Assembly: GCF_009649845.1 (NCBI RefSeq)
Contig: NZ_WJIE01000009.1
Coordinates: 1 to 32,684, forward strand
Length of the DNA: 32,684 nucleotides
From: Polyangium spumosum
Lineage (GTDB): Bacteria; Myxococcota_A; Polyangia; Polyangiales; Polyangiaceae
Direction of reading: 5' to 3'
In this document: piece by piece, positions 1 to 32,684 of the stretch
Numbering within the stretch: position 1 is the stretch's first letter
How the letters are laid out: the number at the start of each line of letters is the position of its first letter
The notes under the pieces: model-generated
Told to the model about the DNA's origin: nothing
Seen by the model: the letters and a program-made list of their open reading frames with translations, nothing else
Databases searched by the model: none
Translations under genes and position numbers: made by a program

Positions 1-128
1 CGGGCGATAACATCACGATGGACATCGAGCTCATCGCGCCGGTCGCGCTCGAGGAGCAGATGCGGTTCGCGATCCGCGAGGGTGGGAAGACCGTCGGCGC
101 GGGCATCGTGACGAAGATCCTCAAGTAG
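1..128 (+). CDS. tuf: elongation factor Tu, C-terminal end (partial; 5' part lies upstream of the window)
   Basis: The frame beginning at nt 3 reads ...[41 protein letters not shown], a canonical EF-Tu C-terminus, with TAG at 126-128. It sits directly upstream of rpmG/tRNA-Trp/secE/nusG as in most bacteria. It is not in the ORF track because it is 5'-truncated. Confidence 0.85.
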
Positions 129-138
129 CGAGATCGAG

Positions 139-327
139 ATGTCGGTGCAGGGCGGCGGGTCTGGCGGGCCCTCGGGAGAACGAGGGACACGAATCTCGAT
201 CTCGCTGGCCTGCACCGAATGTACGGCGAGGAACTACAAGACGACCAAGTCTCCCGGGGATTACGTGGAACTGAAGAAGTTCTGCAAGCAGTGCAAGAAG
301 CACACGCTGCACCGGGAGACGAAGTAG
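139..327 (+). CDS. rpmG: 50S ribosomal protein L33 (zinc-ribbon C4 type)
   Basis: The track ORF contains ...[45 protein letters not shown]. This shows the L33 CxxC...CxxC zinc ribbon and the RNY/ELKKFC signature. The N-terminus is about 8 aa longer than typical L33, so the true start could be internal (GTG at codon 3). It lies in the usual rpmG-tRNA-Trp-secE context. Confidence 0.75.
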
Positions 328-390
328 TCGGGATCGAAAGTAGACGAACTGCTTGGCGCGTGGCAATCAGTCCCGGGTCGAGCAGCTTGA

Positions 391-466
391 AGGGGTATAG
401 CTCAGCTGGTAGAGCAGCGGATTCCAAATCCGCAGGTCGGGAGTTCGAGCCTCTCTGCCCCTGCCC
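391..466 (+). tRNA. trnW: tRNA-Trp (anticodon CCA)
   Basis: Hand-folded cloverleaf. Acceptor stem AGGGGTA (391-397) pairs with TGCCCCT (456-462), 7 bp with one G-U. D-arm is GCTC-AGCTGGTA-GAGC. Anticodon stem GCGGA/TCCGC carries loop TTCCAAA, placing CCA at positions 34-36. T-arm is GGGAG-TTCGAGC-CTCTC and the discriminator is G463. The 3' CCA is not cleanly encoded (GCCCA). It sits between rpmG and secE, the conserved tRNA-Trp position. Confidence 0.85.
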
Positions 467-551
467 ACAAGGGCTCCTTCCGGTCAGCACGAGGTAGGGG
501 CCACACGAGACGCCTCGCTCGGCCTCGCGAACGCGAGCGGGCGAGGCGTAG

Positions 552-1262
552 ATGTCGGTGACGCTGCTCGAGGCGAGATCCGGCACGTTGGGACGAACGG
601 CGATGGCGACACGACGAGAGAAAGACGAGGCACAGAAGGCCCAGAAAAAGGGCTCTGCGCCGGACTCTGCCCCGGACTCGGCTCCGGATGCTTCGCTCGC
701 GGTGCGCGAGGGGAGCGATCTCGACGTGGCGGCTGCCGAGGGCGAGGGCGAGGAAGAGCACGACGAGGCCTCGGAAGGCTCGGAGACGCAGGCGTCGGAG
801 GGCGACGGGGCCGGCGAGGACGGGGAGGTCGCGGCGGCGCGGCAGCTCGGGACCGACCGCTACGTGATGGCGGGGTTCTTCGGGGCGGCGATCCTCGGCG
901 CGTACGTGCTCGGCAAGGCCATCCACGGACTCTGGGGCAACCTCTCGAACCGGGACTGGTTCAGCCGGGCGGTGCCGACGCTCGCGGCGGTCACGGACGA
1001 GGACAAGGCGATGTACGCGACGATGATCGCGGGCGTCATTGCGCTCGTCGTCACGCTGCGGACCTACCGTCGGCCCGACGTGCGGGAGTGGACGGACGAG
1101 GTTGCTTCGGAGCTCATCAAGGTCAAGTGGCCGACCAAGAAGGACGTCACGAACTCAACCGTGGTGGTCATCGCGGCGAGCGCGGTTGCCACCCTTTATC
1201 TCGCGCTGCTCGACCGGTTGTGGTCGTTCGTGACGGGCATCGTCTACGGCACTGGGAGCTAG
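552..1262 (+). CDS. secE: preprotein translocase subunit SecE with a long N-terminal extension
   Basis: The C-terminal ~70 aa (EWTDEVASELIKVKWPTKKDVTNSTVVVIAASAVATLYLALLDRLWSFV) are the conserved SecE amphipathic helix plus TM segment. Upstream are two further hydrophobic helices (GFFGAAILGAYVLGKAI and AMYATMIAGVIALVVTL), giving an E. coli-like 3-TM SecE. Before those is an acidic low-complexity tail (SAPDSAPDSAPD, E/D/G-rich). Start choice is uncertain: ATG 552 or ATG 603. Confidence 0.7.
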   Translation: MSVTLLEARSGTLGRTAMATRREKDEAQKAQKKGSAPDSAPDSAPDASLAVREGSDLDVAAAEGEGEEEHDEASEGSETQASEGDGAGEDGEVAAARQLGTDRYVMAGFFGAAILGAYVLGKAIHGLWGNLSNRDWFSRAVPTLAAVTDEDKAMYATMIAGVIALVVTLRTYRRPDVREWTDEVASELIKVKWPTKKDVTNSTVVVIAASAVATLYLALLDRLWSFVTGIVYGTGS

Positions 1263-1284
1263 GGCCGTTAGGGAGCCACGCGCC

Positions 1285-1815
1285 ATGGCGAAGAAGTGGT
1301 ACGTCATTCATACCTACTCGGGCTACGAGGCGAAGGTGCGCGATGCGCTCCAGCAGCGAGCCAAGCAGCACGGTCTCGAGGATAAAATTGGCGAGATCCT
1401 GATCCCGAGTGAGACGGTCACGGAGAACCGTCCGGGGGGCAAGCAGCGGGTTCGTCAGAAGCTCAGCTTGCCTGGTTACATCTTCGCTGAGATGGAGATG
1501 AGCGAGACGGTGTGGCACCTCGTGAAGGACACGCCGAAGGTGACGGGCTTCATCGGCAACCAGACGCCGCAGGAGGTCCCGGCCCCGCAGATCGAGAGTC
1601 TGCGTCGAGGCATCGTGGAGGGCGCGGTCAAGCCGAAGCCCAAGCTCACGTTCGAGGTCGGCGAGGAGGTTCGCGTGCTCGACGGCGCGTTCGCCAACTT
1701 CACCGGGACCGTGGACGACGTGAAGATGGATAAGCAGAAGCTGAAGGTCAAGGTGTCGATCTTCGGCCGTCCGACCAGCGTGGAGCTCGATTTTTCGGCG
1801 GTGGAGAAGCGCTGA
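1285..1815 (+). CDS. nusG: transcription termination/antitermination factor NusG
   Basis: MAKKWYVIHTYSGYEAKV... is an NGN domain, and the C-terminal KOW motif is EVGEEVRVLDGAFANFTGTV. GGGAG lies 10 nt upstream of the ATG. It immediately follows secE. Confidence 0.95.
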   Translation: MAKKWYVIHTYSGYEAKVRDALQQRAKQHGLEDKIGEILIPSETVTENRPGGKQRVRQKLSLPGYIFAEMEMSETVWHLVKDTPKVTGFIGNQTPQEVPAPQIESLRRGIVEGAVKPKPKLTFEVGEEVRVLDGAFANFTGTVDDVKMDKQKLKVKVSIFGRPTSVELDFSAVEKR

Positions 1816-1870
1816 GCGACGCTCCGGGGCGGAACGAACAAGGTAGACGCAGCACAGAACGGGTAAAGCA

Positions 1871-2314
1871 ATGGCGAAGAAGGTCACCGGGTACGTCAAG
1901 CTTCAGCTCCCTGCGGGGAAGGCCAACCCCTCGCCGCCGGTCGGTCCTGCGCTCGGCCAGCACGGCGTGAACATCATGGCGTTCTGCAAGGACTTCAACT
2001 CGCGGACCGCCTCGCAGGGCGACATGATCATCCCGGTGGTGATCACGGTCTATTCGGACCGGTCGTTCACGTTCATCTTGAAGACGCCGCCCGCGTCGGT
2101 GCTTCTCAAGAAGGCCGCGGGGCTGGAGACCAAGAAGAAGCCTGGTTCGGGTTCGAAGGAGCCGAACAAGGTGAAGGTCGGCCAGGTGTCGAGCAAGCAG
2201 CTCCAAGAGCTCGCGCAGATGAAGATGCAGGACATGAACACGACGAACCTCGAGTCGGCGATGCGCAGCATGGCGGGTACGGCCCGCTCGATGGGCATCA
2301 CGATCGTCGACTGA
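1871..2314 (+). CDS. rplK: 50S ribosomal protein L11
   Basis: [43 protein letters not shown]... is a canonical L11, with conserved order nusG-rplK-rplA. Confidence 0.95.
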
Positions 2315-2485
2315 GGCGTGATTTCGCGCGTTCTGCAGCACCTCCGTTCGTCGGAGAAGCCGGCTGCGAGCGCGCGGCCGCGTGAAGGCGCGGCTTGAAA
2401 AGAGCACCCCCCCACGTTGGGAGGAGAGCACCACGGTTAAAACGGCGCACCGTGGGAGGCGTAAGCCGATAAAACAGGAGGGCAG
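2315..2485 (+). promoter_or_regulatory. 171-nt rplK-rplA spacer; candidate L1-binding autoregulatory leader and/or internal promoter
   Basis: This is an unusually long spacer within an otherwise tightly packed r-protein operon. It contains two near-identical CGT(T)GGGAGG motifs (cacgttgggagg ... caccgtgggaggcg), followed by a strong AGGAGG RBS for rplA. L1 is known to autoregulate by binding an rRNA-mimic in L11-operon mRNA. No structure was computed. Confidence 0.3.
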
Positions 2486-3196
2486 ATGCCGAAAGTCGCC
2501 AAGAAACGCGTTGCGGCCCAGGCCATGGTGGACCGTACGCGCAAGTACACGCTTCAGGAAGCGTGTACGCTCGTCAAGCAGGCTGCGAACGCGAAGTTCG
2601 ACGAGACCGTCGATCTCGCGGTGCGGCTGGGCGTGAATCCGCGCCATGCGGACCAGATGGTCCGTGGTGCCGTGGTCATGCCGGCAGGAACGGGCCAGTC
2701 GGTCCGCGTCCTCGTCTTCGCCAAGGGCGAAAAGGCGAAGGAAGCGGAGGCGGCGGGCGCCGATGTTGTCGGTGAGGCCGACCTGGTGAACAAGATCCAG
2801 GAAGGTTTCATGGACTTCGACCGCGTGATCGCGACCCCGGACATGATGGGGTTGGTCGGTAAGCTCGGTCGTATCCTCGGTCCGCGAGGCCTCATGCCGA
2901 ACCCGAAGGTCGGCACCGTCACCGTCGACGTGAAGACGGCGGTGTCCGAAGCGAAGGCCGGCAAGGTGGAGTACCGCGTCGAGAAGGCGGGCATCGTGCA
3001 CGCTCGGATCGGCAAGGTCTCCTTCAAGGAGGACGCGCTCGCCAAGAACGCGGAGGCCTTGATTCAGGCTCTCATCCGCGCGAAGCCGTCGACGGCGAAG
3101 GGGGTGTACCTCCGGAGCATCACGATGTCTTCGACGATGGGGCCGGGCGTCCGGATCGACCCGGTGCACCTCAGCGACAAGGGTGAGGAGGGCTGA
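2486..3196 (+). CDS. rplA: 50S ribosomal protein L1
   Basis: [26 protein letters not shown]...[27 protein letters not shown]... is a canonical L1. AGGAGG lies 7 nt upstream. Confidence 0.95.
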
Positions 3197-3198
3197 TC

Positions 3199-3735
3199 AT
3201 GGAGCGCACGGAGAAAGAGGCTCTGGTCGGCGAGGTCAAGCAGCGATTCGATCGCATGACCTCGGCGGTCTTCCTCGACTTCACGGGGCTCAACGTCGCG
3301 GTGGTCACGAAGCTGCGCGACGAGTTCCGGAAGGCGGGCGTCGAGTATCGAGTCGTGAAAAACACGCTCGTTCGTCATGCGATCAAGCATCACGCGTGGT
3401 CGCAGAAGCTCGACGACACGCTGGTCGGGATGACCGGGATCGCCTGGAGTTACGAAGACCCCAGCGCGGCCGCGAAGGTTGTCAAGGCCTTCCGCAAGGA
3501 CAAAGAGCACGAGAAGCTGAAGATCAAGGCGGGCCTCATCGAGGGCCAGATTCTCGACGCCGCCGGCGTGGAGAATCAGCTCGCGACGATGCCTGGCAAG
3601 GACGAGCTCCGGGCGATGCTGCTTGCCACGTTGCAGGCGCCTCTCACGCAGTTCGTGCAGCAGCTCAACGCGCCTCTTCAGAACTTCGCGTACCTGTTGA
3701 AGGCCAAGGAGGACGCGGCGGGCGGGGCCGGCTGA
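3199..3735 (+). CDS. rplJ: 50S ribosomal protein L10
   Basis: MERTEKEALVGEVKQRFDRMTSAVFLDFTGLNVAVVTKLRDEFRKAGVEYRVVKNTLVRHA... is a canonical L10. It starts 2 nt after the rplA stop, with its GAGGAG RBS inside the rplA 3' end. Confidence 0.95.
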   Translation: MERTEKEALVGEVKQRFDRMTSAVFLDFTGLNVAVVTKLRDEFRKAGVEYRVVKNTLVRHAIKHHAWSQKLDDTLVGMTGIAWSYEDPSAAAKVVKAFRKDKEHEKLKIKAGLIEGQILDAAGVENQLATMPGKDELRAMLLATLQAPLTQFVQQLNAPLQNFAYLLKAKEDAAGGAG

Positions 3736-3910
3736 GGAGCCCTGGTACCGGGTCCGATCGTGGTCGGGGCGAGGGCTGCCGGGGGTGATTCGGCACGCCA
3801 AACGCTCGACCAGTGAGAAAGGGCATTGCGCCCTTCGGGTTTTGATCTAGAGACGCGCCCCGGGGTACTCATCCCACCGCGGCGCGCAGACGGTTTGAAG
3901 GAGTCTCGTC

Positions 3911-4297
3911 ATGGCTGAGATCACGCGGGAGCAGGTCGTCGATTACCTTTCCAACCTGCCGGTCATCCAGATCGCCGAGCTCATCAAGGAGCTCGAGAAC
4001 AAGTGGGGCGTGAAGGCTGCTCCGGCTGCGGTGGCGGTTGCTGCTGGCCCGGCGGCTGCGGCCGAGGCGCCCAAGGCTGAGGAGAAGACCGAGTTCGACG
4101 TCGTGCTGGCGAACGCCGGCGCGAACAAGATCGCGGTCATCAAGGCGGTCCGCGAGATCACGGGCCTTGGCCTCAAGGAGGCGAAGGACCTGGTCGAGGG
4201 CGCGCCCAAGAACGTGAAGGAAGCGGTCTCCAAGGCCGACGCCGAGGAGATGAAGAAGAAGCTCACCGAGGCAGGTGCGACGGTCGAGCTCAAGTAA
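3911..4297 (+). CDS. rplL: 50S ribosomal protein L7/L12
   Basis: [34 protein letters not shown]...Ala/Pro hinge...[49 protein letters not shown] lies 8 nt upstream. Confidence 0.95.
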
Positions 4298-4338
4298 GGA
4301 TCCGAGCTTCCCTGTTAGGGACAGCGCGATCCGCCATG

Positions 4339-4387
4339 CGACGGCGGCAGGGGCGAACGTCCCTGCCGCGCGTCGAGTTTTGTCTTT
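4339..4387 (+). terminator. rplL-rpoB intergenic hairpin plus U-rich tract (candidate attenuator/partial terminator)
   Basis: CGACGGCGGCAGGG (4339-4352) pairs with CCCTGCCGCGCGTCG (4361-4375) in a 14-bp stem with one bulged G. The loop is GCGAACGT. The stem is followed directly by AGTTTTGTCTTT. It lies 40 nt after the rplL stop, analogous to the E. coli rplL-rpoB attenuator. Confidence 0.45.
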
Positions 4388-4569
4388 GGGGGGTTTGCTG
4401 CTGCGTCTGCCGCGCGTTTCGAGCGTGGTGTCCAGGTCGCGGTAGCGCAGCCGAGTTTGTCCGTCGCCGGGACCTTTGATGGCTGTTTCGTAGCTTCGAG
4501 GCTGATGCTCGGTTCGTGGAGCGCGCGGGGAACGAGCCCTGTGCACCCGTAGGAGCCGGAGGAATATCG

Positions 4570-8697
<4,128 letters not shown>

Positions 8698-8703
8698 TGC
8701 CGA

Positions 8704-13044
<4,341 letters not shown>

Positions 13045-13102
13045 TCGCGTCGGGGTAGGGGAGGCCGTCCGGCCTGTCCTACCTCGCCGAATTTCGATCA
13101 AC

Positions 13103-13144
13103 ACACGCCCGCCCTTTCACGAGGCGCGGGCGTGTGGTTTTTTT
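13103..13144 (+). terminator. rho-independent terminator of the rplKAJL-rpoBC transcription unit
   Basis: A perfect 10-bp GC-rich stem, ACACGCCCGC (13103-13112) with GCGGGCGTGT (13126-13135), has a 13-nt loop and is followed by GG then TTTTTTT (13138-13144). A second nested hairpin without a U-tract precedes it at 13054-13083 (GGTAGG..AGGCCG-tc-CGGCCT..CCTACC). Confidence 0.8.
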
Positions 13145-13251
13145 GTTCGGCCTGGTACGCGCCACTCCCTGCCGATCTGCCGGATGACTGCTGCTTCGGC
13201 GGGTCCAGGGATCCCCCATCCTTGCGGACATGTACTATCTCTGGTCTCGCG

Positions 13252-15432
13252 ATGTCCGTGCACGGCACCAACCAGCGTGTCGCTGATCGCCTGCTCTCCG
13301 AGGGCCGGATCGGGGCCGAGGAGCATCGGCGCGCCGTGGAGCACGCGAGCCGCCAGCGCGGCCGCATCGAGGACGCGCTCGTCGAGCTCGACATCGTGCC
13401 CGAAGGGGACCTGCTCAAGTACGTCGCGACCCTGCACAACACGCGGTTCGTCTCGACCGAGAAGCTCTCGAAGGCCGCCATCGAGCCTCGCGTGCTCGGG
13501 CGCGTCTTGCCGAAGACCGCGAAGATGCACGGCGTCTTCCCGGTGCTGCTCGACGAGGCGAAGTCGGTGCTCTCCGTCGTCACCGCCGATCCCGACAACG
13601 ACGCGGCGATCCACGAGGTGAAGCTCGCGGCGGGCGTGCGCGAGGTGCGCGCGCTCGTGGCCCGGCCGGCCGCGGTGCGCGCGGCGATCGCGCGGCATTA
13701 CTTCAAGGAAACGTCGGCCTTCGAAGCGCTCCTCCGGCCTGTCGCGACGGCCGCGCAGACGGGGGATTTCATCGACATCGATCTCGGCCCCGCGCCTGCG
13801 CGTCCTGCCACCGGGCCCGTGCCGACGCCGGCCGCGTCGCCGCGCAGGTCGGCCTTGCAGCCGCCTCCGCCGCCGCGCGCGCCGATGCCCACGGCGCCCT
13901 CGGCGACCGGACAAACCAGCCCCTCGGGCGCGCGCGAGCAGACGCAGCCCTCGGTGCACACGGGCAGCACGCAGCCCTCGGTGAACGGCGGGCCCCCGCC
14001 TCCTGTCGCGGCGAGCGCGCAGACCTCGCCCACGGGCGGCCACGCGCCGCCCACGCAGGCCCGCCCGCAGCTCGCCCCGCCGCCTTCACCGACGCCGCCG
14101 CCTCCTCCCGTCCCGGTCCTCACGCCGATCGAGACCCACGAGTACGTCGAGACGCTCAACGTCCTCGTCAGCTTGCTCGAAGCGAACCGGCAGGACCTAC
14201 GTGGCCACTCGGCCGTCGTCGCGCGCCTCGTGCGTCGCACGTGCGAGCGCATCGGCCTCGCGCCTGCGCATGTCGCGGCGTTTGTCGTGGCGGCCTACCT
14301 GCACGACCTCGGCAAGATGGGCGCGTATCACCTCACGGCGCTAAACGTCGCCGAGTACGAGGGCCACAGGGTCGCGGGGCTCAAGGCCGTCGCGCTCCCG
14401 GCGCAGCTCATGGGCTCGGTGGGCTTGCCGGCGGAGAGCATCGCGGCGCTGCAGGCCATGTACGAGCGGTACGACGGCCGCGGCTTGCCGCATGGCCTCG
14501 CGGGCAAGGAGATCCCGCTCGGCGCGCGTATCCTCGCCGTCGCGGACACCTACGCCGACCTCACGCAGAACCCGCGCAACCCCTTCCGCAAGATCCTGCG
14601 CCCGCCCGAGGCGTGTGACGTGCTTGCCGGGTATCGCGGCACCGTCTTCGATCCGAACATCGTCGACCTCTTCCGCCACGAGGTCACGGGTGACGACATG
14701 CGCGCGCGGCTCCTGTCCGAGCGGTACACCGTGCTCGTCATCGACCCGGATCCCGAGGAGACGACGGTGCTCGAGCTCCGGCTCATCGAGCAGGGCTTCG
14801 AGGTGCGCGTCGCGCGGACCGTGGCGCAGGCGTGGCGTGAGCTCGAGGGCGGCGAGATCGCGGCGGTCGTCAGCGAGATCGACCTCGAGGAGCCCGAGAT
14901 GGGCCTCGCGCTCCGGGCGGACGCGCAGAAGGAGTCGTGGGGTCGCGGGATCACGTGGGTGATCCTCACGCGCAAGAACGACAAGCACAGCGCGCAGAAG
15001 TCCTTTGATCTCGGCGTCGACGACTTCGTTTCGAAGCCGACGTCCGCGGACATCTTCGCGGCCAAGCTCCGTCAGCTCGTCGAGCGTCGGGTCGCGCGTG
15101 GTGGCGGGCGCGGCGTGGCGGGATCCCTCGCGGAGATGAGCATCCCGGACATGGTCCAGGTCCTCTGGCATGGCCGCAAGACGTGCGCGCTGCGTATCCA
15201 GACGGGCAAGGGCACGGGCGAGATCCACTTCGCGGAGGGGCAGATCGTGGACGCGCGCTGGGAGCAGGTCTTCGGCGAGGAGGCCTTCTACCGCATGATC
15301 GCGCTCGACGAGGGCGAGTTCCGGCTCGAGCCCGACGTCGAGCCTACGGGCCGCACGATCGCCGTCTCGCCCGAGGCGCTCTTGCTGGAGGGCATGCGCC
15401 GCCTCGACGAGGGCATGCTCCACGCGCCGTGA
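13252..15432 (+). CDS. multidomain c-di-GMP-type signalling protein: GspE-N/MshEN-like N-domain, Pro-rich linker, HD-GYP-like domain, response-regulator receiver, C-terminal DUF4388
   Basis: A single long high-GC3 frame. Residues 10-150 show a duplicated RLGxxLLxxGxI...Q pattern (VADRLLSEGRIGAEEHRRAVEHASRQ and RIEDALVELDIVPEGDLLKYVA), typical of T2SSE_N/MshEN. The Pro-rich linker is ~130 aa. The HD motif is AAYLHDLGKMG. A GYP-like motif YERYDGRGLPHGL is degenerate versus HHExxDGxGYP. The receiver runs RYTVLVIDPDPEE...VVSEIDLEEPEMGLAL...ILTRKNDKHSAQKSFDLGVDDFVSKP. DUF4388 is SLAEMSIPDMVQVLWHGRKTCALRIQTGKGTGEIHFAEGQIVDA. The track start at 13132 overlaps the rpoC terminator, so the ATG at 13252 is preferred. 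Confidence 0.85.
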   Translation: MSVHGTNQRVADRLLSEGRIGAEEHRRAVEHASRQRGRIEDALVELDIVPEGDLLKYVATLHNTRFVSTEKLSKAAIEPRVLGRVLPKTAKMHGVFPVLLDEAKSVLSVVTADPDNDAAIHEVKLAAGVREVRALVARPAAVRAAIARHYFKETSAFEALLRPVATAAQTGDFIDIDLGPAPARPATGPVPTPAASPRRSALQPPPPPRAPMPTAPSATGQTSPSGAREQTQPSVHTGSTQPSVNGGPPPPVAASAQTSPTGGHAPPTQARPQLAPPPSPTPPPPPVPVLTPIETHEYVETLNVLVSLLEANRQDLRGHSAVVARLVRRTCERIGLAPAHVAAFVVAAYLHDLGKMGAYHLTALNVAEYEGHRVAGLKAVALPAQLMGSVGLPAESIAALQAMYERYDGRGLPHGLAGKEIPLGARILAVADTYADLTQNPRNPFRKILRPPEACDVLAGYRGTVFDPNIVDLFRHEVTGDDMRARLLSERYTVLVIDPDPEETTVLELRLIEQGFEVRVARTVAQAWRELEGGEIAAVVSEIDLEEPEMGLALRADAQKESWGRGITWVILTRKNDKHSAQKSFDLGVDDFVSKPTSADIFAAKLRQLVERRVARGGGRGVAGSLAEMSIPDMVQVLWHGRKTCALRIQTGKGTGEIHFAEGQIVDARWEQVFGEEAFYRMIALDEGEFRLEPDVEPTGRTIAVSPEALLLEGMRRLDEGMLHAP

Positions 15433-15595
15433 CCGCAGCGGACGTCTCTCGTCTATTTTCGTCTTCTCCGACCGCTGGACATTCCTGGAGCGACGACGGG
15501 CGTAGAATCGAGGGGCCACGCGCTTCCTCGGGGGACTCGCGTGGCGAAGCGTCCCTCGCTCGGCGCTGCCGGGCCCTTGCCTTGGAGAACACGCG

Positions 15596-16966
15596 ATGAA
15601 GCTCCTTCGCGCCTTCGTTTTGTCCTTGCCGCTCCTCGCCGCGCCCGCGCTCTACGCGGGTGACGCCGACGCCTGCGGCGGCTGTACCGTCGTGCAGTCG
15701 GAGAACACGCAGGTCACCGGTCATCGGATGATCCTTTCGATCTCCAACGATCGGACGACGCTCTACGATCAGATCACCTACGCGGGCAACCCCTCCTCCT
15801 TCGCGTGGATCCTGCCCATCAAGGGCGAGGTCGACGTCGGGCTCTCGTCCGACGCGGTCTTCAACGCGCTCGAGCAGGCCACGCAGATCTCGGTCGTCTC
15901 GCCCTCGATCAACTGCCTGCCGCCTGGCTGCGCGGGCGCGCCGAACGCGGGCGGCGACTTCGACAACGCGGGATCGGGCGGCGCGGGCGGCGGCGGCGTC
16001 GAGGTGATCGCCGAGGAGGTCGTGGGTCCGTACGCCACGGTGCAGCTCTCGTCGCAGGACCCGAACGCGCTCGCGAACTGGCTGCTCTCGAACGGCTACT
16101 ACGTCCCGCCGGACATCAAGCCCGTCATCGACGCCTACGTGAACGAGGGCTTCAACTTCCTCGCCCTCAAGCTCGTGCCTGGCGAGGGCGTCAACTCGAT
16201 GCGGCCCGTGCGTATCTCCTCGCTCGGCGCGCAGCCGACCTTGCCTCTGCGTATGGTCGCCGCGGGCACGGGCGCGATCACGCCGATCACCTTGTGGATC
16301 CTCGGCGAGGGCCGGTACGAGCCGACGAACTTCCCGAGCTTCCAGATCAAGGCCCAGGATCTCGTGTGGAACTGGGACACGCAGTCGAGCAACTACACGG
16401 ACCTCAAGAAAAAGAGCTTCGACGCGTCGGGCGGCAAGGCGTGGCTCATCGAGGCGGGCCAGCCGTTCTCGAGGTACTGGATCGAGGACAACCTGAAGTG
16501 GACGGCCCAGAACGACCCGGAGAACAGCGGCTACGGCGGCGATCCCATGGGGCCGAGCGCGCTCGACGAGTGTGTCGAGGACCTCGACACGCTCTTCGGC
16601 TCGATCCCCGAGAACACCCTCTGGTTGACGCGCATCCACGCCGAACTCTCGCGCCCCGCGCTCGCGACCGATCTCACGCTGGGCGCGTCGGCCGACCAGT
16701 CGCACGTCGAGCGATGGCTGCAGGTCGAGAACGCCATCGGCACGCCGCCCGCATGCCCGCCCCCGCCGGACTGGTGCTTCGATCAGGACATGCCCGACGT
16801 GAACCCGTGGGACAACGGCGTCGGCGTCGGGGCGGACGACCCGAACGCCGGCACGAAGAGCAACGCGAGCTGCGCCATCCGCGGCGAGGCGAGCATGCCT
16901 GCGACGCTCGGGCTCCTCGGCGGCGCGCTGGTCCTCTCGGTCGCGCGTCGTCGTCGGCGTCGTTGA
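15596..16966 (+). CDS. secreted DUF2330-like protein with C-terminal MYXO-CTERM sorting signal
   Basis: N-terminal signal peptide is MKLLRAFVLSLPLLAAPALYAGDADACGGC. The conserved central region (FAWILPIKGEVDVGLSS...YVPPDIKPVIDAYVNEGFNFLALKL) recalls PF10092/DUF2330; this is from memory and unverified. The C-terminus, ...NASCAIRGEASMPATLGLLGGALVLSVARRRRRR, has Cys, a hydrophobic helix and an Arg tail as in MYXO-CTERM. GGAG lies 9 nt upstream of the ATG. Confidence 0.85.
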   Translation: MKLLRAFVLSLPLLAAPALYAGDADACGGCTVVQSENTQVTGHRMILSISNDRTTLYDQITYAGNPSSFAWILPIKGEVDVGLSSDAVFNALEQATQISVVSPSINCLPPGCAGAPNAGGDFDNAGSGGAGGGGVEVIAEEVVGPYATVQLSSQDPNALANWLLSNGYYVPPDIKPVIDAYVNEGFNFLALKLVPGEGVNSMRPVRISSLGAQPTLPLRMVAAGTGAITPITLWILGEGRYEPTNFPSFQIKAQDLVWNWDTQSSNYTDLKKKSFDASGGKAWLIEAGQPFSRYWIEDNLKWTAQNDPENSGYGGDPMGPSALDECVEDLDTLFGSIPENTLWLTRIHAELSRPALATDLTLGASADQSHVERWLQVENAIGTPPACPPPPDWCFDQDMPDVNPWDNGVGVGADDPNAGTKSNASCAIRGEASMPATLGLLGGALVLSVARRRRRR

Positions 16967-17051
16967 TCGCCTGTCTTGCCGTTTCCTTCGGGTCGCCCTA
17001 GCCTCGGATCAGGCGTGGACCGTGTCATGCGGCCGCGACCCGGAGGAAAAC

Positions 17052-17984
17052 ATGTACGGTCCCAAAGGTCAGAGCAGCGGCGGCGGGCGTCCGGCTGCGG
17101 CTCCCAAGAAGATCACCGTGCCGGACATTCGCGCGCGCAAGGCGAACGGACCGCCGATCGCGATGGTGACGGCCTACGACTTCACGATGGCGCGGCTCTT
17201 CGACGAGGGCGGCGCGGACATGCTGCTCGTCGGCGACTCGCTCGGCATGGTCGTGCAGGGGCACCCGACGACGTTGCCCGTGACGGTCGAGGAGATCTGC
17301 TACCACGGCCGCGCGGTCGCGCGTGGAGCGCGGCGCGCGCACGTGGTGGGGGACATGCCGTTCATGAGCTTCCAGGTCTCGGCCGTGCAAGCGCTGGAGA
17401 ACGCGGGCCGCCTGATGAAGGACGGCGCGTTCGAAAGCGTGAAGATCGAGGGCGGCGAGGAGGTGGCCGAGCACGTGCGCCGCATCGTCGCGGCGGGCAT
17501 CCCCGTGATGGGGCACGTGGGTTTGACGCCGCAGTCGGTGCACGCGATGGGCGGCTTCAAGGTGCAGGGCAAGGGCGAGGACGCCGCGGCGCGCCTCCTT
17601 CGGGACGCGCAGGCGCTCGACGAGGCGGGGGCGTATGCGATCGTGCTCGAGGCGATCCCGCCGGACCTCGCCGAGGAGATCACGGCGGCCGTGTCTGTCC
17701 CGACGATCGGCATCGGCGCGGGCGCGGGTTGTGATGGGCAGGTGCTCGTCTGTTACGACATGCTCGGCATGTACCCGGAGCTGCGCCCGAAGTTCGCGAA
17801 GCGCTTCTCCGAGGTGGGCGAGCAGATCATGGCGGCGACACGTGCGTACGTGGACGAGGTGCAGGCGCGCACGTTCCCTGGCGCCGAGCACAGCTTCAAG
17901 CCGAACGGCCCGCGCCGCGCGCCGCCGTCGGCCGAGCCCGCCGTGGCGCTGGAGGAGATTCCTCCGCACTGGCAGACGCATTAG
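17052..17984 (+). CDS. panB: 3-methyl-2-oxobutanoate hydroxymethyltransferase (ketopantoate hydroxymethyltransferase)
   Basis: KITVPDIRARKANGPPIAMVTAYDFTMARLFDEGGADMLLVGDSLGMVVQGHPTTLPVTVEEICYH...GIPVMGHVGLTPQS... are PanB signatures. The track ORF begins at 17022, but the ATG at 17052 has GGAGG 5 nt upstream. A ~45-aa Pro-rich C-terminal tail follows. Confidence 0.9.
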   Translation: MYGPKGQSSGGGRPAAAPKKITVPDIRARKANGPPIAMVTAYDFTMARLFDEGGADMLLVGDSLGMVVQGHPTTLPVTVEEICYHGRAVARGARRAHVVGDMPFMSFQVSAVQALENAGRLMKDGAFESVKIEGGEEVAEHVRRIVAAGIPVMGHVGLTPQSVHAMGGFKVQGKGEDAAARLLRDAQALDEAGAYAIVLEAIPPDLAEEITAAVSVPTIGIGAGAGCDGQVLVCYDMLGMYPELRPKFAKRFSEVGEQIMAATRAYVDEVQARTFPGAEHSFKPNGPRRAPPSAEPAVALEEIPPHWQTH

Positions 17985-18083
17985 CCTCACCCCCCATCCC
18001 CCTCTCCACTCCGTGAAGAGGGGGAGAATAAGCGCCTCTTCCCCCCTCTCCACGGAGTGGAGAGGGGTTGGGGGTGAGGCTCA
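17982..18083. repeat. compound palindromic element: two inverted ~42-bp units of a small repeat family (stop-GCCTCACCCCCARCCCCTCTCC-loop-GGAGAGGGG)
   Basis: Unit a (17982-18024, forward) is tAGCCTCACCCCCCATCCCCCTCTCCactccgtGAAGAGGGGG. Unit b (18042-18083, reverse) is CCCCTCTCCacggagtGGAGAGGGGTTGGGGGTGAGGCTCAG. Together they form a ~31-bp-arm near-perfect inverted repeat (17985-18014 with 18050-18079, one mismatch) around a 35-nt spacer. The panB TAG stop sits in unit a and the Cys-rich gene TGA stop in unit b. Confidence 0.55.
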
Positions 18084-19112
18084 GTTGCAGTCGATCCCGC
18101 AGATCAGCCCGACCTCGCCGATGCAGATCCCGTCCCAGTTCTGCTCGCAGCAATAGGGATCGGCCTTGCACACGGCCTCCGCGCACGGGTTGCACGTCGG
18201 ATCCAGCGCGCCGCCGTTCTGGCAGATCGAGTGCGCGCAGTTGCAGCTCACGCCGCACTTCATGGTCGCCGCCGCCACGCACGCCTCGTCCCAGCCCGTC
18301 GTGCAGCATTCGGGCTGATCCATGCACACCGACGTGATGCACGGATCCGCGCCGCAGAGCGTGTCGGCGAGGTAGGAGCACGCTCCGCTCCACGGCGCGC
18401 TCGAGCCCATGCCGCAGCAGGCCGGGTCCTGCATACACACCTCGTCCACGCACGACCCGCGACAAACGTTCGGGTCGAGCGCCGCGCCCGTGCCGCAGAC
18501 GGAGTGCGGACACTCCGGGCACGGACCACAATCCTGCGCGCACGTCCCGCAGTCCTCGCCGCCGTTGCACGTGCCGTCGCCGCAGGCGCAGGCGCCGCAG
18601 TCGTTCGGGCACGAGTCACACGTCTCGCCGTTGCACTCGCCGTTGCCGCAGCAGCCGGCGCTGCAGAGCTCGTCGGCGAGCGCCACGCAACCCGCCCCCC
18701 AGAAGTTGTCGCAGCAGCCCTGGCCGTTCTGCGCGTTGCAGACCTGATCGACGCACGCATTACAGCCCAGCGTGAGCGCGTCGCCGACGCTGCAGACCGC
18801 GTGCTGGCAGGTGTCGCCGCCGCCCGACGAGGACGACGAGGCGGACGACGACGAGGACGAGGACGCGCTGGACGATGAGGACGAGGCCGCGCTCGAGCTC
18901 GACGCGCTCGACGAGGACGACGCCGTGCTCCCGGACGAGGACGACGCGCTCATGCCGCCCATGCCGGCCATGCCGCCCATGCCGCCGCTCCCCCACGTGC
19001 CGCCTTCGCCGCCGCCGCCCTGGTTGTTCGGCGTGCCGAAGAGGTCCCGGCCGTCGGCCGTGCACCCGGCCGCGGCGAGCGCGGCGATCGCGAAGAAGCT
19101 TGTGAATCGCAT
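18081..19112 (-). CDS. secreted modular Cys-rich lipoprotein (poly-Ser linker, myxo-type Cys-rich repeat, four copies of an uncharacterised ~45-aa Cys module)
   Basis: The track ORF is 18081..19133 (TTG). The preferred ATG gives MRFTSFFAIAALAAAGC, a signal peptide plus lipobox, with GGAGGA 8 nt upstream. A Gly/Ser-rich linker with ~45 consecutive Ser/Ala follows. Next is CCGNGECNGETCDSCPNDCGACACGDGTCNGGEDCGTCAQDCGPCPEC, which resembles the Myxococcales CGNG...CDDGN Cys repeat. Four modules then fit C-x-H-[AS]-[VI]-C..G-ALDP-x-C..C...VC..DP-x-CC...W[DS]..C (CQHAVC..., CPHSVC..., CITSVC..., CAHSIC...). There are 60+ Cys in total. Confidence 0.8.
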   Translation of the reverse strand: MRFTSFFAIAALAAAGCTADGRDLFGTPNNQGGGGEGGTWGSGGMGGMAGMGGMSASSSSGSTASSSSSASSSSAASSSSSSASSSSSSSASSSSSGGGDTCQHAVCSVGDALTLGCNACVDQVCNAQNGQGCCDNFWGAGCVALADELCSAGCCGNGECNGETCDSCPNDCGACACGDGTCNGGEDCGTCAQDCGPCPECPHSVCGTGAALDPNVCRGSCVDEVCMQDPACCGMGSSAPWSGACSYLADTLCGADPCITSVCMDQPECCTTGWDEACVAAATMKCGVSCNCAHSICQNGGALDPTCNPCAEAVCKADPYCCEQNWDGICIGEVGLICGIDCN

Positions 19113-19178
19113 GTCCCGACTCCTCCGAGGCAAGGAGCGCGATGCTACCGCGCCCGAGCCGCCTCGTGCGCATCTTCT

Positions 19179-19219
19179 CCCCTCTCCGCGTGCGGAGAGG
19201 GGCTGGGGGTGAGGCTCAG
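19179..19219. repeat. third copy of the same palindromic element family (reverse orientation)
   Basis: CCCCTCTCCgcgtgcGGAGAGGGGCTGGGGGTGAGGCTCAG. The CCCCTCTCC/GGAGAGGGG 9-bp stem and the GGGGGTGAGGCTCAG tail match unit b at 18042-18083. The TGA of the BatA-like gene (19216-19218) lies inside GGCTCAG. Confidence 0.55.
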
Positions 19220-21225
19220 GCTGCCGCCGAACCCTCGCGCTTTTGCCCCACCGCGCGCAGGAACAGCTCCAGCACGACCAGGCCGAGCAGCCCGAGCGCC
19301 ACGTAGGGCGACGCGTCGATCGACGGCACGACGCCCCCGAGCTCCTCCGCGCGCGCCGCGTCGACGACGCGCCGCGGCCGCAGATCGATCTCGCGCTCCG
19401 GCACCGTCGCGACCCGGATCACCCGCTCGCCGTCGAGCCGCACCTCGTACCGACCTCGCAGCGGCGCCACCGCGCGGCGGCGCCCGTCCTGCTCCACGAC
19501 CGGGATCGTCCGGCGCGCCTCGCCCGCGCCGACGGGCAGTCGCTCGACCGCCACGTCCTTGAACCCGTCGAACGTGAACGCGTCGCCGACCTCGATCTGC
19601 CGCGCTCCGCCCCGGGCCCGCGCCGTGCCCACGAAGCGATCGAGCAGCGCCAGGAAGGCCGGACGCAAAACGAAGTCGCTCTCCTCCACCGTGAGCGGCA
19701 GCGACAGCACGTAGACCGCCCCGCGGCCGAGCGAGCGGCGCAAGAGCAGCGGCGCCCCGTCGTCCCAGCGCGCGAGCACGTCCGCGTTCGTCAGGGCGGC
19801 CGGATCGAAGGACGCGCGTCCGTCGGGCGAGAGCTTGGCCAGGCCCTCCGCGCTTGGCCCGAAGAACACCGCGCTCGTGGGGTCCGCGCCTTGCGACGGG
19901 CTCGCCCCCCAGCGCACCACGCCCGGCACGAGCGGGTCGAACCCCGCGCCGAGCGGCGCCGTCGCGGCGCGTGGACCGAGCGTCAAGAGCAGCACGCCCC
20001 CGCGCTCCACCCACGCCGCGAGCGAGCGCCGCACCTCCGGCGTGAAGCCCGGCACGTCGTCCACGACGAGCCCCGCGAACGCCGACAGCTCCTCCGCGTG
20101 GTCCGGCACGGCCGGCAGCGGGCGCACCTCCGCGTCGAGGTGCATCGCCGCGAGGGCCTGCTCGATCGGCGGCGGCCCGCCCGTGGCCACGTGCGAGGAC
20201 GCCACGTCCACCACGACCGCGATCGGCAGCGCCCCGCCGGCCGCGACCACCGGCGCCTCGTCGTCCTCCAGGATCGTGTCGCCCGGCGTCAGCCCGACCG
20301 TGAGCTCCGCCGGCGCGCCCGCCGGCACGTCGAGCGAGATTTCTTCGGCGCGGACCGCCGCCCCGAGCGGCGCCGAGGCGAGCACCTTGCCCTCGCCGCG
20401 GAGCTCGATCGAGCGCCCGGCCGAGGCGGAAGCGGCGCCTGCGGCCTCGGGGCTACACACGACCCGCGCCCGCACCTTGCCCGCGCGCCCGTCCGCGCGT
20501 GTCACCGCGCAATCGCCGCCCGTGGCTTCGAGCTCCGGCACGGGCGCCCAGAGCGCCGCATCCGAGCCGCCGCCGAGGGGCGGCGCGCTCGGCGCCCCGT
20601 CCGCGAGGTCGCTCAAAAGCACCACCCGCCGATCGGCGTGGGGCACGCGGAGCAGGAGCTCCCGCGCCAGGGCCAGGGCGCCTTCCAGGTCGGTCGCGCG
20701 ATCGGACGGCTCGATCATGTCGAGCGCGCCCGTCACGGCCGTCATGTTCGTCGTCGCGGCGAGCGCCACGCGCGCGGGCGCGCCGCCGAGCACCACCGCG
20801 ACCGCGTCGCCGCTGCGTAGCCCCGTCGCGAGCTCGCGCGCCGACGCGAGGGCCCGGTCGAACTTCGTCCGCTTGCCCGGCCCGCCTGGCCCGCCCTCCA
20901 GCGGCGCGCGCATGCTGAGCGAGTCGTCGATCACGATCGCCAGCGCCACCGACGCCCCGTCCTTCCGGGCCAGGCCGAGCCGCGCGCAGCGCACGAACGG
21001 CGTCGCGCCGAGCACGGCCAGCAGGAGCACGCTGAGCGCTCGCACCGCGAAGAGCGAGCGATCCTCGAGCATGCTGCGCCGCCGGGCCATGGGCTTCGTC
21101 GGCGGGACGAGTTTTGCCGGCGGGAACGGCTGCTCCTCGGCCTGCCTTCGCCGCAGCATGTGGGCCGCGATCGGCGCGGCGACGAGCAGCGCCACGAGCA
21201 GCCCGGCGATCGTGGTGAAGCTCAT
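19216..21225 (-). CDS. BatA-like membrane von Willebrand factor A (VWA) domain protein
   Basis: The track ORF runs to 21747, but its Arg/Gly N-terminal 170 aa are GC artefact. The ATG at 21223-21225 overlaps the DUF58 stop (ATGA). It gives MSFTTIAGLLVALLVAAPIAAHMLRRRQ...LLLAVLGATPFV, a BatA-type N-terminal two-helix anchor. The VWA domain has the MIDAS motif ALAIVIDDSLSM. A C-terminal hydrophobic helix VALGLLGLVVLELFL is present. ~670 aa. Confidence 0.8.
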   Translation of the reverse strand: MSFTTIAGLLVALLVAAPIAAHMLRRRQAEEQPFPPAKLVPPTKPMARRRSMLEDRSLFAVRALSVLLLAVLGATPFVRCARLGLARKDGASVALAIVIDDSLSMRAPLEGGPGGPGKRTKFDRALASARELATGLRSGDAVAVVLGGAPARVALAATTNMTAVTGALDMIEPSDRATDLEGALALARELLLRVPHADRRVVLLSDLADGAPSAPPLGGGSDAALWAPVPELEATGGDCAVTRADGRAGKVRARVVCSPEAAGAASASAGRSIELRGEGKVLASAPLGAAVRAEEISLDVPAGAPAELTVGLTPGDTILEDDEAPVVAAGGALPIAVVVDVASSHVATGGPPPIEQALAAMHLDAEVRPLPAVPDHAEELSAFAGLVVDDVPGFTPEVRRSLAAWVERGGVLLLTLGPRAATAPLGAGFDPLVPGVVRWGASPSQGADPTSAVFFGPSAEGLAKLSPDGRASFDPAALTNADVLARWDDGAPLLLRRSLGRGAVYVLSLPLTVEESDFVLRPAFLALLDRFVGTARARGGARQIEVGDAFTFDGFKDVAVERLPVGAGEARRTIPVVEQDGRRRAVAPLRGRYEVRLDGERVIRVATVPEREIDLRPRRVVDAARAEELGGVVPSIDASPYVALGLLGLVVLELFLRAVGQKREGSAAA

Positions 21226-22157
21226 GCCCGCGCCTCGGCCACGGCGCGCACCACGTCGCGCACCACGTCGGCGGGGGGCCTGTCCGTCGTCGCCTCCACC
21301 CAGCGCCCGCCTCGGCCCGAGAGCTCCCTCGACCAGCGCTCGGCGATCGCGGCGAGCCGCTCGCGGTAGATCGCGCGCACCTCCTCGGCGTCCGTCTCGA
21401 CGACCACGTCGCCCTCGCTCGCGCGTAGCCGCACGTGCCCGGAGAAGCCGAGATCCGCCTCGTTCGGGTCGAGCACCCGCACCGCCACGAGCGAGCGCCC
21501 GCCGGCCGCGAGCGCCGAAAACGCCGAGAGCGCCCGCTCGGGCAGGTCCACGAAATCGCTCACCAGCACGATCACCGCGCCGCGCCGGGCGCGCCGCGCC
21601 ACCGGGGCGAGGGCGCGCTCCATCGCGGCCTCGTCTGCGCTCGCGTCGCCTGCGGCTGCGGCCCCTTCGAGCGCGCCGGCCACCCTGTCGAACGCCTCGC
21701 GCCCGCTCGACGCCGGCAGCGCGAGCGTCCCTCGCCCGCCGATCCACGCGAGCCCCACGGGATCGCCGCTCGACAGCGCCACGCGCGCGAGCGCCGCGGC
21801 CACGAGCGCCCCGTACGCGAGCTTCGCCCCGGGGGCCCGCGTGCTCCGGTAGGCCATCGACGCGGTCGCGTCCACGCAGAGCCAGAGCGCGCGATCCGTC
21901 TCCGTCTCGAACTCGCGGATCATCATCCGGTCGTGCCGGAGCAGCGCGCGGCGGTCGAAGAACCGCAGATCGTCGCCGGGCACGTAGGGCCTGTGCCCGC
22001 CGAACTCCACGCCGGGCCCTTTTCGAACGCTCCGGTGCCCTCCGGCGTACACGCCTTCGGCCAGGGACCGGGCGCGGAGGCGCAGCGGCGCGAGGCTGCC
22101 CCAGTCGATGGGGATCCCGTCCTTTCCGGACCGCGACGAGGGGCGAGGCTCGGCCAT
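21222..22157 (-). CDS. DUF58 family protein (MoxR-associated VWA-like partner)
   Basis: GHRSVRKGPGVEFGGHRPYVPGDDLRFFDRRALLRHDRMMIREFETETDRALWLCVDATASMAY is the DUF58 signature. The preferred start is ATG at 22155-22157 (MAEPRPSS...). It is translationally coupled to the downstream BatA-like gene. Confidence 0.85.
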   Translation of the reverse strand: MAEPRPSSRSGKDGIPIDWGSLAPLRLRARSLAEGVYAGGHRSVRKGPGVEFGGHRPYVPGDDLRFFDRRALLRHDRMMIREFETETDRALWLCVDATASMAYRSTRAPGAKLAYGALVAAALARVALSSGDPVGLAWIGGRGTLALPASSGREAFDRVAGALEGAAAAGDASADEAAMERALAPVARRARRGAVIVLVSDFVDLPERALSAFSALAAGGRSLVAVRVLDPNEADLGFSGHVRLRASEGDVVVETDAEEVRAIYRERLAAIAERWSRELSGRGGRWVEATTDRPPADVVRDVVRAVAEARA

Positions 22158-22224
22158 GGGGGATCGTTCAATTACCCCAACGCGGAGGGCCCGCCACGAC
22201 AAAACTTGTGGCAAGAGTGGGCCT

Positions 22225-22620
22225 GTGCGCGACAAGTTCGGCGGCTCTTTCCGCGGGGTCCTGCTCGCGACGCTCCTCGTATCGTGCGAGACCGCCGAAC
22301 CCGAGCCGGCGCCCGCGCCGCCCTTCGCGCCCTCCGCGTCGGCGGCGCCCGCGGCGCCCGTGCTGCCGCGGCGCCCGACGGTCCGCCATTACCTCGCGCG
22401 CAAGGACGAGCGTTGCGAGGTCTACGCGGTCGACGGTGATCGTGTCTCCGCGGCCACGCGGACCCCGTGCCCGCAGGATCTCCAGGTCGGCGAGCGAATC
22501 CGCGTGATGGGGAAATCGTGTATGCGGGAGGGCATCGCCGAGCGGGCGCAGCCGGTCGTCTGCCCCGGAGCGCTCCTGACGGCGGCGACGCCCCCGGATG
22601 TGGATGCCGGGGGGACCTGA
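22225..22620 (+). CDS. small secreted lipoprotein with 5 Cys (hypothetical)
   Basis: An in-frame GTG inside track ORF 22108..22620 gives MRDKFGGSFRGVLLATLLVSC, a signal peptide with LVSC lipobox. GC3 is very high. The mature part is Cys-containing: CEVYAVDGD...TPCPQD...GKSCMREG...VVCPG. It is divergent from DUF58. Start is uncertain; the alternative ATG at 22156 gives an implausibly long n-region. Confidence 0.55.
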   Translation: MRDKFGGSFRGVLLATLLVSCETAEPEPAPAPPFAPSASAAPAAPVLPRRPTVRHYLARKDERCEVYAVDGDRVSAATRTPCPQDLQVGERIRVMGKSCMREGIAERAQPVVCPGALLTAATPPDVDAGGT

Positions 22621-22640
22621 GCCTCGGGGGACCTTTGATG

Positions 22641-22718
22641 AAAGGTCTCGAGGGGGTCGATCAAAGGTCTCGAGGGGGTCGATCAAAGGTCTCGAGGGGG
22701 TCGATCAAAGGTCTCGAC
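22641..22718. repeat. 22-bp direct tandem repeat, ~3.5 copies (AAAGGTCTCGAGGGGGTCGATC)
   Basis: Read directly: three perfect 22-nt units at 22641-22662, 22663-22684 and 22685-22706, plus a partial unit AAAGGTCTCGAC that merges into the 21-bp array. The period is not a multiple of 3. Confidence 0.9.
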
Positions 22719-23009
22719 CCGGTCGCGGACCTGCTCGACCCGGTCGCGGACCTGCTCGACCCGGTCGGCGACCTGCTCGACCCGGTCGCGAACCTGCTCG
22801 ACCCGGTCGGTGACCTCCTCGACCCGGTCGCGAACCTGCTCGACCCGGTCGCGGACCTCCTCGACCCGGTCGCGGACCTGCTCGACCCGGTCGCGGACCT
22901 GCTCGACCCGGTCGCGGACCTCCTCGACCCGGTCGCGGACCTGCTCGACCCGGTCGCGGACCTGCTCGACCCGGTCGCGGACCTCCTCGACCCGGTCGCC
23001 GACCGCCTG
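22716..23009. repeat. 21-bp direct tandem repeat, 14 copies (GACCCGGTCGCGGACCTGCTC), in phase with codons
   Basis: Read directly: 14 contiguous units with few variant positions (gcg to ggc/gcc, gac to aac/gtg, ctg to ctc, last unit GACCCGGTCGCCGACCGCCTG). All six frames are open across it: DPVADLL, TRSRTCS and PGRGPAR on the + strand. Positions 2, 8, 14, 17 and 20 of the unit are the only A/T. Confidence 0.9.
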
Positions 23010-24009
23010 GACGGGGGCCTGTTCGGCGTGGGAGAGAACGCGTACCCTGGAGCTCTTGGCAACCCGGATCGAAGGGCGGATCGGAGACCATTACCAGCTC
23101 TCGGCCGTGCTCGGCCGGGGGGCCATGGGCACGGTGTACGCGGCGAAGGACCTGCGCACGGGCAAACGCGTGGCCCTCAAGGCCCTGCACGTCCGCGGGT
23201 TCCTCGACCCGCGCGACCCGGACGTCCTGCGCTTCGAGCAGGAGGCGCGTATCGCAGGATCGCTCGCGTCCGAGCACATCGCCCAGGTCTTCGACATCGA
23301 GCGAGACCCCGAGACCGAGGCGCCGTTCCTCGTGATGGAGCTGCTCCGCGGCGAGGACCTGCAATCGCTGCTCGACCGCGTGGGGCCCCTCTCGGTCGAC
23401 GTGGCCTTGCGGATCGCGGCGCAGGCCGCGCGGGGGCTCGCGGCGGCGCACGCGGCCGGGGTCGTGCATCGGGACGTCAAGCCCGGCAACCTCTACCTGG
23501 CGCGGCAACATGGCGGCGAGATCGTGGTCAAGGTCCTCGATTTTGGCATCGCCAAGATACGGCGCCTCCCGGTCGACCTGTCCGCGGGCGCCGGGCTCAC
23601 GGCGCCGCAGGCGTCGATGACGGCGACGGGGCAGCTCCTCGGCTCGCCGCTCTACATGTCGCCGGAGCAGGTGGACGGCGCGAAGGGCCTCGACGCGCGC
23701 AGCGACGTGTTCTCGCTGGCCGTGACGCTCTACGCGATGCTCGCCGGCCGGCCGCCGCACGCGGACGTGAAATCGTTCCCGATGCTGCTCACGCGTATCT
23801 CGACGACGCCCATGCCCCGCATTCGCGCGGCGGCGCCGTGGGTCTCGCCCGAGGTCGAGGCGCTGCTCGACCACGCGGCGCAGCTCGACCGCGAGGCGCG
23901 ATTCCCGAACGCGGCGGGGTTGCTCGACGCGATCGAGCCTCTCCTCCCGGCAGGCGCGGCATTACGCGAGGAGCTGCTCGTCGGCTGCGGGGGGAATTCC
24001 GGACCGTGA
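22810..24009 (+). CDS. Hanks-type Ser/Thr protein kinase (soluble); 5' end embedded in the 21-bp repeat array
   Basis: The kinase domain is unambiguous: HYQLSAVLGRGAMGTVYAAKDLRTGKRVALKAL...HRDVKPGNLYL...DFGIAK...SPLYMSPEQ. The track start, GTG 22810, lies inside the repeats and gives an N-terminus of (TRSRT[CS]S)x9. The alternative TTG at 23056 gives MATRIEGRIGDHYQL, a typical kinase N-terminus, but with a poorly spaced GGAG. There is no ATG/GTG/TTG in this frame between the upstream TGA (22636) and 22810. Confidence 0.8.
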   Translation: MTSSTRSRTCSTRSRTSSTRSRTCSTRSRTCSTRSRTSSTRSRTCSTRSRTCSTRSRTSSTRSPTAWTGACSAWERTRTLELLATRIEGRIGDHYQLSAVLGRGAMGTVYAAKDLRTGKRVALKALHVRGFLDPRDPDVLRFEQEARIAGSLASEHIAQVFDIERDPETEAPFLVMELLRGEDLQSLLDRVGPLSVDVALRIAAQAARGLAAAHAAGVVHRDVKPGNLYLARQHGGEIVVKVLDFGIAKIRRLPVDLSAGAGLTAPQASMTATGQLLGSPLYMSPEQVDGAKGLDARSDVFSLAVTLYAMLAGRPPHADVKSFPMLLTRISTTPMPRIRAAAPWVSPEVEALLDHAAQLDREARFPNAAGLLDAIEPLLPAGAALREELLVGCGGNSGP

Positions 24010-24025
24010 TGAGGACCGACGCGTG

Positions 24026-25744
24026 ATGAACCAGCGGCAGATCCTGGCTTTTGTCGAGAAGCTCCGGCAGGCGCGGACCTTCGAGGACGCCGCGCAGGCC
24101 ATGCTGCGCGGGATGCTGGACGCGGCGAACGAGGCGCTCGGGGCGAGCGGGTTCGCGAACCGAGGCCGCATCCTCCGCGGCATGGCGCATCTGCGGCCCG
24201 GCGACGGCTACCGGCGATTGGTGCTCGTCGACGACGCCCACCGGAGCGGCGAGCCCGTGATCCACCATCTGCCCTCCGCGAGCGCGTGGCGGTGGATCGT
24301 CACGCGGGGGCGCCCCATTGCGCTCGACGTCCCGCTCGGCCGCGTGTGGACGCTGGAGGACGATGCGCCGAAGGTGCTCCAGGAGGGCGGGTTCTCCGGC
24401 CAGGACAGCGTGCTGCGATTGACGAACCGCGACACGAGCCACCTCTATGCGGTCCCCCTGCGGGCCTTCCACGGCGCGATCGAGGGGATGGCGACGGTCG
24501 AGGCGGCCTGCCCGCGGGCCGTGGGCGACGATTTCATCTTCCCGGCCCTCCACGAATCGCTCGAGGTCCTCGCCGACCTCGCGGCGCCTTATCTCGCGAC
24601 CTTGCCCTTGCGGCCTGTGACGGGTGGCGCCACGGACGAGCTCTTGCCGGTCATTGGCCAGACCATGGCGGGCTTGATCGAAATGCTCCGGGTCTTCGCG
24701 CAGCAGGAGGAGACCTTGCTCATCGGCGGTCCGACGGGGGCGGGCAAATCGCGGCTGGCGCGGTGGTGCCATGCGCAATCGGTCCGGCGGGGGGCGCCGT
24801 TCGAGGTGCTCGACCTCATCGCCGTGCCCGAGGAGCTCCAGATGGCGGAGCTCTTCGGCTGGAAAAAGGGCGCCTTCACGGGCGCGGTGCGCGACACGCC
24901 GGGCTGCATCACGCGGGCGTTCAAGGGGACCTTGTTCATCGACGAGATCGACAAGCTCTCGCTGAAGGCGCAGGCGGGCTTGCTCCAGCTCCTCGAATCG
25001 CGGACGTATCGCCCGATCGGGGACGGGGCGCGGGAGCAGCAGGCGAACGTGCGCTTCATCGTGGGCAGCAACGTCGACCTGTACGATCAGGTGAAGGCGG
25101 GCCGTTTCCGGGAGGATCTTTATTATCGGATCAACGTGCTGCCCTTGAAGATCCCCCCGCTCGACGAGCGGCGGGACGAGGTGGCGGAGTGGGCGCGATT
25201 CATGGCGGTGCGGCGTCATCGTGAATCGGTGCCGGGCGGAGAGGTGCGAATCCTGGCGGGGGCGGAGCGGCTGCTGGCGGAGCACACGTGGCCGGGGAAT
25301 TTGCGGCAGCTCGACAACGTGGTGCGGCGGGCCTACGCGCTCGCGTTGATGACGCATGGCCAGGCGGGGGCGGAGGTCGTGCTGGAGGAGAAACATTTCG
25401 CGCGGGCCTTGAGCTACGAGCGCGGGAGCGAGCGGCGGTCGGCGCTGGAGGCGCTACGCGGCGCGGCGGAGGCGCTGGTGGAGGAGGCGGAGCGGCTGGA
25501 GGCGAAGGGGCAGGGGCTCGAGCTGGAGGTATGCGACGCGTTCCGCGGGATCGTGCTGGGGACGGCGGTGGAGAAGCTCGGCAGCCGGGACGCGGCGTTC
25601 CGGCTGTTCGGGAAGGGCGCGCAGGTGCAGGCGCGCAATCACCACAAGATGTTGCGGCGCGAATGGGAGAAGGTGGAGGCGCTCTGCAAGGCGCTCGGGG
25701 AGGAGGGAGCGCCGTTCAAGGGGATGGGGGAGGAGGAGGGGTGA
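24026..25744 (+). CDS. sigma-54-dependent transcriptional activator (GAF-like N-domain, AAA+ sigma-54 interaction domain, degenerate C-terminal HTH)
   Basis: Walker A is LLIGGPTGAGKSRLAR. The GAFTGA motif is WKKGAFTGA. Walker B/ESR is TLFIDEIDKLS...RFIVGSNVDL...EDLYYRINVL. The ATG is 14 nt after the kinase stop and follows GAGGA, fitting an operon with the Ser/Thr kinase. Confidence 0.9.
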   Translation: MNQRQILAFVEKLRQARTFEDAAQAMLRGMLDAANEALGASGFANRGRILRGMAHLRPGDGYRRLVLVDDAHRSGEPVIHHLPSASAWRWIVTRGRPIALDVPLGRVWTLEDDAPKVLQEGGFSGQDSVLRLTNRDTSHLYAVPLRAFHGAIEGMATVEAACPRAVGDDFIFPALHESLEVLADLAAPYLATLPLRPVTGGATDELLPVIGQTMAGLIEMLRVFAQQEETLLIGGPTGAGKSRLARWCHAQSVRRGAPFEVLDLIAVPEELQMAELFGWKKGAFTGAVRDTPGCITRAFKGTLFIDEIDKLSLKAQAGLLQLLESRTYRPIGDGAREQQANVRFIVGSNVDLYDQVKAGRFREDLYYRINVLPLKIPPLDERRDEVAEWARFMAVRRHRESVPGGEVRILAGAERLLAEHTWPGNLRQLDNVVRRAYALALMTHGQAGAEVVLEEKHFARALSYERGSERRSALEALRGAAEALVEEAERLEAKGQGLELEVCDAFRGIVLGTAVEKLGSRDAAFRLFGKGAQVQARNHHKMLRREWEKVEALCKALGEEGAPFKGMGEEEG

Positions 25745-25751
25745 GGGGCAC

Positions 25752-26582
25752 TCACTGCAGTATGTAGCAGCTCGCGTCCTCGGTCTTGAGGCGTACCCGG
25801 ATCGTCTCGGTGTAGCCATAGCTGTCGAAGTAGTCCCAGAGGCCGCCCTCCAAGGAACCTCCCCCGGAACCGCACACACCGAGGTTCGTCAGGTTGCACG
25901 TCGAGCTCGTGTCGCAGATGCGGGTTGACATGGCCTGGGCAGGATCGCCGCACGCGTTCGCGAGGTCGTCCTCCCAGCACACGTACGCCTCCGAGTTCGC
26001 TGGGCCCAGGAACAGATTGCCGAACGCGGTCGACTCGCGGAGATTGTACGTCCCCTGCAAGGTGCTGTCGGGCTCGATGGCGGCGTGCGCCCCCTCGAGC
26101 AGGATGGGCACGGGCTCCTCGAAGGCATTCAGCTTTTGAATCATGCAGGCGGAGACCCACCGTTGCTCCGAGAGCGTAAGCGGAGCGCCAAGCCATCCAT
26201 CGGCGAGCCCCCACCAACCCCTGTACGTCTCCCCGGTGATCGGGTCACGCACCGCCTGGTCCTCGCGTAGCGCGCACTTCACGGCCGATCTGAAATACTG
26301 GTGAGAGTAGACCGGCGGCTTGGTGAGGAACGATATCATCGTTCCACCTCCTGCATCGAGCGCCTGAGAGCCGATGGCGTATAGCGCCGTCAGCGTTTGG
26401 GGCCACCACAAGGGCACCGAGTCGTCGCCATTCTGCCCGGTCGGCGGCGGATCGGGGTCGCCCATCGTCTGGAACGGGACGTCGAACATGTCCTCGTCGA
26501 GCGCGTGTTCGGGGCCGCTGCAGCCGGTCGCCAAGGTGCATGCGCCAGCGAGCATCAAGGATGAAAGTCGAACGTTGATCAT
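25752..26582 (-). CDS. lipoprotein, paralog A of a tandem pair (unknown family)
   Basis: The track ORF runs to 27278. The internal ATG at 26580-26582 gives MINVRLSSLMLAGACTLATGC, a signal peptide with LATGC lipobox. It continues SGPEHALDEDMFDVPFQTMGDPDPPPTGQNGDD...YRGWWGLADGW...LLEGAH and ends in a Cys-rich C-terminal third. Its stop is 7 nt from the convergent activator stop. Confidence 0.8.
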   Translation of the reverse strand: MINVRLSSLMLAGACTLATGCSGPEHALDEDMFDVPFQTMGDPDPPPTGQNGDDSVPLWWPQTLTALYAIGSQALDAGGGTMISFLTKPPVYSHQYFRSAVKCALREDQAVRDPITGETYRGWWGLADGWLGAPLTLSEQRWVSACMIQKLNAFEEPVPILLEGAHAAIEPDSTLQGTYNLRESTAFGNLFLGPANSEAYVCWEDDLANACGDPAQAMSTRICDTSSTCNLTNLGVCGSGGGSLEGGLWDYFDSYGYTETIRVRLKTEDASCYILQ

Positions 26583-26674
26583 GAGTACCTTTCCATTCAA
26601 TGGCAGCCCCTTGCAGGGCGCCGCTAGCGGCTCGGATTCGGTGGACGAGGCTCGTCGTGGACCACGAAGTGGGG

Positions 26675-27580
26675 TCACTCCGGGAGGTCGCAGTCGAGCC
26701 CGTACATGTCGAGGTTGGGCAGGCGCTCGCGGAAATTGAGATAGGTGCCGCCGCAGCTCCAGTAGTTTCCGCCGTTCCACCAAGTGCACGCGGTCTCGCA
26801 CGGCCCTACCACGTGGACGCCACACGAGGTGCCTGCGGTGCCGCAGAGCTTGTCGTCGAGCACGGCCTCCGCATCGTTGCAGTCGTACATCAGGTCGTCG
26901 AAGTAACACGCGCTGGCCGTGAACGCGGGGCGGGAAAAGCGCGGGGTATAATCTTCGGGCTCGAGGGGCGCGATCGAATCGAACAGATTGCCCCAGACGA
27001 TCGAGTCGTACTTGGGGTATCCAGACGGGACCGTGTTGATGTAGAAGCCCGGGCGATACCCCTCCAGCAAGAGGTTCGTGGTGGTCTTGTAACCATTGAG
27101 GTGCTGGACGAGGCAGGAGGTCATCCAGTATCTGTTGTCGGAGCCGAGGGCCTGGGTCTGCCATTGCGAGGCGACGCCGTACCAGCCGGAGTACGTCAGG
27201 TTCGTGGCAGGATCCGTGACGGTCACGTTCTGCGGCAGGGCGCACTTGATCAGGAACTTGAGGGCGTGTTCCCTGCACGAATCGGACCCGAGCTGCGGCA
27301 GGTGCGGCATGCTGGGGAGCTGCCCCTGCGCATTGACGAGCGGGCCATCAGCGAGATCGCGGTACGTCTGCTGGACGCCGTGGTGCCAGAAGCAGTTGGG
27401 GAAGAAGGGATTTTGCCCGGTGGGGGGCGGATCGGGATCCGGATCGCCGCCGGTCATCGGCTCGAGCGGCACGTCGAACGCGTCCACTCCGACCGTGCCT
27501 CCGGCACCGATGTCTCCGCACCCCGTCGCCAGCATACAAGCACTGACCAGGATCATGCACGAGGATCGAACGTCATTCAT
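26675..27580 (-). CDS. lipoprotein, paralog B of a tandem pair (unknown family)
   Basis: MNDVRSSCMILVSACMLATGC has the same LATGC lipobox. Collinear motifs are shared with paralog A: GDPDPDPPPTGQNPF, YSGWYGVASQW, LLLEGY and a C-terminal Cys cluster (CYFDDLMYDCND...CGTAGTSCGVHVVGPCETACTWW). The track first codon is GTG at 27590-27592, and the ATG is 4 codons later. Confidence 0.8.
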   Translation of the reverse strand: MNDVRSSCMILVSACMLATGCGDIGAGGTVGVDAFDVPLEPMTGGDPDPDPPPTGQNPFFPNCFWHHGVQQTYRDLADGPLVNAQGQLPSMPHLPQLGSDSCREHALKFLIKCALPQNVTVTDPATNLTYSGWYGVASQWQTQALGSDNRYWMTSCLVQHLNGYKTTTNLLLEGYRPGFYINTVPSGYPKYDSIVWGNLFDSIAPLEPEDYTPRFSRPAFTASACYFDDLMYDCNDAEAVLDDKLCGTAGTSCGVHVVGPCETACTWWNGGNYWSCGGTYLNFRERLPNLDMYGLDCDLPE

Positions 27581-27618
27581 GAGTGCCTCCACGGTTCCGC
27601 GAGCCGAGCGGACGGTAG

Positions 27619-27636
27619 TGCACCGCTCGTGCCAAC
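27619..27636 (-). promoter_or_regulatory. candidate sigma-54 (-24/-12) promoter upstream of lipoprotein paralog B
   Basis: The minus strand reads TTGGCACGAGCGGTGCA. TGGCACG is a 7/7 match to the -24 element. GG to GC spacing is exactly 10 nt. The -12 element is GTGC versus the TTGC consensus. The predicted start is ~25-30 nt upstream of the ATG at 27580. A sigma-54 activator is encoded 2 kb away. Confidence 0.35.
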
Positions 27637-27761
27637 TCCACGTGAGCCGTGACGACGGGCGTCATCGTAGGGACCGGAGGCCTCGGTACGGCAGGTGAAG
27701 CCCACCCGCCACCACGTCTCGGATACGTTGGTGTTACAGGGTGCGGTATCAGGTGTCCGTG

Positions 27762-27781
27762 GGGTACGCGAGCGCGTACCC
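27762..27781. promoter_or_regulatory. perfect palindrome GGGTACGC-gagc-GCGTACCC ~130 bp upstream of the sigma-54 candidate (possible enhancer/UAS, or 3' hairpin of the upstream kinase gene)
   Basis: Read directly: 8-bp arms with a 4-nt spacer. It lies in the intergenic region between the receptor kinase stop (27799) and paralog B. The distance to the -24 element fits activator enhancer geometry. It lacks a U-tract, so it is not a canonical terminator. Confidence 0.25.
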
Positions 27782-27798
27782 AGGGGACGCGGCGGGTC

Positions 27799-30700
27799 TC
27801 AGAGCAACGCAAGCGCCTCCATGAGAGCCTGGCCATGTTGGCGCTCGAGGCTGTGATCCTCGCGGAAGGCGGACTCCAGGGCCTCCCTCGCGCGACGGGC
27901 GGCGTCGGAGACCGCGGCCCCACGGCCTGCCGCGCGAGCCTGTACCAGGTAGAGTAGACCCTTCGCCAGGAGCGCCGTGGCCATGTGTGGATTTATCGAG
28001 AGCGCCTTGTCCGCCATGAGGAGCCCGGCGGCGACGTCCTCGCGCGAACTTCTGGCGGTCTGCTGGGCCCACGACGCCCGCCAGGCATGGATCTCGGCCG
28101 CGATTTGGTATGGGTTCGGATCCCTGGCATCGGAGAGCAACGGGCGTATCGTCGCGAGGGCGGCATCAAAGGCGTCGGCGTCCACGTCCCTCCGTTGCAC
28201 GGCGACGCGTATGGCGATCAGGTCGATCTCCGCGGTCATTCCGCGCAGGTCGGGGGTCAGGCCCCCGCGAAGCTTCGCCGCCTCCGATGTAGCTTGCCGT
28301 GCGGTCGAGACGGAGGCGTCCGGGGCGAGACCTTCCTGGATCTCGTACAAGGCACGCAGATAATAACAGCAGGCCACTTCGGCGAGCAGGTACGGATCTC
28401 TGGGCTGGTCACCGGCGAAGCGACGCACCCTATCGAGAGCTGATTGTATCGATGGGCGTGGATCTCGGCCGAGGGAGAGCTCGCGAAGTCCTTGGAGTCG
28501 CTCCACGCGTGCCCTCCAGTAGGCTTTACGAAATGGGTCGATGTTTTCCCGCTGCTCGAGTGACGTGAGTGCCGCCGCCAGCGCCGCGACTGGAGCCATC
28601 TCGGCTCGACCTCGTTGGATCTCGTGACGCACCAGCAGGGCGAGCGCCTGGACTCTCAGATGGATGGGTGGCGCGAAGGCCGGATCCAGCGCGATCGCGC
28701 GGTCGAAATGTCGGAGGGCCTCGTTCACGACATCCTGCACATCCTCGCCGCGCGAGGTGGCCCGGCCTGCAGCCGCAAGATATACCTGCCCCAGCTCGTT
28801 GACCGCCCAGGTGAAGCTCGGGTCGAGCTCGATGGCTCGACGATACGCAGAGATGACGGGCTCGACCGATAGATCCTCGCCCCGCGAGGAGAGGATCTGC
28901 GTGTGGTTGTTGATCGAGCGCGCCATCGCATAATGCGCCATCACGTCCCCCGGGCTCATGCGCACGCTCTCCTCCGCCGCGCGCACCGCCTCCTCCGCGA
29001 CCCGCCGTGCTTCCTCCCCGGTATCGCCGCGGAATGCATACGATCGCGCCGACATCACGAGCGCCCGCTGCACCCGCGCCCTTCCATCCTTCGAGCTCGC
29101 CTGCACCGCGCGCATGCAAGCTTCATCCGCCGTATCGAGCGCCGCCTTCATCGACGCCCCCTTCTCCCCCGCTGCCCACCCCATCTTCTCCCAAAGCTCA
29201 CACTCCGCCCGATGCAGGTCCGGATCACTCTCCCCCATCCGCGCCGCCACCGCGTACGCCTCCGCCGCCGGATCGAAATACCGCTTCATCTTCTCCCAAT
29301 CGAACGCCGCGTCGTGCCGATACTTGCTCCCCTCCGCGAACAACGCATCCGCCTCCAGTTGCTTCGCCTCGTACATCCACGGCGCCTGCTCGAACGCCTC
29401 CTTCCCCAGCGCCCGCGCCTCCTCGTTCCTCCCCTCGTACAGCGCGATCAGCCCCTCCACGTACGCCGGCGCCTCGATCTCCGCCCCCGACGCCGCCCGC
29501 AGATGCCCGAGCGCAGGATCCCGCAACGCCGCCGCGAGCTCCGCCTCCCGCTTCTTTCGCTCCTCCGCGTTCGTGATCCGCTTCGTCTCGTCGAGCGCCC
29601 TTCGATACAGCTCCCCCAGCGTCCGACCGAGCGCATATTCGAGCTCCGGCGACCGATACCCCGCCGCCACCGCCGCCTCCAGGTGCTCCCGCGCCTTCTC
29701 CGGATCCCCCAGCGCCAGATACCCCCGCCCGAGCGCGTAATGCCCCGGCCCCTCGCCGACCCGCCCCGCCTCCTTCATTCGTTGCTCGATCCCCGCGAGC
29801 TTCCGCCGCACCACGTCCCGCTCCCGCTCCACGTCGTGCAAGGGCAATGCGTAGGCCGCGCGCAGGAAGAGCTCCATCTCCTTCACCCGCTCCCCGAGCT
29901 CCTGCGCGAGCCTCGCCTCCGCCGCCGCCTGCTGCCGCGCCTCGAACCACACACCCGAGAGCGCGAGCGCGGCGACGAGCGACGCCCCCCCGAGCGCCGT
30001 CGCGAGCTTGTGCTTCCGCGCCTTCTTCAGGAGCACGTATCCCCAGGACGCACGCCGCGCCGCGATGGGCTCCCCGTCCAGAAATCGCTGCAGATCCTCC
30101 GCGAGCGCCCGCGCCGATTCGTATCGACGCCCGGGATCACGCTCCAGGCATTTCATCACGATCGTCTCGAGGTCCGCCGGCACCCCCTTCTTCACCGTCC
30201 CGAGCGGCGGCGGATCCTCGAACGCCACCATCATCAAGAGCTTCCACGCGTGTGGCGCGACGAACGGTGGCCGCTCCGCGAGGACGTCGTACAAGGTCGC
30301 CCCGAGCGAATACACGTCCGAACGTCGATCCAGCGCGTGCACCTCGCCCTTCGCTTGCTCCGGCGACATGAACGCCGGCGTCCCCAGCACCGCCCCCGTC
30401 ACCGTCTCCCCCTTGTCCGCGACCTCCCGCGCCAGACCAAAATCCATCACGTACGGCTTGATTCCCCCGTCCGCGTCGGCCTCGACCATGATGTTCCCGG
30501 GCTTCAGATCCCGATGAATCAGCCCGAGCCGGTGCGCCTCGTGCACCGCCGCCGCGACCTCGCGCATCACCTTCACGCGTTGCTCGAGCGAGAGCCGCCC
30601 GGCCATCCTCGAGAGCGGCTCGCCCTCGATGTATTGCATCGCGATGAACGGCTCGCCGTCGGCCTCCCCGGCCTCGTAAATGCGGCAGACGTGCTCGTGC

Positions 30701-31011
30701 TGGATCTTCGCCTGCGCGCGCGCCTCCAGCAGGAAACGCCGCCAGAGCTCCGGATCGCTGCCCTTCAAGAGCTTGAGCGCCACCACGCGCCCGAGCCGCT
30801 TGTCCCGGCCGCGGTAGACCGCCCCCATCCCGCCTTCGCCGAGGAAATGGATGTCCTCGTACCGCTCCGCGAGGGACGGAGGCACGAAGCGACGCTCGGA
30901 CCGCGGCACCGAACGAGGGCCTGATTCCGTCGACGCGAGACCCGGCGCCGCGAGCACCGTGGTGTTCTCCACGTCGACGTTCTCCTCGGGCGACGCTCGA
31001 ACGATCCTCAT
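27799..31011 (-). CDS. receptor-type Ser/Thr protein kinase: N-terminal Hanks kinase, single TM, ~700-aa C-terminal helical (TPR-like) repeat domain
   Basis: The track ORF 27799..32070 is over-extended. The internal ATG at 31009-31011 has GGGGGAGG 5 nt upstream and gives MRIVRASPEEN...YEDIHFLGEGGMGAVYRGRDKRLGRVVALKLL...HRDLKPGNIMV...DFGLAR...GTPAFMSPEQ. A TM helix (KLATALGGASLVAALALSGVWF) follows, then a long alpha-helical repeat region (e.g. ALGRGYLALGDPEKAREHLEAAVAAGY). The sequence beyond 31011 overlaps a real + strand gene. Confidence 0.9.
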   Translation of the reverse strand: MRIVRASPEENVDVENTTVLAAPGLASTESGPRSVPRSERRFVPPSLAERYEDIHFLGEGGMGAVYRGRDKRLGRVVALKLLKGSDPELWRRFLLEARAQAKIQHEHVCRIYEAGEADGEPFIAMQYIEGEPLSRMAGRLSLEQRVKVMREVAAAVHEAHRLGLIHRDLKPGNIMVEADADGGIKPYVMDFGLAREVADKGETVTGAVLGTPAFMSPEQAKGEVHALDRRSDVYSLGATLYDVLAERPPFVAPHAWKLLMMVAFEDPPPLGTVKKGVPADLETIVMKCLERDPGRRYESARALAEDLQRFLDGEPIAARRASWGYVLLKKARKHKLATALGGASLVAALALSGVWFEARQQAAAEARLAQELGERVKEMELFLRAAYALPLHDVERERDVVRRKLAGIEQRMKEAGRVGEGPGHYALGRGYLALGDPEKAREHLEAAVAAGYRSPELEYALGRTLGELYRRALDETKRITNAEERKKREAELAAALRDPALGHLRAASGAEIEAPAYVEGLIALYEGRNEEARALGKEAFEQAPWMYEAKQLEADALFAEGSKYRHDAAFDWEKMKRYFDPAAEAYAVAARMGESDPDLHRAECELWEKMGWAAGEKGASMKAALDTADEACMRAVQASSKDGRARVQRALVMSARSYAFRGDTGEEARRVAEEAVRAAEESVRMSPGDVMAHYAMARSINNHTQILSSRGEDLSVEPVISAYRRAIELDPSFTWAVNELGQVYLAAAGRATSRGEDVQDVVNEALRHFDRAIALDPAFAPPIHLRVQALALLVRHEIQRGRAEMAPVAALAAALTSLEQRENIDPFRKAYWRARVERLQGLRELSLGRDPRPSIQSALDRVRRFAGDQPRDPYLLAEVACCYYLRALYEIQEGLAPDASVSTARQATSEAAKLRGGLTPDLRGMTAEIDLIAIRVAVQRRDVDADAFDAALATIRPLLSDARDPNPYQIAAEIHAWRASWAQQTARSSREDVAAGLLMADKALSINPHMATALLAKGLLYLVQARAAGRGAAVSDAARRAREALESAFREDHSLERQHGQALMEALALL

Positions 31012-31044
31012 CCAGCCTCCCCCCTTTGCAGCCAGAGCATTCCG

Positions 31045-31060
31045 GGCAAACACCATACCA
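31045..31060 (-). promoter_or_regulatory. weaker sigma-54-like -24/-12 match upstream of the receptor kinase gene
   Basis: The minus strand reads TGGTATGGTGTTTGCC. GG to GC spacing is 10 nt. The -12 element is TTTGC, a perfect TTGC core. The -24 element is TGGTAT versus TGGCAC. The predicted start is ~24 nt upstream of the ATG at 31011. Confidence 0.22.
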
Positions 31061-31194
31061 GCCGAGCGGCCCGCGCGGAAGCCGCCGTTTCGTTCGTCCG
31101 TGCCGCCCGCCATCGCGCCGGCTCGACGAAATGTCGCGCCTGCGCAACGCCTCGCGCCTTTCTGACATCGAAGCCCGGATCGAGGAGGTTTTCC

Positions 31195-32684
31195 ATGGAG
31201 CGCTGGGACACGATCGTCGTGGGATCGGGGTCGGGGGGCCTCACGGCCGCGCTCGCGCTCGCGCGGGCCGGGCAGCGGGTGCTCGTCCTCGAACAGCATT
31301 ATCTGCCGGGCGGCTGGACGCACAGCTTCGCGCTCGAAGGTTATCGGTTCAGCCCCGGCGTCCATTACATCGGCGAGCTCGGCCCCGGCGAATCCGTCCG
31401 CGCCCTTTACGAGGGCCTCGGCCTCGCCCCGGACCTCGTCTTCCACGAGCTCGCCCCGGACGGGTTCGACCATTTCGTCATCGGCGGCGAGCGGTTCGAC
31501 GTCCCTGCCGGCTTCGATCGATATTTCGAGCGCCTCGTCTCCCGCTTCCCGCACGAGCGAAAGGGCCTCGAGAAATACTTCGACGTCGTCGGCCGCATCG
31601 TCGCCGACACCCTCCGCTGCGAGGAGCTGCTCGCCTCGCCGGGCGGCGCCCTCACGCTCCCGTTCCGCGCCCGGAGCCTCGCCGTCTGGGGCCTGCGCAC
31701 CCAGCGCGCGCTGCTCGACGGCACCATCCGCGATCCGCTCCTCCGCGGCATCCTCGCCGCGCAATCGGGCAACCACGGCCTGCCCCCCTCGCGTGTCTCG
31801 CTCCCGCTCCACGCCCGCATGATCACCCATTATTACGGCGGCGGTTTTTATCCACGCGGCGGCGCCAAGCGTATCCCCATGGCCATGATCAAGGCCCTGC
31901 GCAAGCGCGGCGGCGAGATCCGCCTCCGCGCCCGCGTCCGCCGCATCCTCGTCGAGGACGGCCGCGCGGCCGGCGTCGAGCTCGAATCCGGCGAGCGGTT
32001 CGCGTCCCGCGCCGTCGTCTCCAACGCCGACCCCGCGATCACCTTCGGCAAGCTCCTCGAGCCGCCCCACGGCGAGCGCGAGCGCCGGAAGACCCGCCGC
32101 ATGGAATACTCCGTCGGCCTGCTCAGCGTCTTCGCCGCCACCGACCTCGATCTACGCGCCCTGGGCCTCGACTCGGGCAATTACTGGATCTATCGCACGC
32201 TCGACGTGAGCGGCGTCTACGAGCGCGCCCTCCACGCGCTCCCCCAGGGCCTCATCGAGGGCCTCTTCCTCACGGTCACCACGCTGAAGGACCCCGGCCA
32301 CGCCCCGAAGGGCCACCATACCCTCGAGCTCTTCACGTTCGTCCCCTACGAGCCCTTCGAGGCCTGGGCCGGCACCACCGCGGCCCGCCCCGCGGCCTAT
32401 CGCGACCTCAAGGAGCGCCTCGGCGACGCCATGATCGCCGCCGCCGAGCGCGTGATCCCCGGGCTCGGCAAGAACCTCGTCTTCCGCTCCGTCGGCACGC
32501 CCCTCACGAACGACTTTTATTGCGAGACCCACCGCGGCGCGAGTTACGGCACCGCAAAGCTCCCGTCCCAGCTCGGCCCCTTTTCGTTCCCCATTCGCTC
32601 GAGCGTCCCCGGCCTCTACAACGTCGGCGCCAGCACGATCAGCCACGGCGTCGCGGGCGCCGCCACCTCCGGCCTCTTCGCGGC
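31195..32684 (+). CDS. FAD/NAD(P)-binding oxidoreductase, phytoene-desaturase/RetSat (CrtI-like) family; 3'-truncated by window end
   Basis: Not in the ORF track because no stop falls inside the window. The ATG at 31195 has GAGGAGG 6 nt upstream. Translation MERWDTIVVGSGSGGLTAALALARAGQRVLVLEQHYLPGGWTHSFALEGYRFSPGVHYIGE... shows a Rossmann GxGxxG dinucleotide-binding fold and the typical CrtI-family N-terminus. GC3 is very high for about 496 codons without a stop. Confidence 0.85.
   Translation, partial: MERWDTIVVGSGSGGLTAALALARAGQRVLVLEQHYLPGGWTHSFALEGYRFSPGVHYIGELGPGESVRALYEGLGLAPDLVFHELAPDGFDHFVIGGERFDVPAGFDRYFERLVSRFPHERKGLEKYFDVVGRIVADTLRCEELLASPGGALTLPFRARSLAVWGLRTQRALLDGTIRDPLLRGILAAQSGNHGLPPSRVSLPLHARMITHYYGGGFYPRGGAKRIPMAMIKALRKRGGEIRLRARVRRILVEDGRAAGVELESGERFASRAVVSNADPAITFGKLLEPPHGERERRKTRRMEYSVGLLSVFAATDLDLRALGLDSGNYWIYRTLDVSGVYERALHALPQGLIEGLFLTVTTLKDPGHAPKGHHTLELFTFVPYEPFEAWAGTTAARPAAYRDLKERLGDAMIAAAERVIPGLGKNLVFRSVGTPLTNDFYCETHRGASYGTAKLPSQLGPFSFPIRSSVPGLYNVGASTISHGVAGAATSGLFA

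Follow-up and report, generated by a model that had tools for sequence, protein, structure and literature searches.

Proteins of the family encoded by the open reading frame at positions 13252–15432 in Polyangium spumosum are named "RpfG family c-di-GMP phosphodiesterase" or "response regulator" in the source annotation. The question raised by this locus is whether its product degrades c-di-GMP and is controlled by phosphorylation, or whether it has another role in signaling. The window analyzed is the whole 32,684 nt stretch (contig NZ_WJIE01000009.1, positions 1 to 32,684, forward strand) and all coordinates refer to it. The original prediction, made from the sequence alone, was that the protein may be a c-di-GMP receptor or scaffold rather than an active phosphodiesterase, with possible input through both c-di-GMP binding at the N-terminal domain and phosphorylation of the receiver. 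The analysis presented here suggests that the protein is more likely an adaptor or a sensor than a c-di-GMP-degrading enzyme, because three sensor-type sites have lost key residues yet are strongly conserved.

Domain organization of the open reading frame

13252..15432, + strand: whole gene, 726 aa, in the order MshEN, linker, HD-GYP-like, pseudo-receiver and PATAN (open reading frame and four Pfam domains)
13735..14127, + strand: Pro-rich disordered linker, aa 162–292 (pLDDT and homologue alignment)
15118..15411, + strand: PATAN/DUF4388 domain, aa 623–720, likely output module (Pfam PF14332)

The open reading frame begins with an ATG at position 13252 and ends with the stop codon at 15430–15432. 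This start is supported because the nearest homologues are of equal length (725–726 aa). The Polyangium homologues are 92%–94% identical and of the same length. In a profile search of the 726 aa protein all four domains exceed their Pfam cut-offs; thus the predicted architecture of an MshEN-like domain, a Pro-rich linker, an HD-GYP domain, a receiver and DUF4388 is borne out. NCBIfam does not show a family-level match, its top model being of the NosR family (112 bits, cut-off 400). The pTM of the AF2 model for the complete protein is 0.43.

The linker, also as predicted, is about 130 aa in length and predicted to be disordered. The pLDDT is below 50 across most of aa positions 165–275, and homologues that differ in total length align well outside of this stretch. 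The C-terminal DUF4388 domain scores 88.9 bits against a cut-off of 25 and covers profile positions 1–120 of 122. Its pLDDT is about 76–94. A PATAN structure is absent from the top 50 PDB matches of the Foldseek search.

The HD-GYP-like domain

14128..14691, + strand: HD-GYP-fold domain, aa 293–480 (Pfam HD_5 and HD, phmmer, Foldseek)
14302..14307, + strand: HD dyad H351-D352, intact, within LHDLGK (14299–14316)
14458..14490, + strand: MYERYDGRGLP, replacing HHExxDGxGYP (alignment to PmGH)

The domain matches HD_5 (PF13487) at aa positions 304–470 (75.6 bits, cut-off 27.2) and HD (PF01966, 34.9 bits, cut-off 22). By phmmer and Foldseek it is related to PA4781, DvhD, V-cGAP3 and PmGH; the Foldseek matches include 4r8z, 9rbz and 4mcw, and PA4781 is the best sequence match (E = 7e-17). 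The fold and helix order are shared with PmGH (4MCW), PA4781 (4R8Z) and the RpfG family, and the helices of the AF2 model follow the order alpha6–alpha12 of PmGH. However, the receiver is N-terminal to the HD-GYP domain in RpfG, whereas it is C-terminal here.

The intact dyad in LHDLGK and the MYE-RYDGRG-LP signature had both been read correctly from the sequence. Alignment places M403 and Y404 at the metal ligands H276 and H277 of PmGH, and L412 at Y285. The loss of two metal-center His and of the GYP Tyr is therefore upheld. The third ("G") metal site has lost its His pair. In addition, D183 is represented by R313, and D308 by A435, with the Asp moved to residue 436. The L7/8 loop, the substrate "claw", is about eight residues shorter than in canonical HD-GYP domains and the LxKPG segment is absent. 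In contrast, the core ligands of PmGH, i.e. H189, H221-D222, H250 and D305, all have counterparts, namely H319, H351-D352, H372 and D432. Also retained are K355 (equivalent to K225), D315, the Glu of HHE, the DGxGxP loop, the nucleotide-contacting L10/11 loop (R442-N-P-[Y/F]-R446-K447) and a family-specific His, H360. As the equivalent of H250, H360 was considered and rejected, H372 being found in an xxHxxxG context at the start of alpha8.

These residues are highly conserved. The M, Y and E of MYE are invariant in 121 of 121 close homologues, as are H319, H351-D352 and D432; H372 is present in 119. At the position of the GYP Tyr the close homologues have F, I or L. A broad alignment of 118 rows (117 cluster representatives plus the window protein) shows H319 in 118, H351 in 117, E405 in 116, H360 in 115 and Y404 in 108 rows. 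D352 is found in 107, with Glu in seven more. Across Myxococcota, about 100 of the 118 cluster representatives have [ML]-Y-E. H372 falls to 77 of these 118 rows, and 59 rows have an acidic residue at the E185 position.

In PmGH, H276A and H277A are reported to abolish phosphodiesterase activity, and H276A, H277A, D183A and D308A each to nearly abolish activity, but GYP mutants do not (PMC4159591). The loss of the GYP Tyr taken alone thus says little, because such mutants of PmGH remain active. With M403/Y404 replacing the essential His pair, and L412 the Tyr, a canonical c-di-GMP phosphodiesterase appears unlikely. This agrees with the original prediction; however, the term "degenerate" understates the conservation of the site, where MYE is invariant and the H...HD...D core is kept. 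The invariance of MYE, together with retention of H319, H351-D352, K355, D432 and H360, points to a site that is remodeled but functional rather than dead, with substitutions that are fixed and not drifting.

DvhD of Desulfovibrio vulgaris (9RBZ/9RC0) offers a close comparison. Its degenerate HD-GYP domain binds c-di-GMP without metal or catalysis (PMC13090378). It shares the fold (Foldseek E = 7.7e-8), a Met at the first His of HHE, and a similar L10/11 loop, RPRS-YR in DvhD compared with NPRNPFRK here; both would be non-catalytic, the window protein by prediction. The differences are considerable. In DvhD the HD dyad is changed to SQ, the final Asp to Asn, no metal is bound and the GYP Tyr is kept, whereas the window protein keeps HD, D432 and K355, has lost the GYP Tyr and has a Tyr in place of the second His. 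DvhD is also a membrane protein with a PAS domain that belongs to a Lap-like system, not an MshEN/receiver/PATAN protein. When the c-di-GMP contacts of DvhD (Y523, L577, K582, Y621, M646, R650, Y652 and E668) are mapped by HMMER alignment, the window protein has identical or similar residues at four of the eight (L361, L437, R442, Y/F445) and different ones at the other four (D315, V366, L412, R462).

The MshEN-like N-terminal domain

13276..13434, + strand: MshEN N-subdomain, aa 9–61, two degenerate 24-residue motifs with a 5-residue spacer (translation, alignment with M. xanthus PilB)
13435..13734, + strand: MshEN C-subdomain, aa 62–161 (Pfam PF05157 at aa 72–151)

The MshEN assignment is sustained by the profile match, which gives 38.3 bits at aa positions 72–151 against a cut-off of 23.1. 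The AF2 model displays four helices in the N-subdomain (aa 9–16, 22–34, 39–45 and 51–61), followed by an alpha/beta C-subdomain (pLDDT > 90). Foldseek matches for the domain are PilF GSPII-A (9g1w) and MshE (5htl).

The ligand motif is another matter. Compared with M. xanthus PilB the substitutions are G11A, L25H, Q32A, G40E, G47D and Q61L. Both Gly and both Gln are thereby absent from the two 24-residue motifs, and the spacer and register are conserved. The relaxed MshEN motif of Wang et al. has no match in the query sequence or in any of 120 close homologues, and NF053729 gives 17.5 bits, below its cut-off of 38. Mutation of MshEN G11 or G40 abrogates c-di-GMP binding, and the change of Gly to Ala alone gives a 10- to 30-fold loss of affinity. 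PilF GSPII-A, the best structural match (E = 1.8e-7), likewise combines the MshEN fold with a motif that deviates. It differs in being part of a pilus ATPase and in having fewer deviating positions (H33, S39, A41 and R62) than the window protein, and with these it fails to bind c-di-GMP (PMC12002112). The proposed c-di-GMP input through the N-terminal domain is thus unsupported.

The receiver domain

14722..15099, + strand: predicted aspartate-less pseudo-receiver, aa 491–616 (Pfam PF00072, family profile alignment, AF2)
14875..14877, + strand: codon of E542 at the phospho-acceptor position, within VVSEIDL (14866–14886)

The Response_reg domain (PF00072) is found at aa positions 494–602 with 39.4 bits against a cut-off of 30.2. 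The AF2 model shows five strands alternating with helices, and target-normalized TM-scores of about 0.9 are obtained with many receiver structures by Foldseek. In the family profile E542 aligns with CheY D57, PhoB D53 and Spo0F D54, and strand beta3 of the model spans aa 538–542. Glu is present at this position in 121 of 121 close homologues and in 99 of 118 broad rows, with Asp in eight more. At the acidic pair, D498 corresponds to CheY D12 and P499 to D13. The conserved Thr and Lys, T573 and K595, are invariant.

With E542 at the position of CheY D57 and P499 at that of D13, the alignment and model indicate that the domain is an aspartate-less pseudo-receiver. Glu is the most frequent replacement in aspartate-less receivers (PMC12632262). 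Input by phosphorylation of the receiver, as first proposed, is likewise unsupported, given a Glu at the acceptor and a Pro at the second acidic position. D544 was considered as the phospho-acceptor and rejected, since the profile alignment and the end of beta3 both give E542 and residue 544 is variable in the family (D in 58, E in 23 and other residues in 37 of 118 rows). [quoted passage not shown]

Regulators of the PatA type in cyanobacteria also combine PATAN with a receiver and have PATAN as the output, and orphan PatA-type regulators are reported to function without phosphorylation (bioRxiv 10.1101/2021.06.11.447907). In the window protein, however, the order is reversed (receiver, then PATAN), MshEN and HD-GYP domains are added, the acceptor Asp is absent, and the alpha-clip insertion is not evident in the AF2 model.

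Position downstream of rpoC

13103..13145, + strand: terminator-like hairpin and U-run 3′ of rpoC, between rpoC and the gene (RNA fold)

The gene was described as directly downstream of rpoBC. It is adjacent, since rpoC ends at 13044, 207 nt upstream, but the position carries no functional signal. The RNA fold of 13090–13150 has a free energy of −31.1 kcal/mol (z = −6.33; none of 200 shuffles folds as well) and a U7 run follows the hairpin stem. The hairpin was found by folding of the region and is not reported by a consensus promoter/terminator scan. Adjacency to rpoC is limited to one subclade, and the only recurring neighbors, rpoC, DUF2330 and panB, recur in that subclade only. No conserved partner (kinase, pil or che genes) is found around the gene in Sorangium, a distant MAG, the loci without rpoC, the Labilithrix group, Archangium or the window. 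A functional link of the gene with rpoBC is rejected because of the intervening hairpin, the restricted synteny and the absence of a conserved partner.

Distribution of the family and relation to MXAN_2807

Relatives are encoded in 433 GTDB species genomes, with 309 cluster representatives at E ≤ 1e-30. MXAN_2807 of M. xanthus is described as a 661 aa protein with MshEN and with an HD-GYP domain in which several catalytic residues are missing. From this description, rather than from its sequence, it probably belongs to the same family. Homologues in Pyxidicoccus and Archangium (652–653 aa) contain LYE together with MshEN, HD_5 and PatA_N domains. This branch, to which MXAN_2807 probably belongs, differs from the window protein in retaining MshEN motif I in canonical form (98 of 103 distant Archangium/Pyxidicoccus-group relatives), a decayed receiver with Gly at the acceptor and no Lys, and another genomic context. 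Decay is thus reciprocal between the myxobacterial suborders: the Polyangiaceae are without the MshEN motif, and Archangium/Pyxidicoccus without the receiver active site. In the assays applied to growth, motility and development, deletion of MXAN_2807 was without a phenotype.

Possible function

The best explanation, put forward tentatively, is that the gene encodes a cytoplasmic signaling adaptor of a Myxococcota-wide family that is neither a canonical c-di-GMP phosphodiesterase nor a phosphorylatable response regulator. In the model suggested by these sequence features, which we hold at slightly less than even confidence, the HD-GYP-like domain of a non-phosphorylated adaptor would sense a nucleotide or metal and signal through PATAN. 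The remodeled pocket may still bind a metal and a nucleotide, the latter being c-di-GMP or a di- or oligonucleotide related to it, and would turn the ligand over slowly or not at all. With its Glu, the pseudo-receiver would be a fixed or conformational coupler and not a phosphorylation switch, and the MshEN-like domain may be a protein-interaction module that resembles the N-terminus of PilB. In Synechocystis, PATAN is an output domain that binds PilB1 and PilC, and PATAN co-occurs with GspE_N (bioRxiv 10.1101/2021.06.11.447907). PATAN is also fused to the c-di-NMP receptor domain ComFB. A possible link with type IV pili comes from domain association only; neighboring pil, che and kinase genes are not conserved.

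Several observations go against the adaptor or sensor model. The strict H319, HD, D432 and K355, with D or E at the E185 position, are expected of an enzyme. Half of the DvhD contact residues differ. The deletion of the probable homologue MXAN_2807 is without a phenotype in the assays mentioned. The non-catalytic HD-GYP domains found in the literature (DvhD, HnoD and ECA3548) have lost the HD dyad as well, and the window protein has kept it.

This last point also favors an active hydrolase with a non-canonical metal center, a reading that is rather unlikely. Here one or two metals would be coordinated by D315, H319, H351, D352 and D432, with Y404, H360 or both standing in for the missing His pair or touching the phosphate, and c-di-GMP, pGpG, cGAMP or some other phosphoester would be the substrate. 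Nearly all members of the family have the H...HD...D set, and H360 is nearly as common. Mononuclear HD phosphohydrolases require H...HD...D alone, and PhnZ has a Tyr ligand to iron (PMC8177086). The authors of the PmGH study suggest that the M-H metal pair alone may catalyze hydrolysis (PMC4159591), and an RpfG protein without a key His is reported to be a robust c-di-GMP hydrolyzer. However, four positions essential in PmGH (H276, H277, D183 and D308) read M, Y, R and A here, the claw is shortened, and H372 and the acidic residue at the E185 position are poorly kept in the broad alignment. A role purely as a protein scaffold is unlikely; in that case all three sensor-like domains would neither bind a small ligand nor undergo modification, and conserved residues would serve only the fold and protein–protein interfaces. 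All three signature sites fail the family tests, a long disordered linker is typical of tethering proteins, and deletion of the probable M. xanthus homologue, being without a phenotype, agrees with such a role, but maintenance of the fold alone does not easily account for buried polar residues of the metal-ligand type (H319, H351, D352, H360, D432 and E405) that are invariant down to about 31% identity, and DvhD has lost residues of this type and still folds.

Very unlikely is the scheme first proposed, of c-di-GMP binding by MshEN together with receiver phosphorylation. Both domains pass their Pfam thresholds; R9, R38, L54 and V58 line up in register with V. cholerae MshE, as does the 5-residue spacer; T573 and K595 are kept in the receiver, D544 is two residues past E542, and motif I is canonical in the distant Archangium/Pyxidicoccus relatives. 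Against this, the six MshEN substitutions include both positions at which changes abrogate binding, the relaxed motif and NF053729 fail, E542 and P499 occupy the acceptor and metal-binding Asp positions, and D544 is variable. The adaptor with a nucleotide- or metal-sensing HD-GYP-like domain thus remains the preferred reading, and both source names are probably wrong as to function.

Degenerate GGDEF, EAL and HD-GYP domains are known as c-di-GMP receptors, and few HD-GYP examples have been studied. The present family keeps the HD core and fixes Met/Leu-Tyr in place of the His pair, and is a natural test of the contributions of HHE and of the third ("G") metal site. The reciprocal decay of sensor modules between suborders could reveal the true input module. 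It is also conceivable, though doubtful, that the invariant [M/L]-Y-E and H360 in an intact H...HD...D site form a new metal or ligand center in the HD-GYP fold, e.g. a mono- or binuclear center with His, Asp and Tyr ligands, and that the MshEN replacements (A11, H25, A32 and E40), which are conserved to the same degree, have likewise retuned that domain to a ligand other than c-di-GMP. If so, the new center would give the HD-GYP domain another substrate or ligand specificity, e.g. for pGpG, 3′3′-cGAMP or another nucleotide.

Gene and domain architecture

The studied gene encodes a predicted multidomain protein. The features are as follows.

13252 (ATG) to 15430-15432 (stop), forward strand: studied open reading frame, 726 aa
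Residues 72-151: MshEN (Pfam, above gathering score)
Residues 304-470: HD_5/HD (Pfam, above gathering score)
Residues 494-602: Response_reg (Pfam, above gathering score)
Residues 623-720: DUF4388/PatA_N, here PATAN (Pfam, above gathering score, 88.9 bits)
13103-13145: long, GC-rich hairpin with U7, just after rpoC and before the studied gene (-31.1 kcal/mol, z = -6.3 by folding)

A longer reading from a GTG at 13132 was rejected because it would overrun the rpoC terminator hairpin. For this reason, and because its nearest homologues, from Polyangium spp. at 92-94% identity, have lengths of 725-726 aa, the start is placed at 13252. The AlphaFold2 model (71-sequence alignment as input; mean pLDDT 79) is confident in all four domains and displays disorder at residues about 165-275. 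With four Pfam domains above their gathering scores, the predicted order of MshEN-like domain, linker, HD-GYP, receiver and DUF4388 is upheld, and the MshEN hit provides the T2SSE_N-type profile match expected of the N-terminal domain.

MshEN fusions with REC and with HD-GYP were catalogued by Wang et al. (PMC5013675), proteins joining DUF4388 to GspE_N are recorded in the Synechocystis PATAN study (bioRxiv 10.1101/2021.06.11.447907), and fusions of PATAN with ComFB, a c-di-NMP receptor domain, also exist. Earlier work has thus already drawn attention to this type of architecture. Each degenerate module has known counterparts on its own, as degenerate HD-GYP receptor, as pseudo-receiver and as non-binding MshEN fold; no description was found in the literature of three degenerate sensor modules together in one protein.

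The HD-GYP-like domain

The HD dyad is intact (LHDLGK, 14299-14316) and the altered signature MYERYDGRGLP is at 14458-14490. HMMER alignment with PmGH (4MCW; SEQRES number = paper number + 6) places M403, Y404 and L412 on H276, H277 and Y285, and H351-D352, K355 and D432 on H221-D222, K225 and D305. PmGH activity is abolished by H276A, H277A, D183A, K225A and D308A; mutations of the GYP leave activity in place (PMC4159591). Thus the original prediction was correct that the residues substituted in the HHE pair are metal ligands, both of them essential in PmGH, and that the Tyr of the GYP is lost. The changes extend beyond its list. R313 stands at the D183 position and A435 at that of D308 (the Asp has moved to residue 436), and the L7/8 "claw", which carries the LxKPG segment, is shortened: alignment with PA4781 shows a deletion of 8 residues between HDxGK and the H250-type His (H372), and most of the claw is gone. 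The E185 position is D315. Predicted helices (AlphaFold2) are at 319-334, 338-350, 363-386, 394-401, 423-439, 451-460 and 468-479, an order which agrees with the published ligand positions on alpha6-alpha12 of PmGH.

M403, Y404, E405, D408, G409, G411 and P413 are invariant in 121 sequences of 55-94% identity, as are H319, H351, D352, K355, H360 and D432; the L10/11 loop N440-P-R-N-P-[Y/F]-R-K447 comes close to this. When 1.84 billion cluster representatives were searched exhaustively with HMMER, 309 proteins were found at E <= 1e-30; the window protein and 117 full-length representatives form a broad alignment of 118 rows. Its motif is [M/L]-Y-E-x-[F/Y/W]-D-G-x-G-[F/L/V/I]-P. Y404 is kept in 108 of the 118 rows, E405 in 116, H319 in all 118 and H351 in 117; the D432 position has D in 81 and E in 35 more. 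The E185 position is acidic in just 59/118. H360 (14329-14331), the His of the shortened L7/8 loop (motif Y-H-L-T), is kept in 115/118 rows, better than the canonical ligand H372 (just 77/118), and is without a counterpart in canonical HD-GYPs.

H...HD...D is the classical mononuclear set of HD proteins (PMC8177086). Its invariance in the close family and the counts in the broad alignment thus point to strong selection on this set. The HD-GYP-specific "G" site is gone, with Y404 and the new loop His H360 fixed in its place. Judged by these alignments, the changes are not random decay. No description was found in the literature of an [M/L]-Y-E variant that is fixed, keeps the HD dyad intact and has gained an invariant His in the loop.

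The MshEN and receiver domains

The MshEN fold is present (Pfam, AlphaFold2, Foldseek). Alignment to M. xanthus PilB, with residues numbered as in V. cholerae MshE, shows the changes G11A, L25H, Q32A, G40E, G47D and Q61L in the c-di-GMP motif; R9, R38, L54, V58 and a spacer of 5 residues are still in place. In MshEN the Gly backbone amides read guanine, the Gln residues contact the ribose-phosphate, and G11 and G40 mutants lose binding (PMC5013675). [quoted passage not shown] The relaxed search motif of Wang et al. has no match in the query or in 120 close homologues (0/120), and the NCBIfam c-di-GMP motif model scores 17.5 bits vs a cut-off of 38. Canonical c-di-GMP binding by the predicted N-terminal domain, one of two inputs originally proposed, is therefore not supported.

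The other proposed input was phosphorylation of the receiver. A profile of the family REC region was aligned to CheY, PhoB and Spo0F; it is gap-free around beta3. In this alignment E542 falls on CheY D57, PhoB D53 and Spo0F D54, and P499 on CheY D13. Strand beta3 ends at residue 542 (AlphaFold2). All sequences of the close family have E542 (broad alignment: E 99/118, D 8/118), D544 is variable, and T573 and K595 are retained. In aspartate-less receivers the acceptor is most often replaced by Glu, which is sometimes phosphomimetic (PMC12632262). By the definitions of that study the domain is a predicted aspartate-less pseudo-receiver, and with E542 and P499 at these positions input by Asp phosphorylation is therefore unsupported.

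Family distribution

In a scan of GTDB species genomes, relatives are encoded at 433 loci. Of these, the best 80 are all from Polyangia and include Polyangium, Sorangium (incl. So ce56), Chondromyces, Byssovorax, Minicystis and Labilithrix. A second search from a distant member found proteins of 652-653 aa with MshEN, HD_5 and PatA_N in Archangium violaceum and Pyxidicoccus fallax. This branch displays LYE and a canonical MshEN motif I (KLGERLVEAGLV...ALEHQ; relaxed motif in 98/103), and its receiver has decayed completely: the acceptor is replaced by Gly, and the Lys is absent. In the Polyangiaceae it is the other way round: the MshEN motif is degenerate, and the receiver still has its Thr and Lys. 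No description of such reciprocal decay between suborders was found in the literature. The Archangium/Pyxidicoccus-type pattern was read in P0250, P0377, P0381 and P0386 (Archangium, Pyxidicoccus and Myxococcaceae MAGs) and at locus L084. In Archangium the gene begins 3 nt after an uncharacterised 500-aa open reading frame without a Pfam match; because of the short gap the two may be co-transcribed.

MXAN_2807 of M. xanthus (661 aa) has MshEN and an HD-GYP "lacking several conserved residues", and its in-frame deletion gave no defect in growth, motility or development (PMC4686200, PMC4877007, PMC8844925). From this description it is probably the M. xanthus member of the family.

Genomic context

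The gene does lie directly downstream of rpoBC, but this position is a lineage-specific accident of synteny. The order rpoB-rpoC-X-(DUF2330)-panB, where X is the studied gene, is shared by Polyangium, Sorangium, Chondromyces, Byssovorax and some MAGs, and holds to as low as 56% identity; rpoC is missing upstream in about half of the best 80 of the 433 loci, where the gene is, e.g., beside rplM/rpsI or hemC. The hairpin and U7 at 13103-13145, between rpoC and the gene, look like a strong intrinsic terminator; a consensus scan did not report them. In the loci compared and in the window, the gene has no conserved kinase, pil or che neighbour. Other features of the region are:

15596-16966, forward strand: DUF2330 open reading frame (103 bits, no NCBIfam match), syntenic with the studied gene and panB in many Polyangiaceae; N-terminus signal-peptide-like; C-terminal tail of Cys, hydrophobic stretch and RRRRRR resembling a sorting tag
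22637-22717: tandem repeat, 22-bp unit, 3.7 copies, 98% matches, preceding the next
22713-23004: tandem repeat, 21-bp unit, 13.9 copies, 92% matches; in frame, the unit would give a 7-aa repeat
24023-25744, forward strand: sigma-54 activator-type AAA+ protein
27799-32070, reverse strand: Ser/Thr kinase with TPR repeats, 1423 aa

The repeats (22637-23004) are inside long open reading frames on both strands without a Pfam match. In other genomes neither the AAA+ protein nor the kinase shows synteny with the studied gene.

Possible function

The folds and the presence, absence and conservation of signature residues are established; from these we infer a mechanism. The protein may still be an active hydrolase with a remodelled centre, since the HD core is retained whereas known dead HD-GYPs have lost it; with M403 and Y404 at the positions of essential ligands, this is unlikely. 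A pure scaffold, set beside the retained core, is slightly more doubtful. The dual-input receptor of the original prediction, with degenerate MshEN motif and Glu at the acceptor position, is quite improbable.

The best reading, still tentative and somewhat short of an even chance, is a sensor in the HD-GYP-like pocket, where the retained metal core and the nucleotide loop would form the real sensing site. DvhD, a degenerate HD-GYP of Desulfovibrio vulgaris which binds c-di-GMP without catalysis (2026; PMC13090378), is a precedent. The MshEN-like domain would be a protein-interaction module, and the Glu-bearing pseudo-receiver would couple conformation without phosphorylation. In Synechocystis PATAN is an output domain whose binding partners are PilC and, in PilB1, the N-terminal domain (bioRxiv 10.1101/2021.06.11.447907); here it would relay the output to a partner protein, for which the type IV pilus motor is one possibility.

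Follow-up and report, generated by a model that had tools for sequence, protein, structure and literature searches.

Between the convergent genes panB and a Cys-rich secreted or lipoprotein-like gene of Polyangium spumosum lies a compound palindrome, and the locus raises the question of what kind of element this is and how it came to stand there. In the stretch of DNA analyzed here (32,684 nucleotides; hereafter the window), the element is a myxobacterial variant of the BoxC/PIT/TM(ECO) intrastrand-triplex repeat, neither lineage-specific nor unnamed. For the window this outcome is deflationary, given that an element regarded in the initial annotation as not nameable from the literature belongs to a class known in Escherichia coli for about 30 years. 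What is new, the class itself being already described, is the concentration of its units around genes of the DUF559 family (Vsr-like PD-(D/E)XK proteins). The best explanation overall, and one that we consider reasonably probable, is that the window carries non-autonomous copies of this class, arranged as a heads-out doublet plus a solo unit and linked to DUF559.

The window holds three copies of one module of about 40-50 nt (Table 1), all of them outside open reading frames and each adjoined by a stop codon at its head. The unit pattern, GCCTCACCCCC-NN-CCCCTCTCC-loop-GGAGAGGGG, is matched three times against 0.02 matches expected from shuffled sequences, and the hairpin core occurs exactly twice against an expectation of 0.00, which bears out the reading of a single module repeated near stop codons. 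In each unit, the head is C-rich and is separated by 2 nt from a hairpin of 9-11 bp; unit 1 is a diverged copy with three mismatches to the pattern and a shifted, 8-bp stem. A 3' extension of about 11 nt, AGAAnAnGCGC, is common to all three copies (after unit 3 it reads AGAAGATGCGC) and thereby marks them as one local subfamily. The description of the doublet as two inverted units likewise holds, its inverted-repeat arms (17992-18024 and 18042-18074) being 33 nt long and 88% complementary. As RNA, positions 17975-18090 are predicted to form one long hairpin on each strand (-86.8 and -94.0 kcal/mol, z about -11). When the head is reversed and compared with the 5' arm, the two agree at 10 of 10 positions in unit 1 and at 9 of 9 in each of the others, with a single A/T swap, so that the head mirrors the hairpin arm and a single strand carries three blocks that could fold back mutually. 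This role of the GCCTCACCCCC head, the third block that defines the class, had been overlooked in the earlier reading.

Table 1. Repeat units, their parts, and the adjoining genes in the Polyangium spumosum window
Feature	Position	Strand	Remark
panB (3-methyl-2-oxobutanoate hydroxymethyltransferase)	17052-17984	+	100% identity to Polyangium spumosum P0001; PF02548
panB stop TAG	17982-17984	+	its G also begins unit 1
Heads-out doublet (compound palindrome), 97 bp	17984-18080	.	occupies the entire panB-to-Cys-rich stop-to-stop spacer
Unit 1	17984-18026	+	pattern search; diverged copy
Unit 1 head GCCTCACCCCCC	17984-17995	+	followed by spacer AT
Unit 1 5' arm CCCCCTCTCC	17998-18007	+	
Unit 1 3' arm AAGAGGGGGAG	18016-18026	+	
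Doublet center AGAATAAGCGCCTCTTCC	18025-18042	.	3' extensions of units 1 and 2 overlapping around GCGC
Unit 2	18041-18080	-	exact pattern match; head GCCTCACCCCC is the complement of 18070-18080
Unit 2 hairpin CCCCTCTCCAC/GTGGAGAGGGG	within 18041-18067	-	hairpin search
Cys-rich secreted or lipoprotein-like gene	18081-19112	-	syntenic genes of 335-338 aa in relatives
Cys-rich gene stop TGA (tca)	18081-18083	-	unit 2 head adjoins
Cys-rich gene ATG	19110-19112	-	GGAGGAG before it
63-nt segment with unit 3	19153-19215	-	exact pattern match; absent in close relatives
Unit 3 3' extension	19153-19178	-	
Unit 3	19179-19215	-	
Unit 3 head	complement of 19205-19215	-	hairpin at 19179-19202
BatA/VWA-domain gene, maximal ORF	19216-21747	-	PF07584 and PF13519 on syntenic genes; bounds are those of the maximal ORF, genes of relatives 675-677 aa
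BatA-like stop TGA (tca)	19216-19218	-	unit 3 head adjoins

The history of these copies can be read from four Polyangiaceae relatives (L121, L122, L221, and L220), all of which are without the three units at these sites. In all four, panB ends in CAT TGA at the same codon, and in the three close relatives (L121, L122, and L221) the stop positions of the Cys-rich and BatA-like genes are unchanged, which shows from comparative sequence that the units are derived, having come in by insertion or replacement immediately 3' of TGA stops that the three genes already had. The initial annotation had each unit supply the stop codon of its gene; this is literally so for the G of the panB TAG only, since the relatives indicate that the stop positions precede the units. 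Where the window has the doublet, the close relatives have an unrelated GC-hairpin spacer of 45-48 bp and L220 has another, longer one. On the 3' side of the BatA-like gene, the three close relatives read GCC TGA AC CGCGGTAGC and the window reads GCC TGA, 63 nt, and CGCGGTAGC. The doublet thus replaced a spacer, and unit 3 came with a plain, clean gain of 63 nt directly after GCC TGA, between the BatA-like stop and the ribosome-binding site of the Cys-rich gene. Comparison of filled and empty sites for the doublet and the 63-nt segment revealed neither a target-site duplication at the junctions nor a defined cleavage site. A MITE, characterized by terminal inverted repeats together with a target-site duplication, is not a suitable description, the ends being inverted but the junctions free of direct repeats. 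A TGA-specific target was also considered, as the local sites are all TGA in the relatives, but it fails as a general rule: the broad sample of units includes all three kinds of stop, and shows only an A at position -1, in 90 of 151 cases. A Logan contig from a strain of 99% identity stops precisely at the element, in a poly-G artefact directly after CAT TAG, and is uninformative.

The BoxC/PIT/TMECO class of E. coli and other bacteria was described, with its pattern and a table, by Holder et al. in 2015 (PMC4666352), who refer to earlier work from Bachellier and from Hoyne and Maher. Its three blocks, namely an arm, the Watson-Crick complement of that arm, and a third block mirroring the purine arm, are all present in the window units; the triad rule allows G·G and A·A or T·A, and the TMECO reference shows the same single A/T swap pattern. 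Both sets of repeats share the order of C-rich arm, loop, G-rich arm, short loop, and second G-rich block mirroring the first with one A-to-T change, a length of about 35-40 nt, a high GC content, and a multi-copy, intergenic occurrence. They also share frequent inverted pairs (five in MG1655; one among the three copies in these 32.7 kb) and a copy number that differs greatly between close relatives (from 1 to 32 in E. coli genomes; in Polyangium, some species have the element and others do not, with none at these sites in the four relatives). In other respects they differ: the register is CCCCTCTCC/GGAGAGGGG/GGGGGTGAGG in the window and CCCTCNCCC/GGGNGAGGG/GGGNGAGGG in TMECO, the second loop has 2 nt rather than 3, the host is a myxobacterium, and the window copies all adjoin stops whereas those of MG1655 show no preferred distance to open reading frames. 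The strict TMECO pattern, CCCTCNCCC N3-6 GGGNGAGGG N3 GGGNGAGGG (PMC4666352), has 0 matches in the window, and the register shifted by one C together with the 2-nt second loop makes the window element a sister variant, not TMECO sensu stricto. Holder et al. observed the triplex on an isolated strand, and none in duplex DNA or in vivo (PMC4666352).

A second relative in the literature is the repeat CCCTCTCCC-XX(X)-GGGAGAGGG of Enterobacter sp. 638 (Taghavi et al. 2010, PMC2869309), which has the same hairpin core and is placed "at the 3' end of genes" with a presumed role in termination; unlike the present analysis, that paper gives the hairpin only, with no mention of the third block or of an associated gene. 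These two papers were retrieved with the relaxed strings CCCTCTCCC/GGGAGAGGG, and the exact window strings led only to eukaryotic primer, G4, and triplex papers. Among Rfam models, only a tRNA exceeded the gathering thresholds; in a scan by E-value, eukaryotic miRNA models appeared far below their cut-offs and were set aside as artefacts of generic long hairpins. We know of no sequence likeness to integron attC sites, CRISPR repeats, Tn3/IS terminal repeats, or rRNA-, tRNA-, or SRP-derived sequences. Membership of the BoxC/PIT class and the insertion history given above are, taken jointly, held with high confidence.

The idea that the module is peculiar to this lineage had to be abandoned, because its exact 20-base pattern was found in at least 120 stretches from genomes of many phyla and in 93 stretches of viral contigs; the view of a dispersed, REP/MITE-like repeat family is upheld. 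The hosts among the matches listed comprise Bacteroidota, Chloroflexota, Acidobacteriota, Armatimonadota, Planctomycetota, Patescibacteria, Spirochaetota, Xanthomonas, and Myxococcales. A unit starts with (A)GCCTCACC, and the bias to gene 3' ends noted in the window recurs: among 139 complete units of unrelated genomes, 15 have an ORF stop within -3 to +10 nt on the head side and 2 on the tail side, and a related count gives 16 of 154 units against 57 of 2380 random positions (2.4%). That heads adjoin stop codons is therefore a tendency of the family as a whole and no chance feature of this locus. In phage contigs, units form tandem arrays on one strand immediately behind stop codons, and numerous Bacteroidota units fall in frame within long open reading frames. 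Taken together, the preference of heads for stops and the copies in frame inside genes point to a targeting rule or else to strong selective filtering. Rickettsia palindromic elements (RPE), reportedly described by Ogata and colleagues in 2000, are said to be short and able to sit in frame within protein genes. They resemble the Bacteroidota units in their in-frame copies and differ in that their sequence is unrelated and that the window copies all lie outside open reading frames.

The gene found between units was a DUF559 gene in every locus examined. At two loci with inverted units (L067 and L053), the enclosed gene matches PF04480 with an E value of 7e-33; two more independent Bacteroidota DUF559 loci, wedged between cysD and cysN (beginning directly after the cysD TAA) and between gyrB and coaD, are flanked by unit variants. 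Typically, the layout is [+ -] gene [+ -], complete at L136, while L137 and L138 have a - unit upstream and a + - doublet downstream. The layout also fits E. coli ycjD, whose stop codon falls within a degenerate unit's loop and which is followed 168 bp downstream by the inverted TMECO no. 9; the segment with ycjD is polymorphic as an indel, and 3375 of 5426 genomes have it (PMC12817139). Among 80 metagenomic DUF559 loci, 49 have a unit within 250 bp and 31 have no recognizable unit, the density being 1.85 units per kb near the gene versus 0.035 per kb far from it. Normalized to non-ORF DNA, these values become 2.34 per kb beside DUF559 and 0.35 per kb elsewhere, roughly a 7-fold difference. 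Orientation is ordered as well, with 28 - and 15 + units upstream and 36 + and 8 - units downstream. "DUF559 domain-containing protein" has been reported as 14-fold enriched among inverted-repeat-flanked genes (PMC9881135). In the literature on DUF559, ycjD, REPIN/RAYT with Vsr, myxobacterial REP, and intrastrand triplexes with endonucleases, a repeat-DUF559 link was not found. The association between the units and DUF559 is very probably real.

As to the nature of the protein, which is of the EDxHD type, the DUF559 profile matches PDB 3hrl (E 5e-38) and 3r3p (E 1e-5), the latter being I-Bth0305I, a homing endonuclease of a mobile intron (Taylor et al. 2011, through PMC9403480 and PMC3424549), and E59, D61, H65, and D72 are invariant in the alignment. 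The unit-associated gene accordingly combines a PF04480 match with a predicted Vsr-like fold and conserved, putatively catalytic acidic and His residues, and its nuclease nature is supported by PMC3424549 and PMC9403480.

Several observations speak against a partnership of units and nuclease. The majority of units have no nuclease gene nearby: a DUF559 gene occurs in only 2-3 of the 120 unit-selected genome loci listed and in none of the 93 viral unit loci (748 kb), and no remnant of DUF559 was detected by HMM within gene-less doublets or in the viral loci. Neither the window nor 42 kb of syntenic Polyangium DNA (L121/L122) contains a DUF559 gene; the link was seen in other genomes, and for P. 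spumosum, where the window and the syntenic DNA were covered, it would hold by extension from them. At its fabI-sapF locus E. coli O157:H7 is without ycjD, and yet it has 14 TMECO copies, compared with 20 in K-12 and 1-3 in B2 strains, a comparison confounded by phylogeny, so that any tracking of ycjD status by TMECO count is only suggestive. The O157:H7 locus was rejected as a clean empty site, as eefRABCD stands there instead of ycjD. Alternatively, DUF559 genes and units could favor the same landing places, or the units could be regulatory parts of the gene.

By analogy with known systems, a candidate DUF559 nuclease encoded elsewhere in the genome would recognize the folded or duplex unit and nick or cut there, and repair-templated copying would then spread or maintain the copies. 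Gene-less doublets would represent landing sites of the nuclease gene or its deletion derivatives, and units would preferentially settle head-first right after stops or, in Bacteroidota, also in frame within genes. In place, the window units are probably near-neutral. The relation might resemble that of REP/REPIN sequences to RAYT transposases or of homing sites to homing endonucleases. We put forward only tentatively that DUF559 mobilizes or maintains the units, and it is with the same reserve that BoxC/PIT repeats may be viewed as non-autonomous partners of DUF559/YcjD-family Vsr-like nucleases in a cross-phylum, REPIN-RAYT- or homing-like system. With the former (PMC5581495, PMC8266576, bioRxiv 10.1101/2021.07.10.451892) it shares short palindromic units, inverted doublets forming one long hairpin (as the window doublet does), a nuclease gene that is itself repeat-flanked, and repeats that far outnumber the genes; it differs in that the flanked gene encodes a PD-(D/E)XK Vsr-like DUF559 protein and not a Y1 HUH transposase, and in that the window units lack a GTAG/CGTC head and possess a third mirror block. 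With the EDxHD/Vsr-like homing endonucleases, both free-standing and intron-borne, it shares the 3r3p profile match, the retained E/D/H/D residues, and genes wedged between housekeeping genes and present or absent between strains. Homing endonuclease genes, unlike those of DUF559, are normally not bracketed by a dispersed multi-copy repeat.

On another view, the units would be RNA 3'-end modules maintained by selection, either terminators that need no U-tract or hairpins that stop 3' exonucleases. In its favor, all three heads stand after stops with the C-rich strand as sense, the RNA hairpin is very stable, and the spacer of the two convergent genes was formerly a different GC-rich hairpin, which the doublet replaced. 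The recurrence of head-side stop adjacency across phyla, the + orientation of 36 of 44 units downstream of DUF559 genes, the phage tandem arrays directly after stops, and the termination role presumed for the Enterobacter repeats (PMC2869309) point the same way. The terminator reading nevertheless found no positive support. The lack of a U-tract noted initially was confirmed, with 0 intrinsic-terminator-like sites in 17500-19700; PIT elements reportedly showed neither promoter nor terminator activity in E. coli, and TMECO copies are found upstream of ORFs more often than downstream (PMC4666352). The genes on either side of unit 3 run in the same direction, and termination there, 66 nt before the next start codon, would uncouple them; four relatives manage without units, and many Bacteroidota units are in frame within long ORFs. 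Such selection would account for where copies are tolerated, not for the arrival of identical 40-nt modules at new loci. We therefore regard it as unlikely, although the units, which are not canonical terminators, could as very stable 3' hairpins protect transcript ends.

Two further explanations are much less probable still. Classical REP/REPIN elements mobilized by a RAYT (an IS200/IS605-like Y1 HUH transposase), with the DUF559 link incidental, would fit the heads-out inverted doublet that forms one long hairpin, which is REPIN architecture, and the extragenic, dispersed copies. Against this, the units have no GTAG/CGTC head tetranucleotide, which defines most REP superfamilies (PMC3733652), their core strings are absent from that paper, and DUF559 lay between units in every case examined, while a Y1 transposase was not noticed in passing near any unit; we consider this origin very improbable. 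Hardly more credible is an origin without any dedicated enzyme, in which triplex-, H-DNA-, or hairpin-forming GC motifs arise and duplicate as structure-driven by-products of replication slippage and error-prone repair where sites are fragile, a view of "genomic instability". TMECO loci have been linked with raised local variability and small deletions (Holder et al., PMC4666352), the P. spumosum replacements lack target-site duplications, and the Logan assembly breaks at the element; slippage cannot, however, explain near-identical 40-nt modules at unlinked loci in distant phyla, and it leaves unexplained the ordered layout around DUF559, the roughly 7-fold enrichment, and the head-specific stop adjacency.

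Returning to the reading preferred here, that of BoxC/PIT-class copies linked to DUF559, repeats that are abundant in many bacteria, that Holder et al. associate with instability of the local genome, and that since the 1990s had been assigned neither a function nor a spreading mechanism (PMC4666352) thereby gain a candidate enzyme. If the partnership is true, a PD-(D/E)XK nuclease would recognize a three-block, hairpin- or triplex-forming DNA module across many bacterial phyla. DUF559 is a large family that includes E. coli ycjD, and the association makes the YcjD-BoxC question experimentally direct. The repeats also explain several artefacts, including false "programmed inversion" calls, assembly breaks at repeats, spurious PSP..GEG ORFs, and the proline/glycine-rich tails annotated on DUF559 proteins; by eye, unit-derived peptide tails are present on roughly half of 120 high-GC DUF559 homologues.

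The module GCCTCACCCCC-NN-CCCCTCTCC-loop-GGAGAGGGG matches three times in the window, against 0.02 matches expected from shuffled sequences. Units 1 and 2 have their heads outward and overlap through their 3' extensions, forming a 97-bp compound palindrome (doublet) that occupies the whole gap between the stop codon of panB, whose product is 100% identical to an NCBI protein of Polyangium spumosum, and that of the convergent Cys-rich gene. Folded computationally as RNA, the doublet gives a single hairpin of -87 to -94 kcal/mol (z about -11). AGAAnAnGCGC after the hairpin is common to all three copies, which are therefore assigned to one local subfamily, and a stop codon adjoins the head in each of them. 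No U-tract or terminator-like site was detected around the units, and no Rfam family matched the module in a scan of the window. The initial annotation is thus borne out with regard to three copies of one motif, the inversion of two into a compound palindrome and the lack of a U-tract.

Coordinates of the repeat units and other features in the window
Feature	Position	Strand	Remark
Unit 1	17984-18026	+	Diverged copy
Unit 2	18041-18080	-	Module match
Unit 3	19179-19215	-	Module match
Doublet	17984-18080		Units 1 and 2
22-bp tandem array	22637-22717		3.7 copies of GATCAAAGGTCTCGAGGGGGTC
21-bp tandem array	22713-23004		13.9 copies of CTCGACCCGGTCGCGGACCTG
ORF containing the 21-bp array	22467-24026		
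tRNA gene	391-463		66.3 bits

The motif had been regarded as peculiar to this lineage and not nameable from the literature, neither of which holds. When one genome per species was scanned with an exact 20-base pattern, at least 120 stretches matched, those listed belonging to Bacteroidota, Chloroflexota, Acidobacteriota, Armatimonadota, Planctomycetota, Patescibacteria, Spirochaetota, Xanthomonas and one Myxococcales MAG, and viral contigs contain 93 stretches with the same pattern. Among the matches listed, the complementary arm, which the search pattern does not demand, follows the loop (most commonly 4 nt) in 134 of 151 units, and heads-out pairs spaced 80-300 bp apart are common. The class has been published as BoxC, its 1990s name in E. 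coli, as 'potential intrastrand triplex' (PIT) elements by Hoyne and Maher (both cited in PMC4666352), and as TMECO or 'intrastrand triplex motif' by Holder et al. in 2015, with the pattern CCCTCNCCC N3-6 GGGNGAGGG N3 GGGNGAGGG; that study counted 23 copies in MG1655, among them five inverted pairs, and 3610 over 262 genomes (PMC4666352). In addition, Taghavi et al. reported 100 hairpins of the form CCCTCTCCC-XX(X)-GGGAGAGGG in an Enterobacter sp. (PMC2869309). The head GCCTCACCCCC, previously treated as a mere prefix, corresponds to the third block of this class: reversed, it differs from the hairpin arm by a single A/T swap, the same relation as in TMECO. However, the strict TMECO regex does not match the window units, whose register is off by one C and whose second loop is 2 nt, and they are therefore a sister variant and not TMECO proper. 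The window element adds a myxobacterial member, differing in register, to an already known repeat class, and is ordinary when taken alone.

Comparison with four syntenic loci, from P. mundeleinium (panB 92% identical), Polyangium sp. 15x6 (91%), a Polyangium MAG (93%) and a more distant Polyangiaceae MAG (82%), clarifies how the units arrived. All three units are absent from all four loci, and in each relative panB ends at the same codon (...CAG ACG CAT TGA). In the first three, the stop is followed by an unrelated spacer of 45-48 bp, which has a GC hairpin of its own and leads to the TCA of the Cys-rich gene, while the fourth has a longer, different spacer. In P. spumosum the doublet stands in place of the entire stop-to-stop spacer, and the panB stop is now TAG (TGA+GCCTCA with G lost). 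At the BatA-like gene, GCC TGA AC CGCGGTAGC in the first three relatives corresponds to GCC TGA, 63 nt and CGCGGTAGC in the window, with no target-site duplication between filled and empty sites; as read from these sequences, the 63 nt are a clean gain straight after a pre-existing stop. Since relatives without units already stop at the same positions, the units are derived insertions that, contrary to the initial reading, did not create the stop positions, and they reached the P. spumosum lineage after its split from the four relatives. Taken as a whole, the initial observation is confirmed, whereas its interpretation is supported only in part, the class being known and the stops pre-existing. 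In a Logan assembly (SRR33304886, panB 99% identical; locus L222, 3487-3518), the contig breaks just after CAT TAG into a poly-G artefact. The doublet seems to defeat short-read assembly, and such repeats may therefore be under-represented in draft genomes and MAGs.

The proposed anchoring to stop codons survives as a head-specific bias but not as a general rule. Counting stops of ORFs of at least 100 codons within -3 to +10 nt of the head, a head-side stop was found in 15 of 139 complete units of unrelated genomes among the matches listed, compared with 2 of 139 on the tail side; a related count gave 16 of 154 listed units versus 57 of 2380 random positions. Head-specific adjacency is a real tendency, seen in roughly one copy in ten. 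An A occupies position -1 in 90 of 151 listed units, among which no single stop codon was preferred. Such a bias could reflect either a targeting rule or a filter keeping ORF-sparing copies whose C-rich strand appears in the transcript. In Bacteroidota, numerous copies are in frame within long ORFs, resembling Rickettsia palindromic elements. Examples occur in ORFs of 900-1600 codons (L066 1026-5777, minus strand, and L090; also L012, L018, L045, L060 and L095), with SLTPNPSPKGEGS or LPSPFGEGLGVRL as typical peptides, and the GltB (glutamate synthase) genes of two rumen MAGs have a unit at one shared position, just before FYICSL, in opposite orientations.

A strong link was found between the units and genes of the DUF559 family (PF04480). 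The pattern scan yielded two Prevotella loci with a + unit and a - unit around a 129-aa gene (PF04480, E 7e-33), and two further independent Bacteroidota loci, reached from DUF559 proteins, carry inverted unit variants on both sides of the gene; one gene is squeezed between cysD and cysN, the unit beginning straight after the cysD TAA, and the other between gyrB and coaD, with the gyrB TAA within the unit. Thousands of DUF559 proteins were retrieved with the family consensus as probe, and by eye about half of the best 120 bear unit-translation tails (e.g., ...LTLTLSQRERE, PHPNPLPGGERE and SPSPRPSPQGGEGE; N-terminally, TPSPLRGEGWGEG). Units flank the gene on both sides at three such loci, one of them from Parvibaculum, as a complete [+ -] gene [+ -] layout in one (L136) and as a - unit upstream and a + - doublet downstream in the others (L137, L138). 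Among 80 metagenomic DUF559 loci, 49 have a unit within 250 bp (34 upstream, 39 downstream, 24 on both sides) and 31 have none by regex. Positions are stereotyped: + at -140 to -100, - at -65 to -30, + at +20 to +55 and - at +110 to +145. Unit density near the gene is 1.85/kb versus 0.035/kb in distal flanks, and 2.34 versus 0.35/kb in non-ORF DNA of the same contigs. The class thus concentrates around DUF559 genes in ordered orientation. Most units are distant from any DUF559 gene, and no such gene was found in the window or in the corresponding syntenic stretches from two relatives. An independent survey of inverted-repeat-flanked genes reported 14-fold enrichment of 'DUF559 domain-containing protein' (PMC9881135), a result that the layout seen here accounts for. 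Literature searches found no paper tying DUF559 or YcjD to BoxC/PIT and no prior description of the link; ycjD and endonucleases are absent from Holder et al. (PMC4666352). At L123 (3393-3440) and similar loci, gene callers run neighbouring genes into units: one cysN start has been placed within the inverted unit, and some DUF559 products bear PLERGWG or ...LSQRERE tails. Public databases probably carry such annotation errors systematically.

E. coli, whose ycjD belongs to DUF559, fits this pattern. The ycjD stop codon lies within the loop of a degenerate + unit, and TMECO no. 9 of Holder et al., in - orientation, follows 168 bp downstream; a partial ycjD 3'-end copy lies between the two. In K-12 (L219 1780-1925, ycjD to fabI), about 45 nt downstream repeat the ycjD 3' end at about 80% identity. 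It looks as though a second DUF559 copy, or an earlier one, had left this remnant within the doublet. Of 5426 complete E. coli genomes, 3375 carry the ycjD segment, which replaces eefRABCD in phylogroups A, B1 and C (PMC12817139). TMECO copies range from 1 to 32 per complete genome (median 18), with 1-3 in ST131 and ATCC 25922, 20 in K-12, 14 in ycjD-less O157:H7 and 28-30 in some strains, and 349 places lie on plasmids of the collection; set against ycjD status, these numbers are suggestive but confounded.

As insertional DNA, the units belong to a class present in many bacterial phyla, and their persistence can be read in different ways. They could act as terminators or RNA stabilisers, which would account for tolerated copies after stops, and the doublet did take the place of an older hairpin; against this, the U-tract is absent, PIT elements are reported to show no activity as terminators in E. 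coli (PMC4666352), unit 3 lies within a probable two-gene transcription unit, and copies also occur upstream of and within genes. A RAYT-type REP system is unsupported, as the units lack a GTAG or CGTC head and the gene they flank is DUF559 at every locus examined. Instability driven purely by structure fails to account for identical modules at loci that are unlinked, and equally for the ordered association with a gene.

Instead, it is proposed, with slightly less than even confidence, that DUF559 is the enzyme mobilising or maintaining the units. The DUF559 profile matches PDB 3hrl (5e-38) and 3r3p (1e-5), the latter being the group-I-intron homing endonuclease I-Bth0305I, and the residues E, D, H and D do not vary across the alignment; these features place the family among the Vsr-like PD-(D/E)XK nucleases (PMC3424549, PMC9403480). 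The nuclease would recognise the unit in duplex, hairpin, cruciform or transient triplex form and nick or cut it, and repair templated by another copy would spread or homogenise units and could bring a DUF559 gene into a doublet. Recombination between outer and inner direct repeats of [+ -] gene [+ -] would then leave a gene-less [+ -] doublet such as that beside panB. The logic is that of REPIN-RAYT and of homing, with a different enzyme. Beyond the known repeat, the present analysis adds a comparison of filled with empty sites, a bias of heads towards stops that holds across the family, and the nuclease link, which opens the old question of the nature of BoxC/PIT repeats to direct test.

Dozens of units, all on one strand, occur in some phage contigs (L231 1650-2900, IMG/VR UViG_3300020057_000061, and sisters L226, L236, L251, L295 and L300), where they alternate with a GCCTCACCGACGACGAG... 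half-unit in tandem arrays that repeat about every 72 nt and begin a few bases past gene stop codons. Phages could be vehicles of the repeat from host to host; 748 kb of viral unit loci yielded no DUF559 gene. Elsewhere in the window, two tandem arrays adjoin. The 22-bp period is not a multiple of three, and the 21-bp array would encode (LLDPVAD)n in frame with its ORF; the region may either encode a repetitive N-terminal stretch of a protein or be non-coding. An ordinary tRNA gene lies upstream of the ribosomal-protein/rpoB-rpoC cluster.

Follow-up and report, generated by a model that had tools for sequence, protein, structure and literature searches.

The locus considered here raises two questions: whether the Cys-rich module repeated in a putative lipoprotein of Polyangium spumosum belongs to a known family, and what a protein made almost entirely of such modules might do. 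The window, that is, the whole stretch of DNA that was analyzed, comprises 32,684 nt, and the gene in question is described by the following features.

18081..19112, minus strand: coding sequence of the 343-aa DUF8252 lipoprotein, stop codon at 18081-18083 (ORF list, translation, homologues)
19120..19126, minus strand: Shine-Dalgarno-like GGAGGAG, 7 nt 5' of the ATG at 19112 (read from the sequence)

This reading frame is a real, conserved Polyangium gene. Its GC3 is 0.93, about 40 full-length homologues of its product were collected, and two of them (P0001, 98% identical to the window protein, and P0002) have the same start Met. A spurious high-GC ORF is ruled out by the deep conservation, the conserved Cys residues and the Shine-Dalgarno site; the ORFs overlapping this frame on both strands yield Arg/Ala-rich junk translations. 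In Polyangium the gene belongs to the syntenic core and is present once per genome; its orthologues there, already deposited as "hypothetical proteins" for several genomes, show 74-79% identity along the whole protein and 83-84% within the Cys-rich head, while products of the flanking genes are mostly 89-95% identical (78-80% for the DUF2330 gene). Thus, the lipoprotein diverges faster than most of its neighbours, as is typical of exposed proteins.

The encoded protein is divided as follows.

19062..19112, minus strand: lipoprotein signal peptide MRFTSFFAIAALAAAG and the putatively lipidated Cys17 (lipobox AAGC; regular expression match, conserved Cys)
18825..19022, minus strand: low-complexity tether, Gly/Met-rich in residues 31-54 and Ser/Ala-rich in residues 55-96 (composition)
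18651..18809, minus strand: DUF8252 copy 1, residues 102-154, 10 Cys, divergent (profile match of 40.6 bits, E 1e-14)
18513..18650, minus strand: two tandem CG[ND]GxC...ExC..C..DCGxC repeats, residues 155-176 and 177-200 (22-24 aa, 6 Cys each)
18339..18512, minus strand: DUF8252 copy 2, residues 201-258, 10 Cys (profile match at 201-255, 40.6 bits)
18243..18338, minus strand: truncated DUF8252 copy, residues 259-290, 6 Cys (profile match at 256-289, 32.5 bits, E 5e-12)
18084..18242, minus strand: last DUF8252 copy (third full, fourth overall), residues 291-343, 10 Cys, at the extreme C-terminus (profile match at 292-341, 66.5 bits, E 1e-22)

The N-terminus, MRFTSFFAIAALAAAG followed by Cys, combines a basic N-terminal residue, a hydrophobic stretch and a lipobox of the form [LVI/A][ASTG][GAS]C inside the first ~35 residues, and it matches a regular expression of the PROSITE PS51257 type for SPase II substrates. 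The lipobox Cys is retained in every full-length orthologue in the alignment of 33 homologues, so that the lipobox signal proposed in the preliminary description holds. After this Cys, position +2 is occupied by Thr (not Lys), and position +7 by Asp. In M. xanthus, Lys at +2 directs lipoproteins to the inner membrane and Ala at +7 to the matrix, while the A27D variant of FibA, with Asp at +7, stays in the outer membrane (PMC3222651). As Lys is absent from position +2, outer-membrane delivery of the window lipoprotein is predicted, and we infer its lipidation and its outer-membrane or surface location by analogy, the sorting rules having been taken from Myxococcus, a member of another suborder than Polyangium.

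The Ser/Ala tract (42 aa: 33 Ser, 7 Ala, 1 Gly, 1 Thr) is directly preceded by the 24-aa Gly/Met-rich stretch; its composition is as first described, but its length had been given as 45 residues. Neither the length nor the composition of the tether is constant among orthologues, and even between the window protein and the nearly identical P0001 the tract differs in length.

The last 246 aa, referred to as the head (residues 98-343), contain 48 Cys (about 20%) in the order DUF8252, two CGxG repeats, DUF8252, truncated DUF8252, DUF8252, with 10/6/6/10/6/10 Cys per unit, that is, with even numbers throughout. The order of units is conserved in the 33 aligned homologues, where nearly all head Cys are invariant, and the four distinguishable DUF8252 subtypes strictly keep their order among the aligned orthologues. 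A functional "head" defined by unequal conservation of the modules was considered but found no support, the non-Cys conservation being alike in all units.

An independent profile, constructed from 623 modules of other proteins (some of them possibly orthologues), matches the window protein four times, with three full-length matches and a partial one; hence, the repeat is far beyond chance. Of the four copies counted initially, three are therefore full, and the third in order is truncated: it matches profile positions 17-50 only, lacks CxHxxC and ALDP, and shares the DPC residues with copy 2, as its profile match begins at residue 256. The same C-terminal sub-module recurs in its own right in hundreds of other proteins. 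The pattern that had been called invariant for four copies is fully present only in copies 2 and 4; copy 1 carries ALTLGC, NGQGCC and W-G in place of the expected ALDPxC, DPxCC and W-[DS]. Copy 2 has a 4-residue insertion ahead of the Trp.

The CGxG unit varies in copy number among orthologues, and 39 proteins that contain no DUF8252 bear two to seven copies of it. No Pfam or NCBIfam model matches the CGxG region scanned in isolation (E <= 10), and thus the label "myxo-type", given to this repeat earlier, has no model of these libraries behind it.

According to precomputed annotation, the module is Pfam PF26780 (DUF8252). PF26780.1 is recorded on P0001 and on P0002-P0040, there being about 45 homologues besides P0001 in all, and in 82 proteins its annotation coincides with the presence of the module without a single discordant case (43 proteins have both, 39 neither, the latter being the CGxG-only proteins). 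This assignment is indirect, as the Pfam library that was scanned predates PF26780; neither in it nor in NCBIfam did the complete protein, its head or any single unit give matches above noise, and the annotated PF26780 homologues likewise have no match in the same older Pfam library. Hits to Sporozoite_P67 (E 9), Mst87F (E 4.7) and ElaB (19.8 bits against a cutoff of 139) were rejected as spurious. Neither Pfam HMMs nor fold similarity indicated EGF, anaphylatoxin, TIL, hevein, PSI, CFEM or LNR domains.

Hence, the statement of the preliminary description that the module cannot be placed in any family fails, a Pfam family covering the module being exactly what was to disprove it. Since this family is a DUF, the statement that the module is uncharacterised stands: no function is known for it, and literature searches for PF26780 and DUF8252 found no paper describing it. 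The architecture and the lipobox also bear out the view of a modular, Cys-rich lipoprotein.

The family signature, present in the window protein, contains ten Cys: C-x-H-x-x-C...G..L...C-x-x-C-V-x-x-V-C-x-x-D-P-[FY]-C-C-x3-W-D-x-x-C-V...A...C-G-x-x-C. In 64 aligned modules the ten Cys, H4, L13 and W36 are invariant and G10 is near-invariant; the His is conserved in 98% of 590 full modules (position 3 there), and apart from the Cys, the residues H, G, L, D, W and D show a conservation of 88-99% between phyla. The module is present in no fewer than 3141 protein clusters (50% identity; E <= 1e-3), with up to 33 copies in one protein, and the named carriers come from Myxococcota, Phycisphaerae, Flavobacteriales and one chytrid fungus.

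In 172 of the 293 collected proteins a module reaches to the C-terminus or to at most 5 aa from it. Its fusion partners include Trypsin, Phosphoesterase, Kelch, InhA-like MAM, VWA, PA14, PKD, HYR, CBM96 and Por_Secre_tail, and Dockerin_1 is also found alongside it. Most of the domains fused to it carry no annotation: any Pfam partner was seen in only about 15 of 59 scanned DUF8252 proteins, so that the pattern of an accessory binding module is drawn from few cases. Scanning the N-terminal domains that lack annotation against NCBIfam yielded nothing useful.

The AlphaFold model of a single module (the last copy) has pLDDT 97, and that of the head 85.5, with confidence dipping in the CGxG spacer. 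The DUF8252 unit is predicted to form a small beta-hairpin and three short helices, which would pack round the invariant Trp, alongside His, Gly and Leu, which are also invariant, and two Asp that are nearly so; the conserved Trp, His (one per module) and Asp could be purely structural. Fold and structure searches found no solved relative. Of the disulfide-knotted extracellular fold suggested initially, the stabilisation by disulfides and the extracellular setting fit the even Cys counts, the lipoprotein export and the confident compact model: all Cys are probably oxidised, the 48 residues presumably forming 24 disulfides.

At the family level the window protein does not differ from other members of PF26780, adding the lipoprotein architecture and 3.5 copies. 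Small Cys-rich modules such as hevein/CBM18, CBM14, TIL, EGF, anaphylatoxin, PSI and CFEM, of about 40-55 aa with multiple disulfides and conserved aromatics, also occur in tandem or at the C-termini of secreted enzymes, as does DUF8252. Among myxobacterial envelope proteins, tandem Cys-rich repeats are shared with TraA (TIGR04201) and with carriers of the "Myxococcus cysteine-rich repeat" (TIGR02232/DUF4215). In the surface receptor TraA these repeats have been proposed to be oxidised and to form a rigid stalk (PMC3325183). Unlike proteins of the TraA type, the window protein has no PA14 domain and no MYXO-CTERM tag, is anchored by an N-terminal lipobox, and has a CGxG unit of 22-24 aa with 6 Cys. 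TIGR02232/DUF4215 and TIGR04201 do not match the whole protein, the head or the CGxG region at E <= 10 (both TIGR models are presumed to be in the NCBIfam copy used), and the literature search for TIGR02232 returned no papers. A lipobox, a long low-complexity tether and a folded head acting far from its anchor are also found in other Gram-negative outer-membrane lipoproteins with long disordered N-terminal linkers (bioRxiv 10.1101/2021.01.05.425367). LpoB and RcsF of E. coli are examples of such lipoproteins; the heads are unrelated, and the tether of the window protein consists of 80 Gly/Ser residues.

The genomic neighbourhood of the gene is as follows.

19216..21225, minus strand: protein with a BatA N-terminal domain and VWA, upstream, same strand (start inferred at MSFTTIAG; Pfam BatA, VWA_2)
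21222..22235, minus strand: DUF58 gene, overlapping the BatA/VWA start (Pfam DUF58, E 2e-38)
17022..17984, plus strand: panB (ketopantoate hydroxymethyltransferase), convergent, downstream (Pfam Pantoate_transf, E 7e-114)
17984..18080, no strand assigned: near-perfect palindrome of about 95 nt between the convergent genes, directly after the stop codon, with two inverted copies of the hairpin GCCTCACCCCC..CCCCTCTCC
19170..19215, minus strand: third copy of the same hairpin element, immediately 3' of the stop codon of BatA/VWA, 58 nt ahead of the lipoprotein ATG

The BatA/VWA gene adjoins the lipoprotein gene in six Polyangium genomes, and DUF58 is syntenic in Polyangium; in a more distant Polyangiaceae MAG two genes separate the lipoprotein gene from BatA/VWA. 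The most conserved neighbour across Polyangiaceae is panB. The search for related loci was seeded by an alignment of seven sequences.

Taken with somewhat better than even odds (roughly 0.55), the protein is a lipoprotein of the outer membrane whose head presents a binding array with no catalytic activity. It would be exported by the Sec/SPII pathway and lipidated at Cys17, and a disordered Gly/Ser tether of about 80 residues would hold out, towards the exterior or possibly into the periplasm, the 246-residue head, which shows no sign of a catalytic domain and appears to be made only of small disulfide-locked units. The DUF8252 array would then most likely bind a ligand, or adhere, through several sites at once and without catalysis, on the cell surface or in the matrix, the target being a polymer or a partner protein, with the CGxG repeats and the Ser tract as possible spacers. 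We infer the disulfide state and the binding function, the latter because in other extracellular proteins the module accompanies further domains as an accessory, usually C-terminal and often in tandem. A more far-reaching version is doubtful: DUF8252 would represent a truly novel fold rich in disulfides, with no neighbour in the PDB, and a new class of extracellular ligand-binding module (e.g. for a glycan or cell-wall polymer), common to Myxococcota, Planctomycetota, Bacteroidota and chytrid fungi, the CGxGxC...DCGxC repeat would be a second undescribed extracellular repeat family, and the Polyangium protein a dedicated multivalent surface lectin or adhesin for contact with matrix, kin or prey.

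The window protein adds no new kind of system, being a clean minimal example of DUF8252 with a lipid anchor, a tether and nearly the module alone. The family itself is large and kingdom-crossing, with a confident predicted fold but with no solved relative or known function; solving one module and identifying what it binds would give an annotation to thousands of proteins that predators and polymer degraders among the bacteria secrete, and might also explain the recognition of matrix, kin or prey at the myxobacterial surface.

The gene order suggests another role, unlikely in our estimate, as a periplasm-spanning partner of the BatA/VWA-DUF58 system: anchored in the inner leaflet of the outer membrane, the protein would have a tether of about 80 residues, like those of LpoB and RcsF, long enough for its head to contact the VWA domain that the BatA-like protein of the inner membrane exposes to the periplasm, and a conserved Asp might engage the MIDAS site there. 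In its favour, the gene follows BatA/VWA immediately and in the same orientation, both in the window and in the six Polyangium genomes; the more distant loci L002, L004 and L005 have a VWA-domain gene no more than three genes upstream; a few large DUF8252 proteins contain VWA domains; and about half of E. coli outer-membrane lipoproteins have disordered N-terminal linkers (bioRxiv 10.1101/2021.01.05.425367). However, the adjacency is not kept outside Polyangium, L004 having two intervening genes, one of them divergent, and the VWA genes of L002 and L005 are of another type, with neither BatA nor DUF58. Moreover, a strong hairpin element separates the two genes in the window, and the most constant neighbour is an unrelated housekeeping gene, panB, so that the linkage may be plain synteny; in other phyla the module occurs on clearly extracellular proteins (T9SS cargo, dockerin-bearing). 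A role in structure alone, as a spacer on the surface or a part of the matrix that binds nothing in particular, is improbable. The beads-on-a-string organization, with variable CGxG number and tether length, and the stalk proposed for the TraA repeats (PMC3325183) would suit it, but a stalk normally presents something, and here the distal end is DUF8252 alone; the strict order of the four subtypes and the conservation of the non-Cys residues across phyla also disagree with it.

Still less probable is a protein binding or buffering metal (Cu, Zn or other), similar to metallothioneins or MopE; metal binding through the conserved His had been hinted at in the preliminary description. The abundance of Cys in the head, the conserved His and the presence of PF11617 (Cu-binding_MopE) in the DUF8252 protein P0086 point in this direction, against which stand the export into an oxidising envelope, the even Cys count of each unit, the compact, helical structure predicted with confidence, whose hydrophobic core of conserved Trp, Leu and Val has no parallel in metallothioneins, and the widespread truncated sub-module that entirely lacks the His; no metal-binding family was matched in the Pfam/NCBIfam scans. 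The least probable role is that of a tethered inhibitor or toxin-like array, with protease or other enzyme inhibitors or membrane-active peptides on the surface or vesicles of a predator. In size and Cys density the module resembles known inhibitor and toxin scaffolds, TIL domains being 10-Cys protease inhibitors, and it adjoins trypsin-like and InhA-like protease domains; lipoprotein toxins pass between myxobacteria by outer-membrane exchange (PMC5562445, PMC8546572). Yet the scans revealed no sequence or fold similarity to inhibitor or toxin families, this single-copy syntenic core gene has no immunity-like gene next to it, and binding of a general kind is favoured by the many domains other than proteases that carry the module at their C-terminal side.

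As to the hairpins flanking the gene, Rfam yielded only sub-threshold matches to miRNA-hairpin models, consistent with a generic long hairpin. The third copy is missing from all orthologous Polyangium loci. The palindrome after the stop codon folds as RNA at -85.3 kcal/mol (z -9.8) and is probably a bidirectional terminator or a REP-like insertion.

The repeated Cys-rich module (~52 aa) of the window protein, which the preliminary description could not place in any family, is Pfam PF26780, named DUF8252 in contig annotation. The window protein has no match in Pfam or NCBIfam scans, but the Pfam release scanned predates PF26780, since homologues annotated with PF26780 give no match there either. 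Precomputed Pfam annotation assigns PF26780.1 to about 45 homologues from the first homology search; among the 82 proteins of that search, annotation and module occur together in 43, neither occurs in 39, and there are no discordant cases. Two proteins consisting of the module only (~90 aa each) also carry PF26780, and thus PF26780 follows the module rather than the CGxG repeats (short CGxGxC...DCGxC units). Hence the module is already in the catalogue, under the domains of unknown function, and with the window protein a known, uncharacterised family gains a new member. The module is still uncharacterised, as originally described: the papers searched contain neither "PF26780" nor "DUF8252".

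The gene lies in a minus-strand ORF at window positions 18081-19133. The ATG at 19112, preceded at 7 nt by GGAGGAG (as read from the sequence), is also the start used by two close homologues, and yields 343 aa with GC3 of 0.93. The N-terminus, MRFTSFFAIAALAAAG followed by C, matches a PS51257-type lipobox expression, the lipobox Cys being retained in all full-length orthologues in the alignment. The product, a lipobox protein destined for export, consists of a long disordered tether and a 246-residue head of small, presumably Cys-paired units (48 Cys, an even number in each unit); no catalytic domain was detected in it. This anatomy is near-certain.

Segments of the window protein (minus strand), in order from the lipobox, the first three defined by composition
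CTADGRDLFG..., short/low-complexity segment
24 residues, Gly/Met-rich segment
42 residues (33 Ser), Ser/Ala tract
Residues 102-154, module copy 1, 10 Cys
Residues 155-176, CGxG repeat 1, 6 Cys
Residues 177-200, CGxG repeat 2, 6 Cys
Residues 201-258, module copy 2, 10 Cys
Residues 259-290, truncated module copy, 6 Cys
Residues 291-343, module copy 3 (full type), 10 Cys

To avoid circularity, the 623 modules of a second profile all came from proteins of the representatives and Haliangium-query searches (P0083 onwards in our collection); a few may be orthologues of the window protein. The repeat is real, as this profile matches the window protein at four places: residues 102-154 and 201-255 (40.6 bits each), 256-289 (32.5 bits, HMM positions 17-50 only) and 292-341 (66.5 bits). 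The four copies described earlier are thus confirmed as repeats, but three are full and one is truncated; the motif proposed as invariant (ALDPxC, DPxCC, W-[DS]) holds only in the second and fourth copies.

The Gly/Ser tether differs in length even from that of the 98%-identical homologue P0001, and its composition varies across orthologues. Compared with P0001, window positions 18825-19022 contain small in-frame indels (GGMGGMAGMGGM versus GGMGGMGGM, plus two additional Ser), a pattern that slippage within the repetitive TCG/TCC/AGC tract would fit.

When 64 modules were made into a 51-position profile and compared with 1.84 billion cluster representatives, 3141 proteins matched at E <= 1e-3, of which 1189 also passed E <= 1e-10; single proteins have as many as 33 copies, and lengths reach 3470 aa. 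Named carriers come from Haliangium, Sorangium, Polyangium, Kofleriaceae and Nannocystaceae, from Phycisphaerae and other Planctomycetota, from Flavobacteriales (T9SS cargo), and from the chytrid fungus Blyttiomyces; they are labelled hypothetical proteins, except one "T9SS type A sorting domain-containing protein" and one "photosystem II stability/assembly factor-like". The Blyttiomyces sp. JEL0837 proteins P0087 and P0198, found in the module-profile search, have up to 10 copies and eukaryotic-looking termini, which suggests cross-kingdom spread of DUF8252, with assembly contamination being possible.

Ten Cys, His in position 3 (98%), Gly (97%) and Leu (96%) are conserved in 590 distinct full modules, as are D-P-[FY] ahead of CC and W-D (99% and 89%). 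About 700 more instances are a C-terminal sub-module alone, VC-x-x-DP-F-CC-x3-WD-x-x-C-[VA]-x-x-A-x3-C; the truncated copy in the window protein is of this type. No more than 5 residues separate a module from the C-terminus in 172 of the 293 proteins collected. Separately, in a family of ~19 large proteins from the representatives search (about 700-1560 aa; e.g. P0098, P0113, P0123, P0167) the copies are internal and a C-terminal motif W-[DEK]-[ILV]-[ST]-Y-S-C is conserved; most of these have no Pfam match, and VWA occurs in only a few of 59 scanned proteins.

AlphaFold2 models the single module (64-module alignment) with pLDDT 97 and pTM 0.79, as a short hairpin that leads into three short helices. 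For the whole head (33 homologues) pLDDT is 85.5, exceeding 90 from copy 2 to the last copy and falling to 62-77 in the CGxG spacer. Neither profile hmmsearch of all PDB sequences (best E 1.1) nor Foldseek with the whole head (best E 6.8) revealed a solved relative. Being large, present across bacterial phyla and a fungus, and lacking a PDB neighbour, DUF8252 is a reasonable structural-genomics target; none of these findings would surprise a specialist.

The CGxG repeat (window 18513-18650, residues 155-200) has the consensus CG[DN]GxC-x3-5-E-x-C-x2-C-x2-DCGxC, with 22-24 aa and 6 Cys, and no Pfam or NCBIfam model covers it in scans or precomputed annotations. Arrays of 2-7 copies occur in 39 collected proteins without DUF8252 (P0041-P0082 range), some fused to CAP/SCP, CARDB, SH3_3 or Big domains, and the repeat may represent an uncatalogued family.

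DUF8252 is otherwise found on extracellular proteins. Its recognisable partner domains are extracellular, comprising enzymes (trypsin, phosphoesterase, InhA-like MAM), adhesion or binding types (Kelch, VWA, PA14, PKD, HYR, CBM96, LTD) and sorting or anchoring types (T9SS tail, dockerin); most partner regions have no Pfam match. In M. xanthus, Lys in position +2 causes inner-membrane retention and Ala in position +7 matrix release, while an Asp variant in +7 is held in the outer membrane (PMC3222651); by these rules the window protein, with Thr in +2 and Asp in +7, should be an outer-membrane lipoprotein. The head Cys should be oxidised, as has been argued for the TraA repeats (PMC3325183). The most likely role of the DUF8252 array would be multivalent binding or adhesion (roughly even odds), with the CGxG repeats and Ser tract possibly serving as spacers. 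An outer-membrane lipoprotein displaying such an array is our preferred reading, at a probability of about 0.55. Functionally, the window protein resembles surface proteins with Cys-rich stalk or binding repeats and long-tether lipoproteins, but it gives no HMM match to classical Cys-rich modules or to the myxobacterial repeat families TIGR02232/DUF4215 and TIGR04201, and is not a member of the latter two.

A periplasm-spanning partner of BatA/VWA is unlikely. The order DUF58, BatA/VWA, DUF8252 gene, convergent panB, DUF2330, HD/response-regulator gene is found in six Polyangium genomes; in more distant Polyangiaceae panB still adjoins, while the upstream VWA-type genes are of another type or separated by other genes, and therefore the BatA/VWA operon linkage is not conserved. 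A purely structural spacer is more doubtful still. Metal binding, for which the conserved His might speak, is improbable, given the even Cys counts, the oxidising compartment, the hydrophobic core and the common sub-module lacking this His. A tethered inhibitor or toxin is the least probable role.

The window is DNA of a Polyangium species. Head-region orthologues from P. jinanense, P. fumosum and three further Polyangium isolates are 83-84% identical, and a 98% copy is present on a Logan contig. Full-length identity to Polyangium orthologues is 74-79%, compared with 89-95% for most flanking genes and 78-80% for DUF2330, which in the metagenomic relative L005 stands in three copies beside panB. 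The surroundings look like chromosomal core: two long + strand ORFs are probably rpoB and rpoC, judging by rpoC at the matching position of the related locus L001, and after them come + strand genes for an MshEN-HD-response regulator-DUF4388 protein, for a DUF2330 protein and for a sigma-54 activator.

ORFs and hairpin copies around the gene (window positions)
4516-13044, + strand, ORF
13132-15432, + strand, ORF
15596-16966, + strand, ORF
17984-18080, hairpin element
19170-19215, hairpin element
24023-25744, + strand, ORF

The hairpin element, GCCTCACCCCCARCCCCTCTCC-N6-7-GGAGAGGGG, begins precisely at two TGA stops, that of the BatA/VWA gene and that of the DUF8252 gene; downstream of the latter, two inverted copies combine into a ~95-nt palindrome (-85 kcal/mol, z -9.8). 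It matches no Rfam family and is absent from every orthologous Polyangium locus examined, where the gap between the two genes is roughly 40-65 bp. Over 120 metagenome stretches, whose GC content ranges from 0.33 to 0.70, contain an exact 22-mer of it, sometimes as inverted pairs, and the element seems to be a REP- or MITE-like terminator hairpin of very wide distribution. When translated, it accounts for the "SLTPSPSP...RGEG" tails of spurious ORFs.

Follow-up and report, generated by a model that had tools for sequence, protein, structure and literature searches.

Two lipoprotein genes of Polyangium spumosum, LP1 and LP2, lie in tandem behind the gene of a large membrane kinase and in its orientation, and the locus raises the question of what the pair does for the kinase, or the kinase for the pair. 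An earlier note on this DNA had taken the arrangement as a receptor with its cognate lipoprotein ligand or partner. Here we report a computational analysis of the pair, its family and its gene neighbourhood, in the 32,684-nt stretch of DNA that holds them (positions 1 to 32,684 of contig NZ_WJIE01000009.1; hereafter the window) and in related loci. The two proteins look like a regulated envelope output, and not merely like the ligand of the neighbouring receptor kinase.

The lipoprotein pair and its family

LP1 (26675..27580, minus strand) encodes 301 aa from an ATG with GGAGG 5 nt upstream, and LP2 (25752..26582, minus strand) encodes 276 aa, also from an ATG; the gap between the big kinase gene and LP1 is 218 bp, and that between LP1 and LP2 is 92 bp. 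The paralogy of the two is real, since BLASTP aligns them with 31% identity over 262 aa (E 9e-35). The reading frames and this alignment bear out the tandem minus-strand paralogues of the earlier note, and the features that it had listed for them are all present: an identical LATGC lipobox, an Asp-Pro-rich segment (DPDPDPPPTGQN in LP1, DPDPPPTGQN in LP2), a Trp-rich motif (GWYGVASQW in LP1, GWWGLADGW in LP2) and a C-terminal cluster of Cys (8 in LP1, 6 in LP2).

The signal peptides up to the lipobox Cys (MNDVRSSCMILVSACMLATG in LP1, MINVRLSSLMLAGACTLATG in LP2) both have the basic n-region, the hydrophobic core and the terminal [LVI][ASTVI][GAS]C by which Lgt/LspA substrates were recognised. 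In LP1, a 20-aa signal peptide and a predicted lipidated Cys21 are followed by an acidic, Pro-rich tether of ~30 residues and a globular domain of ~250 aa that is predicted to be disulfide-rich. LP2 also has a predicted lipidated Cys21 and the same predicted fold, with only 8 Cys besides the lipidated one; with that residue counted, the mature proteins contain 13 (LP1) and 9 (LP2) Cys, and six (LP1) and four (LP2) disulfides are predicted. The NCBI protein for LP2 (P0001, 245 aa) begins at Met32 and thus lacks the signal peptide and lipobox, while the longer N-terminus is covered by homologues; the lipoprotein nature of LP2 has been hidden by this truncated public annotation. In M. xanthus, inner-membrane lipoproteins are marked by Lys at position +2 (PMC3222651). 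Gly (LP1) and Ser (LP2) occupy this position, and by analogy the absence of Lys from both makes the outer membrane their probable destination.

A phmmer search recovered 354 representatives of the family at E ≤ 1e-3 and 82 at E ≤ 1e-10. LP1 and LP2 score 270 and 272 bits, respectively, against the profile from alignment A2, and share with the family full-length similarity and the motifs CAL, G-x-x-G-L-A-x-x-W, W/V-S/T-A-C, LN, GNLF, R-x-C-D and G-x-C. The signal peptide is closed by a small residue and Cys in almost all of the 155 family sequences inspected, and the tether holds a conserved linear motif, xFDVP[LF]ExM. One member is fused to an RCC1-like propeller. Pfam and NCBIfam gave no match above the curated threshold for either protein, and no Pfam family was common to 103 family members, one of which had GLTT repeats matched in its tether. 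A match to YPEH2ZP (E 0.007) was rejected as below threshold and confined to the Cys-rich tail, and a single PDB sequence-profile match (E 5.6) was rejected as noise. The earlier note had recognised no family for the pair, and the Pfam, NCBIfam and PDB searches, which returned neither a family nor a fold, agree with it; they also gave no similarity to toxin, inhibitor or enzyme families or folds.

The AF2 models of LP1 (pLDDT 84.1, pTM 0.83; mature residues 1-25 disordered) and LP2 (pLDDT 86.3, pTM 0.86) have their secondary-structure elements in the same order, and the modelled fold appears to be one not seen among the solved structures in the PDB libraries. With several hundred sequence clusters, the family is a target for structural genomics because its confident models have no PDB relative. 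The best explanation of the pair is that LP1 and LP2 are anciently diverged copies of a disulfide-rich lipoprotein restricted to the Polyangiaceae; searches of the literature on the organism, on myxobacterial kinases and sigma-54, and on FHA activators found no account of the family or of the gene cassette around it. The invariant residues of 103 members are Cys, Trp, Gly, Ala, Asn, Phe and Arg, and no catalytic-looking set was found among the invariant columns. Judged by this conservation, the family would not be an enzyme, and the globular domain most likely has a binding function, not a catalytic one.

Neighbouring genes and the predicted LP1 promoter

The big Ser/Thr kinase (27799..31011, minus strand) comprises 1070 aa, with a Pkinase domain at residues 50-303 (Pfam), one transmembrane segment and a TPR ectodomain of ~710 aa. 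The membrane topology is read from a KKARKHK cluster, the uncharged 21-residue segment that comes next, and the ~710 aa with TPR matches beyond it; the uncharged segment, flanked by KKARKHK, is kept in six orthologues. Pfam and this segment reading support the earlier statement that the pair lies in the same orientation directly behind a membrane kinase with a TPR ectodomain, and orthologues of the kinase stand upstream of the lipoprotein in L001, L003, L006, L008 and L099. The kinase gene starts at an ATG with GGGGGAGG upstream. Before it lies a weaker sigma-54-like element (31045..31060, minus strand; TGGTATGGTGTTTGCC, 8/11 positions), whose equally placed counterparts in L003, L006 and L008 match 9/11, against a background of 0.042 per kb of strand for matches of at least 9/11; no dyads of the kind described below were found beside it.

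On the plus strand, the gene of a small cytoplasmic Ser/Thr kinase (23056..24009; Pkinase 1.1e-37, Pfam) immediately precedes that of a sigma-54 enhancer-binding protein (24026..25744; Sigma54_activat 3.9e-48, Pfam), which converges on LP2 with a gap of 7 bp. The small kinase has a probable TTG start; by comparison with the aligned orthologues of L001 and L003, its N-terminus would lie near LATRIEG. The activator consists of a 210-aa N-terminal domain, an AAA+ domain with GAFTGA and a 130-aa C-terminal region; its PDB relatives are FlrC, NifA, NtrC1 and PspF, and the full AAA+ domain and GAFTGA motif make it look functional. Its N- and C-terminal parts (the latter residues 441-573) had no Pfam match even at E 10; by Pfam, an FHA domain is absent and HTH_8 is not detectable. 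Orthologues were found in L001, L003 and L006 (AAA+ domain 83-86%) and in L099, and the C-terminal region is 66-72% conserved among orthologues; a homologue search with the N-terminal domain gave three matches only.

LP1 has its own predicted sigma-54-type -24/-12 promoter (27619..27634, minus strand; TGGCACGAGCGGTGCA), which matches 10/11 positions of the consensus scored (TGGCAC-N5-TTGCW, with GG at -24, GC at -12 and fixed spacing). GG, GC and the spacing are all kept; the -12 box has GTGC in place of TTGC, and the last base is 38 nt from the ATG. The element is the only match in the window, where 0.06 were expected. The same element occupies this position before the lipoprotein genes of L001, L003, L006 (both copies), L008, L099 and L107. 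In 1.36 Mb of strand there are six matches of 10/11, of which five are these lipoprotein promoters. A scan for sigma-70 promoters and terminators around the pair found nothing upstream of LP1 or LP2.

Farther upstream, two tandem 17-bp dyads GCGT-N9-ACGC (27753..27790, minus strand) form a candidate UAS for the cassette activator; the dyad at 27790..27774 is exact, that at 27769..27753 has one mismatch, and the two are 21 bp apart. Dyad pairs spaced 21-22 bp stand upstream of all six lipoprotein promoters of the window clade, 100-135 bp before the -24 element, with 9/12 sites exact (background 0.05 per kb). The positions of dyads and promoter are conserved and the sequence between them is not. 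The single dyad was rejected as a signal, as it occurs at chance frequency in the window and only the paired, positioned form is informative; the candidate UAS therefore rests on conservation across loci, which are related ones. A GAFTGA activator with upstream sites ~80-150 bp away is the arrangement looked for in sigma-54 activation; the window has the adjacent GAFTGA activator and the paired dyads, and we infer that the cassette's own activator binds the latter.

Across all loci, dyad pairs occur elsewhere almost only upstream of the second lipoprotein gene of L001/L002. The same dyads, with a sigma-54-like element, precede the gene of an RCC1-repeat lipoprotein inserted in the L001/L002 cassette, as well as unrelated lipoprotein genes beside activator orthologues in L077 and L121; hhalign found no relation between the family profile and the L121 lipoprotein. 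A metagenome scan for dyads plus TGGCA gave 80 loci, of which four were informative and 68, lacking a cassette gene, probably reflect chance. The dyad-plus-promoter signature offers a means of tracing the remaining regulon members, and it has here led to other lipoprotein genes.

Conservation of the cassette and its partner kinases

The conserved cassette has four genes, the big kinase followed by one or more lipoproteins and, convergent with them, the small kinase followed by the activator. The window-type cassette occurs at seven loci; the cassette is present in the window, in L001/L002, L003-L005, L006/L007 and L099 and, in part, in L008, and the genes that flank it vary from locus to locus. 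The lipoprotein lies directly behind the big kinase at 24/26 Sorangium/Chondromyces/Polyangiaceae loci, five of six distant family members are kinase-linked, and an activator lies within 10 kb of the lipoprotein at 16/26 genome loci; such counts overstate independence because the loci compared are related by descent, and the genome sample is biased to closer relatives by the narrow alignment (A1) used in the related-locus search. All seven tested activators of Sorangium-type cassettes contain an FHA phosphothreonine-reader domain.

In the Sorangium loci, promoter element and activator are correlated. Where a subgroup has an activator next to it, a GG-N10-GC element (with TTGC at ~-66) is mostly retained, and most loci without an activator lack it; the exceptions are L027 and L040 (element, no activator detected) and L022, L025 and L034 (activator at the locus edge, no element). 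About half of the Sorangium-type lipoprotein genes have no convincing sigma-54 element.

That this gene order is merely inherited, the lipoproteins being ordinary envelope proteins in a kinase-rich genome and functionally uncoupled from their neighbours, strikes us as very improbable. All loci examined belong to one bacterial family, and Ser/Thr kinases are very abundant in Polyangiaceae genomes (the Sorangium kinome), as that explanation would have it. Yet the linkage persists at 22-30% lipoprotein identity and through rearrangement (with the activator on either side and the small kinase in divergent or downstream position), the flanking genes differ among loci, and the regulatory dyads are essentially confined to the lipoprotein promoters of these loci.

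The proposal of a receptor with its lipoprotein stands in so far as the kinase linkage is conserved beyond close relatives; as a two-part unit it does not, the conserved cassette being one of four genes. Nor is the TPR-ectodomain kinase the partner throughout the family, as the co-occurrence check suggested in the note would have required: it is confined to the window clade. Extracytoplasmic partner kinases are present in the seven window-type loci, whereas the big kinase is of the STAND type (Pkinase and AAA_16 with intact Walker A, plus TPR) at 24/24 Sorangium/Chondromyces loci and at three distant loci (L041, L042 and the P0168 locus). Transmembrane-like hydropathy segments in the Sorangium big kinases were rejected, since Asp occurs within them and a Walker A/B NTPase comes next. 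Because most partner kinases are cytoplasmic STAND proteins, the TPR-ectodomain kinase is a trait of the window clade and no family rule, and a STAND partner, being cytoplasmic, is unable to touch an exported lipoprotein.

These kinases bear on the possibility that the lipoproteins serve above all the TPR ectodomain of the adjacent kinase, as its cognate ligand or co-receptor in the periplasm, and act upstream of the kinase, for which LpqB with MtrB and NlpE with CpxA are models. We regard it as unlikely, though it has several observations on its side: the lipoprotein genes are on the same strand and directly downstream of a transmembrane TPR kinase at seven of seven window-type loci, the flexible tether bears the conserved xFDVP[LF]ExM, and GC3 is lower in the big kinase, LP1 and LP2 (0.83-0.85) than in the two plus-strand genes, small kinase and activator (0.92). 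Moreover, the sequence of signal peptide and tether follows lineage and not lipoprotein type, as expected of a lineage-specific, co-evolving partner. Against this, the partner without a membrane segment is found at all 24 Sorangium/Chondromyces loci and the three distant ones, and the small kinases of the Sorangium/Chondromyces loci are cytoplasmic too; the ectodomain is well conserved (60-68%), while the type and number of lipoproteins in their slot vary; and the lipoprotein has its own activator-type promoter.

The changing lipoprotein slot could also point to secreted or surface effectors (such as binding proteins for predation or competition, inhibitors or toxins) that evolve in an arms race and are merely regulated by the cassette. 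Among the cassette members the lipoprotein does evolve fastest (its identity is 44-56%, that of the kinase domain 78-86% and that of the AAA+ domain of the activator 83-86%), its copy number and type differ among loci, and both the RCC1-like fusion and the regulatory signal in common with an RCC1 lipoprotein fit such a role. LP2 also has Ala at +7, the position at which Ala is linked to matrix sorting in M. xanthus (PMC3222651); this rule concerns a single residue and comes from a different suborder. With no conserved catalytic residue set, no immunity-like gene found adjoining the lipoproteins and no similarity found to a toxin, inhibitor or enzyme family or fold, we think effectors of this kind improbable.

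Proposed reading and comparison with known systems

Since LP1 has a conserved, predicted sigma-54 promoter of its own with upstream dyads, we lean towards the lipoproteins as the output end of the conserved cassette, in a pathway from kinases through activator and sigma-54 promoter to LP1-LP2. The membrane kinase, by way of a TPR domain in the periplasm, and the cytoplasmic small kinase would set the activity of the adjacent activator, which would bind the two GCGT-N9-ACGC dyads ~120-155 bp upstream of the -24/-12 element and remodel sigma-54 RNA polymerase at TGGCAC-N6-TGCA, leading to transcription of LP1. LP2, with no promoter of its own, would be transcribed by read-through from LP1. Both proteins would leave the cytoplasm by Sec, receive their lipid at Cys21 and probably move on to the outer membrane, where the globular domain would hang on its flexible tether of ~30 residues.

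A role as output only does not explain why the lipoprotein gene follows that of the big kinase so tightly and directly. Feedback contact of the lipoproteins with the TPR ectodomain of the kinase is plausible in the window clade. A bolder extension of the output reading, which we hold only tentatively, is that these lipoproteins, with a new fold, would close a loop, being induced through Ser/Thr kinases, a sigma-54 activator and the sigma-54 promoter, tethered to the outer membrane and read back by the TPR ectodomain of the inner-membrane kinase; in the STAND cassettes the reading back would take an as yet unseen route. If true, the Polyangiaceae would have a four-component envelope surveillance system peculiar to them, based on Hanks kinases and, in each Sorangium genome, duplicated two or three times. 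In myxobacteria of the Sorangium/Polyangium group, Ser/Thr kinases number in the hundreds and sigma-54 activators in the dozens; to our knowledge, targets have been assigned to almost none of them. The cassette offers a compact, repeated wiring diagram of kinases, activator, promoter with candidate sites and output protein, and could become a model for Hanks-kinase input into sigma-54 transcription.

Among known systems, LpqB-MtrAB of actinobacteria and CseA-CseBC of Streptomyces combine a lipoprotein with a sensor kinase in "three-component" systems, in which the presumed role of the lipoprotein is to modulate the sensor from the outer side of the membrane. The cassette resembles them in having a co-directional lipoprotein gene beside the genes of a membrane sensor and a transcription regulator. 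It differs in its Hanks-type Ser/Thr kinases, where those systems have histidine kinases, in a sigma-54 AAA+ activator in place of a response regulator, in an activator-type promoter belonging to the lipoprotein itself, and in a partner kinase that is mostly cytoplasmic across the family; neither LpqB nor any other Pfam family was matched in the lipoprotein, which thus falls outside the LpqB/CseA type. In PspF-pspA and CpxRA-cpxP, an envelope effector is encoded beside its regulator, induced by it and feeds back. As with PspF and pspA, an activator gene here adjoins a sigma-54-type target gene whose product is an envelope protein, and feedback contact with the sensor is conceivable; LP1 and LP2 are, however, unrelated to PspA and CpxP in sequence and fold, and the window activator has a 210-aa N-terminal domain, which PspF lacks, and would take its input from Ser/Thr kinases.

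For Myxococcus xanthus, Jelsbak, Givskov and Kaiser are said to have described, in 2005, pathways from Ser/Thr kinases to FHA-domain sigma-54 activators. Hanks kinases are genetically paired with sigma-54 activators in both cases; the activator of the window clade has no FHA domain, whereas the tested Sorangium-type ones (7/7) have one, and we know of no dedicated, conserved lipoprotein family described as an adjacent target of FHA/sigma-54 pathways. The big kinase of most family loci has the architecture of the PknK-type STAND kinases (Pkinase, AAA_16 and MalT-like TPR), from which the window kinase departs in having no NTPase module and a membrane segment that precedes its TPR region.

Lipoprotein genes and their family

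LP1 (27580..26675; ATG start, GGAGG 5 nt upstream, 301 aa) and LP2 (26582..25752; ATG start, 276 aa) are lipoprotein genes in tandem on the minus strand of this Polyangium spumosum sequence. Their paralogy, proposed in an earlier note on this sequence, is borne out by 31% identity over 262 aa (E 9e-35), and the LATGC lipobox, the DPDP(DP)PPTGQN segment and the Trp motifs it had listed (GWYGVASQW and GWWGLADGW) were all recovered; the C-terminal cluster holds eight Cys in LP1 and six in LP2. The public LP2 entry (P0001, Polyangium spumosum, 245 aa) starts at Met32 and thus misses the signal peptide and lipobox (window 26490-26582); the longer N-terminus is covered by aligned homologues. GC3 is lower in the big kinase gene, LP1 and LP2 (0.83-0.85) than in the genes for the small kinase and activator (0.92) or in rpoB/rpoC (0.94-0.95), and total GC in the window falls to 0.64 across the lipoprotein genes.

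Searches of LP1 and LP2 against Pfam and NCBIfam gave no match. When 1.84 billion cluster representatives were searched exhaustively with LP1 (phmmer), 354 proteins were recovered at E<=1e-3 (82 at <=1e-10), nearly all of 250-320 aa with a signal peptide up to the lipobox Cys and 9-15 Cys; distant members carry SNALS-, SNGLS- or NRLS-type pentapeptide repeats in place of the tether. Named members come from Polyangium mundeleinium, P. fumosum, Polyangium sp., Minicystis and Sorangium and are all annotated as 'hypothetical'. No Pfam family was common to members among 103 tested, and the family profile found nothing in the PDB. Comparison of the predicted structures with PDB libraries gave no fold match either; the AlphaFold models of LP1 (pLDDT 84.1, pTM 0.83) and LP2 (pLDDT 86.3, pTM 0.86) have an identical order of helices and strands, with mature residues 1 to 25-30 disordered. 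The invariant columns of the family are Cys, Trp, Gly, Ala, Asn, Phe and Arg, and because these never-varying positions include no catalytic-looking set, the globular domain probably has a binding or structural role. P0103 (960 aa) fuses the family domain to an RCC1-like propeller. P0051 (225 aa, metagenomic) combines a kinase-domain fragment with the last two thirds of a family lipoprotein, through a chimeric gene call or as a genuine fusion.

A four-gene cassette with a variable lipoprotein slot

The big Ser/Thr kinase gene (31011..27799, minus strand, 1070 aa) lies 218 bp upstream of LP1 on the same strand. It encodes a Pkinase domain, a conserved uncharged segment of 21 residues behind a KKARKHK cluster, and about 710 aa with TPR matches; its membrane topology is predicted solely from hydropathy and the positive-inside rule. 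LP2 converges with the sigma-54 activator gene (24026..25744, plus strand) across a gap of 7 bp. The activator has a complete AAA+ domain as well as GAFTGA, and its gene starts 14-17 nt after the small Ser/Thr kinase gene (23056..24009 in the window, plus strand). The earlier note had rightly seen the large kinase beside the lipoproteins; the conserved unit is larger and also includes the small kinase and the activator. Among the loci fetched for comparison (L-numbers), all four genes recur in L001/L002, L003-L005, L006/L007 and L099, and in part in L008, and the genes beyond them differ from locus to locus. Identity of the orthologues to the window is 83-86% for the activator AAA+ domain, 78-86% for the kinase domain and 60-68% for the ectodomain of the big kinase, 65-72% for the small kinase and 44-56% for the best-matching lipoprotein.

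The lipoprotein slot holds one LP2-type gene each in L001 and L003, one LP1-type gene before the contig end in L008, two LP1-type genes in L006, and one of each type in the window. The slot therefore varies, with the tandem pair as one of its states, and the split between LP1 and LP2 is older than these cassette lineages. The lipoproteins are mosaic: within a lineage, signal peptide and tether (the first 50-60 residues; window, L003, L006 and L008) share 57-82% identity, also when an LP1-type protein is compared with an LP2-type one, and the globular parts group by type, with 24-30% identity between types. The pattern suggests that the 5' part underwent gene conversion or that domains were swapped behind a lineage-specific leader.

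In L001 (14371-15651) and L003 (10770-12353) the small kinase continues into a linker of low complexity and ends in a very hydrophobic C-terminal tail anchor; that of the window ends directly after the kinase domain (23940-24009) and has neither. Just upstream of its probable TTG start (23056), two abutting tandem arrays (22637-23004; 22 bp x 3.7 copies with 98% matches, 21 bp x 13.9 copies with 92%) leave several frames open (STRSRT[CS] or LLDPVAD heptads). Because the L001 and L003 orthologues lack an extension of this kind at the N-terminus, the arrays are probably non-coding and part of the promoter region of the operon formed by small kinase and activator. The surroundings of the cassette are core chromosome (window 4516-22235), with rpoB and rpoC (4516-13044), a MshEN/HD/receiver/DUF4388 protein (13132-15432), DUF2330, panB and a BatA-VWA plus DUF58 pair (19216-22235, minus strand).

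Sigma-54-type promoters and paired dyads

A sigma-54-type promoter, TGGCACGAGCGGTGCA (27634..27619, minus strand), lies 38 nt upstream of the LP1 ATG and is the sole match to TGGCAC-N6-TGCW in the window (0.06 expected). An equivalent element occupies the equivalent position before the lipoprotein genes of L001, L003, L008, L099, L107 and both L006 copies; in 1.36 Mb of strand (fetched loci and window), five of six 10/11 matches are these promoters. Two GCGT-N9-ACGC dyads, spaced 21-22 bp, lie 100-135 bp upstream of the promoter element (27753..27790 in the window); nine of the 12 sites at the six window-clade lipoprotein promoters are exact, with a background of 0.05 per kb, and paired dyads are nearly absent from the rest of the fetched DNA. 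The exception is L001/L002, where three dyads and a TGGTAT-N5-GTGCT element stand upstream of an RCC1-repeat beta-propeller gene (L001 11079-12460; also in L002) that is inserted between lipoprotein and activator and has a lipobox at its start (MHTQRLVLALLLSSTALAGC). A metagenome scan with the dyad-promoter signature gave mostly noise and recovered two more cassettes (L099, L107). The scan also brought up L077 (2436-4167) and L121 (944-4974), where an activator orthologue (446 and 603 bits to that of the window) adjoins the same signature. The lipoprotein genes that the signature drives at these two loci do not belong to the LP family; one is cut by the locus end and the other encodes a Cys-rich lipoprotein of 361 aa.

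The 92-bp spacer between LP1 and LP2 contains no sigma-54 element and no visible terminator, so LP2 would be transcribed by read-through from LP1. The big kinase gene is preceded, 33 nt before its ATG, by a weaker sigma-54-like element, TGGTATGGTGTTTGCC (31045-31060, minus strand, 8/11). L003, L006 and L008 have clearer counterparts (9/11) in the equivalent position, and no GCGT-N9-ACGC dyads accompany them; the sensor kinase may itself be sigma-54-dependent.

Kinase linkage, proposed output and known systems

A genome scan seeded with a narrow alignment yielded 26 further non-redundant loci from Sorangium, Chondromyces, a Polyangium MAG and an uncultured Polyangiaceae MAG. All loci compared here, not just these 26, belong to one bacterial family and are related by descent. 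Conserved linkage to kinases, which the earlier note had set as a check, held: in 24 of these 26 loci a big kinase gene comes immediately before the lipoprotein gene and a second kinase gene lies divergently upstream, and in the other two (L015, L021) kinase and activator adjoin it in a different order. An activator was present within the fetched 10 kb at 16 of the 26, and all seven tested from these carry an FHA domain. Distant members (20-26% identity) are also kinase-linked, in the orders lipoprotein, kinase, FHA activator (L011); kinase, TPR protein, lipoprotein (L013); STAND kinase, lipoprotein, another kinase (L041 and the P0168 locus); and activator, STAND kinase, lipoprotein, kinase (L042). 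Among those examined, a kinase was absent only from L009/L010. The lipoproteins are very probably tied in function to the kinase-activator cassette. In Sorangium (L016-L040), two or three paralogous cassettes can occur in one genome, for example L021, L027 and L039 in So ce1335 and L024 and L031 in So ce513. Each comprises a small kinase, a STAND kinase and a lipoprotein, to which an FHA activator may be added. Most loci of the activator-adjoined Sorangium subgroups have retained a CGGnnCGnGATTTGC element about 66 nt before the ATG of the lipoprotein gene.

The proposed unit of receptor and lipoprotein partner stands as far as kinase linkage is concerned. As the logic of the whole family it fails: the 24 big kinases of the Sorangium/Chondromyces-type loci have an intact Walker A (that of Sorangium cellulosum So ce56 matches AAA_16 and MalT-type TPR) and no membrane segment, the small kinases there are also soluble, and an exported lipoprotein cannot directly bind soluble kinases. 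For the window clade it is possible that the lipoprotein contacts the TPR ectodomain, most simply as feedback. Consistent with such contact are a conserved linear motif (xFDVP[LF]ExM) within the disordered tether, the grouping of the signal-peptide/tether region by lineage and of the globular part by type, and the GC3 that the big kinase shares with LP1 and LP2, below that of the small kinase and activator.

From the conserved gene order, promoters, dyads and domain content, we consider it moderately probable that the lipoproteins are instead the output of the cassette. The kinases would control the activator, which would bind the dyads and open the sigma-54 promoter, and LP1 and LP2 would be made, exported and lipidated. 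The step from kinase to activator is especially uncertain in the window clade, because its activator has no FHA domain and the N-terminal 210 aa of the window copy matched no Pfam family. A +2 Lys marks inner-membrane lipoproteins in M. xanthus (PMC3222651); since neither LP1 nor LP2 has one, the outer membrane is the default guess for both.

The literature searched contained no description of the protein family, its predicted fold or the recurrent kinase-activator-lipoprotein cassette, so these appear to be new, the parts being known in kind. The cassette resembles the 'three-component' systems LpqB-MtrAB and CseABC in combining a lipoprotein with a sensor and a regulator, and PspF-pspA and Cpx-CpxP in having an adjacent induced envelope effector, but it is a member of neither group by sequence, fold or partner type. 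The pathways of M. xanthus that lead from Ser/Thr kinases to FHA activators are among its closest analogies.

Follow-up and report, generated by a model that had tools for sequence, protein, structure and literature searches.

A candidate sigma-54 control region with tandem enhancer dyads upstream of a lipoprotein gene pair in Polyangium spumosum

We propose that a 218-bp intergenic gap in Polyangium spumosum is a complete sigma-54 control region for a pair of lipoprotein genes. In the reading that we consider likely, the gap combines a sigma-54-type promoter with upstream dyads bound by the activator encoded at 24023-25744, and this activator is probably gated by a kinase. The analysis covered a window of 32,684 nucleotides, the whole stretch of DNA under study, and a comparison set of related Polyangium loci and metagenome contigs that carry L numbers below. 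The promoter and dyad motifs are present, conserved, and arranged with fixed geometry, and the dyads co-occur with orthologs of the activator. The relevant features of the window are as follows.

23056-24009, plus strand: Ser/Thr kinase STK2, whose gene directly precedes that of the activator, 13 nt away (Pkinase E = 1.1e-37)
24023-25744, plus strand: sigma-54 enhancer-binding protein (the activator), convergent with lipoprotein A (PF00158, GAFTGA)
25752-26582, minus strand: lipoprotein A, 276 aa, a paralog 31% identical to lipoprotein B that starts 92 nt after B
26675-27580, minus strand: lipoprotein B, 301 aa, lipobox LATGC, first gene behind the predicted promoter
27586-27590, minus strand: Shine-Dalgarno sequence GGAGG, 5 nt before the ATG, as read from the sequence
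27619-27635, minus strand: predicted sigma-54-type promoter, T-TGGCAC-GAGCG-GTGCA, called as the only window match and from conservation
27753-27769: candidate enhancer dyad 2, GTGTCCGTGGGGTACGC on the plus strand, at a position matching the second dyad of relatives
27762-27781: perfect 8+4+8 palindrome, made up of the inner half-sites of both dyads with a 4-bp spacer between them
27774-27790: candidate enhancer dyad 1, GCGTACCCAGGGGACGC on the plus strand, with GCGT and ACGC as invariant alignment columns
27799-31011, minus strand: Ser/Thr kinase-TPR protein, 1070 aa, with a single predicted membrane span followed by a long TPR region at the C terminus

A preliminary description of this DNA had called a sigma-54-type motif with GG-N10-GC geometry on the minus strand. 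The motif is there, with exactly that geometry, and it has no second match in the window. It reads TGGCACGAGCGGTGCA at 27634..27619, with the -24 GG at 27633-27632 and the -12 GC at 27621-27620. It lies in the correct orientation inside the gap, which extends from the kinase-TPR stop codon (TGA, 27801-27799) to the lipoprotein-B ATG at 27580. The pattern TGGCAC-N5-KTGCW matches the window at this site only (0.04 matches expected; a match in 4 of 100 shuffles). Searching for TGGCAC-N5-TTGCW with up to one mismatch returned the same single site, where 0.46 were expected and 35 of 100 shuffles contained a match. Given these chance-match rates, the motif alone is only suggestive. TGGCACGAGCGGTGCA differs from TGGCAC-N5-TTGCW by one mismatch, T to G at -15, and its -12 element is GTGCA rather than TTGCA. 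It also fits the Myxococcus xanthus sigma-54 consensus, yTGGCACGrnnnTTGCw (PMC12754779), with one mismatch.

At its 3' end the motif stops 38 nt short of the lipoprotein-B ATG. The preliminary description had placed the motif about 25 nt before the start codon, a figure that holds only if the distance is counted from the predicted start of transcription. We predict this start near 27608 from the position of the motif, so that the leader would be about 28 nt long. A promoter scan found no sigma-70-type promoter in the 218-bp gap, ECF promoters being outside the models of the scan. The window contains no rpoN gene, the DNA between enhancer and promoter has no consistent match to the IHF site WATCAANNNNTTR, and Rfam returned no match in 25600-28000 at E <= 1. 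In the loci other than the window, an AT-richer patch precedes the promoter motif by about 25-50 bp.

A Polyangium spumosum protein named "Lipoprotein" in UniRef and hypothetical by NCBI matches lipoprotein B with 100% identity. Neither lipoprotein matches a Pfam or NCBIfam family. We rejected a separate promoter for lipoprotein A, as inspection by eye found no GG-N10-GC motif in 26583-26674; a terminator scan was also empty there. Because lipoprotein A follows B so closely, with neither a promoter nor a terminator motif of its own, the two genes are probably co-transcribed as a single lipoB-lipoA transcript.

Phylogenetic footprinting strongly supports the promoter call. The motif TTGGCAY-N5-NTGCW precedes every lipoprotein gene of the group examined, except lipoprotein A of the window and one distant copy in L006. 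In that distant homolog, which is the first of the L006 copies, a sigma-70-like promoter takes the place of the motif. The promoter motif was found at lipoprotein genes in nine further loci, with these sequences.

L001, two lipoprotein genes: TGGCACAACCTCTGCA and TGGCACACCAAGTGCA
L003: TGGCATGAGCAGTGCA
L005/L008: TGGCACAGCCTCTGCA
L009: TGGCATAATCGGTGCA
L010: TGGCACGACTGCTGCT
L006: TGGCACGCGTCCTGCT
L012: TGGCACAGCCAGTGCA
L004: CGGCACGGTTTCTGCA

We aligned eight promoter regions (the window, both L001 genes, L003, L005, L009, L010, and L006). The alignment has a mean column identity of 56% and contains 28 invariant columns, including GCGT and ACGC, the -24 TGGCA, the -12 TGC, the GGAG of the Shine-Dalgarno sequence, and the ATG. 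The promoter spacer and flanks diverge, whereas the -24 and -12 bases are fixed. We infer that the lipoprotein-B promoter is sigma-54 dependent.

The perfect 8+4+8 palindrome reported upstream of this promoter was confirmed at 27762-27781, where it reads exactly GGGTACGC-gagc-GCGTACCC. Its center is 139 bp upstream of the -24 GG, compared with the approximately 130 bp given earlier. By sequence comparison, the conserved unit is a tandem 17-bp dyad, GCGT-N9-ACGC, with the consensus GCGTACC-N3-GGTACGC. The idea that the palindrome marks an enhancer is supported, but the palindrome itself is the junction of two dyads and not the unit. Dyad 1 begins 8 nt past the kinase stop codon, has one mismatch to the consensus, and is centered at about -174 from the predicted start; its 17-mer is identical in Polyangium sp. 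15x6 (L006). Dyad 2, centered at about -153, is degenerate, with three mismatches and an outer half-site of ACAC in place of ACGC. Its position equals that of the second dyad in the tandem arrays of L001, L003, L005/L008, L009, L010, L012, and L013. The two centers are 21 bp apart, or approximately two helical turns, a spacing that would place both dyads on the same face of the DNA.

Orthologous regions, where the preliminary description had proposed a search for the palindrome, do contain the element. We saw the dyad in L001 (twice), L003, L005/L008, L006, L009, L010, L011, L012, L013, and L016. The composite pattern GCGT-N9-ACGC-N4/5-GCGT occurs once in the window, at the palindrome site, with 0.05 occurrences expected per window. 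Across ten loci, the pattern matches only upstream of lipoprotein genes, and it is missing from L004 and from L007, a short fragment. The dyad array lies upstream of the promoter, and the DNA between the two is not conserved. Seven promoters from six distinct loci, both L001 paralogs included, have exactly 122 bp between the start of the array and the start of the promoter. The window, at 156 bp, and P. aurulentum, at 178 bp, depart from the 122 bp of most relatives, and the distance from dyad to promoter ranges from 68 to 178 bp across loci. The N9 within each dyad is constant, and the gap between dyads is 4, 5, or 15 bp. In 176 kb of sequence (window plus loci), 15 dyads lie within two mismatches of the consensus, versus 1.8 in shuffles, and 13 of the 15 are 40-200 bp upstream of a sigma-54-like motif, versus 0.05 in shuffles; this enrichment test is partly circular because the consensus came from the tested loci.

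We examined the activator as the candidate ligand of these dyads. It consists of a GAF-like N-terminal domain, an AAA+ core with the GAFTGA motif, and a helical C-terminal domain. The core matches PF00158 (E = 3.9e-48) and carries the loop sequence KKGAFTGAV, and the closest solved structures are FlrC, NifA, and NtrC1 (approximately 1e-47). The earlier label of a GAF-type activator failed in sequence searches and held at the level of the fold. None of 15 N-terminal fragments matched the Pfam GAF family, even at E = 10, and a PDB profile search gave no GAF-domain match for the N terminus. A model of residues 1-205 (pLDDT 84, pTM 0.84) retrieved 79 PDB matches at E <= 0.001, with TM-scores of about 0.5. 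Among the best 50 of these 79, all except CviR were phytochrome or cyanobacteriochrome GAF domains or the GAF domain of Nlh2, an activator from Aquifex. A fold search with the full-length model gave AAA+ cores only, and the GAF fold surfaced only when the N-terminal domain was searched in isolation. By modeling, then, the N-terminal domain has a GAF-like fold that only structure reveals.

The C-terminal domain contains five helices in a confident model, and its C-terminal helix carries the motif RNHxKxxxR, invariant across 14 orthologs of 49-71% identity. Neither Pfam nor a PDB-sequence profile search matched HTH_8 to this domain, so the helical model and the conservation are what suggest that it binds DNA. 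NCBIfam identified neither end domain, and its NtrC alignments reach residues 532-538 of the activator. More than 100 full-length relatives of 52-85% identity make up the activator clade, in Polyangium, Sorangium, Myxococcus, Archangium, and other genera. Literature searches turned up nothing specific on a Polyangium sigma-54 system or on this activator.

The preliminary description had linked the enhancer to the neighboring activator. Conserved synteny and the presence of the dyad beside orthologs of the activator support this link. M. xanthus and Archangium violaceum lack the lipoprotein genes, yet in both the dyad still adjoins the activator ortholog. M. xanthus has tandem dyads with an N4 spacer upstream of the gene for its own ortholog, which is 54% identical. 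In A. violaceum, a dyad and TGGCACCGCCCTTGCT directly follow the ortholog and precede a phosphoesterase gene. The dyads of P. fumosum lie between divergent sigma-54 motifs, before an M4 peptidase gene and a gene for a 319-aa protein, and share the palindrome junction (GGTACGC-agcc-GCGTACC). P. aurulentum has an extra single dyad with a promoter before an RCC1-repeat gene. One ortholog locus from Sorangium (L015) showed no clear dyad. In L004, another activator (37% identical) is encoded beside the lipoprotein gene, and another repeat, CGTATGC-N4-GCA, occurs twice upstream, 34 bp apart. This pairing of a different activator with a different repeat is what co-variation of site and activator would produce. 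We infer from these comparisons that the protein binding the dyads is most likely the 24023-25744 activator.

The pairing of the activator with a Ser/Thr kinase, also proposed earlier, was borne out, as the STK2 gene ends 13 nt before the activator gene. The start codon of STK2 is uncertain. Kinase-activator adjacency is conserved in L008, L011, and L012. The kinase-TPR gene is the upstream neighbor of the lipoprotein genes, and this position is also conserved in related loci. The entire module of kinase, activator, lipoprotein(s), and kinase-TPR is conserved, and in L006 it is rearranged yet complete. Conserved synteny and gene adjacency are the grounds for suggesting that the activator is under kinase control. 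We dropped a sigma-54 promoter for the kinase-TPR gene as a part of the circuit. Such a promoter is convincing in four loci of the metagenome clade, the window has a degenerate version of it, and P. fumosum and P. aurulentum have none.

Other explanations of the palindrome and the promoter have to be weighed against these data. The palindrome might act in RNA, as a hairpin that terminates or stabilizes the upstream kinase transcript, and not as a protein-binding enhancer. It starts 8-18 nt past the kinase stop codon and can fold at -21.4 kcal/mol (z = -2.7); the folds in L009 and L010 also beat shuffles, and terminators with a poor U-tract are frequent in high-GC bacteria. However, predicted folds vary between loci. 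Those of L001 gene 2, L003, and L005 are no better than shuffles (z = +0.6, -0.8, and -0.4), and the inner stem is merely 4 bp in L001 and L005. Conservation is seen in the four half-site sequences and in their fixed 122-bp distance to the promoter. The array also occurs where no kinase gene ends: in the second intergenic region of L001, upstream of the M. xanthus activator, and between the divergent promoters of P. fumosum. We therefore regard the hairpin explanation as quite unlikely, although a dual role as hairpin and protein site is possible. An intrinsic terminator was rejected, given that no T-tract follows the palindrome, the scan for terminators is empty at this site, and hairpins are inconsistent across loci.

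If the dyads are protein-binding sites, they could still belong to a repressor or to a different enhancer-binding protein. Enhancer-binding proteins number in the dozens in myxobacteria, the C-terminal domain of our activator has no HTH match, and L015 has an ortholog without a dyad. We judge this alternative unlikely: the dyad stands beside orthologs of this activator in three genera, even where the other module genes all differ, and the different activator of L004 comes with a different upstream repeat. The constrained distance to sigma-54 motifs also favors an activator. Very improbable, in our estimation, is that the sigma-54 motif is a chance match and that lipoprotein transcription reads through from the kinase gene or starts at a sigma-70 or ECF promoter that went unrecognized. 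The frequency of one-mismatch matches in shuffles and the exclusion of ECF promoters from the scan models speak for chance, but the -24 and -12 bases are invariant in eight regions that average 56% column identity, the motif reappears at a constant spacing from the dyads, and the gap has no sigma-70 match.

The preferred reading, activation of a sigma-54 promoter by the neighboring activator, suggests the following mechanism. Sigma-54 RNA polymerase would sit on TGGCAC-N5-GTGCA (27634..27619) as a closed complex, with initiation near 27608 producing a leader of about 28 nt that carries the GGAGG ribosome-binding site. Initiation would require an AAA+ activator bound upstream, on the two tandem 17-bp dyads at 27790..27774 and 27769..27753. 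Activator dimers would bind there, oligomerize, loop the DNA to the promoter, and open it with ATP. The activator would probably be gated through its GAF-like domain by the co-transcribed Ser/Thr kinase. The membrane kinase-TPR protein, whose gene lies immediately upstream of the lipoprotein pair, might also contribute a signal. As a regulatory switch the arrangement is well supported but of an ordinary type; a sigma-54 promoter with an upstream enhancer is textbook.

A more far-reaching version, which we find doubtful, is a self-contained envelope-signaling loop in which Hanks-type kinases act through the cryptic GAF-like domain on the sigma-54 activator, and the resulting exported proteins feed back. 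If this were true, Hanks-type Ser/Thr kinases would phosphorylate the GAF-like domain of an activator that is widespread in Myxococcota. The activator would recognize GCGTACC-N3-GGTACGC and switch on lineage-specific exported proteins, which would be the lipoproteins here and an M4 peptidase, a phosphoesterase, or an RCC1-repeat protein elsewhere. The induced lipoproteins could partner the TPR domain of the membrane kinase, which is predicted to be periplasmic. Such a loop would be a direct pathway from eukaryotic-like kinase to GAF domain to sigma-54, with feedback.

In myxobacteria there are dozens of sigma-54 activators, and Ser/Thr kinases can run into the hundreds. To our knowledge, neither targets nor binding sites are known for most of them. 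Activation of the lipoprotein promoter through the dyads would add a concrete recognition motif, GCGTACC-N3-GGTACGC, for an activator clade. It would also supply a target promoter whose geometry is fixed, together with a conserved gene module in which two kinases accompany the activator. Together, the motif, the promoter geometry, and the module make regulon prediction possible in any myxobacterial genome. They also provide a clean system in which to ask whether Hanks-type kinases control a sigma-54 activator via a GAF-like domain.

We compared the control region to known sigma-54 systems. The NtrC enhancer at glnAp2 of enteric bacteria has two tandem 17-bp dyads on the same helix face and a TGGCAC-N5-TTGCA promoter. 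Its sites lie approximately 100-150 bp upstream, and the AAA+ activator works by DNA looping. The candidate region has the same layout of two tandem 17-bp dyads with a 6-5-6-like architecture, on one helix face, upstream of a sigma-54 promoter. In the loci with the 122-bp distance, the dyad centers fall at about -140 and -118, near the -140 and -108 of glnAp2. The half-site is GCGTACC here and TGCACC for NtrC, the N-terminal domain is GAF-like rather than a receiver domain, and the gene neighbor encodes a Hanks-type Ser/Thr kinase rather than a histidine kinase. The targets are lipoproteins here and nitrogen-assimilation genes for NtrC.

The idea of eukaryotic-like kinases feeding sigma-54 activators in myxobacteria also has a precedent. 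FHA-domain enhancer-binding proteins of M. xanthus are reportedly linked to Ser/Thr kinases (Jelsbak et al. in 2005 are said to have described them). The regulatory domain is GAF-like here in place of FHA, and kinase control is suggested here by gene adjacency.

NorR is a GAF-regulated enhancer-binding protein that uses three enhancer sites at norVW to form the active oligomer (PMC2831303). An activator with a GAF or GAF-like domain and more than one upstream site is common to both systems, which differ in site sequence, signal (NO for NorR), and organism; only two clear sites are present here. PexR of M. xanthus is an enhancer-binding protein whose N-terminal GAF domain is autoinhibitory (PMC12754779, Nucleic Acids Res 2025). 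Its binding sites are tandem repeats with dyad symmetry that precede sigma-54 promoters validated by 5'-RACE and mutation, and these elements are conserved across the phylum (PMC12754779). The likeness is that of a GAF enhancer-binding protein from Myxococcota with tandem dyad repeats before sigma-54 promoters. The PexR repeat, CACCG-n6-CGGTG, was not found in the 218-bp gap, which contains GCGT-N9-ACGC dyads instead, and we rejected identity with PexR because the repeat sequence differs. The GAF domain of PexR is described as a metal-binding H2O2 sensor, and its targets are ahpC and katB (PMC12754779). The activator examined here has a GAF-like domain unrecognizable by sequence, is encoded beside a kinase gene, and would control lipoproteins rather than ahpC and katB.

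We built the gene map of the window (68.5% G+C) from third-codon-position G+C and a list of ORFs. The genes under discussion are as follows:

31011..27799, minus strand: Ser/Thr kinase of 1070 aa with a TPR-rich C-terminal region (kinase-TPR)
27580..26675, minus strand: lipoprotein B (lipoB), 301 aa, lipobox LATGC
26582..25752, minus strand: lipoprotein A (lipoA), 276 aa, 31% identical to lipoprotein B
ending at 24009, plus strand: second Ser/Thr kinase, convergent with the lipoprotein genes
24023-25744, plus strand: sigma-54 activator, starting 13 nt past the second kinase, convergent with the lipoprotein genes

Lipoprotein B matches a protein of the myxobacterium Polyangium spumosum with 100% identity; its close relatives are few (five matches). 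Neither lipoprotein had a Pfam match or an NCBIfam model. Both are Cys-rich members of a large uncharacterised family: a profile search gave 1596 cluster representatives at E <= 0.001, of which 648 reached E <= 1e-10, and some of the matching proteins are about 800-1200 aa long and align over 2-4 stretches. The two genes are probably co-transcribed, since they lie 92 nt apart and we found neither a promoter motif nor a terminator motif between them.

Pfam confirmed both kinases and identified a sigma-54 interaction domain in the activator (E = 3.9e-48), in agreement with the preliminary description, which had paired a sigma-54 activator with a Ser/Thr kinase. Sequence comparison confirms the AAA+ core. 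The activator had also been called GAF-type, a label that is right at the level of fold but not of sequence. Pfam detected no GAF domain and no HTH domain there, and sequence methods recognized neither the N-domain nor the C-terminal domain. In a full-length model built from 36 sequences (pLDDT 85), the AAA+ core sits between an alpha/beta N-domain and a C-terminal domain of five helices. Modeled in isolation (pLDDT 84, pTM 0.84), the N-domain gave 79 PDB matches at E <= 0.001 with TM-scores of about 0.5; all but one (CviR) of the best 50 were GAF domains, among them that of the Aquifex activator Nlh2. The N-domain is thus predicted to adopt a GAF-like fold. RNHxKxxxR, in the final helix of the C-terminal domain, does not vary among 14 orthologues, which would fit a conserved recognition helix for a conserved DNA site. 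Two adjoining tandem repeat arrays at 22637-23004 (3.7 copies of a 22-bp unit, 98% identical, then 13.9 copies of the 21-bp unit CTCGACCCGGTCGCGGACCTG, 92% identical) overlap, or sit just 5' of, the start of the second kinase ORF. The 21-bp period corresponds to a heptad on translation, and the minus strand reads QVRDRVE.

The 218-bp gap between the kinase-TPR stop and the lipoB ATG holds the putative regulatory sites. Its minus strand runs from the stop TGA (27801-27799) through gacccgcc GCGT cccctgggt ACGC gctc GCGT accccacgg ACAC, then 117 nt, then T TGGCAC GAGCG GTGCA ctaccgtccgctcggctcgcggaaccgt GGAGG cactc ATG. The sigma-54 motif reported earlier is present at 27634..27619 (minus strand) with exact GG-N10-GC geometry; it ends 38 nt before the lipoB ATG, rather than the roughly 25 nt first given. 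This is the sole match on both strands of the 32.7 kb, where 0.04 are expected, and it fits the myxobacterial consensus yTGGCACGrnnnTTGCw, as quoted in PMC12754779, with one mismatch. Because the strict consensus with one mismatch allowed would yield 0.46 matches by expectation, the motif taken alone is suggestive, not decisive. No sigma-70-like promoter was found in a scan of the gap. A perfect 7-nt inverted repeat, CGAGCGG / CCGCTCG (27605-27611 and 27623-27629), flanks the -12 element and the predicted start site; it was not seen in related promoters and so may be due to chance.

We compared the gap with the loci of the lipoprotein relatives and with further ones, some from metagenome or SRA contigs (L001/L002, L003, L009, L010) and others from Polyangium genomes or MAGs (L004, L005, L006, L007; L008 was also recovered). 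In tblastn searches, L001, L003, L005/L008, L009 and L010 shared one module, in which kinase-TPR is followed by one or two lipoprotein genes, and these by the activator and the second kinase in convergent orientation. L006/L007 had the complete module in rearranged order. The lipoprotein genes at these loci all follow a sigma-54 motif, apart from the first L006 copy and the L007 fragment, which lacks upstream sequence:

L001, gene 1: TGGCACAACCTCTGCA
L001, gene 2: TGGCACACCAAGTGCA
L003: TGGCATGAGCAGTGCA
L005/L008: TGGCACAGCCTCTGCA
L009: TGGCATAATCGGTGCA
L010: TGGCACGACTGCTGCT
L006, gene 2: TGGCACGCGTCCTGCT
L004: CGGCACGGTTTCTGCA

An alignment of eight sequences has a mean column identity of 56%, yet no variation occurs in TGGCA, TGC, the SD GGAG, the ATG or the GCGT and ACGC blocks just past the kinase stop. 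To judge from this alignment, the promoter conservation is a classical phylogenetic footprint, and it excludes a chance match as the explanation of the window motif.

Several other features were observed at these loci. One distant lipoprotein copy, directly 3' of the activator gene in L006, is preceded by a sigma-70-like TTGACA-N17-ATACAT and no sigma-54 motif (5843-6000). In L004, a more distant lipoprotein homologue adjoins a different sigma-54 activator (37% identical), and a different repeat, CGTATGC-N4-GCA, occurs twice, 34 bp apart, before CGGCACGGTTTCTGCA (5865-5965). A separate sigma-54-type motif lies 24-45 nt 5' of the start of the kinase-TPR gene, with no dyads seen upstream. This motif is near-perfect in four metagenome-clade loci (e.g. 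TGGCATGTACGTTGCT; L001 137-152, L003 about 463-478, L005 165-180, L008 2560-2575), weaker in the window (TGGTATGGTGTTTGCC, 31045-31060, minus strand), and has been lost from both P. fumosum and P. aurulentum. Finally, an AT-richer 15-mer (9-10 A/T of 15) lies about 25-50 bp 5' of TGGCA in L001, L003, L005, L009, L010 and L012, between enhancer and promoter, a position at which one would look for an IHF site or an intrinsic bend. It contains no IHF consensus, and the window has no such patch at that distance.

The perfect 8+4+8 palindrome proposed as an enhancer site is exact at 27762-27781, with its centre 139 bp 5' of the -24 GG instead of about 130 bp. A conserved array does lie there, but the palindrome appears to be a junction within it and not its unit. 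Pooling all copies gave the consensus GCGTACC-N3-GGTACGC, a perfect 17-bp dyad, which the gap contains twice:

27774-27790: dyad 1, one mismatch to the consensus
27753-27769: dyad 2, three mismatches to the consensus

The GCGT-to-ACGC spacing is N9 in all copies, and the distance between dyads varies (4, 5 or 15 bp). Dyads also stand alone: one precedes the RCC1-repeat gene in L012, one follows the activator gene of L016, and M. xanthus has one as its third site. Tandem dyads lie 21-22 bp apart from centre to centre, or two helical turns. These features favour the 17-bp dyad over the palindrome as the probable recognition unit, with the palindrome formed by the right half of dyad 1 facing the left half of dyad 2. 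The junction persists in P. fumosum (GGTACGC-agcc-GCGTACC), and the dyad 1 17-mer has an identical copy in Polyangium sp. 15x6.

The composite GCGT-N9-ACGC-N4/5-GCGT, expected 0.05 times per window, occurs once in the window, in the gap. Across ten loci all matches fell within lipoprotein upstream regions; searches of L004 and L007 returned none. Measured between the array's first G and the T of TGGCA, the spacing is exactly 122 bp at seven promoters of six distinct loci with diverged intervening DNA; the window has 156 bp and P. aurulentum 178 bp. The motifs are rare by chance and conserved with fixed geometry. Over 176 kb, dyads with <=2 mismatches numbered 15 versus 1.8 in local shuffles, and 13 of the 15 sit 40-200 bp 5' of a sigma-54-like motif (shuffles, 0.05). 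The loci that supplied the consensus were also those tested, which makes the comparison partly circular.

The window palindrome can fold (-21.4 kcal/mol, z = -2.7), as a terminator of the kinase-TPR transcript would. Against that reading, no T-tract follows, predicted folds vary among loci (in three of the seven, shuffled sequence folds just as well), and the array is found also where no gene ends; a secondary role as a terminator is at most a minor possibility. L001 is informative here: each of its two lipoprotein genes has a full array in front of it, and the second of these arrays does not lie behind a kinase gene. A search of 25600-28000 matched no known RNA family (Rfam, E <= 1).

Full-length relatives of the activator (52-85% identity) number more than a hundred across Myxococcota, and we recovered loci for five:

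L011, P. fumosum: activator 85% identical to that of the window
L012, P. aurulentum: 76% identical
L013/L014, M. xanthus: 54% identical
L015, Sorangium: 57% identical
L016, Archangium violaceum: 58% identical

In P. fumosum, the place of the lipoprotein genes is taken by an M4 peptidase gene with two small genes, and the tandem dyads are flanked by two divergent sigma-54 motifs. P. aurulentum has tandem dyads and a promoter before a lipoprotein homologue, and a further dyad and promoter before an RCC1-repeat gene. Neither a kinase nor a lipoprotein gene adjoins the M. xanthus activator gene, which is itself preceded by tandem dyads (N4 spacer) and then TGGCACGGGACGCGCA (L013 7713-7829), suggesting autoregulation of this orthologue. 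A strong hairpin, AACGCGGAAGGAG...CTCCTTCCGCGTT, lies at L013 7890-7925, within about 170 nt 5' of the activator ATG. In A. violaceum, one dyad and TGGCACCGCCCTTGCT lie directly 3' of the activator gene, before a PF04185 phosphoesterase gene. The Sorangium locus had no clear dyad. Dyads with sigma-54 motifs thus precede genes other than those for lipoproteins:

L011 12837-13043 (P. fumosum): M4 peptidase gene and divergent 319-aa gene
L012 10257-10396 (P. aurulentum): RCC1-repeat gene
L016 9758-9841 (A. violaceum): PF04185 phosphoesterase gene

These positions indicate that the local target set of the activator varies by lineage. The motifs are associated with activator orthologues, and in L004 a different activator comes with a different repeat. 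That the neighbouring activator binds the dyads is argued mainly from this co-variation of site and activator. Binding by another regulator is possible but is disfavoured by the same co-occurrence. With the neighbouring activator as the candidate binder, established knowledge of sigma-54 suggests that a closed complex would form at -24/-12, that activator dimers on the tandem dyads would oligomerise and loop to the promoter, and that ATP-driven opening would start transcription near 27608. Synteny suggests that the adjacent kinase may control the activator and that the kinase-TPR protein may have some role.

A limited literature search returned no description of the activator clade, the dyad motif, or the Polyangium module. 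The finding has good support and is of use in predicting regulons, but it would not surprise a specialist. The architecture would work like that of NtrC at glnAp2 and of the recently described M. xanthus PexR, a GAF-domain activator that binds tandem dyad repeats 5' of sigma-54 promoters (PMC12754779). The PexR repeats are CACCG-n6-CGGTG (PMC12754779), whereas the dyads here are GCGTACC-N3-GGTACGC, and we therefore conclude that the system described here is not PexR.
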